Assembly: GCF_035594765.1 (NCBI RefSeq)
Contig: NC_085844.1
Span: forward strand, 209,204,107 to 209,268,106
Length of the DNA: 64,000 nt
Reading direction: 5' to 3'
Source: Anolis carolinensis
Taxonomy: Eukaryota
In this document: in pieces, positions 1-64,000 of the stretch
Position numbering within the stretch: position 1 is the first letter of the stretch
Layout of the letters: each line of letters opens with the position of its first letter
Notes under the pieces: model-generated
Told to the model about the DNA's origin: nothing
Databases searched by the model: none
What the model saw: the letters and a program-made list of their open reading frames with translations, nothing else
Program-made: the position numbers and the translations under genes

Positions 1-239
1 ATTTAAATTGATATGGTCACAAACAAAGAAGCAGGAAGTGTAATTTTCAGGAACAGTCAGGTCGCTTAAGAGCCAATTAATTGAAAGACTCACCACCCAC
101 CCTCTCCAATGTTCCTGGAAGTTCAATTATTACACACTTGAAAGAATTTTGCAATGATTAAGTACATTTTACTACAATAGAAACATGTTTCCTCAAAGAA
201 ATGAAATCAAATCCAAACAAATTGTTGTCCATTACTTAC

Positions 240-326
240 CAAAAATTCATTTCTGAATTCCGCTTTGTGGAGCATTCTACTTTTGGCCCTTTCCAAGTTT
301 TGTGTGAGAATTTCTTTTTGATCCAT
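240..326 (-). CDS. PTPN22: PTPN22 (Lyp tyrosine phosphatase) first coding exon; gene continues beyond the left edge
   Basis: Minus strand reads ATG..TTG|gtaagt, 87 nt = MDQKEILTQNLERAKSRMLHKAEFRNEFL, close to the recalled human N-terminus [29 protein letters not shown]. Canonical donor; syntenic position next to BCL2L15. Confidence 0.9.
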
Positions 327-2879
327 GCTGTAAAACTAGGTGAAGCTGAACTGATGAAGATGGACATGACAAATGCATGCGGCAGCAATGGAAATAAGTA
401 CCAGTGTAGAGGGTTCCTGTTGAAATCTGTGGTTTACTCAGTTCATCACAAGACCTAAAGGAAATCAGTATGTATGTAGCAGCACCCACGGAGGGGAACT
501 TCAAAAAGTCATTTCACGCAGGGCCCTAGTGCCTCCTTTTTACAAGAATGAAGAAAGTTTATTGATCCTGGTGAACTCACTACTTGGTCTTCTCCAAGAC
601 AAAATCTCACCAGGAAACTTTCTAAAGCAATTTCCACTTGACCAAAGAAGAGGACTCAGCAACCAGTTTTCGTGAGTATATGACACTTCATGGGATAACC
701 GTATGCTACCAGTGATATCCTCTTCCCCAGTTTGACATTTTTGTGTAGATCACCCGCATTCATCCAGTTCCCACAAGAGAGGTGGCTTAGCTTCTAAAAT
801 GCATTAGTCACGTCTCAGCCTTAAACTTTGCCAGAAATCTCTGAAATATTCAGACATTACCACCCCTTCACACGGCCTGGGATGAACTTTGGAGAGCCAC
901 ATCATGATTAGATATTTATGTTAGAATGCTAAAGTTACGCAGAGGTCAATGAATAAGAGACCAGACAGTTCCTGGAATGCTGTTTACTTGACTGACTCTA
1001 CTGTGAGTATCCATACAATTTCTGGAAATCTTTATTCAATTAGTGCAGTTGGAAAATTAGCAACAAAAAAAAACACCCTCTCAATTCTCATTCTCTTCCT
1101 GCTTGGTTCATCCTGCAAGAGATGTAGAATTTCCCTGCCAAAGTGGAGCACTGCCCCCAGCTGTTTCTTGGCTAGCAGATGTCACTGATTAACAAATTTG
1201 TAAAATAGAGCTGATTGTCAAAATAGAATCCAAATAAGGCAAAACTTATTCCTCCAGGTTGGTTTTCATCAGAGCTTGGTGTCTGACACAAGGCAATTCT
1301 TATCAATATGACATCACTTTGTTTTATTAGCAGTGGTCCAAGCATACCACTCATTCCTACACATTCTCATCAGCAGTAAAAAGCTGCTACAACTAACTCA
1401 GATTCTAACCGAACAGTTTTTAGTTCAGCCTCTGAAGAACCAGAATGTAAACTGGCTTTTTCCTTCCAGTTAACACAATTAACAATATGTCTGAATCGGA
1501 CTCTGGACAGAATATCACTAAAGTTATTTTTGTATACTATTTATTTATGCTCCAAAGTCATACATTCTACAATTTCAAAGTTAATTCTTTAACTGTAATC
1601 CTATACAAACATAGTGTCACAATCCCTGTTGATCACAGTGAGACATGTTTATTAAAATTGTGATGTATTTGATATAGTCCTTTCCTTAGAAGTGTGTTGT
1701 ACAAAACTCTGCTTGGTAGCTACATATACTTTTAGTACAACAATTGCAATGAAAGAGCTCGTGTTTTATTGCATTGGTTAGCATGGTGGGCTAACATTAG
1801 GAAGATCCATCTTCAAATTTGCCACACATGATCTCTCAGCCTATCATATATACACATGTATAAGTTGACCTCGTGAATAAGTTGAGGGCAGATTTTGGAG
1901 GCAAAATAATGGATTTTGATATGATTCATGAAGAAGTCAAAGGTCATTTCACAGAGAAGTGAAAGCACTACTGCAGTCTCAAGGAACCAGCTTCCATTGA
2001 CCACCACTGCCATTTCCCAACCCAGGTATTCAAAAAGCCAGAAGCGAAGGTCTGTGCTTCTTTCACCATTCTATTCAGAGCTGGGAATAGTTATTTTTAT
2101 AAGAGTAATAAAGGTACAATACTCGACCCAGAAATTTGGATTGATTTTCTGACTAAAGTTTCTAGGGTTTATAAGATAACTTACATTATAGAGTTGTTGT
2201 GAAGATATTGTTTTGAGGGCAGAAGATTAGGTAGGCAATCTTCAGGTTGTTGGAGAAACAGGACAAAATCAGTATATTTAGAAGTTGGTTGTGTTTTCAG
2301 TCAAAATACATACCCATTGGAGGAAATTTGCAGTTTTTTAAATTATCAGATTCTGTTTCCTTCTTTGTGTGACTAATTTGGTTGCTTCCTTTATCTCAGA
2401 AAATACACCAGAATGCAAGATAGGCATAGGGTTTCAAACTAAGTTTACAAGTATGGACTGAAAAATTTGGCTCTGCTGTTGTAATATGCTGAGCCAAGCA
2501 TTCCCTAGAGAGAACCCAATTCCTTTAATAGAAAACCTGAGAGAGGCCAGTTCCTTTAATAATTGCATAGTAGAGGAAAGTTCAGGTGTTGCTTCTTATA
2601 AAATCACGCAATAAGCAACACATGCTAACATTTCCTCTTCTATTTAACCATTAAAAGTAGAGGGACCTTTTCCCATTTTCATTCTGGAAGTCCACTTATA
2701 GGACATGACATTGCGATAAACCAAAAAAAGAAGGGGGCTCTGTTCAGGTAGACTGAACCCAACACTGTGATATAGTTTGAAACGTTTCTTTTGAAAGCAG
2801 AACAAGGGTTATTTACGACCTGCTTTACGAAGCCAGAGCAATGTGCCCCACCCAACACTAACAAATTAAAACACCTATT

Positions 2880-3786
2880 CATGGCCAAGAGTAGTTTGAG
2901 GTGGCCCAGATCCTGGACTCTCATCTCCGAAGGGGGCGTCTTCAGTACCTGGTGGACTGGAAGGGTTACGGCCAAGAGGACCAGTCCTGGGAGCCTGAAA
3001 CAGGTCCATGCCCCTGCACTGGTGCAGGCTTTTCATCAGAAATACCTGCACAAGCCTAGACCTGCTGCTCCTTGAGGCAGAACTGAGAGGGGATAGTGTG
3101 GTGGCTCAGCCTTTGCCTCAAGTCTCTAGTGAGGATTCAGGGAATGAGTTGCCTCTGCAGACTTTTCAGAGCCATGAGCAGGAGGGAATTCCAGACCCAA
3201 ATCTGGATATAGGGGAGGATGGAAATGTAGCAGCACCTCAGCCTGCAGAGGCAGAGCAGGAGCAAGCTCAGAGTAAGGGTTTGTCTCCACTCTGCAATCA
3301 ACCAACAGCTGTGCCTGAGCAGACCCCTAGCTCACCTGAGTCACCAAAAGAGGCCACAGGGGCTAAAGTTTGCCTTAAAGGAAAGATGTAGAAGTGCTCA
3401 TTTAGCTGAAAAAGAGCAGCAGAGAGGAACAGCCAAAGTGCAGTCTGGATCCAGCCCATAGATTGCTGGCTTACTATACAGTGAAAACTATGGATCAGTT
3501 GTGGGAGCAACTTGCATTCGTACTGTACCCGCTGTTTGTATTTCACTGAGAATTTCCGGACCTTGACCTCTGCTTTAGATTATTGATGACTTGTTTGCTC
3601 CAGCCTTGACTTGTGCATTTGAACTTTGGACTACTCTCTCTGGATTATCCTTGGACTTGGCATATTGGCCCTGGTGAATATTATTTCCGGTTGGGTTCCT
3701 GTATATTGGTGTGGCTGTTATTTGACTGTTGGTCTTTGGAATACCTGATATCTGGGGTTGGCCAGCACACTGGAAGGCACACAACA
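2880..3786 (+). mobile_element. 3' remnant of a Ty3/Gypsy chromovirus LTR retrotransposon: decayed chromodomain (2880-3075), PPT (3085-3096), LTR (3097-3786)
   Basis: Frame from 2895 reads [35 protein letters not shown], then after a frameshift [14 protein letters not shown] (integrase-type chromodomain). Purine tract GAGAGGGGATAG directly precedes TGTGGTG...CACAACA (TG...CA, 6/7 inverted match). Confidence 0.8.
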
Positions 3787-4663
3787 ACAAGCAATGGTAA
3801 ACACTTAGGGATGCCCTTCCAGTTGGATTTTTTTATTGTTTTATATATGTGGAGTGGATGTGGGGGTATGGAGCATCATATTACCATGGCATTATGTCCC
3901 ACTGAATTAGAAAGCAAATCGTATAATTTCTCCGATCCCATCACACGTTGTTTTTTCTTGCCTTTTCTCTCGAAATCATCCATTTTCAGCTTTATCACAT
4001 GAGTGAGTGCTGTTTCTGCCCACTCCATTAAAAAAATCTTGGGAAAATGTTTTGGAGATACTTGGTTTTCCCCTCAGATCCCACTACTCTGTAGTAGACC
4101 CGAGGCACTGATCATAACTCAACATCACTTTGGGGATACTGGGCTTTCCTCCTAATCTCGGTACTCTCTATTGCAGAAGTCCAAAACTTTAGAAGTTAAC
4201 AGTACAGACAGGAAAAACAAACATATTTTGAAATTTCAGTATTTTGAATGATTGAATTAAAAAAAATTACCATGCCAGGCTCATGTAGCAGGATTTTGGG
4301 AGAGAAATGTCAATGCGTGGTAGAGGACAGGAATGCCCTTTACACCAAGTCACTGAAGTGATTCAACAAGAGCCAATTTGGCAGATCCCATCCCTTGTGT
4401 ATTCCCCCCTTTTCCCAGTTTCATAGTGATTCCTGAGCTCAGAAGACAATCTCTAGCCATCTTCTCCCACGCCCCATCCCGATTTCCTGACACTTAAGTG
4501 ACACTTTTCTAAAGACGCATGACTGACACAGTCAGGTAGTCTCCCTGCATCATGGGATGGGCTTCATGATACTTTGTTTTGTGTGGGATAATGTCCTTAC
4601 TCCAGCACTATTTTTATTAATGCATCAAAGTAAAACAAGTATTTTTGCATCAGAGATGAAAAA

Positions 4664-4702
4664 TCAGTGGTTATTTTGTCCTTCTTTCTTTGCAAGGTTC
4701 TC
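4664..4702 (-). CDS. BCL2L15: BCL2L15 (Bfk) exon 4, last coding exon (ENLAKKEGQNNH*)
   Basis: Polypyrimidine tract tcttttctttatttttag|GAG AAC CTT completes BH2 GGW|ENL; TGA at 4664-4666. Confidence 0.85.
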   Translation of the reverse strand, partial: ENLAKKEGQNNH

Positions 4703-5323
4703 CTAAAAATAAAGAAAAGAAGTCATTGGATAAAACAAATTAACAAGAGGGAACAAACAGAAAAAAGTAATTTTTCTCAAAACTATGTACTAAACATCCA
4801 AACTGATATGAAGTATGTTGGGATTATGGAAGCAGCATGAATCAGAGAACCAAGGGCCATTGGAAAATTTCATTTACTGTCTCCCAGGAAGAACATCATG
4901 ACAACACAAAGATCATTCCTGATCAAAGGAAAATCAGTTACAGGGAAGTTGCTTTTCTAGAAAAAAAAAGATTCAGTTCAATTACCAATTGCCCTGGGAC
5001 TATGCTCGAATTGCATCCAGCACAGAGCTGTCTTGAGGACATTTCAATCATAATCAGAGATATTTCCAAATAGAACAAATTACAGGGTATAGACATAAGT
5101 TGGCATGCTATGGCCATCTAGATATTGTTGGATTGCATTTTCCATCATGTCTCAACTTTGGCTCTGCTAATTCAGGGTGTCAAGACTTGTATTTCAAGAT
5201 AATGACCTCCATTCATTGATTAATCCCATTCTACATAATCGGGAGTGTAGTGTGTTTCTATGCTGGCCTTTGAACATGCTCTGCCCAAGTGCTAAGCCAC
5301 ACAGTGTACTTTAGTTAACTCAC

Positions 5324-5518
5324 CCAGCCACCTTTGTTTTCAATGTAGTCTCTCACTGCATGGTTATCATTGATCGCTTGTGCGAGTAAGTGTGGCTCGA
5401 CTTCAGTACTCTGTGCAAGGCACAGGAACAACTTAACAGACACAGCTAGAAAAGCTTTCCCATATTCCAACGCAGCTTTCCGACTGAGTGAGTCTGCAAT
5501 TTCCTTGAATTTCTCCAG
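5324..5518 (-). CDS. BCL2L15: BCL2L15 exon 3
   Basis: tacag|LEKFKEIADSLSRKAALEYGKAFLAVSVKL...IENKGGW|gtgagt; 195 nt. AFLAVSVKL matches human Bfk as recalled. Confidence 0.92.
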
Positions 5519-5819
5519 CTGTATATGCAAAGTAGAAGATAAAAAATGAAGTTTATTACAAAAAAAGGTCTAGTGTCACACACACACAATCTTAACTAAA
5601 AATTACTTATCAGTGGGATCCTAAACTCTTTTGGTTATGTTGGGAACCAACATTATTCTCTCTGGCCATGGCCCCTAACAACTAATGTTCTCAGTAGACC
5701 AGGTTCATCCTAGGCAAACTCCCTCAAGATCTATAAACTCAATACAACTGATAATCATTTAATAAAGTGAATAATACCCAAGAAAAGCTTAAGCTACAAT
5801 ACATGTCTTAGATTGCAAC

Positions 5820-6041
5820 AAGGGGTCTCTTCCAACCCTCTTTATTATTTTTATTATGATTATTAACATTGAGGCTGTATTTGTTCCCATTTGTTTCTTT
5901 TTGCCTCAAAATAAGAGATGTGCAGTGTGCATAGGAATTTGTTTATAGCTTTTTTTTTCCAACGATATTCCGGCCCTCCAACGGTCTGAGGGACTGACCC
6001 CTGTGAACTGGCCTCCTGTTCAAAAAGTTTGGGGACCCCTG
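5820..6041. mobile_element. Non-autonomous hAT (Charlie/OposCharlie-like) element
   Basis: Right end aagtttggggacccctg (reverse complement CAGGGGTCCCCAAACTT, a hAT-Charlie-type TIR); degenerate left end aggggtctct. Confidence 0.5.
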
Positions 6042-6425
6042 TCTTAAAACATACAATTGGTAAAACATCTACACTAAAAACAGAGAATTAAAACATATAC
6101 AAGCAATTACATCAGTTATTAGAATCACATAATCCAAAGTTGTAGTCCAAGGCCATTCCAAATTGTCATAGCACAGATTTTACATTCTGCAGTTATTTTC
6201 CAAAAGCTTGGTCATGTTTTAACTTTCTTTCTGAAGCCTAAAAGGGAAGGAACTGAATGAATATCACTGGGGAGGGAGTTCCATAGCCAAGGGACCACCA
6301 CGGAGAAGGCTTTGTCTCATCCCCACTGACTGCGCCTGCGAAGGAGGCAGGACCAAGAGCATGGTTTCCCCAGAAGATCTTCATCTCCATGATGGCTCAT
6401 ACAGGGAGATACGTTCGGACAGGTA
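6042..6425 (-). mobile_element. L2 LINE 3' fragment
   Basis: Visibly similar to the L2 at 14171-14840 (ggagttcc..gccaagggaccaccacggagaaggc). Confidence 0.65.
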
Positions 6426-6633
6426 AGCTTCAGTTGAGACTCCTTTTCCTCATGATAACTCTTCCAGGAATTAATTTCCCTTCTGAGGGGTTGATTTCTC
6501 TCACTTCCTGTTGTCTTGCCTTCATTCTTCATTATGAGTTGTTTGTAAGTCAAATGTTTGCAACTCTGGGGATTGCCTGTATTCTAACATCAGCTCTCAG
6601 TATTCCTTGCATCATAATTACCACCACCACTGC

Positions 6634-6634
<1 letters not shown>

Positions 6635-6682
<48 letters not shown>
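6635..6682. repeat. (ATT)16 microsatellite
   Basis: Direct reading. Confidence 0.95.
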
Positions 6683-7669
6683 TATCTGCCTCTTCCCAAG
6701 GTGGGCACAACATAGATGAAAATACAACATACTAACTAAAATAAAATCATTTAGAAAACATAGATTTTTAAAATCGTGTCAGAGGCAAATTGAGAATCTA
6801 CTGCATGTCGCTTCTGGTGACATAGATTAAAAACATATAAACACAAGATTAAACCATTACAAATAAAAGTTATCCATAAATATAAAAATGTCAATTTAGA
6901 ATGTAAGTAAACTCTTAAGAAATTCACGGGGTAACAGGCAACTTTAAGGCTTATACACATATTCTAATACTAATAAGTTTGTTCTTACTAGCTGATGTAA
7001 AAGGGCATAGCTTTACTAAATGATTGTGAAAGAGTCACATGGTTCAGGACTACATTGAAGTGGCTTGAACTCTTTCCTGGGGGGAAACAAAATACGTTGG
7101 TTTTTTTTGCCACCTTTCTTATCTGGGGAGGGAGGACAGCAGAGAGATCAGTGCCTAGCTGTTGATGCTACAAGGACACCGTCTTTCCCTTTCTTTCCCC
7201 CCTCCTCCCAGTCTCCTGCTCTTCTACACTTCCTTTATTGTGAGCGACGGGTTCTCTTCTTGCAACGCTGTGCTTTCCAGTAGTTCTCTACATGGATTGA
7301 GCATACATATCTGGCACAGCAAGTTGTGTTATGTGAAAATTACATTTCCAGGTGCTTCTAGGAGAGAGGCAACACCTTCAATGCTTTCTCCATCTGCAGG
7401 GTTGGGAAGGGAGAGTTATACTATCATTGCCTATTTTCCTTGCTATTCAACTTTGCCTCAACACCTGACAACTCTGAAATATGTGCCAGGTTTCTACATC
7501 TCCTTCCTTGCAGTTTGTTGGACTAATTATTATCCAAGAACAAAGAATACCTGGTTTTGTTTCACTTTCGTTGCACATAGATCAGTTTGAACAGTTTTCC
7601 TCAACACAAAGAAGTTTACTGTAAGAGATATGGAATTTTTTGACTGGAAAACACAGAAGAGTTTATTAC

Positions 7670-7794
7670 CATGTTGCTCTGTCCAACAATTGCTTGGGCT
7701 TGGCTCTCTACCTCCACATTAAACTTATCTCCAAGTTCTCGTAGGGTGCTGGCAATAGCTTTTGGATCAAAAGAGCTTGCAGAGCTATCTGTGA
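7670..7794 (-). CDS. BCL2L15: BCL2L15 exon 2 with BH3 motif
   Basis: ttttaag|TC ACA GAT...SFDPKAIASTLRELGDKFNVEVESQAQAIVGQSNM|gtaata. BH3 LxxxGD present; phases fit exons 1 and 3. Alternative in-frame acceptor at 7788. Confidence 0.9.
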
Positions 7795-8576
7795 CTTAAA
7801 AGAAAACGGATACAGTTTCTGTTATTACCTGATTCGTTCAATTCAAATGCGAGTTCCAAAGACCTGCATCCAATTCTTAGACACAACAGCTAGAGTAGAC
7901 TCATTGCATGAATGAGCACTTGGCCAGTCAACATTTATGTATTTACAGTATTTATTTATTTACAGTATTTATATTCCGCCCTTCTCACCCCAAAGGGGAC
8001 TCAGGGTGGATCACATTATGTACATATAGGGCAAACATTCAATGCCCATAAACACATGTAAATTCCATTCAGTAAAACTGGTAAATTCAACTTCAGACTA
8101 ACACATGTATGTTGTTGTTTATACCTATATGATGCCCCTGTCTTCAGGAATATACCACTAAAAAGCCAGGACTATGAAAGTACACACAGCAGGGGTGGTA
8201 TAGTTGACAGGGTTTAACAGATCTGTATTTGTATCTATTTATTTATAGCAACATCTATATAAATGGTATAAGAAAAAGATGTGTGTTTGTTTGAGGCAAG
8301 TCACTGCAAAACTACATCCTGCTTCCTAAATTATTGGGCGGAATATTGTTCATTGTCAAGGTAGCTGGGAAACTGGAAATTGTTCAAAATATTAACACCC
8401 CCTCCTCCTATAAGAAAAGTAGAAAACGTATGGGCCACCCATTTCGGAATCTGAGCTATCAATAATATATTAAAATGATGCCTCTTTTGTATGTAACATG
8501 ATATTTGTATCACAGTAACAGCAAATATTTGGGGGGGGGGGAATAATTTATTTTTGTAAAATCAAAACTAAAATAG

Positions 8577-8750
8577 TGGGTTGCTGTGCGTTTTCCGGGA
8601 TGTATGGCAATGTTCCAGAAGCATTCACTCCTGATGTTTTGCCCACATCTGTGGCAGGCATCTTCAGAGGTGTCAGGTCTGTTGGAAGCTAAGCAAGTGG
8701 AGTTTATATATCTGTGGAAAGTCCAGGTTGGGAGAAAGAACTTGTCTGTT
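8577..8750. mobile_element. Penelope-like element terminal fragment
   Basis: Same gggttgctgtg..tgttccagaagcatt..ggcaggcatc..agaggt terminus as the elements at 26319 and 55817. Confidence 0.7.
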
Positions 8751-9562
8751 TAAATAATTCCCCCCCCCAAAAAAAATATTTGTTGTTGTTGTGATACAAG
8801 TATCAAAGAGAAAGTGAAACAAAATATTCAAGATGGCATTTTGAGGGGGATTTTTAAAATCACATTTTAGTATTTTACAATGGCATCTTTGAGACCTCAG
8901 AATGGAAATCCAATTTTTACATGACATTGAAGACTATCCCCCAGAGTTTGATAGCTACTTAGTGATAGATTTTCCAAACTTTGACTGAGCAAATACAGGA
9001 AAGTCTCTCTGGATGAGAAGGGTGGGGTAAAAGTGATGTAAACAAATAAATAAGTTGTCCACTATTTGAATTAACTAGTTTTCATATGCAGTTTTCATAA
9101 TGAGCTTATATCAATATCCAGTGAAGCAACTTCCAAGTTCTGGTCCTCCTGGGTTAGAAAATGACTTCTGTCTCATGCATTCGAACAAACAAAACCCAGA
9201 TTATAGTTTTTTGATTGGATAATACTGTGCTTTTTCCCACTAACCTCAAAGGAGCCACCTAAGTCAAGTGTTCATGATTATAATAATTCAGGTCTTGTTT
9301 TGAAAACTATTATTGCGATATCTGAACTTTTAATGTAATGAACATGAAATAGTATAATTGATAAAAATGCATCTCGTGTAGCCTTGAGTCTATGAACATT
9401 TATGCTGCCAGCTTCTCTCTCTCAAAAGGTGCTACAGGATCCCTTTCCATATTGAACCAGGCTAACACGGCTATGTCTTAGAATTTCTTCTACATCCACC
9501 CATTTCAAAACTACTGTCTCTGCAGTTCTTAATTCTATACTTACCCAAACAAATTCTCTTAC

Positions 9563-9674
9563 CTGTATCACTTCTGGAAGCTGAGGCATGCAGGCTACGA
9601 AAAGTTGCTCCAGAATTGTCGCAAAGCAATTCTTCTACAATCAGCTTTGTTTGTTCTTCAAAAGTTAACTTCAT
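9563..9674 (-). CDS. BCL2L15: BCL2L15 exon 1 (start); full CDS join(9563-9674,7670-7794,5324-5518,4664-4702) = 156 aa
   Basis: MKLTFEEQTKLIVEELL matches the Bfk TFEEQT motif; donor CAG|gtaaga. Confidence 0.92.
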
Positions 9675-9841
9675 GTTAGCTTATCTGTTGTCTAAATATA
9701 AGTTGCTAGCCTACTTTTCCAGATTATTCTACCTCTGGACAAGAAGGCTTATTCAGGATGTCTCCAGAGTTTTTTCTTTCCAGGACAGAATATATGGATG
9801 GAACTGCAGCTGTATATTCTCCAGGTCATATCAACTTACAA

Positions 9842-9935
9842 GAGGAAGTTTCCCCGTATTTGTACTGCAGCCACACCCACAATAACCCAGAATATCAATA
9901 TTGAGTAATATTGCTAGGATATTTTTGGCACGTCA
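9842..9935 (-). promoter_or_regulatory. Putative BCL2L15 proximal promoter motifs (ETS overlapping kB, KLF CACCC box, CRE-like)
   Basis: GAGGAAGTTTCCCC at 9842-9855, GCCACACCC at 9870-9878 and GCACGTCAT near 9927, 170-260 bp upstream of the ATG. Motif matches only. Confidence 0.4.
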
Positions 9936-10187
9936 TTAGTAGATCTCTTTCTCCCCGCATGAGCCTCGGGTACTTTGTACTGGTGTACAAATAGATACTT
10001 TGCTCTTTGGTGTATTTCTTCAAGTATGTGACTTGCCCAAGTTCACATTGTGGGTTTCCATGACCAAGTACGGATTCACACACTGGTTTCCAGAACCCTG
10101 GTTTCCAGAGAAATAATCCAAATCACTACACTTCATTGACTATAACTTACAAAGTTGTTTTCTAATTTAAGAAGCATTTTCTATGTA

Positions 10188-10492
10188 CAATAGAGTCTCA
10201 CTTATCCAACGTTCTGGATTATCCAACGCATTTTTGTAGTCAATGTTTTCAATATATCATATTTTGGTGCTAAATTCGTAAATACAGTAATTACTACATA
10301 GCATTAATGTGTAATGAACTACTTTTTCTATCAAATTTGTTGTATAACATGATGTTTTGGTGCTTAATTTGTAAAATCATAACCTATTTTGATGTTTAAT
10401 AGGCTTTTTCTTAATGCCTCCTTATTATCCAACATATTCACTTATCCAACATTCTGCCGGCCCGTTTATGTTGGATAAGTGAGACTCTACTG
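10188..10492. mobile_element. Tc1/mariner-type MITE (TIR CAGTAGAGTCTCACTTATCCAA, TA TSD)
   Basis: TIRs at both ends flanked by TA; other copies at 17807-18129 and inside the Helitrons. Confidence 0.85.
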
Positions 10493-10958
10493 TATTTCTG
10501 AACTGAGGTTGCAAGTAATTAAGTGCTGATAGGGAACAACATAAGGCCTCATAATTGGCATTGTATACTGGTAAAGAATAATGTTGGTATAGAATCAAAT
10601 GAAAGTATGTAAACTAGTTTGACATGGCTCAATTTGTGTGCATGTGATAGTAAGTACAGTTGAAAGCTTCTTCCAAAAATGCACTGAACCTGTTTTCCTA
10701 GAACAGAATAGTCCTCCAATGGATAAGAACATTTGCTTTGTTTGATACAAATAACCAAAACCAGTAATAAAGCGTCAGACAAAAAAACCCTGTACAAAGA
10801 CAAACACAGTTCAAGCAGATCCCACCAAAATGCTGAATTCACTTCGTTTTTAGCCTGAAATTCCATGTGTGAAAAGCATCTTAGGAAAATGCAAACAATG
10901 TGATAAATTGGGTTGTTGTATGTCTTTCAGGCTGTGATAAATTCTTTCCATGTGTATA

Positions 10959-11274
10959 CAGTGTTCCCTCACTACTTCGCAGTTCACTTTTCGCAGATTC
11001 AGTGTTTCGCAGTTTTTCAATAAACTCTAAAAGTCTACTATAAATAATAAAAAATTACAATTTACAGCCTAAGGGAGAGAAAAGGATCCCAAGTGGCAAC
11101 AGGAGGAGAAGGGGGCGATTTATCAACACACGATTGGTTGATAAAGACTTAAAATAGTTATAACTGCTAAAATAATGTATAAATATTAAAATAAATAGTG
11201 TCCCTACTTCACGGATTTTCACTTATTGCGGGTGGTCCTGGAATGTAACCCCCACGATAAGTAAGGGAGCACTA
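10959..11274. mobile_element. Tigger/pogo-like Tc1-mariner MITE
   Basis: TA|CAGTGTTCCCTC left end; close second copy at 48570-48910. Confidence 0.8.
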
Positions 11275-13199
11275 CAACAGGATAATACGTTAGAATCAAG
11301 ACTAACAGCAATATCTAATAAACTATGAATAATTGAGAGATGACTTCTACTGTCATCTTTTGGACACTGATAGCCTCTTCTGAAGATAGAGCTGATATCT
11401 TATACATCATTTCTTTTAATAACCCAGCGTTTCTTCTACAACTCCTGATTTCTCGTAAAACACACAACCCCATGAATGAAGTTTCACTTTTATTTTTATC
11501 ACCTTTGCTGCTACTGTTTTTGGTTTGGTTACATAACCGTTTTTTTCTTTTCTATTTACTTTTAAAGTGGTGACTAATACTAAAAATAAATATCAATTCC
11601 TTAGGTAACTCTTATTGAAAAATATTAATTTTTTGGATTACAACTTCTGGGATCCCTTCTAGCCATGACAGCAAGCAATCAATGCTCTGGCTTTCAGCAA
11701 GGAATCAGAAGTACAGAGTTCTGACAAGAGTAATCTGCCTTTTGCTGTCCACTCCACTGGCAAGGAAAGTAGAAAACGTTATAGCAGAAAAAAGTGATCC
11801 ACCCATTTTTACCATGGCCTGCACGCAGTACCAACATACAGCTTTCAGTAGTTTAAGTGTGATGGACTGCAATCCTTGACAGACACAAGGTTGCTCACCC
11901 CCGAATTAAAGCATCATCAGTTTTTAACTGTTGTTGAACCTTTTGAAACACTCTACTCCAGCCGCAATTGAAATCTAATCAGCCCTTTTCTCCTTAAGTT
12001 ATTTAGAATAAAGTTCCCATAAAGTCTGGATAACATATGACTATTTCCATAGTTTATAAACTATGTTTCCTTATGCATAGTGTTATGAGCTACGCTTGAT
12101 AAATATGATTTGCAGTCTTTTTGGCAGAAAGATACCATATTCTGAACAACAAGAGATCAGGTATAGGAAATATTCTCTCCTGGATCCATGACCATCTTTG
12201 AAGAATACAAGTCTTATTTTAAAAATACAAATTGGAATTTTTCTATGAAATCCCTTCCCTCTTCCTGGCAAGGAAGGAAATGGTCTAGTTGCATTCAATA
12301 GAGCAAGCAGTACTTAATTATTTTTTACTCTTAATAAATGAGGTATCTTGCAAAATTGGCTCAGAATGTTACAACTATAAGTGGCTACACTTTTTCCCAT
12401 GTGGCAACTCAATTACTTTCACCAGAGGGACATCTAAGAATCATTAGAAGTCATGACCACAGAGTGAGAGATCATGTCTATATCTGCCCTTTGCACACAG
12501 ACCCTTTTCTTCATTAAGGCTATGTTTTGCCTCAGCTAAAGGTGTTTCTTTCACTCCAAATGACAGTCCACAAATTAGGAACAGGTTAAATATAGGCAGA
12601 GGGAAGAGATTTATATAAGCGCAAAGCAAAGGCAGAGACCTCAGCGAAAAGGAAAGATTCCAGATGGATTTTCTACAGAAGCAAAGAGCTGCAGAAATGT
12701 CTAAAGTCCTCTTCACCCAGAACCTGTTTCTCTGTCTTATTTGGACTTTTCTTCACATCAGAGAGAGGGGGAGAGAGGGGGAGGGAGAGAGAGAGGGGGA
12801 GGGAATTAATGTGTGTGTTAGTCTGAAGCTCCTTTACTCACAGCATCCTTAGGCTGCTCAGGGGTAGGGTTGTTGGGTTTCTACCTCTATCTTTTCTGTT
12901 TTCTTAATAATTTTTTTTTGCTTTACCTGGCTTCTTTTCCATTTTGGTGTAACTTTTGAGTTAATTGTTCATTATTAAAACATCGAGCCCTAAAGATCTT
13001 AAAGAGACTTAGTGCCTGCAGAGCTTCCCCCACAAACCAGTAAATTGCTCACTGGCATCATTGATTCCTATCACTCTTGGGACAAAGGGTTGTGCAAAGG
13101 CTTTACTGGCAATTCATAAAACTTTAACCTGAAGAATACAGTAAAGTTAATCATACTGGATCTTCCCACCTATGATTAATAACGGAAGTTTAAAAAGGT

Positions 13200-13621
13200 T
13201 CATGTTAGTCCTGCTACTGTCCCAAGCACAGTCTTCAAGACTGAGACAAAGGCCTGCAGCACTTCAGGCTTGTTGTCACTTTGCTTCACCAACATTTGTA
13301 TCTCTATTCCTCCAATCTCAAGCAGCAATTCAGTCAGGAAAAGGCAGCCAGTGTCATCCTGGGCTGCCAGATAGGCCTTCCACAGCTGGGAACCAGCTTT
13401 ACTCATTGCAATGGTCTGGATATGAACAACCTGCAATGCAGCCTGTATAGCGTCTGGAGGCACCATTTCCTGCCAGGGTACAGATTGCTGGCAGCCCACA
13501 TCTAGATTTATCCATGTCCTCTCAAACTGCTCAGCAGTCAGACACACGCTGGGCATTAGAATAAGGTCGCTTGAACTGTTATCAGAATGAGCTTTCTCCT
13601 TATCTTCTGTCACTGGGGGTG
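13200..13621 (-). CDS. AP4B1: AP4B1 last coding exon (beta-4 appendage/ear)
   Basis: ttttcag|CA CCC...LTAEQFERTW...IQAALQVVHIQTIAMSKAG..WKAYL..QDDTGCLFLTELLLE...*; 422 nt. Confidence 0.93.
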
Positions 13622-14170
13622 CTGAAAAGGAAGAAGAAACAAAACATGAACCACTGCATGCTTCATACCAATGACAAAGCTATAATTCAAACTACAAAGC
13701 CATAAACAACCAAGGACAAAAACTGAGAAGCACTAGCTCATTTACCCTTGATTGCCAGAGCCTCTCAGAAAGATGAGAAAGGGATAAATATAGTAGAAAT
13801 GGGGTATCATTATAAGCAACACAAAGAGAGCATACTAGTGGAACAAGCTATGTTCAGGGCTGTGAGTCCCCTGAGTTGTTCTCAAATTTAGAGAACCAAA
13901 TCTTCCCCAAAAAGAAAAGAAAAGAAAAAGCATCCCAGCAACAAAGGTAAGATTTCCAAGCATGTAGAGCAGAGCTTTTCAAACATTTCATGCTGGTGAC
14001 ATACTTTTTAAACATACATCATTTTGCAACACGGTAATTCATTTTTATTAGCAAACTAGAGGTTGTAAGTCATGGATACATATACATAAATTGTAATAAT
14101 GAATTATATGGGGACATAACATATGTTATGGAGCCTTTCATTTATATTTTTTAAAATACATGCTTTGTAA

Positions 14171-14840
14171 GATAATAATTTTATTCTTATACCCGCCCCA
14201 TCTCCCCGAAGGGACTCGGGGCGGCTTACATGGGGCCAAGCCCAGTCATCGACAATATAAAAACAAGACAATAAAACAGATCAAACAACAATAAAAAAGT
14301 CATATAAAAATCACATACAAAAAACGTAATGATAAAGTCTTGGATAAAATCTAGGGAAACTGGGCCAAAGGTGCTAGTTATGTTGATATCATCAGGGAGG
14401 GGTGGTTATCCAAATTGTCATAGCCTTCAAAGTGCTAGCAGAGGTGTAAATACAGGACTAATAATGGAAAGGTAACAGGTCGATCTTACTAGATCAGTTG
14501 TCAAAGGCCTGCTGGAAGAGCCATGTTTTCAGGCTCTTCCGAAAGGAGAGGAGGGTAGGGGCCTGCCTGATCTCCCTGGGGAGCAAGTTCCAGAGCCGGG
14601 GGGCCACGACGGAGAAGGCCCTCTCCCTCGTCCCCACCAACCGCGACTGCGAGGGTGGTGGGAGCGAGAGGAGGGCCTCCCCCGACGAGCGAAGAGATCT
14701 TGCAGGTTCATAGGGGGAAATGCGGTCACGAAGGTAGGTGGGTCCCGAACCGTTTAGGGCTTTGTAGGTAATGACCTGCATCTTGAATTGGGTTCAGAAA
14801 ATAAACGGCAGCCAATGGAGCTCCTTGAACAGGGGAGTAG
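14171..14840 (-). mobile_element. L2 LINE 3' fragment, nested in a hAT-like MITE (about 13970-14950)
   Basis: ORF 14494-14781 GERAFSVVAPRLWNLLPREIRQAPTLLSFRKSLKTWLF is the typical L2 ORF2 C-terminus, followed by the L2 3' tail. Confidence 0.85.
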
Positions 14841-15104
14841 ATAACAACATACATTACTGAGATTTTTGTCACTTCTCATTACATTCACACAACATACCTA
14901 TACATTGTAGCCAACACACTAATGTGTCGTAACACACAATTGGGAAACTGCTCTAGACTGAATAGGCATAATTGAAACCAATCTAGCTGAACTAGATGCT
15001 TAAAGCACGATTTCTCATTGGAAATTTGGTTTTTTTTAATTAAGGGCAAAGTGAGATCAGAAAGCTGAGATAAGAGGCTGACAGCTAATTGAAGTTTTTT
15101 TTAC

Positions 15105-15392
15105 CTTTGCCCACTGTGGAAGCGTCTTCACAAGGGGAGTCAGCGTGATGAAGATCAGTCAAAACCTGGCTAGCTGTCATAGCTGTCCATTGTTCTTTGC
15201 CATAGATGGGTACCAAAGTGTTGAAGTCAGAGGCCCACAGATTCACAGAGCTTTCGGCCTGTTCTTCCAGAAGTCGTAGAGAGTGATCAGATGTGGGGCT
15301 GCACAGAACCCTTTTTGTCTCCTCCATGCCAGCTTGCAAAAGACGATAGTAGAACAGAGCACGGTCCCGAACTGTCATGTCTCTTTCCTCTT
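15105..15392 (-). CDS. AP4B1: AP4B1 coding exon 9
   Basis: ctaag|AA GAG...[19 protein letters not shown]...[15 protein letters not shown]...|gtaaa; 288 nt, phase 1-1. Confidence 0.92.
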
Positions 15393-15711
15393 CTTAGATG
15401 AAAAAGAATAGTTTTGCTCACAACAAAGAGCACAATATTCATTCAATTCAAAATTAAGACATATTACACTACTACTTGTAGTGCTCTTATTTCTATATTT
15501 GGTAAATTTGCCACAAGCAGTGCAAGGAAGCAAAAGAAATGTGTAGCAAATGTTTAAACTCTGGTCTGGCTTTGCCATTTATGGATTTTTGAAGCTGGAG
15601 CAATTCTGTCACACAATTTTCAGTAACCTATAATTACTATGGTCACTCCCCACCACAATTATCATTATCTTTGTCATGATATAGAACCTATCTTAGAAAG
15701 AATATCCTTAC

Positions 15712-15919
15712 CTATACAATAATAAAGCAATCGGCCCAACATATCTTGACATTCAGCTGGACGTGCTATGAAGAGGCGTACCAATGCTGTCAGCAACTCC
15801 ACCTTCACAACTGAGAATGTCTCTGATTTTATATTGTCGACAAAATCTTCCAAGATATAAGGGACATTGGGAATTCTCTCCCCATGCACTCCCAGAAGCC
15901 AGATTAATGCTTGCTTGCC
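15712..15919 (-). CDS. AP4B1: AP4B1 coding exon 8
   Basis: cacag|[18 protein letters not shown]...[17 protein letters not shown]|gtaag; 208 nt. Confidence 0.95.
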
Positions 15920-17296
15920 CTGTGAAATGAAACCAAACACCTCAGAATCAAAACTGCTTTACTTGATTTCATATTTAGCAATGCTGAGACAAAGTTCATG
16001 CAACTAAACTGACATGCTGAGAAAATCATCAATATGTGTAGATTAGAGCATACTGTGAAGTGAGCTGACAGACAGGGCCTCATCATATACCCAGTTAACA
16101 ATTCTGATGCCAATTGGTGTAAAAATTAGAATCAAGTTAAAAAAATTAGGTTTTTTTTTAATGTGAAGGCTGAGAACATTTTTATTAGCTTTTTTGTTAA
16201 TAAAGTACCAATCAAACAACAAATATTAATACAATAATACAATAGTGAATTAAAAAACAAAGGAGTACACATGTTTCTGAAATAATATATCAGGCCAGAA
16301 AATTACCAGACCAAGTTACACTTATAAAACGATCTTTTTGTACATATGATGATGCCTAAGTGAAGAAAAGAGTGTGACACCAAAGAGAGATCCAATAGCA
16401 TCAACATAAAACCTTTCCTCTTCATTAATACATTGAAATAGAAGTAAAGAAATATCAAAGAGATACACACTGAAGAAGACACTCATCTCCTTGTCTGGTG
16501 ATAACATTTGAGTACCATATTCATTGTCATGGCTGCATCCTACAGAATCCTGGATTTAAAAATCTGAGGATGCATCAAAGCTCTCTGGCTGATTTTTATT
16601 TTTTTTTTGAATTTGTGGTGTGGATGTTACACAATTTTTTAAATGCTGCTTCTCACTTTCAGTACCTCAAAAGCACTTTGCTACAGCAAAAGTAGGTCCA
16701 AGAAATCAAGAAGTGAAGGGCAACTGGCACTATGAACCTTGAGAAATGTAATTGAGGAAAATGACTCAGCAAACGAACAGGCCTTCATTTGTCACTGAGG
16801 GCTTCCTAACATGAGAAGATGTGTTAATCTTGATGTAAATGCAAATTGTGTTGGCACTGAGCTTTGAGTTTTTTGTTTAATACCAAACTTGTTCTGGACT
16901 TTGTCCTTTCTCAAGTGAAAAAGCAGGTATATTACTGCAACAGCAACTACTGCTGGTGCTTCCCTTTAAAAAAATGATATTTTCCTTTTTTTTAAAAAAA
17001 ATTGTAGTTGTTTGGAAATAATAAGCAATTGTTCTTTGTAGAAAGTCAGGAGTTCTGTATTGAAGTTGGAAATAAAAGGAATTACCGCTGATATAGTTTG
17101 GGGCCGGAAACATTTCTACAGATATAGGTGCAAACAGCCTGGCCTTTCAGTTCTGGGGGTCTATGGAACAGAACTGGTTTTACAGTTTCCATTTGGGGAC
17201 ATGTAAGAAATATGTTCCCGATATGCTGTGCAGTTCCTGTTGGTTCTACTGAACTTATCGATGGTTTTCGATACTGGCCATGGTATCCTTCTAGAT

Positions 17297-17396
17297 CAGC
17301 GGTTCTAAACGTGTGGGTCCCCAGGTGTTTTGGCCTACAGCTCCAAGAAATCCCAGCTAGTTTACCAGCTGGTGACCCACAGGTTGAGAACCACTG
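17297..17396. mobile_element. SPIN-like hAT MITE, 100 bp
   Basis: TIRs CAGCGGTTCT.AAC / GTTGAGAACCACTG with a perfect 8-bp TSD TTCTAGAT (17289-17296, 17397-17404). Confidence 0.85.
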
Positions 17397-17806
17397 TTCT
17401 AGATCGTCTTGCTTGGATAAGGCTTGGGGGCAGTATTTTACAGGACTCTGTTTCCTGGAGGGATGCTCTCAGAAGGTGAGGCAGGGGGTTTCCTGTTGGA
17501 CTCCTTTGACTACTGGCCTGTGGAGTTCCTCAGATTGAATTTTTTCCCTATAGCTACTTAATATACACATGAAACTGCCACGAGGGTCTGTCCAGATTTT
17601 GGGGATGGGTGTCACCAGGATGTTGATGATGCTCAGTTCTATTACTTTCTTCCACCTAATACTAAGAAAGCTGTGCTAAGCCAGAACTTGCATCCATAAT
17701 GAAATGGAGAATGAAAAAAACTGAACTAAATCCAGATTGACAGAGGCCAATTGAAAGACATATTTTGGAATAGGGCTCCAGCCCTGAAGATGCAGATTTG
17801 GTGGTA

Positions 17807-18129
17807 CAGTAGAGTCTCACTTATCCAAGCCTCGCTTATCCAAGCCTCTGGATTATCCAAGCCATTTTTGTAGTCAATGTTTTCAATATATCGTGATATT
17901 TTGGTGCTAAATTCGTAAATACAGTAATTACAATATAACATTACTGCGTATTGAACTACTTTTTCTGTCAAATTTGTTGTATAACATGAAGTTTTGGTGC
18001 TTAATTTGTAAAATCATAACCTAATTTGATGTTTAATAGGGTTTTCCTTAATCCCTCCTTATTATCCAAGATATTCGCCTATCCAAGCTTCTGCCGGTGC
18101 GTTTAGCTTGGATAAGTGAGACTCTACTG
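17807..18129. mobile_element. Tc1/mariner-type MITE, same family as 10188
   Basis: TIRs CAGTAGAGTCTCACTTATCCAAGC; TA TSD. Confidence 0.88.
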
Positions 18130-18817
18130 TACTTCTGGATTTAGTTCTGAGTTTCAGAAGTGATCAGGGGTAGATTTGCACAATTAAAGCTAGTGTGCAA
18201 ACTATGCTTATTCCTGCAGAAGTTTGATCTAGCCACTGTAGTACATGTTTTAGTTAGACCCTGTTTGGATTCCTGCAATACGTTCTACATGGGCTGCCTT
18301 TGATAAGGGCTTAGAAACTTAAATTGACCAAGGAATTCCAGTCAGATTTTTAATGGGGATTGGCTACAGAGAACACACAATAAATTCCCTTGAGGAAGCA
18401 ACTATGCTGGCTGCTAGTCTGTTTCTGGGCCCAGTTTAAAGTGCTGGTGAGAACCTACAAAGTCATATATGAGTTAGACCTAGGCTTTTTGAAGAACCAT
18501 ATCTCCCTATGTGATCTTTTTAGAGTTCTAAAACCTTCAAGAGTCAACCCATGTAGACTGTACATCTGAACACTGGCATACAGTCTTAATAGAAAGGAAA
18601 ATCGTGTAGTTCTTTCCCTTTCAGTCTCTGATAAAATCCTAATAGATAAAATAGAATTCTATCATATACTCAAGAGGTACACATACAAATTGCACCATAT
18701 TAGGTCATGGATTTTTTGTTGGAAAAATATAAGGGTTTTATTTACAACTTTATATCAAAGTTGCATTTCTCAACTTGCTGTCTGACATGAGTGTTTAAAA
18801 TAGCCTCAATTGAGTCA

Positions 18818-19000
<183 letters not shown>

Positions 19001-19114
19001 TCAAAATAGAAAGCAGTAAAATCCAGAGTGAAACAGTCAGCAATATTAAAATATATTAAGAACCAGGTTCGACAACAATATTTTAATTTCTTGTCTCCCA
19101 TAAGAATGTGCTCT

Positions 19115-19268
19115 CTTAGATGTGGAGTCTTTTCTCTGGAGGCTTTTAAGAAGAGGCTAGATGGCCATTTGTTGGGCGTGCTTAAATTGTGTCTTCCTAC
19201 AATGCAGAATGGGATTGGACCAGATGGCCAATTGTGGTCTCTTCAAACTCTACGATTCTATGATTCTT
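19115..19268 (+). mobile_element. CR1 LINE 3' end
   Basis: SLEAFKKRLDGHL-type tail and terminal (ATTCTRYG)n repeat. Confidence 0.8.
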
Positions 19269-20563
19269 AGGGGCCCATCTATCCTTGAGAAGGAAGATAA
19301 GCCAATTACAGTGCTGTCTTCTTTCTCTACCACTTGCATCTCCTTTGTTCCCAGAAAGTAAAGCATGGATCTCTAATGGAGACCGCAAATGACTGGTAGG
19401 TTTACTGAGGAAGAGGAAGTCTTTCTAATAACTTCATCATAAGTATTCCAGAACTTTATAGAAATAGCATGTTGACTGGAGTATGGAAATTAATCAGAAG
19501 CAAATGAAACTTAAACAATATTGTCTCAATATGGATATAAAGTTGGGAAACAGAAATTATTTTGGTTCAGAATCTTAGTACCGCCTGCAGTTTAAAAATA
19601 CATTGCAAGGCTAGCCTCAAGAATACTGTAAGATTCTAATCTGGATTTTATAACATAAATGTATATGGAGCAGTGTCCACACTTGCTTTCCCCTGAAAGG
19701 AATGCAAATGGTGCATCAGTTGAAGCAAAGCAAATGTACAACTACCTGACAGTATAGTACCAGACTTGAAGCCAGAAACCCATCTAGACTGCAGATCTCA
19801 AACCTTTTCTAGGGAGCAATCCTCCTTAAAAAAGGTTACACAACCAGACCTGACCAGCATTTCTATTGATCAACTGGAATCATTTCTTGTTTGATAAAAC
19901 GCCACTTGAGGTAATGAAGAGTCGGAAGCAACTGAATGAATAAACAACAAAATGTCACAGCTTTTAGTCTCCAACCAATGCATCACTGCATTCAGATACC
20001 AGTTGAAAGTTTTCTTTGATTTCTCACTTTACTAATTTATTTCAATGCATTTATTTATCCTTGCAACCCATCAGAGTCCTCAAGGCATTGCATAATTGAT
20101 AAAAACATTTTAAAAATTTTTAACTGTCCAAATTCCACTTTTCAAATACTTCAAACAGTTAGTGACAGTGGCTTGCTATTTTTGTGGCAGACTACAAGCC
20201 ATTATTTGATAAAATAATTTAAGGTCTAAGAGATTTCAGATTTGAGGTAGCAGCTGGGAAGATACATGCTTTTTCTATGCCATCTGGAATAACAAGCTCA
20301 ATCATGCAAATAAATGCTTGAAGCAATCCAGATACAGTACTCAAAAACTTTCAGAGTTCCTAAGTATGTCAATGTATTCTGAAATCTAGTTTAGCTGATA
20401 TCTAAAATTTGGATTAATTAATACAGAGTGGCCCTATTAAAAAGACATAAGCAAGAACAGATTAAAGAGAAAAATCTGTAATAGCACTGGCAAAATTGTA
20501 TTGTAAAGATTATCCAACAGGTAACACACAGACCAAAACTCAATCAGAAAAAATGTAAGTTAC

Positions 20564-20647
20564 CTGAAGTTATATGCTCTTGTTTCAACTCAAGAAGCTC
20601 TGTTAGGATTCTTACACATTGCTCTGTATAGGTCCTTGCTATCTTTC
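20564..20647 (-). CDS. AP4B1: AP4B1 coding exon 6
   Basis: tttgtag|(G)[27 protein letters not shown]|gtaac; 84 nt; absent from the ORF track. Confidence 0.93.
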
Positions 20648-21914
20648 CTACAAACACCACAATGCAAAACTTTAATATAGAGACAGACAAAAAACATTAT
20701 TTCTAATACTGTCAGCACTTATTAGAGTGGAGATGAATCATGAAGAAAGAACTTCTTTCCTCAATAGATTCTTTCATTTTTTTTTCAAGCCCAAACTGTC
20801 CTAACTTATTTGTTGTTGCTAAGAATGTGATTTTGAAGAAGAAATTCCATGATAGGACCTTAGGGTCACTGTATGTTGGAAATGACTTGAAGGCTCACAA
20901 CAACAATCATGATACCTACAGAACAAAAAAGGGGGCATATAATTCCCAAATGCACTTAGCAGTGCCTTAACTCACTAATGGCACATATTAACAACCAATA
21001 ATGAATTGCATCTTTGGACACAGAAATACAACCATATAAACACCTGTATGAGCTTTAAGCAGAGATCAGAGAAAATGATCAGTTAATAGGGCGGCTGTAA
21101 CTGATCACCTCAAAGGTGGGGGAAGTACTTTGTATAAATTAAGAACGTATAAACCAGTCTGGTTAGGATGAGAAAAGTAGAAAACTGTAGTTGATAACAA
21201 AGTTTCTACTGCATTACATTAGTAGAAGCTAATGCCACTAAACTGCATTATAAAAAGTTTAATATATCTGTGACAGGCATCTGAAGTTCAAATATAGGTC
21301 ACTGCTATTGTGTGTTTTCAAGTAATTTCCAGTTTGCGGAAACCCTAAAGCAAACCTATCACAGGACTTTCTTCACAATATTTTGATGTTTGCTAGTGCT
21401 TTCTCTTAAGCCAAGCGAGTATGACTTGGCCAAGACCCAGTAAGTTTACAGTGTTTTGAACCCTGGTCTTCAGAGTCCTAGCTCAACAATGAAACTACTG
21501 CACTACACTGGTTTCTTAAGTTATTAATGATGTGTGTATTAATGACGGACCAAATTTCAGCTAAATTCATCTTGAAAAGAGGTCTAACGCCCCTAAATTC
21601 CTGTTCAGATCAAACATAAAATAGGTGACTGCAATTTGAAATATACTTACCTCAGGGTTAAATTGACAACGTAGACACCACTGAGAAGCCAGGTATTGCC
21701 AGAACCAAAGATGGCACAATTCATGCCAACCCAATTCAAAATATTATTCAAATGTTGGCCTGTTCAGTCTTATAGTATGAGCCAAGTTGTGAAACACAAC
21801 CTCAGCCATGGAAAAGATAACTTTTATGAATTTCTTACTCTTTTTTTCAGTCCCTAAGAAATCAGCAGATAGAGAATTGTATTCATTAGCCTATAACCCT
21901 GATATTGCTCCTAC

Positions 21915-22411
21915 CTATGGCAAAGATTGCTCCCTGTGCAAGTTCTGCTGAGATGTCTGTACAGTAGTCCCTCAGTTCCTCCAGCACCTGCTGTATGTTC
22001 TCATCGTTCACCAGTTTGCACAGCACCTCCATTTTCTGGCACTTGATGTAATATGGTTCTGAGTAAGAGCAGAAGAACTTTTTGTAATGGCTGCTGAAGT
22101 GGCCAGGAAGGCTGTCTAAGATTTGACGCACATGACACAGAGCAGCAAAGCAGAGCTCTCTACTTTCAGAAGTACAAGCAGCCAGGAGCGGGCCCTTCAC
22201 TCTCACGAGGACGTCTGTCTGCACATGTGGAAAGTCTCTAGCCAGCACAAGGAAGAGTTTAGTGGCAGCCATGACCACACTGCAGCTGCTACTCTTCAGA
22301 TAGTTATCCAATAAGTTAAGGATGTCAAAGAGCTCTTCATCACTGCGGGGTTTGTAGCGCAAAAGAAAGGTCAGTACCTCACTCTGGCCCCATTGGTCTA
22401 GATCAGGCATC
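21915..22411 (-). CDS. AP4B1: AP4B1 coding exon 5
   Basis: gacag|[14 protein letters not shown]...[16 protein letters not shown]...AIFAI|gtagg; 497 nt. Confidence 0.96.
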
Positions 22412-23430
22412 CTGTCAGAAAAACCAAAACCAATGTTGTAAATTTATAGCTTGCCTTTCCCTCATAGATGGTAGATCAAAAGACCATATCTAAATATTAG
22501 CTATAAATATATTTGAACAGAAATGAAATTGTTTATGAAAATTTAACTCTTCAGCCCATGTAGTTTTAATAAGGTAACAAGATTTGGCTTCTAATGAGTG
22601 TCGTCAGAAGGCAAATTCTAAAACTAAACTGTCAAAAAGATAAATGTGCATGCACTCAGTGTCTGTATGAGAGAACAAGGAACTAACAGAACACTAGAGG
22701 TCTTCAATCCGATCTCTGCCATGCCAAACACTGAAGAGATCTTTGTGGAGTGGAAATGGCTTCACAAAGTAAGCAACTGAAAACGTCTTTCCTTAGAAAT
22801 GTTCCCAGCAGGAATAAACAGAATTACATGGTTATATCACCAGCATCATATGATCAGTGCCAATGTTCACCCAAAACCTGGCTAAAACTAATGTTTAAAG
22901 AGTGGCTGTTTGATTGACCAGTTGATACCTGCAACATAATTTTAAAACCAGACTAGCAATCAAGTGTTACCCAGGAACACTGCAATCTGCAAGCCAACCA
23001 TCTCCTTTATTTAAACAAATATATATACAAACTGACAAACCCTGCAATTTTATACACAATACTTTTAATAGCTTTGTGCATGAAACAAGGTCTGTGTACA
23101 TTTGATGACCAGAAAGCTAAGGTGTCATTATCTCAACCATCCATGTTGACAATTTTGGAGTATTTTGGAATTCCAAATAAAATCTACTCAATCTGCAGTA
23201 GTTTTTCATTAAAACAAGCCATGATACTGTTTTAATTTTTAAACCACCTTTTTAAAGCTCTAAGTTATTCTATTGAAATATGTGTAATTCACTTCATTAG
23301 ATACTGCAGACCACTTCTAAAGCAGACAGTTGACATTTTAAAGCCATTACAAGTATACTGCAACTGTGAAGACCCAAAGTATACTGTAGTTGAGAAGCAG
23401 ATTTCTACAAACTAAACATGGAAGAATTTA

Positions 23431-23709
<279 letters not shown>

Positions 23710-24152
23710 TCAATCCAATAATACAACAGCTTTGTCAGAAGGACAGTTGCCAAATGACTGCAGAAAGTATCCAAGTGAGCAGAGGATAATTTCACTCAAG
23801 AAAATGTCTGTGAAGGTGGCCTCCTGACTTAGCTTCAGAGAAATCTGTGTTCAATAAAACTATGCTAAGCATCATTGATTGAGTTATTTGCCACACTTGT
23901 ACCCTGCCTTTCTCACCCCGAAGGGGATTCAGGGTGGCTTTACAAAGGCAACAATTTGATGCCACATATACATATCGATAAATAAACAAATGTATTAAAA
24001 TCCAAACCAAATAAAAACCTAAACATCAATTTAAAAGATCATGCCCTGATCCCTGCACTGCAGCATCAAACTGAACTGTCTACACATTTATTCAAATGTT
24101 ACATGTGACTGAACAGACGGGGAAAGAAACATATTTGCATATGCATATTTAC

Positions 24153-24283
24153 CCACTTCACAGTCTCCCTGGAGTTTCTGCATCTTTGCACATCCAAGAA
24201 CAGCTACTCTCCTAACATAGGAGGCTTTGTCTCGCAGGCCATTCAGGATTGGCTGTTGGATATACTCTTGTATGCCAGGCATC
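24153..24283 (-). CDS. AP4B1: AP4B1 coding exon 3
   Basis: ttcag|[35 protein letters not shown]...EV|gtaaa; 131 nt. Confidence 0.96.
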
Positions 24284-25004
24284 CTGAAAACATTGGAAGT
24301 GTATCAGGCTCAAGAACTGAATTCTTTTTTAATGTCATTTACACAGCACTTCTTTAATATACATACTTAGACATTTAATTAAGGCCTTCAGGATGGTGCT
24401 GCTTTGAGTCCAAGAGGGAAACAGATTAAAAAATGATTCCCATTCTATGCGCACATTCCTTTAAATTAGCTTAATTCTAGTCAGAGAAACAGTCGTCCTA
24501 AAATACTCCTCTAAATTCCTTATTTTCCAAGAACATTTGGTAAAGAAAAATAAATACAAAGGATGTGCTAGTTTTAAAAGGACAAAAAACAAAAACAAAA
24601 TGCAATTGTGCAATAACATCATCAAGACTAAGATGCAAATAAAACAAAAGTTTTGAGTTCTTTAGAACTCTCCTTCAGGCCATGCAAAATAAAAAATTAG
24701 AAACGGAAAAGTACAAAAATGAGGCCAGGTGTTGCTGCCACAAGGCCTGCGTTCAGAATGCATCTTCTTTTCATGGGCTCTGCAGATTCCAGAACGAATG
24801 TAAAGAACGTACTTATGCTCATGTACCACTGCCAAAATTTAAGCACCAGTTTAAGAATTATTATGAAAAGTTGAGCTAATGAGATTTATTAAGTAATACA
24901 AATCGTATTTGATTTAGTAATGCAAAACAGTTCATCTTGTGTGTCTATAGTGAAGATCAAGGCAAACAGCACCACATTACTTCCAAACCCAACAGTGACC
25001 TTAC

Positions 25005-25229
25005 CTGAGACTGCACATGCTGCGCAGGGCCAGGCCCCTAACCATAGGATTTGGGTCTGAGCAATCTTTGCATAGAGTATTGATAGCTAAGAGAGCTAAA
25101 TCAGGCTTCAGTGGAGCATACGTGCACATGTACAAGTAAACTAACTTCTTCTGAACAATATCCACAGTGGCACTAGCTTTAACCATCTCCATAAAGACCC
25201 CAGAGACATCTATACCTTGGGTCATATGC
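25005..25229 (-). CDS. AP4B1: AP4B1 coding exon 2
   Basis: ttcag|[10 protein letters not shown]...[12 protein letters not shown]...[18 protein letters not shown]|gtaag; 225 nt. Confidence 0.96.
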
Positions 25230-25816
25230 CTGAAAATAAGTGGTAAAAGCATGTAAATATGTGAGTACATATTATGGTACCTTTAAATCATAACAAACCC
25301 CGGGAATGGTCAGTACCCATGTATAAACCATATGTAATTTTGGGTCATATTAGGAAAAGAAGAATAAAATCAGTATGAATGTACATAAAATATTCAGAGA
25401 AAAGCTTCAGTTTCAACATAAACAGTTCAAACAAACTACTCCAAAGAAAAGTTTCAGTTAAAACTTTTTTTTAAAAAGCATTTCAAACAAAATTATCTAA
25501 AAGAACAAGGAAAGTGAAGAAGAAAAGTATAAGAAAGAGAGAGAGGAGGTGGGGAGCTGCAGAGCAGCAGATCTTGACTCTTTGACCAAATACTACTGTT
25601 TACATTCTGGTATATTTTATTTAATGGCTAAGAATCAGATACAGAATATAGCAGTTATCCCTTTCTCTAATACAACAATTTACATATTACAATAGCAACC
25701 ATGCCCAGTGTGTGTGTGTGTCAAAGTTATTAGAGCATATACTACTGACTCTAAGCCCTTAGCATTTTCCAAAGTCTATTAGACAAGTATTTGGCATATT
25801 GTACAAAGGTACAGAC

Positions 25817-25929
25817 CTGATCACACGCTGAATAACATTTCTATAGCGGAGGCGATCAGCTTGTACATGTGGGTTAGACAGTGCTCTCTTCAGCTCCTTC
25901 AGAGCATCCTCTGATCCAAGGTATGGCAT
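25817..25929 (-). CDS. AP4B1: AP4B1 first coding exon; full CDS of 10 exons = 2220 nt, 739 aa (AP-4 complex subunit beta-1)
   Basis: [38 protein letters not shown], 113 nt, weak donor AG|gtctgt. Upstream acceptor at 25977 implies a non-coding exon further up (candidate donor at 27500). All exon phases are consistent. Confidence 0.95.
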
Positions 25930-26318
25930 TTTGAAGAGAATCTGGGCTCCCAGAAGTTTTGAACATTGAAGAACCTTCTGTTATAGATACAAAGAGTAAA
26001 TGTGTCGGGTAGTAATCTACTCTCCGCTTGAAATTCTCCACAATGTATCAATTATGATGATGACAACAATGATTTTACTGACATCAATGTACGTATTTAG
26101 TTTAACAAAGGCCATAAGCCTGAAGGTACATAAACCACAAGGACAAAAGTGTGATGTGCCAGCAAAAGGATCACAAAAGGATTTCTGCATGCACCTGAGC
26201 TCTGAAATACCAGTATTTGCATAAATGTAATCAGAGTGAGGACTGATTCATGTGGCAAAGTCTGCTATGTATTGTTATGAGCTATTTGAGCATACAAAAC
26301 TTCGAAATACACAATTAG

Positions 26319-27281
26319 TTGGTTTGGTGTGAGTTTTCCAGGCTGTATGACCATGTTCCAGAAGCATTCTCTCCTGACGTTTCACCCACATCTATGGCAG
26401 GCATCCTTAGAGGTTGTGAGGTCTTTTGGAAACTAGGCATGTGGGGTTTATATATCTGTGGAATGTCCAGGGTGGGAGAAGTAACTCTTGTCTGTTTGAG
26501 GAAAGTGTGAATGTTGCAATCAGCCAGCTTGATTAGCGTTTAATAGCCTGGCAGCTTCAAAGCCTGGCTGCTTCCTGTCTGGGGGAATCCTTTGTTGAAG
26601 TGCTAACTGCTCCTGATTTTTTCTTGTCTGGAATTCCCCTGTCTTCTGAGTGTTGTTCTTTTTTTTTTTTACTGCCTTGATTTTAGGGTTTTTTTTAATA
26701 CTGGTAGCCAGATTTGATCATTTTCATGTTTTCCTCCTTTCTGTTGAAATTGTTCACATGTTTGTGGATTTAAATGGCTTCTCTGTGTAGTCTGACACGG
26801 TAGTTGTTAAGAGTGGTCGAGCATTTCTGTGTTCACAAATAATATTCTGTGTCCAAGTTGGTTCATCAAGTGCTCTGCTATGGCTGACGTCTCTGGTTAA
26901 GTCTGCAGTGCCTTTCATGTTCCTTTCATGTTGCTTGATTCATGTTTGGGCAATGATGGTGCCTATATAGACTTGTCCACAGCTGCATGGTATACAGTAG
27001 ACTCCTGCAGAGCTGAGAGGATCCTTCCTGTCCTTTACTGAACGTAGCATTTGCTGAATTTTCTTAGTGGAGCTGTAGATAGTTTGTAGATTGTGTTTCT
27101 CCATCAGCTTCCCTATGCGGTCAGGGGTTCCCTTGATGTACAGTAAAAACACTTTCCCCCTTGCCTAGTTTCCAACAGACTTCACAACCTCTGAGGATAC
27201 CTGCCATAGTTGTGGGTGAAACGTCTGGAGAGAATGCTTCTGGAACTTGGCCATACAGCTCGGAAAACTCATAGCAATCCA
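26319..27281 (-). mobile_element. Penelope-like retroelement, truncated, with inverted terminal arms
   Basis: GIY-YIG endonuclease fragment GVYCIPCSCGQVYIGT (ORF 26940-27152); 26319-26440 is an inverted copy of 27161-27281. Confidence 0.88.
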
Positions 27282-27499
27282 CAAATAGCCTAGGTGTTTG
27301 ACAATATCCTAAGTGACTCACATCCAGTGATTCCAGCCATGAAAGCCTTCGACAACACACAATACGTTCAATTGGCAATCTTCTGTGTGTACAATTTCAG
27401 GTCACGTTTTAAAAACCTAAAATATATAGCACTTTTCCCACATGAAAAAAAAAATACTTTTCCCTCGGAAAGCCCATTCTTTCTCTTCTTTCCCATTAC

Positions 27500-28160
27500 C
27501 TTCTGCTTGAAGTGAAGGGAGGACGCGGCCTAGTCCCGTTCAGGTCCTTCCCTCAGGCCTCGCAAGATGGCATCGCAATGAGCCTGAAAATGACTGTTTT
27601 ATATTAGGTTAACCGATAATAAATAGATCTACTTTATTTTTTTATTTTAGAAAATTACACTGAACAGATTCCCGAACTCAAGACGAAAGGAAATCTGAGC
27701 TTAGCAGAACTGACTTGAAAACCACAACTTGCAGAATTCTGGGAATTGTAGTACAAATGAAGTCGAGGGCAATGTTGTGGTACTGCGCATGTGCTCCACG
27801 CATGCGCAGTAGCAACCGGGCCAATTCAGCGTATTGACCATTCCCAACAGGGTGGAGAATTCGGCGCATGCGTGTTGCCCCGAGGAGTCGCGCTCTTCTC
27901 TCCACTCGCGAGAGGCGCAATCCCTTTGGCAAGCAAGGGAGGATCGCGTCGACAGGGGGCGCTGTGGCGCTTAGGCGCGGGAAGTTTTTCAAAGCTATAG
28001 AGATCCCTGTTTGGCGGGAAAAGAAGCTTTGCGGTCTCTTTCCGTGTGAGATCCAGGCCTGGTTCTCCCAAGACGGCAAAGGAGGCGCTTGGAAGGCGTT
28101 TTGCCACCTCGGAGACCCTCTCTTCTCTCGCTTCCCACATTTTCTGCAACGCTGACAGTA
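27500..28160. promoter_or_regulatory. Bidirectional CpG-rich promoter shared by AP4B1 (-) and DCLRE1B (+)
   Basis: CpG-dense region between head-to-head genes. ZNF143/SBS motif TCTGGGAATTGTAGT (27738-27752), NRF1-like GCGCATG(C/T)G-type sites near 27785, 27798 and 27864, CCAAT near 27821, ETS-like GGGAAGT near 27979. Confidence 0.8.
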
Positions 28161-28693
28161 AGCTCCTGCCTTTGGGATGGGAGAGGGCTGTCGAGGCAGG
28201 AAACGTGGCTCCGGGAATCCAGGGATCAAATCCCAGCATTGGGTCACACTCTTTCAGCCTCAGGGGAAGGTTACAATGGTAACACCCTCCCCTTTACAGT
28301 GGCGTCAGTTGGCTTGATGCCACCACCTTCTGTAGCAGACCATACATAACCGTATTCCTTCCTCTGAAATAATAATAATAACAACAACTTTATTTTTGTA
28401 CCCGTCCTCCATCTCCCCAAAGGGACTCGGGGCGGCTAACATGGGGCAATGCCCAAACAATTTTAATAAAACAAAATAAAATACAAAGAAGACACACAAC
28501 AACATCCGGTAAAAATGCTTATACAATAACAGTAAAAGAAAACATAAAAATGGTAACATAAAGTATGAAAACAGTACAAAATGTAAACTAGGGCGAGCTG
28601 GGCCAAAGTGCGAAGTGCGGAAATTGTAAAACCTGTGGGTGAGGTAGATAATGCTGCATGTAATGGGAAACTCGGGTGGGATAAACAATACCA

Positions 28694-28766
28694 CCCACAG
28701 CATTTGGCATCCGTTTGGCGATTTCCCCTTCAAGTATTAACCAGGCCTGGTCCTGCATAGCTTCCA
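28694..28766 (-). mobile_element. 5S rRNA-derived SINE head (not a functional 5S gene)
   Basis: Reverse complement GGAAGCTATGCAGGACCAGGCCTGGTTAATACTTGAAGGGGAAATCGCC..TGCTGTGGG resembles the 3' half of 5S rRNA; diverged and partial. Confidence 0.65.
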
Positions 28767-29052
28767 GAGTATTGCTCTTTGGGTGCTTACCTGCAGCCCC
28801 CTACAATGTCCGTCTTTTGGACTTCAGGTCTTTTGGACTTCAACTCACACAATTCCTAACAGCCGGAAATAGCACTATGGGGATGCACTGGGTCTATCAC
28901 AAGTCATGTGGCTGCAGAAGCTTTCAGGAGCCTTTGGCCATGTGTTGAATTTCACGTCCCAGGTGTCAAAAATGTTCCTCATCCTTGCTATGAGATTGAC
29001 TTCCTAATAAATATATACAAGCAGTCCCAAGAACAGGTACATTTTGTAAGTG

Positions 29053-29054
<2 letters not shown>

Positions 29055-29103
<49 letters not shown>
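29055..29103. repeat. (CT)n(AT)n compound microsatellite
   Basis: Direct reading. Confidence 0.95.
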
Positions 29104-29139
29104 CCACACACATACGAGCGCACATGCACATACACATAA

Positions 29140-29436
29140 CTTTTGGATAGCATAGGGAAGGGTTAACACCCCTGTGAGATTTGTTTTGCTGTCTGCCCAT
29201 TGAGAAGATTTCACCTCACTATCTGTCCCTGTGATAATTGGATTTTGAAAAATGTGGCTTGTTGTGGGAACAAGGATTGGTGATAACGTTACACTGGAGA
29301 CACCTTTTCCCCATGATAACTCTTTCAGGAGTGAATTTCCTTTCTGGGGGGTAGATTTATATCACTACCTGTTGTCTCACCCCCATTCTTCACTATGAGA
29401 TGTAAGTCAGATGCTTGTAGCTCAGGGACTACCTGT
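29140..29436. mobile_element. Tc1/mariner (Tigger-like) DNA element fragment; related copies at about 6440-6581 and 33120-33495
   Basis: Shared internal sequence (cccatgataactct...; aggggtagatt) and terminal ggactacctgt(a). Confidence 0.6.
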
Positions 29437-29774
29437 CCTGAATTCACCTCTCATTTAATTCACTGGGATTTGCCATGAATAAATATTGAGGATTAATTAG
29501 CAAGCAGTGCTACCCCATTCTCACATTATTTTTCTTCATTTGCAGTTAGCAGTGGATACCAATAAGAATATTACCCTATTATTAGCCTGCTTTTGGTTCC
29601 ATTTATAATCCTTAATTCTCATATATTCATTCTGGATATACATATTCATGTCTCGTTCATTGTTTTCTATTGAACGCTGTTAGCATTCCAACCCACTCCA
29701 ACCTTTTCCATGAAAAAAGCAATAACGAAGGAATATTCCAATTTCTCCCTCTTGTTTTTGCAGGACCTGGAGGG

Positions 29775-29963
29775 ATGAATGGGACTCTGATTCCCGGAAC
29801 ACCCATCGCAGTGGACTTCTGGAATATCAGGAAAGCTGCCCAGGCCCGCTTGTTCTTCCTCTCCCATATGCACACGGACCACACAGTGGGGCTCTCCAGT
29901 ACCTGGAACCGGCCTATTTATTGTTCTCCTCTTACTGGCCAAATCCTGCGTCTCAAGCTGAAG
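29775..29963 (+). CDS. DCLRE1B: DCLRE1B (Apollo/SNM1B) first coding exon; full CDS join(29775-29963,30050-30215,32538-32720,33530-34683) = 563 aa
   Basis: [16 protein letters not shown]...[18 protein letters not shown] carries the MBL HxHxDH motif; 189 nt; donor AAG|gtacgc; acceptor 11 nt upstream of the ATG. Confidence 0.95.
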
Positions 29964-30049
29964 GTACGCTTAGGCACAGATCTGTTGTCTTCTCCCATTT
30001 CACACAGAGAGGCCTATCATTAACTGTCATGCCTTCATTTTAATTCTAG

Positions 30050-30215
30050 GTGAGTGAGCAATGGATCCATCCTCTAGAAGTGGGAGAGAGCCATGTCTTG
30101 GCCTTGGATGAGATTGGGAAAGAGACCATGACAGTGACCTTGATTGATGCTAATCACTGTCCCGGATCTGTCATGTTTCTTTTTGAAGGCTACTTTGGAA
30201 TCATCCTATACACAG
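30050..30215 (+). CDS. DCLRE1B: DCLRE1B coding exon 2
   Basis: [15 protein letters not shown]...[25 protein letters not shown]|gtatgg; 166 nt. Confidence 0.95.
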
Positions 30216-30849
30216 GTATGGACTTCACTGTTCACAAGAGACAGGAAGTTCTCATGTTAGAGTTGAGCTTTTATTGCCTTCTGTGTTCCAGTTCTGCGGC
30301 TTCTTTGTTTGTCCCTCCATACAAACATTTTTATTACAACCTTTAGCTGTCTCATAGAAGGCACCTTATAAATAGAATTTGGAAGTAAGGAGATAACAGT
30401 GAGTTAGAATGAGGTTGACTTTCAAAAATAGCATAATAAGTGGAAATGAAGGTACCACTTCATGTGGTAGAAATAACATTTTAAAGTTGGTTTCAAAGTA
30501 TTTAAAGTGGCATTTAGCAGGAGATTTTTCAATTTTTTGTAAAAAAAACAAACAAAAAAAACCCCTGAAATGCAACAAAAAAGTAATGAGCAAAACAAGA
30601 AGGAAAGAATTACCTTTAAAAAGTAGCAGTAATTAGTTACTTTTTGAACACTAAAACAAATAATAACAAATTACTTTTTTTAAAGGTGATTTTCCAAGCT
30701 TGCCTATAATAATAGACTTTAAAAACATAGTCTTTTTATTTTTTTATTTTTACCATAATTGCATTGCAAATGTTACACATTTTGGTCAAGATATAATGCA
30801 ATACATTGGTGCCCTTGCTTCCCGTCCCTCCCCTTTGGTTTTCTTCCTA

Positions 30850-31735
30850 GAGAGGGTGGTGAAATGCTGACAGGAGATAGGGAAAAGACAAAACTACTCA
30901 ACATATCTTATTCGCCTCAGTTTTCTCCCATAAGGAAATAAGTGTTCAACTTGAGCAATATGGGACAGACAAGGTAATGGGGATATGCAACCCAAAATAG
31001 GTAAAGAAATACGCAAGGAATACCTGGCTACTCTAAACAAATCAAAGTTTTCAGGGCCAGATGAACTACATCCAAGGGCATTGAAGGAACTAGCAGAAGT
31101 AATTTCAGAACCACCTTTGAGAATTCTTGGAGAACGAGAGAAGTTCCAGCAGACCGGAGAAGGGAAAATGTCCCTATCTTCAAGAAGGGAAAAAATTAGG
31201 ACCTAAACAATTACCATCCAGTCAGCCGGACTTCAATATCAAGGGAAGATTCTAGAGCAGATCATTAAGGATCATTAAGGCCATCACTTAGAAAGGAATG
31301 CTGTGATCACTAAAGATAAACATGGATGTCACAAAAACAAGTAATGCTGGACTAATCCTATCTGTTTTTTCGATAAGAGTTACAAGCTTGGTAGATGCAG
31401 GAACTGCTGAGGATGTAGCATATCTTGATTTCAGTCAGGCCTTTGACAAAGTCCCCCATGACCTTCTTACAAACAAACTATTTAAATGTGGGCTAGATAA
31501 TATTACTGTTCGGTGGATCTGTAATTGGTTAAGCATCTGAACCCAAAAAGTGCTCACTAATTGTTCCTCTTCATCCTGGAAAAAAGTGACTAGTGGGGTG
31601 CCGCATGGTTCGGGCCTGGGCCTAGTACTGTTTGTTAATGACTTGGATGAAGGCTTTGAGGGCGTACTTGTCAAATTTGCAGATGACACCAGATGGCCCA
31701 TGTGGTCTCTTCCAACTCTATTATTTTATGAATCT
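30850..31735 (+). mobile_element. CR1 LINE RT fragment with internal deletion
   Basis: GPDELHPRALKELAEVISEP, YLDFSQAFDKVPHDLL and KFADDT motifs, joined directly to the CR1 3' tail. Confidence 0.88.
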
Positions 31736-31759
31736 GTTGATTTCCTGTTTCCTAGGCAA

Positions 31760-32335
31760 GAGACATTATTACTTTGAAGATGTATACAGGGTATTTTCGA
31801 AGATAGTAACACTAGATTAGACTCCCTGGCTAATCTTGTTCCTAGATAATTTTTGAGATGAAATTTTACCTGGTTCAGTCTTATTCAAAGCCTTCTATCC
31901 ATAGTTGTGAGTGTTCTCTTTTGAGCAATTTTAGAAATGGTTCCCCGTCCCTTTTGTAGTTGTTTTGTGTTTTTTCCTCAGAGCATCATTGTTAATTTAT
32001 CGATTTCTGCCAGATTAAAAAATTGTGAAATCCACTTTTCTGCGGTTGGCATTTTTTAGTTTTCTGCAAATAACATTCTCACCCAAATTATCATGTATTG
32101 TAATGGTTTTGCCTTTGTTGATTTCACTTGTCCATTCTGTAGTTCAGGGTTCAGTTGAATTGTAATTTTGATTTATTTTTTTTTGCAGTTGTTCTTGCAT
32201 TGAGTTCCAAAACTGTTTTGCTTTAGGTCTACCACATGGGGGAAATGTTCTTTGCCACACTCCCAGCATGTATTACTCATGCTCTTATCCATTTTAACAA
32301 TTCTTCTCAGAATTAGATACCACCTGAACAAATTG
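31760..32335 (-). mobile_element. L1 3' fragment (decayed)
   Basis: Minus strand encodes RWY...CWECGK..H...FW, an L1 C-terminal cysteine-rich region like that at about 58450-58590. Confidence 0.55.
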
Positions 32336-32537
32336 TATAGGTCAGGGATATTTTGTCTGGTGTACTGGTTGGAGTGTGAAAAAAGAAAATTTTAATCCCC
32401 ACAGAGTTATAAATAAGTAGCACTTGTCTTCCATAAGCAAGCCACACAAACCTGTTGCAACAATAAATCAATTAATAAATTAACTGCATGACTTTCTGTA
32501 ACAGTAACCAAAGAAGGGAACTTTCATTTCTCTCTAG

Positions 32538-32720
32538 GTGATTTCCGCTACTCTCCAAACATGCAGCAGGAGGAGGCTCTGAAGAATAAAAAGCTTATCA
32601 ACACCTTGTACCTGGACAATACCAACTGCTATCCTAGTTTTGTCTTACCATCCAGAGAAACAGCAACTGAACAAATCAAAGAAGTGATTAGGGCCCATCC
32701 ATCTCACCTCGTTAAGATTG
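32538..32720 (+). CDS. DCLRE1B: DCLRE1B coding exon 3
   Basis: ctag|(G)DFRYSPNM...[33 protein letters not shown]|gtaag; 183 nt; absent from the ORF track. Confidence 0.95.
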
Positions 32721-33529
32721 GTAAGAAACATTAATAGATTCAGAAGAATTTTTGCACTGTTTCATTGAGATAGAGAATCTTTGGGACAGTGACCTACATA
32801 AGATGAGAAACGTGTTGTTCTCAAGATGTTATTGAATTGCAATCTTCTCACTCACTGGCTTTACTGGCTAATGTGGAACCTAACACTTAATGGCCCAAAT
32901 TCCTATTGTTGATTCAGAGACGCAGTCTAGAGAGAATATGGAATTTATTGAAGGGGTTATGTTCCAGATCGAACTCTGAAGTAAGAGGTTGTCAGTTAAA
33001 CTGTAGTTACTATATCAGAAACACGTGTAGTAACGTCAGCTTAGGGCATTTCACTCCAGAGATTGAATGTAATAAAATCAGGCTGTCTAGCACAGGCAGC
33101 GCTGAGTTACAAACAACTCATAGATAAGAGCACAGGTTAGGCAATGGGAAGTGAGAGGGAATCTACCCCTAGGAAGATAAATTCTCTTCTGTAAGAGTTA
33201 TCATGGGGAAAAGGCTTATTTGCTGAAGTTTTATCACCAAACCTTGTTTCTACAAGCCAAATTTTTCAAACTCCAGTTATCACTGGGAGAGAAAATGAGG
33301 TCAAATCTCCCAAACGAGCACAGACAGCAAACCAAACACCACTGGGGTGTTAGCCCTTTCCTATGCTACCCAAAACTAAAAAAAATAAAAATGGCTGGAG
33401 TTACACTTAAAAATGCACCTGTTCGAACTTACATACAAATTCATCTTAACAAACCTACAGAATTTGTCTTGTTTGCAACCCAAGGACTACCTGTATTTGA
33501 AATGCTTACAGTTCTCTGCTTTCTTCTAG

Positions 33530-34683
33530 GTATCTACACTTTGGGAAGGGAATCCCTCTTGGTAGAACTGGCTCACGAATTCCACACTTGGATTGTAGTG
33601 AGTCCTCGGAGGCTGGAAATCATGCATCTGCTGGGATTGGATGATGTGTTTACTTCTGAGGAATGGGCTGGGAGGATTCACGCTGTGGATTTTTCTGAAA
33701 TCCGCCAAGCAACTATGATCAGCTGGAATCAGATTCATCCAACCATAGCCGTTCTCCCCACCAGCCGACCAGTGAAGATCAACCATCCCGGTGCTTATGT
33801 TGTACCCTATTCAGACCATTCCTCTTTCGAAGAGTTGCTGGAGTTTGTAGCTTGGCTAAAGCCTTGTTCCATAATCCCAGTGGTAAAAAGTGAGACATGT
33901 CAGATACATTTCCAGCAATATTTGACACCTTGGAATGGCTCCGTTCTGGAGTCCAGAGTCCCTGAATCAGTGACAAGATTCATGCAAAGTAGCAGGAAGT
34001 GGGAAAGGCCCTTCAAGGTGCAAAAACAGACTTCCATGCACCATGTGCCTAGAGGAGTTTTGTTTGAATCCTTAGAAGAATGTATTCATCCCATTGAAAA
34101 TGACTGCAGTGAAGAAATGCCCCAGCAAAGCTGCTCAGAACCCATGAAAGGATGTGTGTCTTCCTGTAAAGAAGAGTGTGTTGAATGTGAGGAGGAGAAA
34201 GAGAAAAATGAGGCAGAACCAAAAGCCCTTCAAAGCCAACAAGAAACTTTACCAATGCAATCTCCTTGTGTGACGTCCACACAGAAGCTAGACAACTTCA
34301 ATAAATCTCAAAAATGTCAGACTGCTCCAGAAGCAACACAAACAAACTCTTTATCAATGTCAAAGGGGGAGGCCTGTTTCACAGTCAGACAGTTCCCTGC
34401 AAGGAGGGACAAATTGTGCCATTTGGCCACAGAAAAACATGTTCTCTCAGCATCACTACATGCTCTTCAGGCTGAGATGCCGGGCAAGTTCACACTAAAG
34501 TATGAAGCATTCCAGCTGCTCAGTGACCAGCCTTCACGAAGCCTTCTCCCAGAATACGATTTGTCTCCACTCAACAGTCGAAAGCAATGGTCTGTATATG
34601 ACTTTGACTGGCAGGTTGAAAACTACTTAAAAAGAGGGAAAGAGTCTGCAGGTGTGGACCAATGCAAATTTGTGCTCAGATAA
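33530..34683 (+). CDS. DCLRE1B: DCLRE1B last coding exon (beta-CASP domain plus C-terminal tail with TRF2-binding YxLxP)
   Basis: ctag|(G)IYTLGRESLL...VPYSDHSSFEEL...YDLSP...*; AATAAA at 34805-34810. Confidence 0.95.
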
Positions 34684-34966
34684 AAATCTCTGGTAAAACC
34701 CAAAGCCCACGAACCAAGTTCCAAGAGCAAATAGTGACAGAACAATTTTAGTGTTACATTTTTCAAGTTGAATTTGTAAGATTTTATCCTTCATTGTTAA
34801 TGAAAATAAATCACAACCAACTTGGTTCAGAAGAAGAGCTAGAACTACAAGCAGGATGGTTTGCCTCTTGACCCTTTCAGAAATTTTGCAGTCTTAGGAG
34901 TTCCTATGAACATTAAGTGGACTGCTCACACTGGAGAGCTACCCCCTTTCAAAGTTTATAAAATAA

Positions 34967-36691
34967 CTAGCTGTTCCCGGCCACGCGTTGCTGTGGCGAA
35001 GTATGGTGGTATGGGAAATAAAGTATTGAGGAATTGGTGGTAGTTAAGGTCAAGGGTAAAGGTTTTCCCCAGACATTAAGTCCAGTCGTGTCTTACTCTG
35101 GAGGTTGGTGCTCATCTCCATTTCTAAGCCGAAGAGCCGGCGTTGTCCATAGACTCCTCCAAGGTCATGTGGGATGACTGCATGGAGTGGCGTTACCTTC
35201 CCGCTGGAGCAGTACCTATTGATGCACTCACATTTGCATGTTTTCGAACTTCTGGGTTGGCAGAAGCTGGGGCTAACAGTGGGGGCTCTCTCCGCTCCCC
35301 CAATTCAAACCTGTGGCCTTTCGGTCCAGAAGTTCAGCAGCTCAGCGCTTTAACACGCTGCGCCATCAGGGGATATTATTTCCTAAAGGTTGTGAATATA
35401 CAATATTCCTGATTGGTTTTTTTTGTTTGTTGGAGGCAAGTATGAATGCTGCAATTAGGAGAAATGATTAGGATGTAATGGCCTTGCAGCTTTAAAGCCT
35501 GGCTGTTTTCTCCCTGAGTGAATTTTTTGTTGGGAGGTGTTAGCTGGCCCTGATTGTTTCCTGTCTGGAATTCCCTTGTTTTCAGAGTGGTGTTGTTTGC
35601 GATATTTTATGTGCGTCTACTGTCTGTGGCCCTGAGAAAACAGGATTTGCCAGACTTTGATGATGGGAATACTTTGTTGGGAGGTGTTAGCTGGCCCTGA
35701 TTGTTTCCTGTGTGGAATTCCCCTGTTTATTTACTGTCCTGGTTTTAGAGATTATATTGTTCTGCATTATTCTATCCCAGTAATTATTTCATATTAAAGA
35801 AGAATCTCACTTATCTAACATTCGCTTATACAATGGATTATCCAACGCAGTCTGCCTTTTCATAATCAATGTTTTTGTAGTCAGTCTTTTAAATTAATTG
35901 TGATATTTTAGTCGTAAATGTGTAAATACAGTACAGTAGAGTCTCACTTATCCAACATAAACGGGCCGGCAGAACGTTGGATAAGCGAATATGTTGGATA
36001 ATGAGGAATTAAGGATAACCCTATTAAACATCAAATTAAGTTATGATTTTACAAATTAAGCACCAAAACATCATGTTAGACAACAAATTTGACAGAATCC
36101 CTTTTCCTGAATCCCTTCTTATTATCCAACATATTCACTTATCCTGCCGGCCTGTTTGCATTGGATAAGTGAGACTCTACTGTATATTTCTAATCTTATA
36201 TTATCTGCTCAGAACTGGATTATATGAGGCTCCTTCTTCACAGCTGTATAAAATGCACACTGAAGTGGATTATATGGCAGTGTGGAGTCAAGATAATCCA
36301 GTGCAAAGCAGATAATATAAGATTATAAATGGGTTATATAGCTGTGTTGAAGGGCCTTGAGTCTACACTGCCATATAATCTAGTGCAAATTAGATAATCT
36401 GTGGAAGAAGTCTAAGTGAGGCCTAAATCTGCCTGTCCCCTAACTGAAACCTGGCTGTCCCTTGGTTGCTAGGCAACCAAGTGGGCAGAGATTAGCCCTC
36501 TAAACTGGCAGCAATTGGATTAAAAAATTATTGCTCTCCCTCTCATTAGGACTTTATTTTTCTTTTCTTTTTGTTGTATCAACCTTGAGGCGTGGATGAT
36601 GGGTTGTGTTGTCAAATTTTGAGGTTGGGGGGCCTGTACTTTTGTTGTTTTGTGAGTCGCCATGATGCCATCACTCTTTTATATATATAGA
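34967..36691 (-). mobile_element. Non-autonomous Helitron, copy 1 (1725 bp), carrying captured TE fragments
   Basis: Minus strand: 5' TCTATATATATAAAAGAG; GC-rich hairpin GCCACAGCAACGCGTGGC 13 nt from the CTAG-3' end; inserted between A(34966) and T(36692) with no TSD. Second copy at 62167. Confidence 0.85.
35045..35371 (-). mobile_element. Sauria SINE carried inside the Helitron (also 62245-62571)
   Basis: Plus-strand aaggtcaagggtaaaggtt is the ACCTTT-type tail; characteristic body; tRNA-like head at the right end. Confidence 0.8.
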
Positions 36692-36699
36692 TAGACTAG

Positions 36700-37960
36700 C
36701 CCCATTTTTATGCAATTCTTTGCTCATTTGGAAACCACAGCTTGAGCCCTCTTACAGGCCCTTACTTTCTGCACCATCCATCTAAAATGGGAGAAATACA
36801 GATGTTCTCATATTTAAGACCTTTTCATCTAAGGGAAAATGAAAACTATAGGCAGGTTGATATCCCATTTACTTGGTTCCAAGAATGTCAGATTATTTAT
36901 TTCATTTCACACCTAATCATAAATTAGATTCCAAGGCTCCTAACTTTCCATGAAAAGTTATGCACTGGAGACAACCTTCAAATGAAGGGGAATCTGGGTG
37001 CTATTTACAAGGAGTTGATTGAGCGTGTTTATGGAAATGGACAATTTGTTCAAGTGCAATGGCAGTCCAGTTGAAATCTGATTAGGCTCAGAGTATGTCA
37101 CTCTTCTTGAGTATGTCACCCAAAAGCGACCGAAGAAGGGGTTCGAAAAACTACATTAATAGTAGTCAATACCCATACAATTATCCTGAATGACTAAAAA
37201 TATCACACAGATGTTGGAGGAGATGTAAAGATCTGGGGTCACATAATCACATGTGGTTCCAGTGTCCTAAAATTAGAAGTTTTTGGATCATAGTCCTACA
37301 CCAAGCACTACTGATTACCCAGCTGACTGTTTCCCTGGCTCTTTTATTACTACCTCTTTATAAACATAAAAAGTTGTAAACTTTTCAGGGCAGAGGTTAC
37401 CAAATGGAAGGAGCCCCCAGTGGCGTAGTGGTTTAAAGCCTTGTGACTTGAAGGTTGGGTTGCTGACCTGAAGGCTGCCAGGTTCGAATCCCACCCGGGG
37501 AGAGCACGGATGAGCTCCCTCTATCAGCTCCAGCTCCATGCAGGGACATGAGAGAAGCCTCCCACAAGGATGGTAAAAACATCCAGGCGTCACCTGGGCA
37601 ATGTCTTAGCAGACAGCCAATTCTCTCACACCAGAAGCAACGTGCAGTTTCTCAAGTCGCTCCTGACACGAAAAAAACAAACATGGAAGATGAGGGTTCT
37701 CAAATCTGATAATGGGTGGTTAAGAATCTGGAATATCTGGCTGCTTGAAAAACTTCCACACAGCACAAAAGCTTATCACTATCATAAAAGAAAATACATT
37801 ATATGAGTACTGTTCAATCTTTATTGAATATGTTAAACATTTACATCAGCTGCTGCATCTGTATGGCGAGACCAAGCTCTGGAAAAACAGTTTCTGGATT
37901 TCTTTTCTACAAGCGATGAGCCCTTTGATGGTATGGTGGAACATTTGGCCTCTAAAAGAA
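36700..37960 (+). mobile_element. Old L1 3' remnant interrupted by a SINE
   Basis: Decayed CWRRC...HMWFQCPKIRSFW zinc-knuckle at about 37210-37290. Confidence 0.55.
37410..37680 (+). mobile_element. tRNA-derived SINE (Anolis SINE2-like)
   Basis: Pol III A box TGGCGTAGTGG (37421), B box GGTTCGAATCCC (37481), A-rich tail, flanking repeat atggaag; second copy at 52398-52667. Confidence 0.85.
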
Positions 37961-40900
37961 TTTGGCAATACAGTACTGTATTTCTAAACTTGTGAAACGA
38001 GATGAGCATGGGTAGCCATGATAGACCATTCTCGATCAGGAGTGGGAAACTAGGCTACAAGGGCATATTAGCCCTCAAGGGACCTTTGGGGGCCAGCCCT
38101 TTATTGGAAATGTCTAAAAATATTTATGGTCTAGATGTCACATTTGTGGCGTTTTCACCATGTTTAAGCACCCTTTCTCCCAATTTCAAACCTAGAAGTG
38201 TCATTTTCTAATAACTTCAGGTCACTGAAGTTATGGGGCAAAAACCCCATATGTCCACAGAGAGCCATTTTGGGCATCCAGTTTTAACCACATTGGGTGG
38301 GGCGTGGAGGACACTTCACGTTACTTCCCCGTTCTACATGATTAATACAAGTACAATGGAACACTTGACTGGTGGAAAGGTAGCATTATTCCAGCAACGA
38401 ACAGTGGTACTGCAATGACTGGCAGTGTGCCCTCATCTCAGAAATGAATAACCTACATTTCAGGGGTGGGAGGTTGTGACCCTCCAGGTGTTACTGGATT
38501 TCAGTTCTCAATATTCCTTATTCTGTTGATTGTGGTGCTAAGGCTGCTGAAAGATGCAATTAAAGTGAATGACTACCACTCAGATTTATTGTGTTTGCAA
38601 AAAATAGTGACTGGGGCAAGCCTTTCTCAACCCAGTGCCATCCAAATGTTTTGCATTACAACTTCCAATATCCCCAGCCAGTACAAGACAGTATGATTTG
38701 TGGGGCTGGTACCTCTGCTTTCACTTGCCCTCATCTAACAAAATTTTCTATGTCCTCAAGGGCAACTATGGAAACTTGCAGCAGAAGTCATTCATTTCAA
38801 TAGGTTTCGCTATTATCCATGGTTTCCTGTTTCCCCTGTGGATACAGGGGTCATAAAGTAGTGTTATCAGTTTTCATGTGGGGAATCATTATGCCGAAGG
38901 ACATCAGATAATGTAGCGATTGAACTTGGTTGATTTGGAACTGAGTTCCACATCACTATGTTAAAGCTAACTGAGTTACAGCTACTGTAATGCTGTGTTG
39001 TAATATTACTATTATAGATTTTAGCCAAATGGAAAACCATGATTTCTCATTAGCCGATCGAATCACTTCCCAGGAGATAGTTATGGGGTGGCCTGTTGAG
39101 GCAGATAGTTCGATGTGTTAATTATCTGCTTCCTCTCAGGACTGGCCCATCTGATGACAAACCCAGACTCTTCCACGGGTCTAAAAAGAACATTTCTCAG
39201 TCCTTGTCGCCACAAAAGCTGTAAAATAGCTTTTGGCCAGGAGCCATTTGGCAGACTCACAAGTTTCCAGGCTGTGTCCCTAGAAGAGCAAGACAAAACA
39301 GTCGGCGTAAACCATTCTCTCCTTTGCTCACAAAACCAGCTATGTGATTTTTGAATTAGATGATCAGCAAAAAATGGCTGGGAGATAGTGTGTCTGGCAG
39401 TGCTTGTGGCTGCTTGCTTTTCTAGCACATGTGGTTCTTTCCCAGTGCACCACACCCTGTGTATGATCTGCCTTATATAATCACCAATGGCATTAAAGTA
39501 ATCACAGCTTTCAGAGTGATGGCAGCTCTGAAATGAAAGCCTCTCTTTGCCGCCCAGGTGGGCCCTGCCTAATTACACTGTGTGGCATTTCTAAAAGCCT
39601 GGGGAGAGTTAGGAGGAGATTTCCCACCTCTTGCTAGCATTATTCCAGTGCCAAATTTCCCATAAAGCATCAGTAGGTTGCTCTGTGAGTGCTTGTGATA
39701 GCAAGGCAACTACCACATTAGCTCCCCTTGTTTTCAGGAAACGAAGACATGAATTGAACATGTTCTGAACTGAACATGAAATCAGAGAAAGAAACAGAAA
39801 ACGGTGAGAGAAGGGCGGTATATAAATGTCGCAAATAAATAAATAATAAATAAATAAATAAGTGGGCAACTGTAACGTGGGTGATCACTTGTAGCAGAGT
39901 ATGATTGTCTTCCAGTGATAAAGTCTTGGCAGTGGGTCCATAAGTGATTGTGATTCTGGCTCCACATGGTCTTTCACAATGAGGACATAGTTGTTGTTTT
40001 TTTTTCAGATGAAAGGCAGTCATGACAAGGATTTGCTTGATGTTTCTCCCTTTCTCCCTCTATCCGTGCCTTTTCAAAATCCATAGCACTGTTGGTAACA
40101 AGTGACCGACAGCCAGTCAGAACGTTTGAGGGCCAGGGCTTCCCAGTTCTCTGTATCTATACCACATTTTTAAGATTAGCTTTAAGCTCATCTTTAAATC
40201 TCTCTTGTTGTCCACTGACATTCCGTTTTCCATTCTTGAGCTGAGAATGAAGTAACTGCTTTGGGAGATGGTGATCGGGCCTTCAGACAATGTGGCCAGC
40301 CCAGTGAAGTTGATGGAGAAGAACCATTGTTTGACGCTAGTAGTCTTTGCTTGATGCCCCATAAAACATTCCTGCAAATGAAAAGAAAATGTTTCTGTGG
40401 GGGGGGGGGGGGGGAGCATTGGACAGTTAGAAAAATAATGATTAGAAAGAATGCAAGATAATGCTGGCTACTGCATTCTTTTTCACTCAGAAACAGATAA
40501 TTGAATGTGGAGTACCATGATTGGAAGGTTCAAACCAGACAGGGAATTTATTGAGAGGGAACAACAACATTTTTTTCACTACTGAAGGTGTTGGATCCCA
40601 TATCTGAATTATTCTTGGGCAGTAGCTGCTGAGAAAATGTGTCAAACCAATATGACAATTCATTAAGTGATACATTATACATTACTAAGTCACCAGGCTT
40701 TGGTGGTCTTTATTCAAGCGTTCTTAAAGAACACAAGTGCTGGATCCTTTAATGTATTGCTAAAATCATTCTTCTTACCAGAAAAAAGGAAGACAGCCAA
40801 CATAATGTAGTTTTTAGAATTATTTAAGTATGTTAACATGCATATAGCCAGATAAGTTATTTGTGGCTTTTTGAAAGGTTTCTAACTTTCAGCCCACAAT

Positions 40901-42099
40901 TTGTCATTTCACTTATGGACTAAAATTGATTAAAAAACCAAGGGCTGTAATAAAGTGTCATTTTTCACAATGTAGGAAATTAAAAAAGAGTACCTCTAGG
41001 TTCTGAGTGATAACTGGTGCAGTTTAGCTGATTGCTAAATTATCTGGAGTCAGCAGTGAGCAATAGATTGCGAACATTTATAAAAAACATGATATTACCT
41101 CTCAAGTATATAGTGAAATGGGTAGGAAAAAGAGCAGCCTTGTCATTGGGTGTCATTCCAATAGCTGTCCTTATGATCCTCAAATTTTCAGACTCACTGT
41201 ACTACCTACCATTTTTCTAGCAATATAAAATGAACCTATTTGCCTGGGAAACTTGAGGAACATTATGGTGACATATTATTTAAAAGGAAAACTGCTCTTC
41301 CTCAAATTTTCCTGGCATATCACTTAATATTTGTTAATAGTACCACATTGGCTATGACTTTAATCAGTGTTTGAAGGGACCACAATGGATATGCAATCCA
41401 ATTGGCTAGGCAGCTAGTATTTCCAGTGTGTCAAAGGAAATCCAGTGTTAGAAGAATCTAGGAAAATCGGAAAATAAAGTTATAATACACTTATTTCAGC
41501 ATATACCACCTTTACAGTGACAAGGACTGGGAGTTACATTTGTGCTCTTGTACACGTGGGTGTGTACTTTCAAGTCACCTGTCAACTTACGGTGACCCCA
41601 TGAATTACTGTAGCCAAGGAGTATTCAACTAGTTTTGCTAGTTCCTTCCTCTGAGATGCAGCCTACAGCACCTTGTACCTGTTCATATTATACCATTTAG
41701 GACTGACCTTAAAGAAATGTACATGTAAAACAACAACCTTTGAAGCCTGGGAACAGCATTGGTGTCCTGTTCCCCACATACCACAGCTGGTCATGTGGAT
41801 GTCCCATGGTTTCTAGAACTCCATAGAGAATAGCTGTAGGCTGTTTACCCACACCCTCTATTCAATTGTAATGTTGTATTGTCCCTACATCTATTTCATA
41901 GTGGCACGTCTGGTCTCCTCATCTCTGCCCCCCAGCTCCCCAGCTGCCATCAAATTGTCAGTTAATTAAATATGGGATGATCACTCAGCAATAAATATCC
42001 TTACAGTGTTCGCCTAATATTGGCAAAAGGGACAGGAATTGGCAACCCTTAAAGCCAAATCGGATCCCCAAAATGACAGTATTAGTCCAAAAGATGTCA

Positions 42100-43250
42100 A
42101 ACCAATAGAATGTTGAATGCCAGATCAGTTAATGGGAAAACGACCACTATAAGTGATCTGATACTAGAAGAGTGAGCAGACCTGGCATTTATAACAGAAA
42201 CCTGGTTGGACGAGTCGGGTGGGCCTAACCTCACTCAGCTCTGTCCTCCAGGTTACTCTGTTCAGCACCAGCCAAGATGTGGAGGGCGGGGAGACAGGGT
42301 TGCAATAATCTATAGGGATTCTATCCCCGTGACCAGATGCCTCATCCCGCAATCTACCTCATTTGAAAGCGTCCACCTGCTGGTAGGAGACCGGGACAGT
42401 ATAGGGATATTTGTAGTGTACCGTCCACCCTGCAACACTACAAACTCCCTGACTGAGCTAGCCAGAGTAATCTCGAGCTTGGTGTTGGAGTCTCAGCGGC
42501 TTCTTGTGCTGGGAGACTTCAACATACACGCAGAGACCACCCTGTCGGGAGCGGCTCAGATTTTCATGGATACCGTGGCAACCATGGGACTGTCCCAAGT
42601 GATTTCTGGCCCTACCCACTGTGCTGGACATACATTGGACTTGATATTTTGCCAGGGATGGGAGAATGGTGGTGGTGTGGAAGAGCTCTAGTTAGTCCCA
42701 CTGTCATGGACCGACCACCACTTGGTCAAGTTTAGAATTACTGCAACCCCTAACCTCTGCGGGGGTGGTGGACCCATTAAGATGGTCCGCCCCAGGAGGC
42801 TTATGGATCCAAATGGATTCTGATGGCTCTTGGGGATGTTCCCGCCTCCTCGGTAGGTGATTCTGTTGATGCTCTGGTCACTCTCTACAATGGGAAGATG
42901 GCCAGGGCAATAGACACGATCGCTCCGGAGCGGCCCCTCGCAATGCGCAGAGCTAAACTAGCGCCCTGGTTCTCCGGGGAGTTGGCTGCGATGAAGCATG
43001 AGACGAGGCGTGTCGGCCCTGGTGGAATTATGTATTAGTCACCCGCTGCTGTGCAGAACAATTTGATGTTCCAGTTTTCAAAGTAACTATTATGTTGTTT
43101 TTATCTTGTATTGCATTGTTTTTTTAAATTTCATTGTGTGTATTGTATGCTATGTTGTCATATTCTTGTAAGCCACCTCGAGTCCCTGCAGGGAGATGGT
43201 GGCGGGGTATAAATAAAGTTGTTGTTGTTGTTGTTGTTGTTATTATTTAT
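42100..43250 (+). mobile_element. L2-clade LINE: APE endonuclease region joined to the 3' tail (RT deleted)
   Basis: LNARSV, ITETWL, YRPP, LGDFNIH, THCAGHTLDL and TDH motifs with stops; L2-type tail at 43170-43250. Confidence 0.8.
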
Positions 43251-46200
43251 TGTCACCTAGACATTCTTGTAGTAATATATTAGTACCACCAGTGTTTCTC
43301 TCTCTCTCATTATATCTCTATCTCCTATAATTTATGGGTTACTTTTCTACTGTTCCATGTTCCTTCTATGGCAGCTGCTGATCTGATCATGATACTGATT
43401 TTCACAAATGTGCTTGGAGGCCTTCAATTTCTTTGTTTCTATAGTATTAGATTTTTGGTACGTATACTGTCTTGGAAATATGTCTTTACACCACAGTTAG
43501 ACTAATTTGATGGGCCTTGGAATCTGTTTTTCAGCACCAGCTTCTTACATTCCAGTCTCTGCACATCAGCTATATTCAATAAACAATAACAAGACCAAAA
43601 TAAAAAATGTTGTAAAAATTATTCAGTAATTTTTATCTCATCATGCATTCTTGTTTCAATTAAGGCACATTATCCCCAGCATGAGAGGGCCAAAACTATT
43701 TTTAAATGTGCATTTGATATGGACATGAAAAAGTCTTTAAGGATGCTCCCAGGATGTGAAACTGCCTTCCAAGGCAAGCAAAGGCCTTTTTATTCTGGCA
43801 GGCTTTTGAATATGAACTGGCTTTTGAAGAAAGGTCTCTTAGTGGAGATTGCTACACTTTCTGTCCACTCATGTTGTCAAATTGTTTAACTTCAGATATT
43901 GTCTTTTAACATGAAAGCCTATTTACTGTAATTGTTTTGCAACTGATCTTTGTTGTGTGTGGTTTGATATATGCATTTTAATCATGTTGTATTTGTCTGT
44001 TTAACCATGTTGTACCCTGCCTCGAACCATAGGGAGAGACGGATAACAAATAATCATCATCATTAACATCACAATGGTTTTATATCTGTATTTGAACAGA
44101 GCAAAAAAAAAAATAGATAGGAGGCAGCACTCTTTAGTTGTCCTATTTGTTGAATCAGTAAAGCCACTACCCATGTTTACGATATGAGTGAATTTACAAA
44201 ATCCATGTATTTGTGTTTGCATGTTTCCTTAGAAAACAAACAAAAGACTGCTATCAACAATCTGTCCCCAGATCATCAGAAATCAGCATATTTATTTTGT
44301 TTGATTCTTTCATGATGAAGCTCTTGATGCCACTAGTCTTTCTACAGACTTGCATTTTAGGATGCTTGATGTGGATCCCCTCCTCTGCCTTTTACATGCA
44401 AAAGAATGCTGCTATCTTTCTTTGAGGGGCATGAGATGCTAATGTAAACCAGCCAAGCCTGTGAATTACAAGGCAGTAGTCATGAAGAAAGCCAGCTCAG
44501 GCATGTTATTGAGATTTCTTTTGGCTCCCAGCTCCATTCCCTTCCTGCTTAGGCTCTGACACTTTTAGCAGCTTTATATAAAGAACTTGTCTTTAAGAAG
44601 GCTTTAAGAGAAGGATCAGAAAGACAAAAATGTCATGCATGTTGGAATATGTTATAAAGTCTCACTATTAACTCTGCATCCTTGGAACAGCACAGCAAAG
44701 TCTTCCCTACCTACAAAGCTGTATGGCACAAGTTCTATCCTTCTTGGACACGTGTCAGAGCAAATGGCACTTCCTTTCTGCTCACAAAAAATCTGCTGTG
44801 TAATTTGTTCTGTTATGTTCTACTACAGTCATCCATTCTTTCTTTTGAGTCATGGTTAGAGATGAGAAATTTCCAGAAACATGCAGAAGCATGCAGAAAT
44901 TAAAAATGTTTCCCCCTCTCTACCCCCTCCCGAAAAAAGGTAGAGAAATGTTATATTAGTATCCTTTGCAGCTTGAAAACCATTTTCTTAATTTAAAAAT
45001 ATAAAATGTATTGTATGCATATTTTACTGCTTAGCATAACATCATCTTTTAGTATAGAAAAAGTACAGTTTAGTCACATAATGATTATAAACTGAATTTT
45101 ATTTAACTTTTTATTATAAATGGAGTCACAAATGAAACTGTTAGAAGCAAGCAAAAATCTATACTCTATTAACAAAAGAACCCATTTTGTTTCACCTCGT
45201 CTTTCATGGTCCCAAGCAGACATAAATCATTAATTTGCATAAAAAGAACATGGAAAATTATAGAGACTAGGAATTGCAATGATAATTTACTGTATACTAT
45301 GCTACATAAAAATCTTCTACTTGTACAGTTTGTAAAAAATAAATCTGAATAAATATATTAAGCCATTGTGTTAAAAATGTTTTATTCAGCATTGTAACAT
45401 TCCAAAATCCGTATTTCATATTCTAAAATCTATTTCCCCCCATTTTCCATGGGAGGTCCACATTGCAACAATACATGTTTGGGGGAATTCCACAATGAAA
45501 GTATTCTAGAAAAAATGTTAATGCCAAATGAAAAACATTAACTGCCCTGCCTCATACATTTAAATATGCAGTACAGTATTTGGTTCTCTTTGGCTAGGCT
45601 GTCAAGGCAAAATATAAATCTACATACTGTTCTAGCAATCTTTCCTCACTTTGGCAATATTAAAAGGGACCTCTTGTTGACATTATACAGAGCTTGTGAA
45701 GTTTTAGGGGTGCTTTTCTCTGCTGTCAAACAACTTCATTTTTTCGTGCTACTGACATAAACATTATGTAACAGGAAGACCAATGCTTCCCCCACCTTGC
45801 AGCAAAGGAAGCTGATTTCAGCAACTGTTTACAGAACTTCCTACATATTTTATCCCAGGGTTGGGCTCATATTCAGTTGCAAAGTACGTCAGATGTCTTT
45901 TGGAGTGTGAAAACTCTCAGAGCCGTGTATACATATGAAGCAAACTGACAAAGCAGAAAATCCTCTTCAACTACTGAGAAACAGGTTTATACAATAACTG
46001 ACAAGCCAAGTTTACATAGTTTTTAAATGAAATAATTCCTGATCTCTAGCAGTAGTATTCCTCACTGTAGTCGAGACTGTATAAATTCTAAAACATGAAC
46101 CTTAAAACAAAGATGTAAATGCATGCTAGTCTCAGTTAAAATAAGTCCAGTTTAGACTAAATCAGAAATTGTAAATCAAATATTTAAATAAACCTAATTC

Positions 46201-48569
46201 ACGGGGTCTATTCTAATTAGGAATAGGAATTGTATTTAGGCCTGTAAAAGCTCCTCATTTCAAAATATATTTATTTGGAATTACCACTGAAACATGTCAC
46301 TAAAAATATGGGCACATTTTTGAAGTTTCACAGCAAAATCTTTCTAAACTAACATTAAATTCTTCCAAACTTGAGATACACGGCAAAGACATTTTACACC
46401 TGTGATGTTTGTACCATTACATTAAAAGGAAAACAACCACAAGTAGTTTATTTATTGAGGTGACAGGCTTTTGGATGGAAATTTCCCCACCTTTCCAGTT
46501 TCAGTATGAGTCTTTGTTTTATCAGATATGATACAAACCTCTTGTTATTTCTCAATGACGTCTCCACTTACAGAGTTTTCTGTCCAATCATGCAAATATA
46601 TCTGATACAAGATACTGTTCTATTGACTTTGCTTAGAAAGTCCATGGTTACAGGTAAACATCTGATAAAGGAAAAGGAATGTATTTTTTTTCCTTTCATG
46701 CAGTTTCTGATGAGGTAGTTTTCCAGTTATTTCAAATGAAAATGGGTGTTCTTTGGAGATTTATTCAAGGTAAAAGGAGATTTTAAAAAAAATCAAATCT
46801 GCATATTGTGGCTGTAGCGTGGTGACACAATATTTTTGGAGCACCAGTCCTGCACTGCTTCAGACTGAAGACTGTAGGTTATAGTAGAGGCAAACCATCA
46901 CATCCCCATACCCTTCAGGCCAATCTCTTATGGTAGGACAGAAAACTGTCTTCAACTGGCTCTGACCTTGCTTGTGTGATAATGAAGCATGTCAGCAAAA
47001 GCAGCTCCTTCTCTACAATTTTCCAAAAGCAAAGACCCTGATTTTTTAAATCTGCTTCTAAGTAAGTTCTGCCTATCTTCAAGCTCTCCAGTGCACAGGT
47101 TCAAAACATGCAATTTGGTTCGGCAAACCCCAGCATTATTATTTTCTTCATCAGATCTCAAACTCAAAATGTGTCATGGAAATGCAGTTAAAATCAGCCC
47201 ATTTCCCACAACAGGATGAATTTGGGACAGTCACCCCTTTTAGTTTGTTGTGAGGATAAAATAGAAAGGATATAGCAACAATGTATACTAACTTGAGTTT
47301 CTTTGGGAAAGTATACATTTAACAAATGCAATAGGATGTGGTTCTTAAAATGTCTACAAGCCTTACTGTGAAAAAAGTGGCAAATCTATGTAACAAATTA
47401 CTCTTTATACAGAATGGTTCGCATTGCAATTGGTCAAGCTGTCAGGCCAGGTTTCTACTGCATGAACAGAGTTCTGAAACATGACTTTTTTGAACTACAG
47501 CTACCAGTATAAAGTGCTATAATTCTAAAAAGTAATGATTCCACGTTCTGCATCTGAATGCAGCCTAATTGGGAAACAGGCTTGAGACTGATTAGTAATT
47601 GAAATATCACATTAATAACTTCTGTAAGAAAGTTAACAGACATCCCAGCATATTACGCATTCAATATTACTCAGTCCTAGCCAAAGTGATGGTCTGGGGA
47701 CTGTAAGCGACTGGCTGCTGGTCTGCAGTGAGTTTAGAGGACATCATCCAAATACAATACTAACATGACTTAAATAATATGGTACCAATCCCTAGCAGAT
47801 AGCAAAAATGAAATAAAACAAACATTAAAAATGCTGTCCTATTACATCATGTAGCTTCAAAGTCACTGATCTGGATAGTGTTCAAAACAGTCTATGTACA
47901 ATTATAATTCCTGAGCATTAAAGGCATTGAGCAACTACTGTTGTTGCATAAAGGCAAAGGACGCCACAAATAACATTTGGTGTCTCTGCTAAACATCCAG
48001 AGAGGGGTTTTTGCTCTGAAAGGGAAAACACAGCAAAGCAGGGGAAATTCTATAGACACAGGAATTTGCTGTTGTCCTTGCTGACTGAGGGTGGAATGCC
48101 CATCTCTCCCCGCTAGTAATCACACAGATCCCACAGTAATCACATTATTCTAACAAAGGCAACATTACTTGACATTATAGCTCAGACAAGTTAGTTTTCC
48201 TTTCTGAAATGGCACTTTTTCCACCGTAATGGTTTTCAACTGCTAAGGGAAGTAACACACTATCATTTAGCATCTTTATAAAAAAACAGAGAGAAAGCTC
48301 ACTGACATTAGAAAACAGAGCACAGCAATATAATTCCTCTATTGTCAACATGAGGCTAACAGGGCCAGCACCCATGCCATTTTGCTGCCTGAAGCAAAGA
48401 ACAAGATGGTGATCTTTCAGTTCCATCTGCACAAGCTGAGAAGACTAGCATAAGATCCTTCACGTCATCTGAGAGTGGTAAACTAACTTAAAGCCAACTG
48501 AGAATGAATCTACACTGCCATATAATGCAGTTGGAAATTGCATTATATGGTTAGCTGGGAAGTGCATTA

Positions 48570-48910
48570 CAGTGTCCCCTCACTACTTTATGGTTCGCTT
48601 TTTTGCAGATTCGCTGTTTCGTGGTTTTTCAATAAACTCTAAAAGACTATTATAAATAATAAAAAATTACAATTTACAGCCTAAGGAAGGGAGGAAGGAG
48701 AAGCTGAAGGGAGAGAAAAGGAGCCCAAGCGGCAACGGGAGAAGGAGGCGATTTATCAACACACGATTGGTTGATAAAGACTTAAAATAGTGTATAACTA
48801 CTAAAATAATGTATAGATATTAAAATAAATATAGTGTTCCTGCTTCGAGGATTTTCACTTATTGCAGGTAGTCCTAGAACGTAACCCCAGCGATAAGAGA
48901 GGGAACACTG
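48570..48910. mobile_element. Tigger-like MITE nested in a palindromic MITE (about 48505-49008)
   Basis: TA-flanked CAGTGTCCCCTC / GAGGGAACACTG termini; host element has tctacactgccatataatgcag / ctgcattatatgtcattgtaga inverted ends. Confidence 0.8.
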
Positions 48911-51169
48911 TAAACAGTCAGCCATATAATGCAGTTAAGCTTCATTATATGGGTCTACACTGAACATTTAATGAAGTTTCCAACTGCATTATATGTCATT
49001 GTAGATCCAGCATAAGCCTATCTTGCAAAAGACAGCCAGCCTGAGATCAAACATCAATAAAACTCATTCCAAGCTCCACTGAACATATTTCTAAGTGATG
49101 GGTGCAGATTTTTACAAATTTGTCTGAAAGCTGACTCGAGTTTTTTGGTGTTGCACAGAGGCTATGCACTTACATAAATTACTACCTAGAACTTAAGGTA
49201 GGATGCAAAACTGGGTTTCTACTGGTAGAACAGCATAACCCTACATAAACAGGAGGGGTGATCTTACATTTATGTACACCCCCAAAAACTAACCCAGAGG
49301 GACAGGAAGCAGAAAAGAGCCAGTTTTAAGCAGTTCAGTGTGTAGGGTGGAAGGAAAGGGAGGTCCAACATGCTGGTACTGTCAACACCTTGGATTTTGG
49401 GCTTAATTTTAACTTTCATTTAACATTTGGTTTATTCTCTGACAGAGTAGGAAAAATTCCTAGTCAATGGTGAAGAATGGTGGGATTACAACTCCCACCA
49501 TTCTCCACCATTGGCTGGAATGACTAGGGCTGCTTGAAGTTTAGCAATATCTGCAGATGAGATTGGGAGTCAGACATGATGGTTCTTCTTCCCTGATCTA
49601 TGTCATATGATACAGGCACCTTACTGAAGCTAAGTAGGTATGTGTATTGTCAGTGCCTCAACGAAATCCATGATGGAAGAAAGGCAGAATGTGCAACAAG
49701 GGTGGGAGAACTGTGGCCTTTCAGGTATTGCTGAGCTCCAGTTCTATTCAATTAAAGTCAATGAGAGATTTTGAAAACTGTACTCTACGAAATATCTGGA
49801 GGACCATATCCACCTCTACAAATGAGTAATTGTACTAAAGAAAACAATAACTATTGCTGATTAATTGCTGCCACATTTCCCCTTTTCCTCCTTGTTATTC
49901 CAAATTACTTAAGGATAACTGCTCTCCAGATATGAGCAGGAAATATTTTGATTTCCTTACACTTGAGAGAGCAATCCCTTTCATATTTATCCAGAAATCT
50001 GTCACATGTGTTCAATAGAGTTTATTGGCTACTGTAAGCCCCTGTGATGCTCAATCCCCGCCCCCCCCTTATAAAATGCATGGAATCAAAGATGAAAAAT
50101 GTCCTAGGACTGATTCTCTGGAGATAAAATAGCCTGGTTTCAAGTGCTGCAATCTTTATGGTTTGTGTAATCCTTTATCAAAGTTTGAAAAAAAAAGAGA
50201 GTGTAATTATATTTTGAATTAGGCCAGGCTTCTGCTTCTCAAGGCTTATTGTTGCATTAGTAAGGACTGATCTTGTTTGACAATTCCTGAATTTATATGC
50301 TAGCCAACAGAAATTTTACATGGTTCAGTCAAAGTCCTGGGCCTTTGACCTATAAAATTATCCTGAAACTATGGCCATAAAAGCATAGAAGAGAAGTCTA
50401 CACTAGAAATGTGCTGTTTTATGATGCCTGGCAAGGAGATGCAAAACCATTTGAAAGCTTCTTCTTGGCAGTTTCTTGCTTAGGAGCCCCCGCATTCCAG
50501 CTGGAGGTGTGGTTCCTCTGCCTGCCGTATTTTGTGATTTTTTAGTTGGCCAAATAAAGGTATCACTGTTTTCTGGATTTCGTTGTATGGTCCTGTTAGA
50601 GGTTCGTCTTTCAGCCACTTGAAAAGAGATGGTGGCAGGGAGAGAAAAATGTGGCAGCACTTTTAACACTATTTTTGTATTTTAGCATGAGCTTTTGTGG
50701 ATATAAGCTTACTTTGAAACCCTGGAACATATCTAAACTTTACACAAAAGAAAAAAAATCAAAGAAATAGAAAGCAGAAGACACTACTACCAATCACCAC
50801 AAAATCAGCCTCTTATCTGCTCCTCCTCTGCCTGTAGGCAAAAACCTTATTATTCAAACAAGAATGTAATGATTAATTGTATGTATAAACTGTTTTATCG
50901 CCAGGTATTATCTTGTTTGAGCCTGTTGCAAGACCCCTCTGTTCCCATGCCGTGAGAAAGGTGGGGAAGAAATCTATCAATAAATGTAAAATCCAACCTG
51001 AAAACTAATGGTGCGCCTACACTGTTAGAGTTAATGCAGTTTGACACCACTTAACTGCCATGGCTCAATGTTATGGAAAGGTGAGATCTGCAGTTTGGTG
51101 AGAAACTAGCACACTTTGTAGTTTTGTGAGATACCAGCACTTTTTGGCAGAGGAAGTTAAAGACTTTGT

Positions 51170-52700
51170 AAAGGAAGTTAAAGACCCTGATTTTAATATT
51201 TATATTAGGATGTTTTCAATGCTTTGCCTTAGTATTAAATGCTGTATATGCCTAGGTTTTAATTATTTTGATTTATAGTTATATGTCAGTGTCTAGTTAC
51301 ATGGTTTTACTGTATGTATGTTGGCATGGAATTCTTGTTATTAACATGTTGTAAACTGCCTTGAGTCCCCCCAGGGGGTGAGAAAAGCGGTATATACATA
51401 CACTAAATAAAACTACAACTCTCAGGATTCCACAGCATTGAGCCATGGCTCAATTGTAATTTATTGTAATTTTTAATCTTGATGGATTTTTAAATTTGAT
51501 GACAACTGTTTTTAATGTGTATGTTTATATTGTAAGCCGCCCTGAGTCCCCTGATGGGCGAGAAGGGCAAGGTAGAAGTGATGTAATAAATAAATAAAAT
51601 AAATGGCAGTTAAAGTGGCGCCAAACTACATTATTTCTACAGTACAGATGCACCCTATGGAGACTGGAGATTGAATCCCAACTCAGCCATGGAACCTTGG
51701 ACAAGTCATACTCTCTCAACCCAAGTCACCCTCAGACTAAAACTGTATTATTTATTTATTGCATTTATATACCGCTTATCTCACCCCTGGGGAGGGGGAC
51801 TCAAAGCGGTTCACATCAAATAAATGACAAAAATACAATGCCTCACATACAGTAAAAACAGTTTATCACACATCTAAAACAGTAACATATAACTATACAT
51901 CAAACAATTAAAAACTATAAACCATCAAACATAAACATAAAACATTTTAACATTACACCGATCCCAAGGTTGTCATCCATCTGCTACATTATTGTTGTAA
52001 TTCACTGATTTGTTTTTATTGTTGTGTTTTATATTGTCTGTTTTGCCTGGGCTTGGCCCCTTGTAAGCCGCCCTGAATCCCCTTGGGGAGATTGGGCAGG
52101 GAATAAAAATAAAATTATTTTGCCTGGGCTTGGCCCCATGTAAGCCGCCCCAAGTCCCCTTGGGGAGATGGGGCGGGGTATAAAAATAAAATAACTATTA
52201 TTTATATTGTTATTATAATGCATGTTTGCATAACTAAGTTTTTAGTTGTTTTCTAAACATCAGGAAGGAGGGGGGCCAATCTAATCTCACTGGGAAGGGA
52301 GTTCCACAGCTGAGGGGCCACCATCAAGAAGGTAGTCTTTCGTCCCCACCAACTGCACCTGCGATGGTGGCAGGACCGAGAGCAGGACCTCCACAGCTTT
52401 TTTTTTTTTCCGTGTCAGGAGCAACCGGAGTTGCTTCTGGAGCGAGAGAATTGGCCGTCTGCAAGGACGTTGCCCAGGGGACGCCCGGATGTTTTGATGT
52501 TTTATCATCCTTGTGGGAGGCTTCTCTCATGTCCCCGCATGGAGCTGGAGCTGATAGAGGGAGCTCATCCGCGCTCTCCCCGGGTGGGATTGAACCTGGC
52601 AGCCTTCAGGTCAGCAACCCAACTTTCAAGTCTCAAGGCTTTTATCCCCTAGGCCACCGGAGGCTCCGACCTCCCCAGCTGATCTTAATGGTCTAACTTT
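51170..52700. repeat. Cluster of short L2 3'-tail fragments in both orientations
   Basis: Repeated gtaagccgccc(t/c)gagtcccc...ggg(g)cgg(g)gtat..aaataaa motif at about 51350, 51530, 51770 (inverted), 52060 and 52140. Confidence 0.7.
52398..52667 (-). mobile_element. tRNA-derived SINE (Anolis SINE2-like) inserted into an L2 fragment
   Basis: Poly-T tail on the plus strand; 12-bp TSD GACCTCC(A/C)CAGC at 52386-52397 and 52668-52679. Confidence 0.88.
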
Positions 52701-53344
52701 AGCATTATAAGAAAAAGGATAATGACTGACAAGAGTAATTAGAAACTTTTTTCAGACCAATTTTTAAAAATAATCCGCAAGTTCTCACTTAACAAAACAT
52801 GAGACTAAACATCAATAACGGGCGCCTGGGATTAATGCAGGCCACAGTACCTTCCTTGATTACACAGGTCAACACAGATTTTGGTACATCAAATGTTAGC
52901 CCTGTTTCTGGGTGTATTTGCATTGGAGCTCAGGTCTAGCCAATGCAATAATCTAAATCAGTGCCCAAAATAACCCCAGGAACAGGCCTAAATATGGTTT
53001 TTGTTCGGCAATGTTATTGTCAAGCAGGAGATGGCACATTAGGCTTTTTCTGGTTGTATCACTTATGTAAGTAGAATTTCTGTCACCTATCTTTATAGCT
53101 CTCATCAAAATAGTTTTCTACCAGCAGACTGGTCAATTATTTGGTCTTCATTTTAGCATAAGCAAAGTAAGAAGCAAACATTCTGAAACATCAGTAAAAT
53201 TAGCCAATGGAAACCACCTATCAAAGAACATCTAGTCTGTATCCAGTGTTACATATGGGCTTTGCATACCATTTCTAAGATGATTAAAATCACACTTTGC
53301 ATAGGAAATGTAAGGTATGACCTTGGCCCTTCTCACATATAATG

Positions 53345-53455
53345 CTGCTGCTGTTCAATCGCATAGTTGTTTCCGACTCTTCGTGACCTCATGGACCAGT
53401 CGCCACCCCCAGTTCCTTCAAGGTCATGCCAGTCACTTCAAGAATACCATCCATA
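53345..53455 (-). mobile_element. RTE/Bov-B-like 3' fragment
   Basis: gttcaatcgcatagttgtttccgactcttcgtgacctcatggaccag resembles the Bov-B 3' end as recalled. Confidence 0.5.
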
Positions 53456-54699
53456 TAATGAACTCATGTAATTACACCAGTTTAAAATCATAGTGGTGTA
53501 AGTTACAGGAATCACAGCTAAGACGCTATGTGTTCCTTCATGGAGGCCTGGTTGACATTTCAGAATAGCAAATGCTTCCTGGAGAATGGGCCCAAAATGG
53601 ACAGTATTCAGTGGGTGGAGGAAGAATCTGAAGGGTTTATATGTTCTTGCCTTATGGTCACCTTATGTCAGAAACACAACAACAAAGCGATACAACTTTC
53701 AGTTACTAAAGACCTGAGCCATGTAATTTAAGTACTAGAAATGTGTACTTTCTCAGCCCTTAGAAGAGAATATGAGGGGACAAGCCAAGCCTCTTCAAAA
53801 CATGCCTGGAAAAATATACCGAAAGGTGCTTCTGAAGTTATATTTTATTTTTGGCTATCCATAAACCCACTGATTGGAAAGGTACTTGCCAATGGCCAAA
53901 CCTTTCCCACCAAGGTGCTAAAATATTTACATGACAATAAGATGCAGCGGGGCAGGAATGCTCCCTCTTCAAAGGACATACCGAAGGGGCCCGCGGGGTT
54001 TCAGGGCTGCTGTTTAAAAAGGGACACAGCGGTGGGTTTCAACAAGAATTTCGAAAACCGTTGATTTTTACCAGTTGGAAAAGAACCACTGAGGATACCT
54101 CACAAGCGGTTTGGATTCTAGAAGGCATTCGAGGCCTTCGACGGGTGAAAGGCAGCCATTTCTTTAGGCTCTGCCCGAAGAAAGTTCATTTTCTGGGCAG
54201 ATCCAGAAAGAACCGAGTTTTCTGCTTAGCTTGGCGAAGCCCTTTGGATCAAGCCATGCTCAGATGGAAAAGACGTGAGTAAAGTCGGGCGAAATGGGCG
54301 AGAGAAGGGGAAAGAAAGGCCACTTGAGCTTTTGCTTGCCTGCTTTAGAAAGTCCAAGGAGAGGGTGCGAGTTAAGCCACGGAGGTTAGCCTACGGCTGT
54401 TAGGAATGGTGGGAGTTGAAGTCCAAAACACCTGGAGGGCCGAAGTTTGCCCATGCCTGGTCTACACTGTAAAATGAATGCAGATTGGTACCACTTTGAC
54501 TGCCTTGGCGCGTAAATGCACCCCAGGCCTCTTGAGTCACGAGTGAGTTAGGCCTACTTCGTTCAGTGGACGTTGTTCATTCCCTAGTTCGGTGTTTTGT
54601 GTGTGGCGTCGTTTAGCTTCTCTGTGCGTGTCTTTATATGTGAAATATCCTTGAAGGAGAGCTTCATGACTGGAGAAAAAACCTTCTTTCTTTCCCACC

Positions 54700-55450
54700 T
54701 TCCTTCCTTCGCGCCAAGGACCCATCATGGCGGCGCCAACAGCTTTTCGGGGAGGGGGTGTCACGTGACCCTCGCCCAATCACTAGTCTCGGCGCTCGAC
54801 TGCTTCGGCCTCTTCGTGCCGCGCGCTGGCAGCCGCCCTCCTCGTCCTCCTTTTCGTCGTCGTCCCCCTCCGGCGCTCGAGGCTTCCTGGGCTCGGCAGG
54901 CTGGGCCTGGCTGCGGCGAGGGGCGCGAGAGCAGCAGCAACAGCAGCAGCAGCAGCAGCTGGGCTGAACTGAGGGAGGAAGGCGAGGCGAAAGAAGGAAG
55001 GCAGGAAGGGGGGCGGCTGAGGAGGGCGCGGCGGAGGCCGGAGGAGACGGCGGCTAGGAAGGCGGCTCGCTGGCGGGCGGGCGAGGAGGGCCGAAGCCTG
55101 GCGGAACCGCCGGGGGGTTGCCTGCGGGCTGGCCGGCTCCACAAGGCCAAGGCGGCCCGGCAGTGGCGGCGGCGGCGGCTGCTGCGCCTCCTCGCCCGGG
55201 CCGGCCTCGTCTCCGGCGGGTAGGATGCGCCCGCTCGTCCCCCGGCACCGGCAGGCAGCTCCCGGCCCGACCCGCGGCTGAGGCGCCCCGAACGGCGGCG
55301 AGTAAGTGCGAGGGGAGCGGCCTTCGGGGCACCCGGGGCGGAGGGAGGAAGGGAGGGGAGAGGTAGGCCCCAGCCTGGGCCTGAACGCGGCTGAGAACAG
55401 GCCGGGCCTTTGGCGCCACCGGGACCTTCCCACTCGCTGCGAACTAAACA
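54700..55450 (+). promoter_or_regulatory. HIPK1: CpG island and non-coding first exon (donor GA|GTAAGT at 55302), probably HIPK1
   Basis: Very GC/CpG-rich. YY1-like ATGGCGGC (54727), GTCACGTGAC (54760-54769), CCAAT (54776). Gene identity is from synteny only; no kinase exon lies in the window. Confidence 0.6.
54932..54958 (+). repeat. (CAG)2 CAA (CAG)6 trinucleotide tract in the CpG island
   Basis: Direct reading. Confidence 0.9.
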
Positions 55451-55672
55451 GAGTTGGAAGAGAGCCCAAGGGCCAGCCAGTCCAACCCCCCTCTCGCGTA
55501 GTCACGCCATCAAAGCACACCCGACAGATGGCCACCCGGCCTCTGCTTAAAACACACCACAGTGTATAGACCAGGCATGGGCCAACTTCGGCTCTAGGAG
55601 GTGTTTTGAACTTCAAATTTTACATTTTTTTAACAGGTCCAAAACACCCCGAGGGCCAAAATTCGCCTAGGC

Positions 55673-55778
55673 CAGTGGTTCTCAGCCTGTGGGTCCTGGT
55701 AAACAGCTGGTAAACTGGCTGGGATTTATGGGAGTTGTAGGCAAAAACACCTGTGGACCCACATGTTGAAAACCACTG
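55673..55778. mobile_element. SPIN-like hAT MITE
   Basis: CAGTGGTTCTCA / TGAAAACCACTG termini; perfect 8-bp TSD GCCTAGGC. Confidence 0.85.
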
Positions 55779-55816
55779 GCCTAGGCGTTCTCTTATCGTC
55801 AACAAGCTCTTCTTTT

Positions 55817-56889
55817 GTATTGCTATGAGTATGGCCATGTTCCAGAAGCATTCTCTCCTGATGTTTCTCCCATGCCTATAGCAGGCATCTTCAGAGGTTG
55901 TGAGGTATATTGGAAAACTAAACAAGGGAGGTTTATATATCTGTGGAAGGTCCAGGGTGGGAGAAAGAACTTTGTTGTCTGTTGGGGGCCACTGGGAACG
56001 TTGTAATTAATCACCATTAGCATTAATGATCTTGCAAGCATCATTCCTGCCTGGGGAAATCCCTTGTTCAGAAGTGTTAGCTGCTCCTGATTGATTTATG
56101 TCTGTAATTCCTGTTTTCAGAGTGTTGTTCTTTATTTACTGTTCTGATTTTAGAGTTTTTAAAATACTGGTAGCCAGATTTTGTTCATTTTCATGGTTTT
56201 CTCCTTTCTGTTGAAATTGTCCAAATGTTTGTGGATTTCAGTAGCTTCTCTGTGTAGTCTGACATGATAGTTGCTAGAGTGGTCCAGCATTTCAGTGTTC
56301 TCAAATAACACACTATGTCCAGGTGGGTTCATCAAGTAGGCAAGTAGGGTTTTTTCTATCTGGAATGTTCAGGGTGGGGAAAAAAATCTTTATCTGCCTG
56401 AGGCAAGAGTGAATGTTTCAATTGGCCAGCTTGATTAGCATTGAAATCTATAAGCATGTGGACAATTTCAACAGAAAGTAGGAAACCATGAAAATGAACC
56501 AAATATGGCTACCAGTATTAAAAAGCTCTAAAATCAGGATAGGAAATAAAGAACAACGCTCATAAGACAGTGGAATTCCAGACAAGAAACAATGGGGGCC
56601 AGCTAACACCTCCCAACAAAGGATTCCCCCAGGCAGGAAACAGCCAGTCTTTGAAGCTGCAAGGCTATGCATTGCAAATCAAGCTGCCCAATTGAAACAT
56701 TCACACTTGCCTCAGGCAGACAATAGTTCTTTCTCCCACCTTGAACATTTCAGTTATATAAACCCCACTTGCCTAGTTTCCAACAGACCTCACAATCTGT
56801 GAGGATACCTGTCATAGCTGCAGGTGAAATGTCAAGAAGGAATGCTTCTGGAACATGGCCATATAGTTTGGAAAACTCACAGCAACCCA
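55817..56889. mobile_element. Penelope-like element, two arms in inverted orientation
   Basis: 55817-56240 is mirrored by 56445-56889; same family as 26319-27281. Confidence 0.85.
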
Positions 56890-57399
56890 GGTCCAAAATG
56901 CCTGGAGGGCCGAAGTTCACTCATGCTTGCTCTAGGCATTCTTCTATCGTCAACAAGCCCTTCCACTTTTTCCTGCAGTTTGAATCCATTGCTAGCAGAA
57001 AACAAGCTTTGCTCAATCTTCCAATATGACGCCCTTTCAAATATTTAAACATGGCCTCCTCCTCTTCTTTTCCTCCAAGCTAAACATATCCAGCTCTTTC
57101 AGCGGCATCTTTTTTTAAGGGCTTGGCTTCCAACACCTTTGAGTGTTTCCGTCACCCTTTTCTGGACACATTCCAGCTTGTCCATACTTTTATTGAATTA
57201 GCCAGAAACCTCGTAGTGAGAGGCTGGGGGCAACGGGAGCTCTGGTTTTAGCCTTTCTCCTGCTTGCTGTAATACAGTTTTCTCCCTCCCCAATCTCCAG
57301 GAGTTGAAGTCCAAAACACCTGGAGGGCCAAAGTTTACCCATGCCTGATCTACACTGTAGAATGAATGCAGTTTGATGCCACTTTAACTGTTTAAGTAA

Positions 57400-59253
57400 A
57401 CGATGGTCCTCACAAGAAGCATTTCACAAAGGAAAAAGGAAGAATTATCAAAAATAACAGACATGCAGGTGGTGGAAAAAATTACAATACCTAGGTCTTA
57501 CTATAACCGCCAAGAACTCAATTGATGAAGAATAACTAACTATGAGCAGAAATGGAAAGAAATTAAGAAAGATATAGATAATTGGAAACACTTGAAAGTA
57601 TCTCTTTTAGGACGATTATCCATAATCAAAATGAATGTACTGCCAAATTGTTATATCTATTTCAATCCCTACCAGTTGTTAGGAATTTGAAAATCTTCAA
57701 TAGTTGTAATAAAGATCTATCTAAATTTATTTGGCAGGGCAAAAAACCTAGAATAAAACAGCAACATTTAATAGATGAAAAGAAAAGAGGTGGTCTCGGT
57801 CTACCTGATCTTAGATTATATTATGAAGCTTCCGGCCTTATTTGGACCAAAGATTGGGCAACTATAAAAAAAGAAACATTCTAACTCTGGAAGGTTTTGA
57901 TTTAAGAGGCTGGCATGCCTACATTTGGTATAAGAAGACAAAAATAGAAAGAAAATTTTCAAATCACTATATAAGAGCTGGTCTCATTAAAAGGGATTTT
58001 ATAGAAATACTCCACTTTGGGTATCTTCCTTGGAAGCTTTTCAAAGAAGAGAATTTGGCTGGCAAATTTGGCCTACCTATGACGATTTATTAAGGAAGCA
58101 AAAAGGGAAAGTAGAGTTTAAAAGGAAAAAGAAATTAAGACTAATTTTACTAACTGCTCATGGTTTCAATATAGACAGATAATAGAAGTATTTAAGAAAG
58201 ATAGAGATGTGGGTTTTGCTGATAAAAATGGATTCTGGAACAATAAAATGAAGACAAAATAAACTGATCTCCAAAATCTATAGAAAACTACTAGAGTGGT
58301 CAACGGAAAAAGAACAAATAAAAGAATGCATGGTGAAATGGGCTCAGAATATTGGCCATCAAATTGAACTGAAACAGTGGGAAAAAGCGTGAAACCAAAG
58401 ACTTAAATATACCTATTCTTATGATATGAAAGAGAACTGCTTAAAAATGCAGTATAGATGGTATATTACACCATATAAAATTCCAAAATGTTTCAAAAAA
58501 ATGCATCCAACAAATGTTGGAAATGTGGTCTACAGACAGGAACTTTTTTCACACTTGGCATGAAAAGCACAACAGTTTTGGAAAGAAATAAATGAAGCTA
58601 TTCAAAAAATACTAAAAATGAAAATCTGAAGGGGAACCTAAATACTTTTTACTAGGCATGTTAGACATAGAAAAAGACAAAAATAAGGAGATTTTATTCA
58701 ATTTCCTGGTCACCGCAACTAGAATAGTTTATGCCAGTTACTGGAGACAAACAAAAACACCGAAAAAAGAAGATTGGTTGCACAAAGTGCTAGAGATTAT
58801 GAACATGGACGTAGATATTAGTTGTCACCCAACCAAGGCCTTCCTAAGAAAGAAACTAACTATAAAGACTATTTGAAACAGATGAAAATAGACCTCATTT
58901 GTTGAAAGTAATCGATCTTAAGGATAAGGAGACAGATGGGAAGTAAATCTAAAATAACAAGTTAACTTAAATTGAATTTTGGGGCTATCAAGAATAAGAA
59001 GGAAGTCAACAAACATTTTTTCTTTTTCCTTTTTTCTTCATTTCTATACATTTTACTTATACTTTATTATTATTATTATTTTCTCTTTTTTATACAACTA
59101 TAGACACTAGCTTTGTTTATTGTTTTTTCTTCTTTTTTGATCCTTTTTATCGCAGTTTTCCTACTTTCTATATAATCAAATGTTCTCTTTCGATGTTAAT
59201 TTACTCTGTCTTACAAGGTAAAACTTCAATAAAATTATTTTAAAAAAAATAAA
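57400..59253 (+). mobile_element. L1-clade LINE, 5'-truncated and frameshifted
   Basis: [34 protein letters not shown] and CWKCG motifs; T-rich 3'UTR; AATAAA and A-tail at 59228-59253. Confidence 0.88.
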
Positions 59254-62166
59254 TATTTGTTGTACTCAAATTCACTGTAGAAAAAATAGTCAGAAGCGAA
59301 CTTTTTATTGGATTAGCCAAATGTTGTTAGAAGTGATCCTGTGAATGGTGAGTGAGAATTTTAAAGAGGTTGCTCCCTTCCCATTGAGAATGAATGTTCT
59401 CTTGAGCATGTATGTAAAAAACACATCAGTGAGATTAACATCAATGACTCAACTGTGTTGCATATTTGGCAGTAAGGCACATACATCACATATCACATGA
59501 GAGCTGACACATTTTATAGCCTTATATTTAAAGCATTCCTTCTCTGGTTTTTAGTAATTAAAGAACTGAAGTAAGAACATCAGAAGCACATAACTAGGGC
59601 AGACCAAATGCCTATCTAGGCCATCATTCTGTTTCCACAGTAGTCATTTTAGTTTGAGAAGTTCACAAGCAGGTAGATGGTAACCAATACTTCCTCCTGT
59701 GCTGCCCGATATAAAATGACTAGTAGTCAGTGATAGCCTTTACTACATCTTATGGAAGGTGACTGCCATAATTTAAATAAGCATTGTTTTCGCAAGTGTT
59801 TCCTTGTATTTGTACTCAGTTTGTCCCATTAAATGTTGGTAGGTTGCCCCCAGATTATTGCATTATGAGAAAGGCAAATGTTCCTCCCCCCATCCCCCGA
59901 TCTATTGACTTTTAATTTTCTGTGTTGCCTGGTTATGAACACAATAATTACCTTGTATGGAGCCAGAGGTTTATCTCATCCAGGGCTCCGGCTAAAACTA
60001 GTCAGGCAGAGATACTCCAGCAAGCTGTGTGTGTGTTGATGTAATGACTGAGCAGATAATAGTCTAGAAATTAACCATGATAGCTTCAGAGCTAAGACTG
60101 TGCTATCTAGGTCACTACACCCTGAAATGCAAAATCTGCCACTGTTGATCACGCTGTCATGTTTCTTGGAACTAGATGAGGGGCTAGTGCAAACTTTGTT
60201 GTTAATAATATTGCTAAGAAAGAGGTGGTAATACTGACGAGTTGAGTTAGAAGCAAGAAAGTGTTTGCTCATTTTATATTCAGATTAGTTTTATAAAGCA
60301 TAAATAGTGCCGATGTGGCATCTGACCTAGCTTATATACAATATGAACTAGAAGTAAAGGCAATTTCCTGGCTATTGATGAAAGTGTTTCCCTGAAATAT
60401 GTTTTTGTGGTTGTTTTTTGAAATGTGATATGTCTCTAGTATAGCATTTATTCTTGGGGACAGATGTTGCCTAGGATTGAACTTGGAAGGACATCTCATC
60501 ATACCAGATTCCTTCCCTTAGCTACTGGTTTTCACTAGCTCAGCCAACAAGCCATAGAGTTTGGAATTTTCAAGGATATTAGCTCTTGAAAATTATTGAC
60601 TTTGTGCCAGTATTACAGGAAAAACATGTACATGTTGCTCCTTCATTAATCTGGCCTTGAATAAGTATCGAATGCAAGATTTTGCCATCTGTTAACTGCT
60701 TGGTTTATAGATCAGGTCAGTCACTTTTTTACAAGTTGGTTTAATTTAGTTTTGAGCTGTATAAAGATATGAAAGTTTTATGCTTATTGTTACAAACAAG
60801 CCGCTATGGGGTGCAGAAGAAGACATGTTCTTAGGTTTTTTAAAATGTTTTTATTAAGGCTCAGACAGCTGAAGTAGGTTGAACAAATACATTAACGGCT
60901 GAGTTCAGTTGCTGTTCTCTGAGTTTGGAGACATGCAGTATGTTGAAAGAGTGTTTGTCTGAGGTCTAATCATTTAGATCTCACAGTGATGAGATATAGG
61001 GTAGGGGTCAGCATTTCTGCTGGAACATTGATATTAGAATAGCTAGTTGAGCAGTAAACTCCCAGTTACAGGAAATTCGCTCCCTCTGCTTTTTAATAGA
61101 ATAGTAAGGGCCACCCAATCCAATTCCTTGTCATGCTAGAAAATACAATGAAAGCCTTTTTGTGTGTAAGGTAGTTGTCACTACAGTTGGAATCAGATGC
61201 AGATTTTTGAAATGGTGTCTTTGGATGAGGCAAGCCCCCCAACCCTCCAGAAACACATAATTGTCTTATTCTTTCTGAGATGTCTTAGCTTTTAGTCATG
61301 TCAAAGAGGGTTTTAAGGAACACCTTTTTAATGGCTATGGTAATCTACATGCCTGATGAATAAGTATGTATGTTCGACTTCTGAAGTGCATTTGTCATCA
61401 CGGGCTATAATAAGTTGCTTTGATGGTCTTCATAACTACATGTAATCACAAGCAAAAACAAATCTAGATAGACCTGTCTCCTGATAAACATCCTTTCATA
61501 TTCTCGTTCAGGACCATTCTTTATATTAAGTAAAGAGGAGTTCATTGTATGTTGCAGTGTGAATGGCAGGTGCTTTCATGGCTCACTTTGATAAATAATT
61601 AACATTGTTTTAATGCAGCAAGTTGTTTCCAAATCTTTACTGGGAAATAAGATAGAAACAAAAGCCTAATTTCAACTGCTAATCCAGTTTAGAGTAGACT
61701 ATAGATTATTTGGTAAATCAGCATTTATGTAAATTGTATTCATTCATGGGTGTGCTCTAGTTGGGATTAGTAATTGGATTTAGGCTGAAATTGTCCATAT
61801 TAACTGGTATAAATAGGTCTAATAGCAATATGTATTAATAGTGTCTTCTGTTTAAATATATAGCTACTTGCCAAATATACTATGACTGTACCAAAATGTT
61901 TATTATAATTGAAACATGCATAAATTGATTGTGGTGTACAATCATATTAGCATTAGTGGTTTGAAGGAAATATGTTTTGTAGAGCTAAAGATATATGTGT
62001 AAACATATTTTTTTAAAAATAAAGAATTTTAGAGAGACTTTTATAAGTAGGAAACTAACTTTTTATTCTTTATATCTGTTCTGTCTTCACACATATACGT
62101 GTCAGCCCATAAGGATGACCAAAACGAGTATTGCTCCGGTTTGAAGTATAGTATTTTATGTAGCTA

Positions 62167-64000
62167 CTAGCTGTGCCCGGCCACGCGTTGCTGTGGCGAA
62201 GTATGGTGGTCTGGGAAATAAAGTATTGAGGAATTGGTGGTAGTTAAGGTCAAGGGTAAAGGTTTTCCCCAGACATTAAGTCCAGTCGTGTCTTACTCTG
62301 GGGGTTGGTGCTCATCTCCATTTCTAAGCCGAAGAGCCGGCGTTGTCCGTAGACTCCTCCAAGGTCATGTGGGATGACTACATGGAGCGGCGTTACCTTC
62401 CCGCCGGAGCAGTACCTATTGATGCACTCACATTTGCATGTTTTCGAACTTCTGGGTTGGCAGAAGCTGGAGCTAACAGTGGGGGCTCTCTCCGCTCCCC
62501 CAATTCAAACCTGTGGCCTTTCATTCCAGAAGTTCAGCAGCTCAGCGCTTTAACACGCTGCGCCATCAGGGGATATTATTTCCTAAAGGTTGTGAATATA
62601 CAATATTTCTGATTGGTTTTTTTTGTTTGTTGGAGGCAAGTATGAATGCTGCAATTAGGAAAAATGATTAGGATGTAATGGCCTTGCAGCTTTAAAGCCT
62701 GGCTGTTTCCTCCCTGAGTGAATTTTTTGTTGGGAGGTGTTAGCTGGCCCTGATTGTTTCCTGTCTGGAATTCCCTTGTTTTCAGAGTGGTGTTGTTTGC
62801 GATATTTTATGTGCTTCTACTGTCTGTGGCCCTGAGAAAACAGAGGATTTGCCAGACTTTGATGATGGGAATACTTTGTTGGGAGGTGTTAGCTGGCCCT
62901 GATTGTTTCCTGTGTGGAATACCCTTGTTTTCAGAGTGATGTTGTTTGCGATATTTTATGTGCTTCTACTGGCTGTGGCCCTGAGAAAACAGGATTTGCC
63001 AGACTTTGATGATGGGAATACTTTGTTGGGAGGTGTTAGCTGGACCTGATTGTTTCCTGTGTGGAATTCCCCTGTTTATTCACTGTCCTGGTTTTAGAGA
63101 TTATATTGTTCTGCATTATTCTATCCCAGTAATTATTTCATATTAAAGAAGAATCTCACTTATCCAACATTCGCTTATACAATGTTCTGGATTATCCAAC
63201 GCAGTCTGCCTTTTCATAATCAATGTTTTTGTAGTCAGTGTTTTAAATTCATTGTGATATTTTAGTGGTAAATTTGTAAATACAGTACAGTAGAGTCTCA
63301 CTTATCCAACATAAACGGGCCGGCAGAACGTTGGATAAGCGAATATGTTGGATAATGAGGAATTAAGGATAACCCTATTAAACATCAAATTAAGTTATGA
63401 TTTTACAAATTAAGCACCAAAACATCATGTTAGACAACAAATTTGTCAGAAAAAGTAGTTCAGTACACAGTAATGCTATATAGTAATTACTGTATTTATG
63501 AATTTAGCACCAAAATATCACGATATACTGAAAACATTGACTACAAAAATGCGTTGGATAATCCAGAACGTTGGATAAGCGAGTGTTGGATAAGTGAGAC
63601 TCTACTGTAAATACTACATAGCATTACTGCGCATGGAACTACTTTTTCTGTCAAATTTGTTGTATAATATGATGTTTTGGTTCTTAATTTGTATAACGAT
63701 TACCTAATTTGATATTTAATTGGCTTTTCCTGAATCCCTTCTTATTATCCAACATATTCACTTATCCTGCCGGCCTGTTTACGTTGGATAAGTGAGACTC
63801 TACTGTATATTTCTAATCTTATATTATCTGCTCAGAACTGGATTATCTGAGGCCCCTTCTTCACAGCTGTATAAAATGCACACTGAAGTGGATTATATGG
63901 CAGTGTGGAGTCAAGATAATCCAGTGCAGAGCAGAAAATATAAGATTATAAATGGGTTATATAGCTGTGTGGAAGGGCCTTGAGTCTACACTGCCATATA
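62167..64000 (-). mobile_element. Non-autonomous Helitron, copy 2 (its 5' end lies beyond the window)
   Basis: Same A|CTAG end and identical hairpin; collinear and highly similar to 34967-36375. Confidence 0.85.

Follow-up and report, generated by a model that had tools for sequence, protein, structure and literature searches.

The system closest to the element described here is Helitron-2N3_AC of the green anole. According to the text of Novick et al. (Genome Biol Evol 3:1; PMC3014272), who found their families with PILER and RepeatScout, it is 2,000 bp long, is present in over 1,000 copies diverged by 1.98%, carries SINE and Poseidon fragments, and is the only composite Helitron family of the anole reported there. 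In the same text all non-autonomous anole Helitrons are internal deletions of autonomous ones, a TA target-site duplication (TSD) is listed, and the observation that anole Helitrons capture DNA is credited to Piskurek et al. 2009. Helitron-2N5_AC matches Helitron-2N3_AC in length and is similarly diverged, and the mariner-type TcMar-N7_AC is given as 323 bp with a TA TSD and a terminal inverted repeat (TIR) shared as TcMar-N7/N8_AC. The hobo_AC composites described in that text are likewise anole DNA transposons that amplify SINE and Penelope cargo, but they are hAT elements with TIRs and 8-bp TSDs. In bats, the RepHel protein of Helraiser is described as nicking at the 5' TC, peeling off one strand, stopping at the hairpin and CTAG, forming a circle and integrating at A/T (the slash marks the point of insertion; PMC4778049). 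Helraiser and HelibatN3 resemble the present element in the 5' TC, the 3' hairpin with CTAG, the A/T target without TSD, and the amplification of captured DNA by non-autonomous families; the bat cargo in that account includes gene promoters, whereas here it is transposon sequence. HeligloriaB, which was horizontally transferred and has 667 anole copies, is delimited in its published text by over 80% identity in the terminal 30 bp (PMC2997563), and we set it beside our element by description; the 3' end studied here also occurs in foreign contigs. Squam1/Sauria SINEs are about 350 bp long; Pol III boxes and an ACCTTT tail are described for them (PMC10058329).

We analysed a 64-kb stretch of anole DNA, referred to as the window, in which a preliminary description had proposed a Helitron loaded with pieces of other transposons. 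This copy 1 (34967..36691, minus strand, 1,725 bp) is almost beyond doubt a Helitron. On the minus strand it begins with TCTATATATATAAAAGAG from 36691, preceded by A, and ends in CTAG (34967-34970) with T next, so that both proposed ends were found. Its 3' terminus (34967..35036) contains an 18-nt hairpin at 34980-34997. The GC hairpin had been placed 13 nt from CTAG; it lies 9 nt before CTAG and 13 nt from the element end. Copy 1 therefore carries the canonical 5' TC, 3' CTRR and 16-20 nt palindrome near the 3' end, the CTRR being CTAG in both window copies and in five metagenome contigs. Taken by itself, the fold of the copy 1 hairpin is weak (z -1.07; 27 of 200 shuffled sequences do equally well). 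Within the window its sequence appears in two places only, one in each copy, against an expectation of none, and it is identical in all seven aligned ends (copies 1 and 2 and the five metagenome contigs). Scanning the window for a GC stem followed by CTRR/T gave four sites, two of which are the ends of copies 1 and 2. None of the seven inverted pairs found in the element is a TIR.

The 5' region up to the TC start (36420..36691, minus strand) has very high depth in public sequencing runs and no second copy elsewhere in the 64-kb window; other copies diverge at 36692-36695, and the alternative boundary at 36695 likewise begins TC. A 6-bp direct repeat, ACTAGC, flanks copy 1 at 34966-34971 and 36695-36700. 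It was rejected as a family-wide TSD: the left one also occurs in copy 2, where the flank differs, and most other copies depart from the sequence before reaching the right one. The repeat is local to copy 1, whose ends show no TA duplication. The claim of an A/T site without TSD thus holds for the family, with T after CTAG in both window copies and A before TC in other copies; for copy 1 itself the target is A/T or G/T, given an empty site 4 bp shorter than predicted. Copy 1 is non-coding: its longest stop-free frame is 94 aa, and tblastn with the anole RepHel protein P0014 found no remnant in it.

A metagenome scan for the 3' terminus, with a search pattern that included the T after CTAG, returned five contigs (L002-L006), four of them with RepHel coding remnants next to the terminus. 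All five contain the whole hairpin, including six bases outside the search pattern. The last 56 bp of copy 1 are 84-86% identical to the ends in L002, L004, L005 and L006, and the last 31 bp are 94% identical to L003. In L002, a PIF1 helicase frame (E 6e-64) ends at the shared terminus; in L003 and L006, a match to P0014 lies upstream of it. The frames of L005 and L006, for which Pfam returned nothing, were placed by homologue search, which matched them to the N-terminal part of RepHel proteins (30 of 120 proteins for L005, 18 for L006); L004 gave no RepHel match. P0014 is an Anolis carolinensis protein of 1,124 aa with Helitron_like_N, Rep and PIF1 domains. It is 70% identical to the L002 helicase, ranks ninth among 1,030 homologues, and joins the L002 clade with support 1.0 in a midpoint-rooted tree of L002 and its best 45 of 120 proteins. 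Judged from these alignments, the shared 3' end is a real Helitron end, and P0014, known here from the protein alone, or a close paralogue would be the mobiliser. Positions 1021-1143 of L006 hold a tandem pair of Helitron 3' ends, the first degenerate, as end bypass predicts. Viral contigs gave no match to the exact 5' and 3' motifs. A looser pattern found one viral contig, L001, which is 66% GC and gene-dense, has no T after CTAG and lacks the first half of the hairpin; we regarded it as a chance match and left it out of the 3'-end alignment.

Between the termini, all parts of the mosaic proposed earlier were recognised. The first is a tRNA-type SINE of 327 bp (35045..35371, minus strand) with A- and B-box-like motifs and a degenerate ACCTTT tail. 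Compared with free copies, which leave the alignment at 35365, its head is short by about 5 nt, and it shows no target duplication by eye. From these features it is likely Sauria/Squam1. The supplements of PMC10702118 contain no SINE consensus. Next comes the 3' piece of a Penelope-like element (35410..35790, minus strand), with tandem units of 147 bp, one fewer than in copy 2. Free fragments at 26488-26661 and 56055-56713 share 77-90% identity with it, and it is assigned to the Penelope type because these free relatives match a reverse-transcriptase protein, P0001, in which a GIY-YIG-like motif occurs; a Pfam scan of the 73-aa Penelope piece returned nothing, and the piece was placed through homologue search. 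Free Penelope-type fragments span 26320-27281 and 55736-56889 in all, the latter consisting of two parts in inverted orientation.

The third part comprises nested mariner-type MITEs (35795..36184), a younger TcMar-N7-type MITE inserted at TA in an older relative whose left TIR is eroded. Its TIR and the one published for TcMar-N7/N8_AC agree in all 20 bases; this agreement and the protein matches would indicate the green anole or a close relative as the source. In copy 1, 269 bp of the MITE are lost near 36097-36101; in copy 2 the inner MITE is 320 bp, with TA on both sides, inside the older relative. TIR, length and TA TSD accord with TcMar-N7_AC: a free MITE at 17807-18129 has the published 323 bp. 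Free TcMar-N7-type MITEs with TA duplications lie at 10188-10492 and 17807-18129. The last part is a palindromic, AT-rich, MITE-like segment (36186..36400) with three inverted repeats (I2, I3 and I5) and no family match, which has a 35-bp relative at 48505-48539. The region 48505-48909 begins with this relative, followed by TA and a TIR like those published for TcMar-N9/N11/N16, and a second such MITE lies at 10957-11273. Four weak Rfam matches, the best a mir-34 look-alike on the palindrome, fell far under the gathering score and were discarded. Against their free copies, the inner MITE is 91.6-94.4% identical, the outer MITE 85.4%, and the Penelope part 77-90%.

The same mosaic had been said to recur with the same junctions 27 kb away. 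Copy 2 (62167..64000, minus strand) does share the internal junctions and the 3' end, but three indels set it apart, each of them additional sequence in copy 2: a further tandem Penelope unit (149 bp), 5 bp within the outer MITE, and 269 bp from the interior of the MITE, so that its inner MITE (63288-63607) is intact. Copy 2 is cut by the window end at 64000, which is equivalent to position 36377 of copy 1, and therefore its TC end lies outside view. Over 1,411 aligned bases the copies are 97.9% identical (29 mismatches, 2.1%), and the divergence is even: terminus, SINE, Penelope part and MITE are each 97.4-98.0% identical. The similarity ends at CTAG. Beyond it the 200-bp flanks are at the level of random pairs, 51 of 200 of which score as high, which excludes a segmental duplication; the preliminary description had named similarity into the flanks as the result that would speak against it. 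At 36088-36115, the 269-bp deletion in copy 1 takes out the loop of a long inverted repeat, and the deletion site holds a short motif, GAATCCCTT, twice, 14 bp apart, a duplication that we take to resemble templated end-joining repair.

Other copies were examined in contigs from seven of 24 listed public sequencing runs, placed on the window. In each of four runs, summed contig depth, which is not itself a copy number, reached 3x10^5 or more in every one of the 17 element bins, and none of the 13 flank bins exceeded 58. A rough floor of 850-1,800 copies would follow if the SINE-Penelope linker depth (at 35408) is divided by the flank depth and by 31; the depth at the Penelope-MITE link (35816) is similar. 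Contigs from other copies, with 7-13 differences from copy 1, span three internal junctions: terminus to SINE (34976-35078), SINE to Penelope (35317-35429) and Penelope to MITE (35735-35851). Loose ends at 35365 and 35932 show that free SINE and MITE copies are present too. At the 5' end, other copies enter unrelated long flanks at 36692, 36693, 36694, 36695 and 36697 (agreement 0.37-0.52). None of the 24 of 86 contig endings listed diverges at 36691, and therefore the A before TC is common to the copies. About equal numbers of copies match TA and A alone before TC. An excess of 23-26 contigs per run diverges at 36695, reflecting either a TCTA-extended end or GATA-repeat targets.

Among the 15 of 1,021 joints listed, multi-copy joints skip parts of the interior, for example one from 34997 to 36547 in four of four runs, and one from 35036 to 36181, which skips the entire SINE-Penelope-MITE block, in two of four. 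They show shorter siblings, which may be either ancestors or derivatives. A further joint leads from 36693 back to 36659 across 16 intervening bases; it was seen in three of four runs at several-fold flank depth and suggests that the 5' end is duplicated or nested in some copies. Many loci with both termini, A/T flanks and shared junctions had been expected. Contigs with the TC end and with the junctions bear this out in part; the whole element with both ends and cargo is in one piece only in copy 1, and elsewhere the link between TC and cargo consists of continuous depth and joints. The even divergence of about 2% over all cargo, the unrelated flanks and the confinement of high depth to the element uphold the proposal that the composite was amplified as a unit. 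Piskurek, Nishihara and Okada (2009, Gene 441:111) reportedly concluded that the evolution of the youngest Sauria SINEs took place within rolling-circle transposons, the same idea as the earlier suggestion of a SINE amplified in a Helitron.

An empty orthologous site, which had been recommended as a check, was found in organism B, a relative that diverges by a few percent in the flanks and is rich in the same Helitron family. One 2,282-bp contig of run X10 spans both flanks without the element. By its coordinates 34966 stands beside 36696, so the site is 4 bp shorter than the predicted aaataa/tagact, and the 5' boundary is therefore 36691 or 36695: either the former (A/T) with a 4-bp indel between the organisms, or the latter with G/T after GCTAG. 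Among 1,751 Helraiser insertions in the published text, 46 were not at AT (PMC4778049). In organism A, contigs lead from the right flank into the element in five of six runs and from the left flank in two of three, with 21-29 element bases, under our 31-base bridging rule. Run X15 had no cover at 36712-36747 and run X9 none at the left junction, so both are uninformative there. No empty allele was seen among the contigs listed for organism A. The locus is usable as a presence/absence marker between the two organisms.

Taken together, these results lead us to read copy 1 as a non-coding Helitron with native ends, whose interior block was likely captured once and which was then likely copied as a unit by a RepHel acting in trans, and which likely belongs to the family Helitron-2N3_AC; we put the probability of this reading at about 0.88. 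The native 5' TC and 3' hairpin-CTAG ends flank the SINE, Penelope and nested-MITE block, and by analogy with Helraiser everything between the two ends would travel. The cargo is presumably old, repeat-rich genomic DNA taken up between native ends, likely in a single event, by gap filling or by read-through from the 5' end of one element to the 3' end of a neighbour; the element would then likely have been copied whole by RepHel supplied in trans. The 3' end is the one native to the family, and for this reason uptake between native ends is likelier than read-through with a new end. The cargo differs by 6-23% from its free relatives versus 2% between the copies, and was therefore old at capture and amplified later.

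That the two loci arose by segmental duplication, or by independent insertions between ends that look Helitron-like by chance, is a negligible prospect. The insignificance of the hairpin fold, the 6-bp direct repeat and the free occurrence of the cargo families (loose ends at 35365 and 35932) would fit it, but similarity stops at CTAG, many copies end just past TC in unrelated flanks, at both ends the depth drops to that of single-copy DNA, RepHel frames lie next to the shared 3' end in other contigs, and organism B has an empty site; the flank, depth and 5'-end data refute it. A cut-and-paste vehicle of the hobo/hAT type, with ACTAGC as its target duplication, has little more to recommend it. 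Hobo composites with SINE and Penelope cargo are described in the anole (PMC3014272, in its text), and in the organism B contig the site can formally be read as a single 6-bp repeat. Against this, the published hobo TIR and 8-bp TSD are absent at the ends, there being no TIR among the seven inverted pairs, and both copy 2 and the five foreign contigs have CTAGC as element sequence, so that the shared hairpin-CTAG end refutes a cut-and-paste origin. Piecewise arrival of the cargo, each element transposing into a short Helitron, deserves more weight, and we still think it unlikely. In its favour, the inner MITE is flanked by a TA duplication of its own, little of the SINE is missing, and the multi-copy joints skip different interior parts, one of them (35036 to 36181) the whole block. 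However, the SINE lacks its first bases and a visible target duplication, the left TIR of the outer MITE is eroded, the Penelope part is a fragment, and the 6-23% distance from free relatives indicates that the cargo was old before amplification. Piecewise arrival would alter only how the master copy formed.

The element is probably Helitron-2N3_AC, an identity that rests on length, divergence and cargo types. With the deleted bases restored, copy 1 measures 1,725+269+5 = 1,999 bp against the published 2,000 bp, and the two window copies differ by 2.1% against 1.98% for what is likewise a non-autonomous anole Helitron. The published copy number of over 1,000 has as its counterpart here only a rough estimate from depth. 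The SINE features and Penelope-type homology correspond to the SINE and Poseidon fragments, matched at the level of Penelope. Differences are also evident: the nested TcMar MITEs of our element are unmentioned in the published text, and Helitron-2N3_AC is derived there by deletion from Helitron-2_AC, whereas no RepHel remnant occurs here. A TA TSD is tabulated for it and copy 1 has none, for which reason we call the identity likely, not certain; TA does precede TC in many copies and follow CTAG in copy 2, and the published entry likely reflects insertion into TA runs. That the same mechanism produced a distinct and undescribed composite family is a poor prospect in our judgement. It would accommodate the published text, which names SINE and Poseidon fragments only and no MITEs, as well as the many multi-copy variants. 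Against it, Helitron-2N3_AC is the sole composite anole Helitron in that text, with agreeing length, divergence and cargo types, and such abundance would hardly escape PILER and RepeatScout.

The preliminary description held that repeat annotators would miss the vehicle, and that an existing consensus would remove the novelty. A composite anole Helitron with SINE and Poseidon fragments is already in print (text of PMC3014272), so the vehicle was not missed, although individual copies may still be broken up by annotation software, and the properties of Helitron-2N3_AC make it likely that the novelty is lost. Little is therefore new at the family level, since amplification of SINE and Penelope pieces by a composite anole Helitron has been published. 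We found no internal map of Helitron-2N3_AC in the literature; subscription papers, Repbase Reports or supplements may give one. The map of the nested MITEs, the shorter siblings and the empty site with its 4-bp ambiguity may be new.

Copy 1 had been placed about 155 bp downstream of an AATAAA signal. The measured distance is 156 bp, from the AATAAA at 34805..34810 (plus strand), which follows the final exon of a gene with a DRMBL domain (stop codon at 34681-34683). Judged by its sequence and by gene order, we take this gene to be DCLRE1B. It lies on the plus strand (29616-34683), head to head with an adaptin-N gene (AP4B1-like, minus strand, 25001-25933). The element itself supplies an AATAAA on the strand of the gene at 35017-35022, 212 bp after the first. 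An SINE-sized repeat, 720 bp from copy 1 at 37410-37681, recurs inverted and 85% identical at 52400-52667, and is possibly, as we assume, Anolis SINE 2. Frames at 42176-42691 and 57582-57884 presumably represent remnants of a LINE endonuclease and reverse transcriptase. A GC-rich island with a CAG-type run at 54588-55619 probably marks where the next gene starts; copy 2 would then lie in an intron. Since few Helitron insertions reach fixation in populations of the green anole (PMC7561263), the presence of copy 1 in five of six runs beside the poly(A) signal of a DNA-repair gene is a small lead; no evidence of a function of copy 1 was found.

It is a tentative and rather doubtful idea that nested amplified siblings sharing their ends (cargo-free forms of about 180 bp and about 590 bp, and the 2-kb composite) record the gain of cargo, and that copy 1 sits in a non-canonical GCTAG/T site mimicking its own 3' end. 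If true, the sibling series and this site would make capture and target choice of a vertebrate Helitron reconstructable stepwise, beyond the 2010 description. For the anole genome at large, counts and age profiles of SINE, Penelope and TcMar elements would include, by rough estimate, about a thousand hitch-hiking copies. Because these copies hitch-hike in a Helitron, they are unfit as independent retroposon markers.
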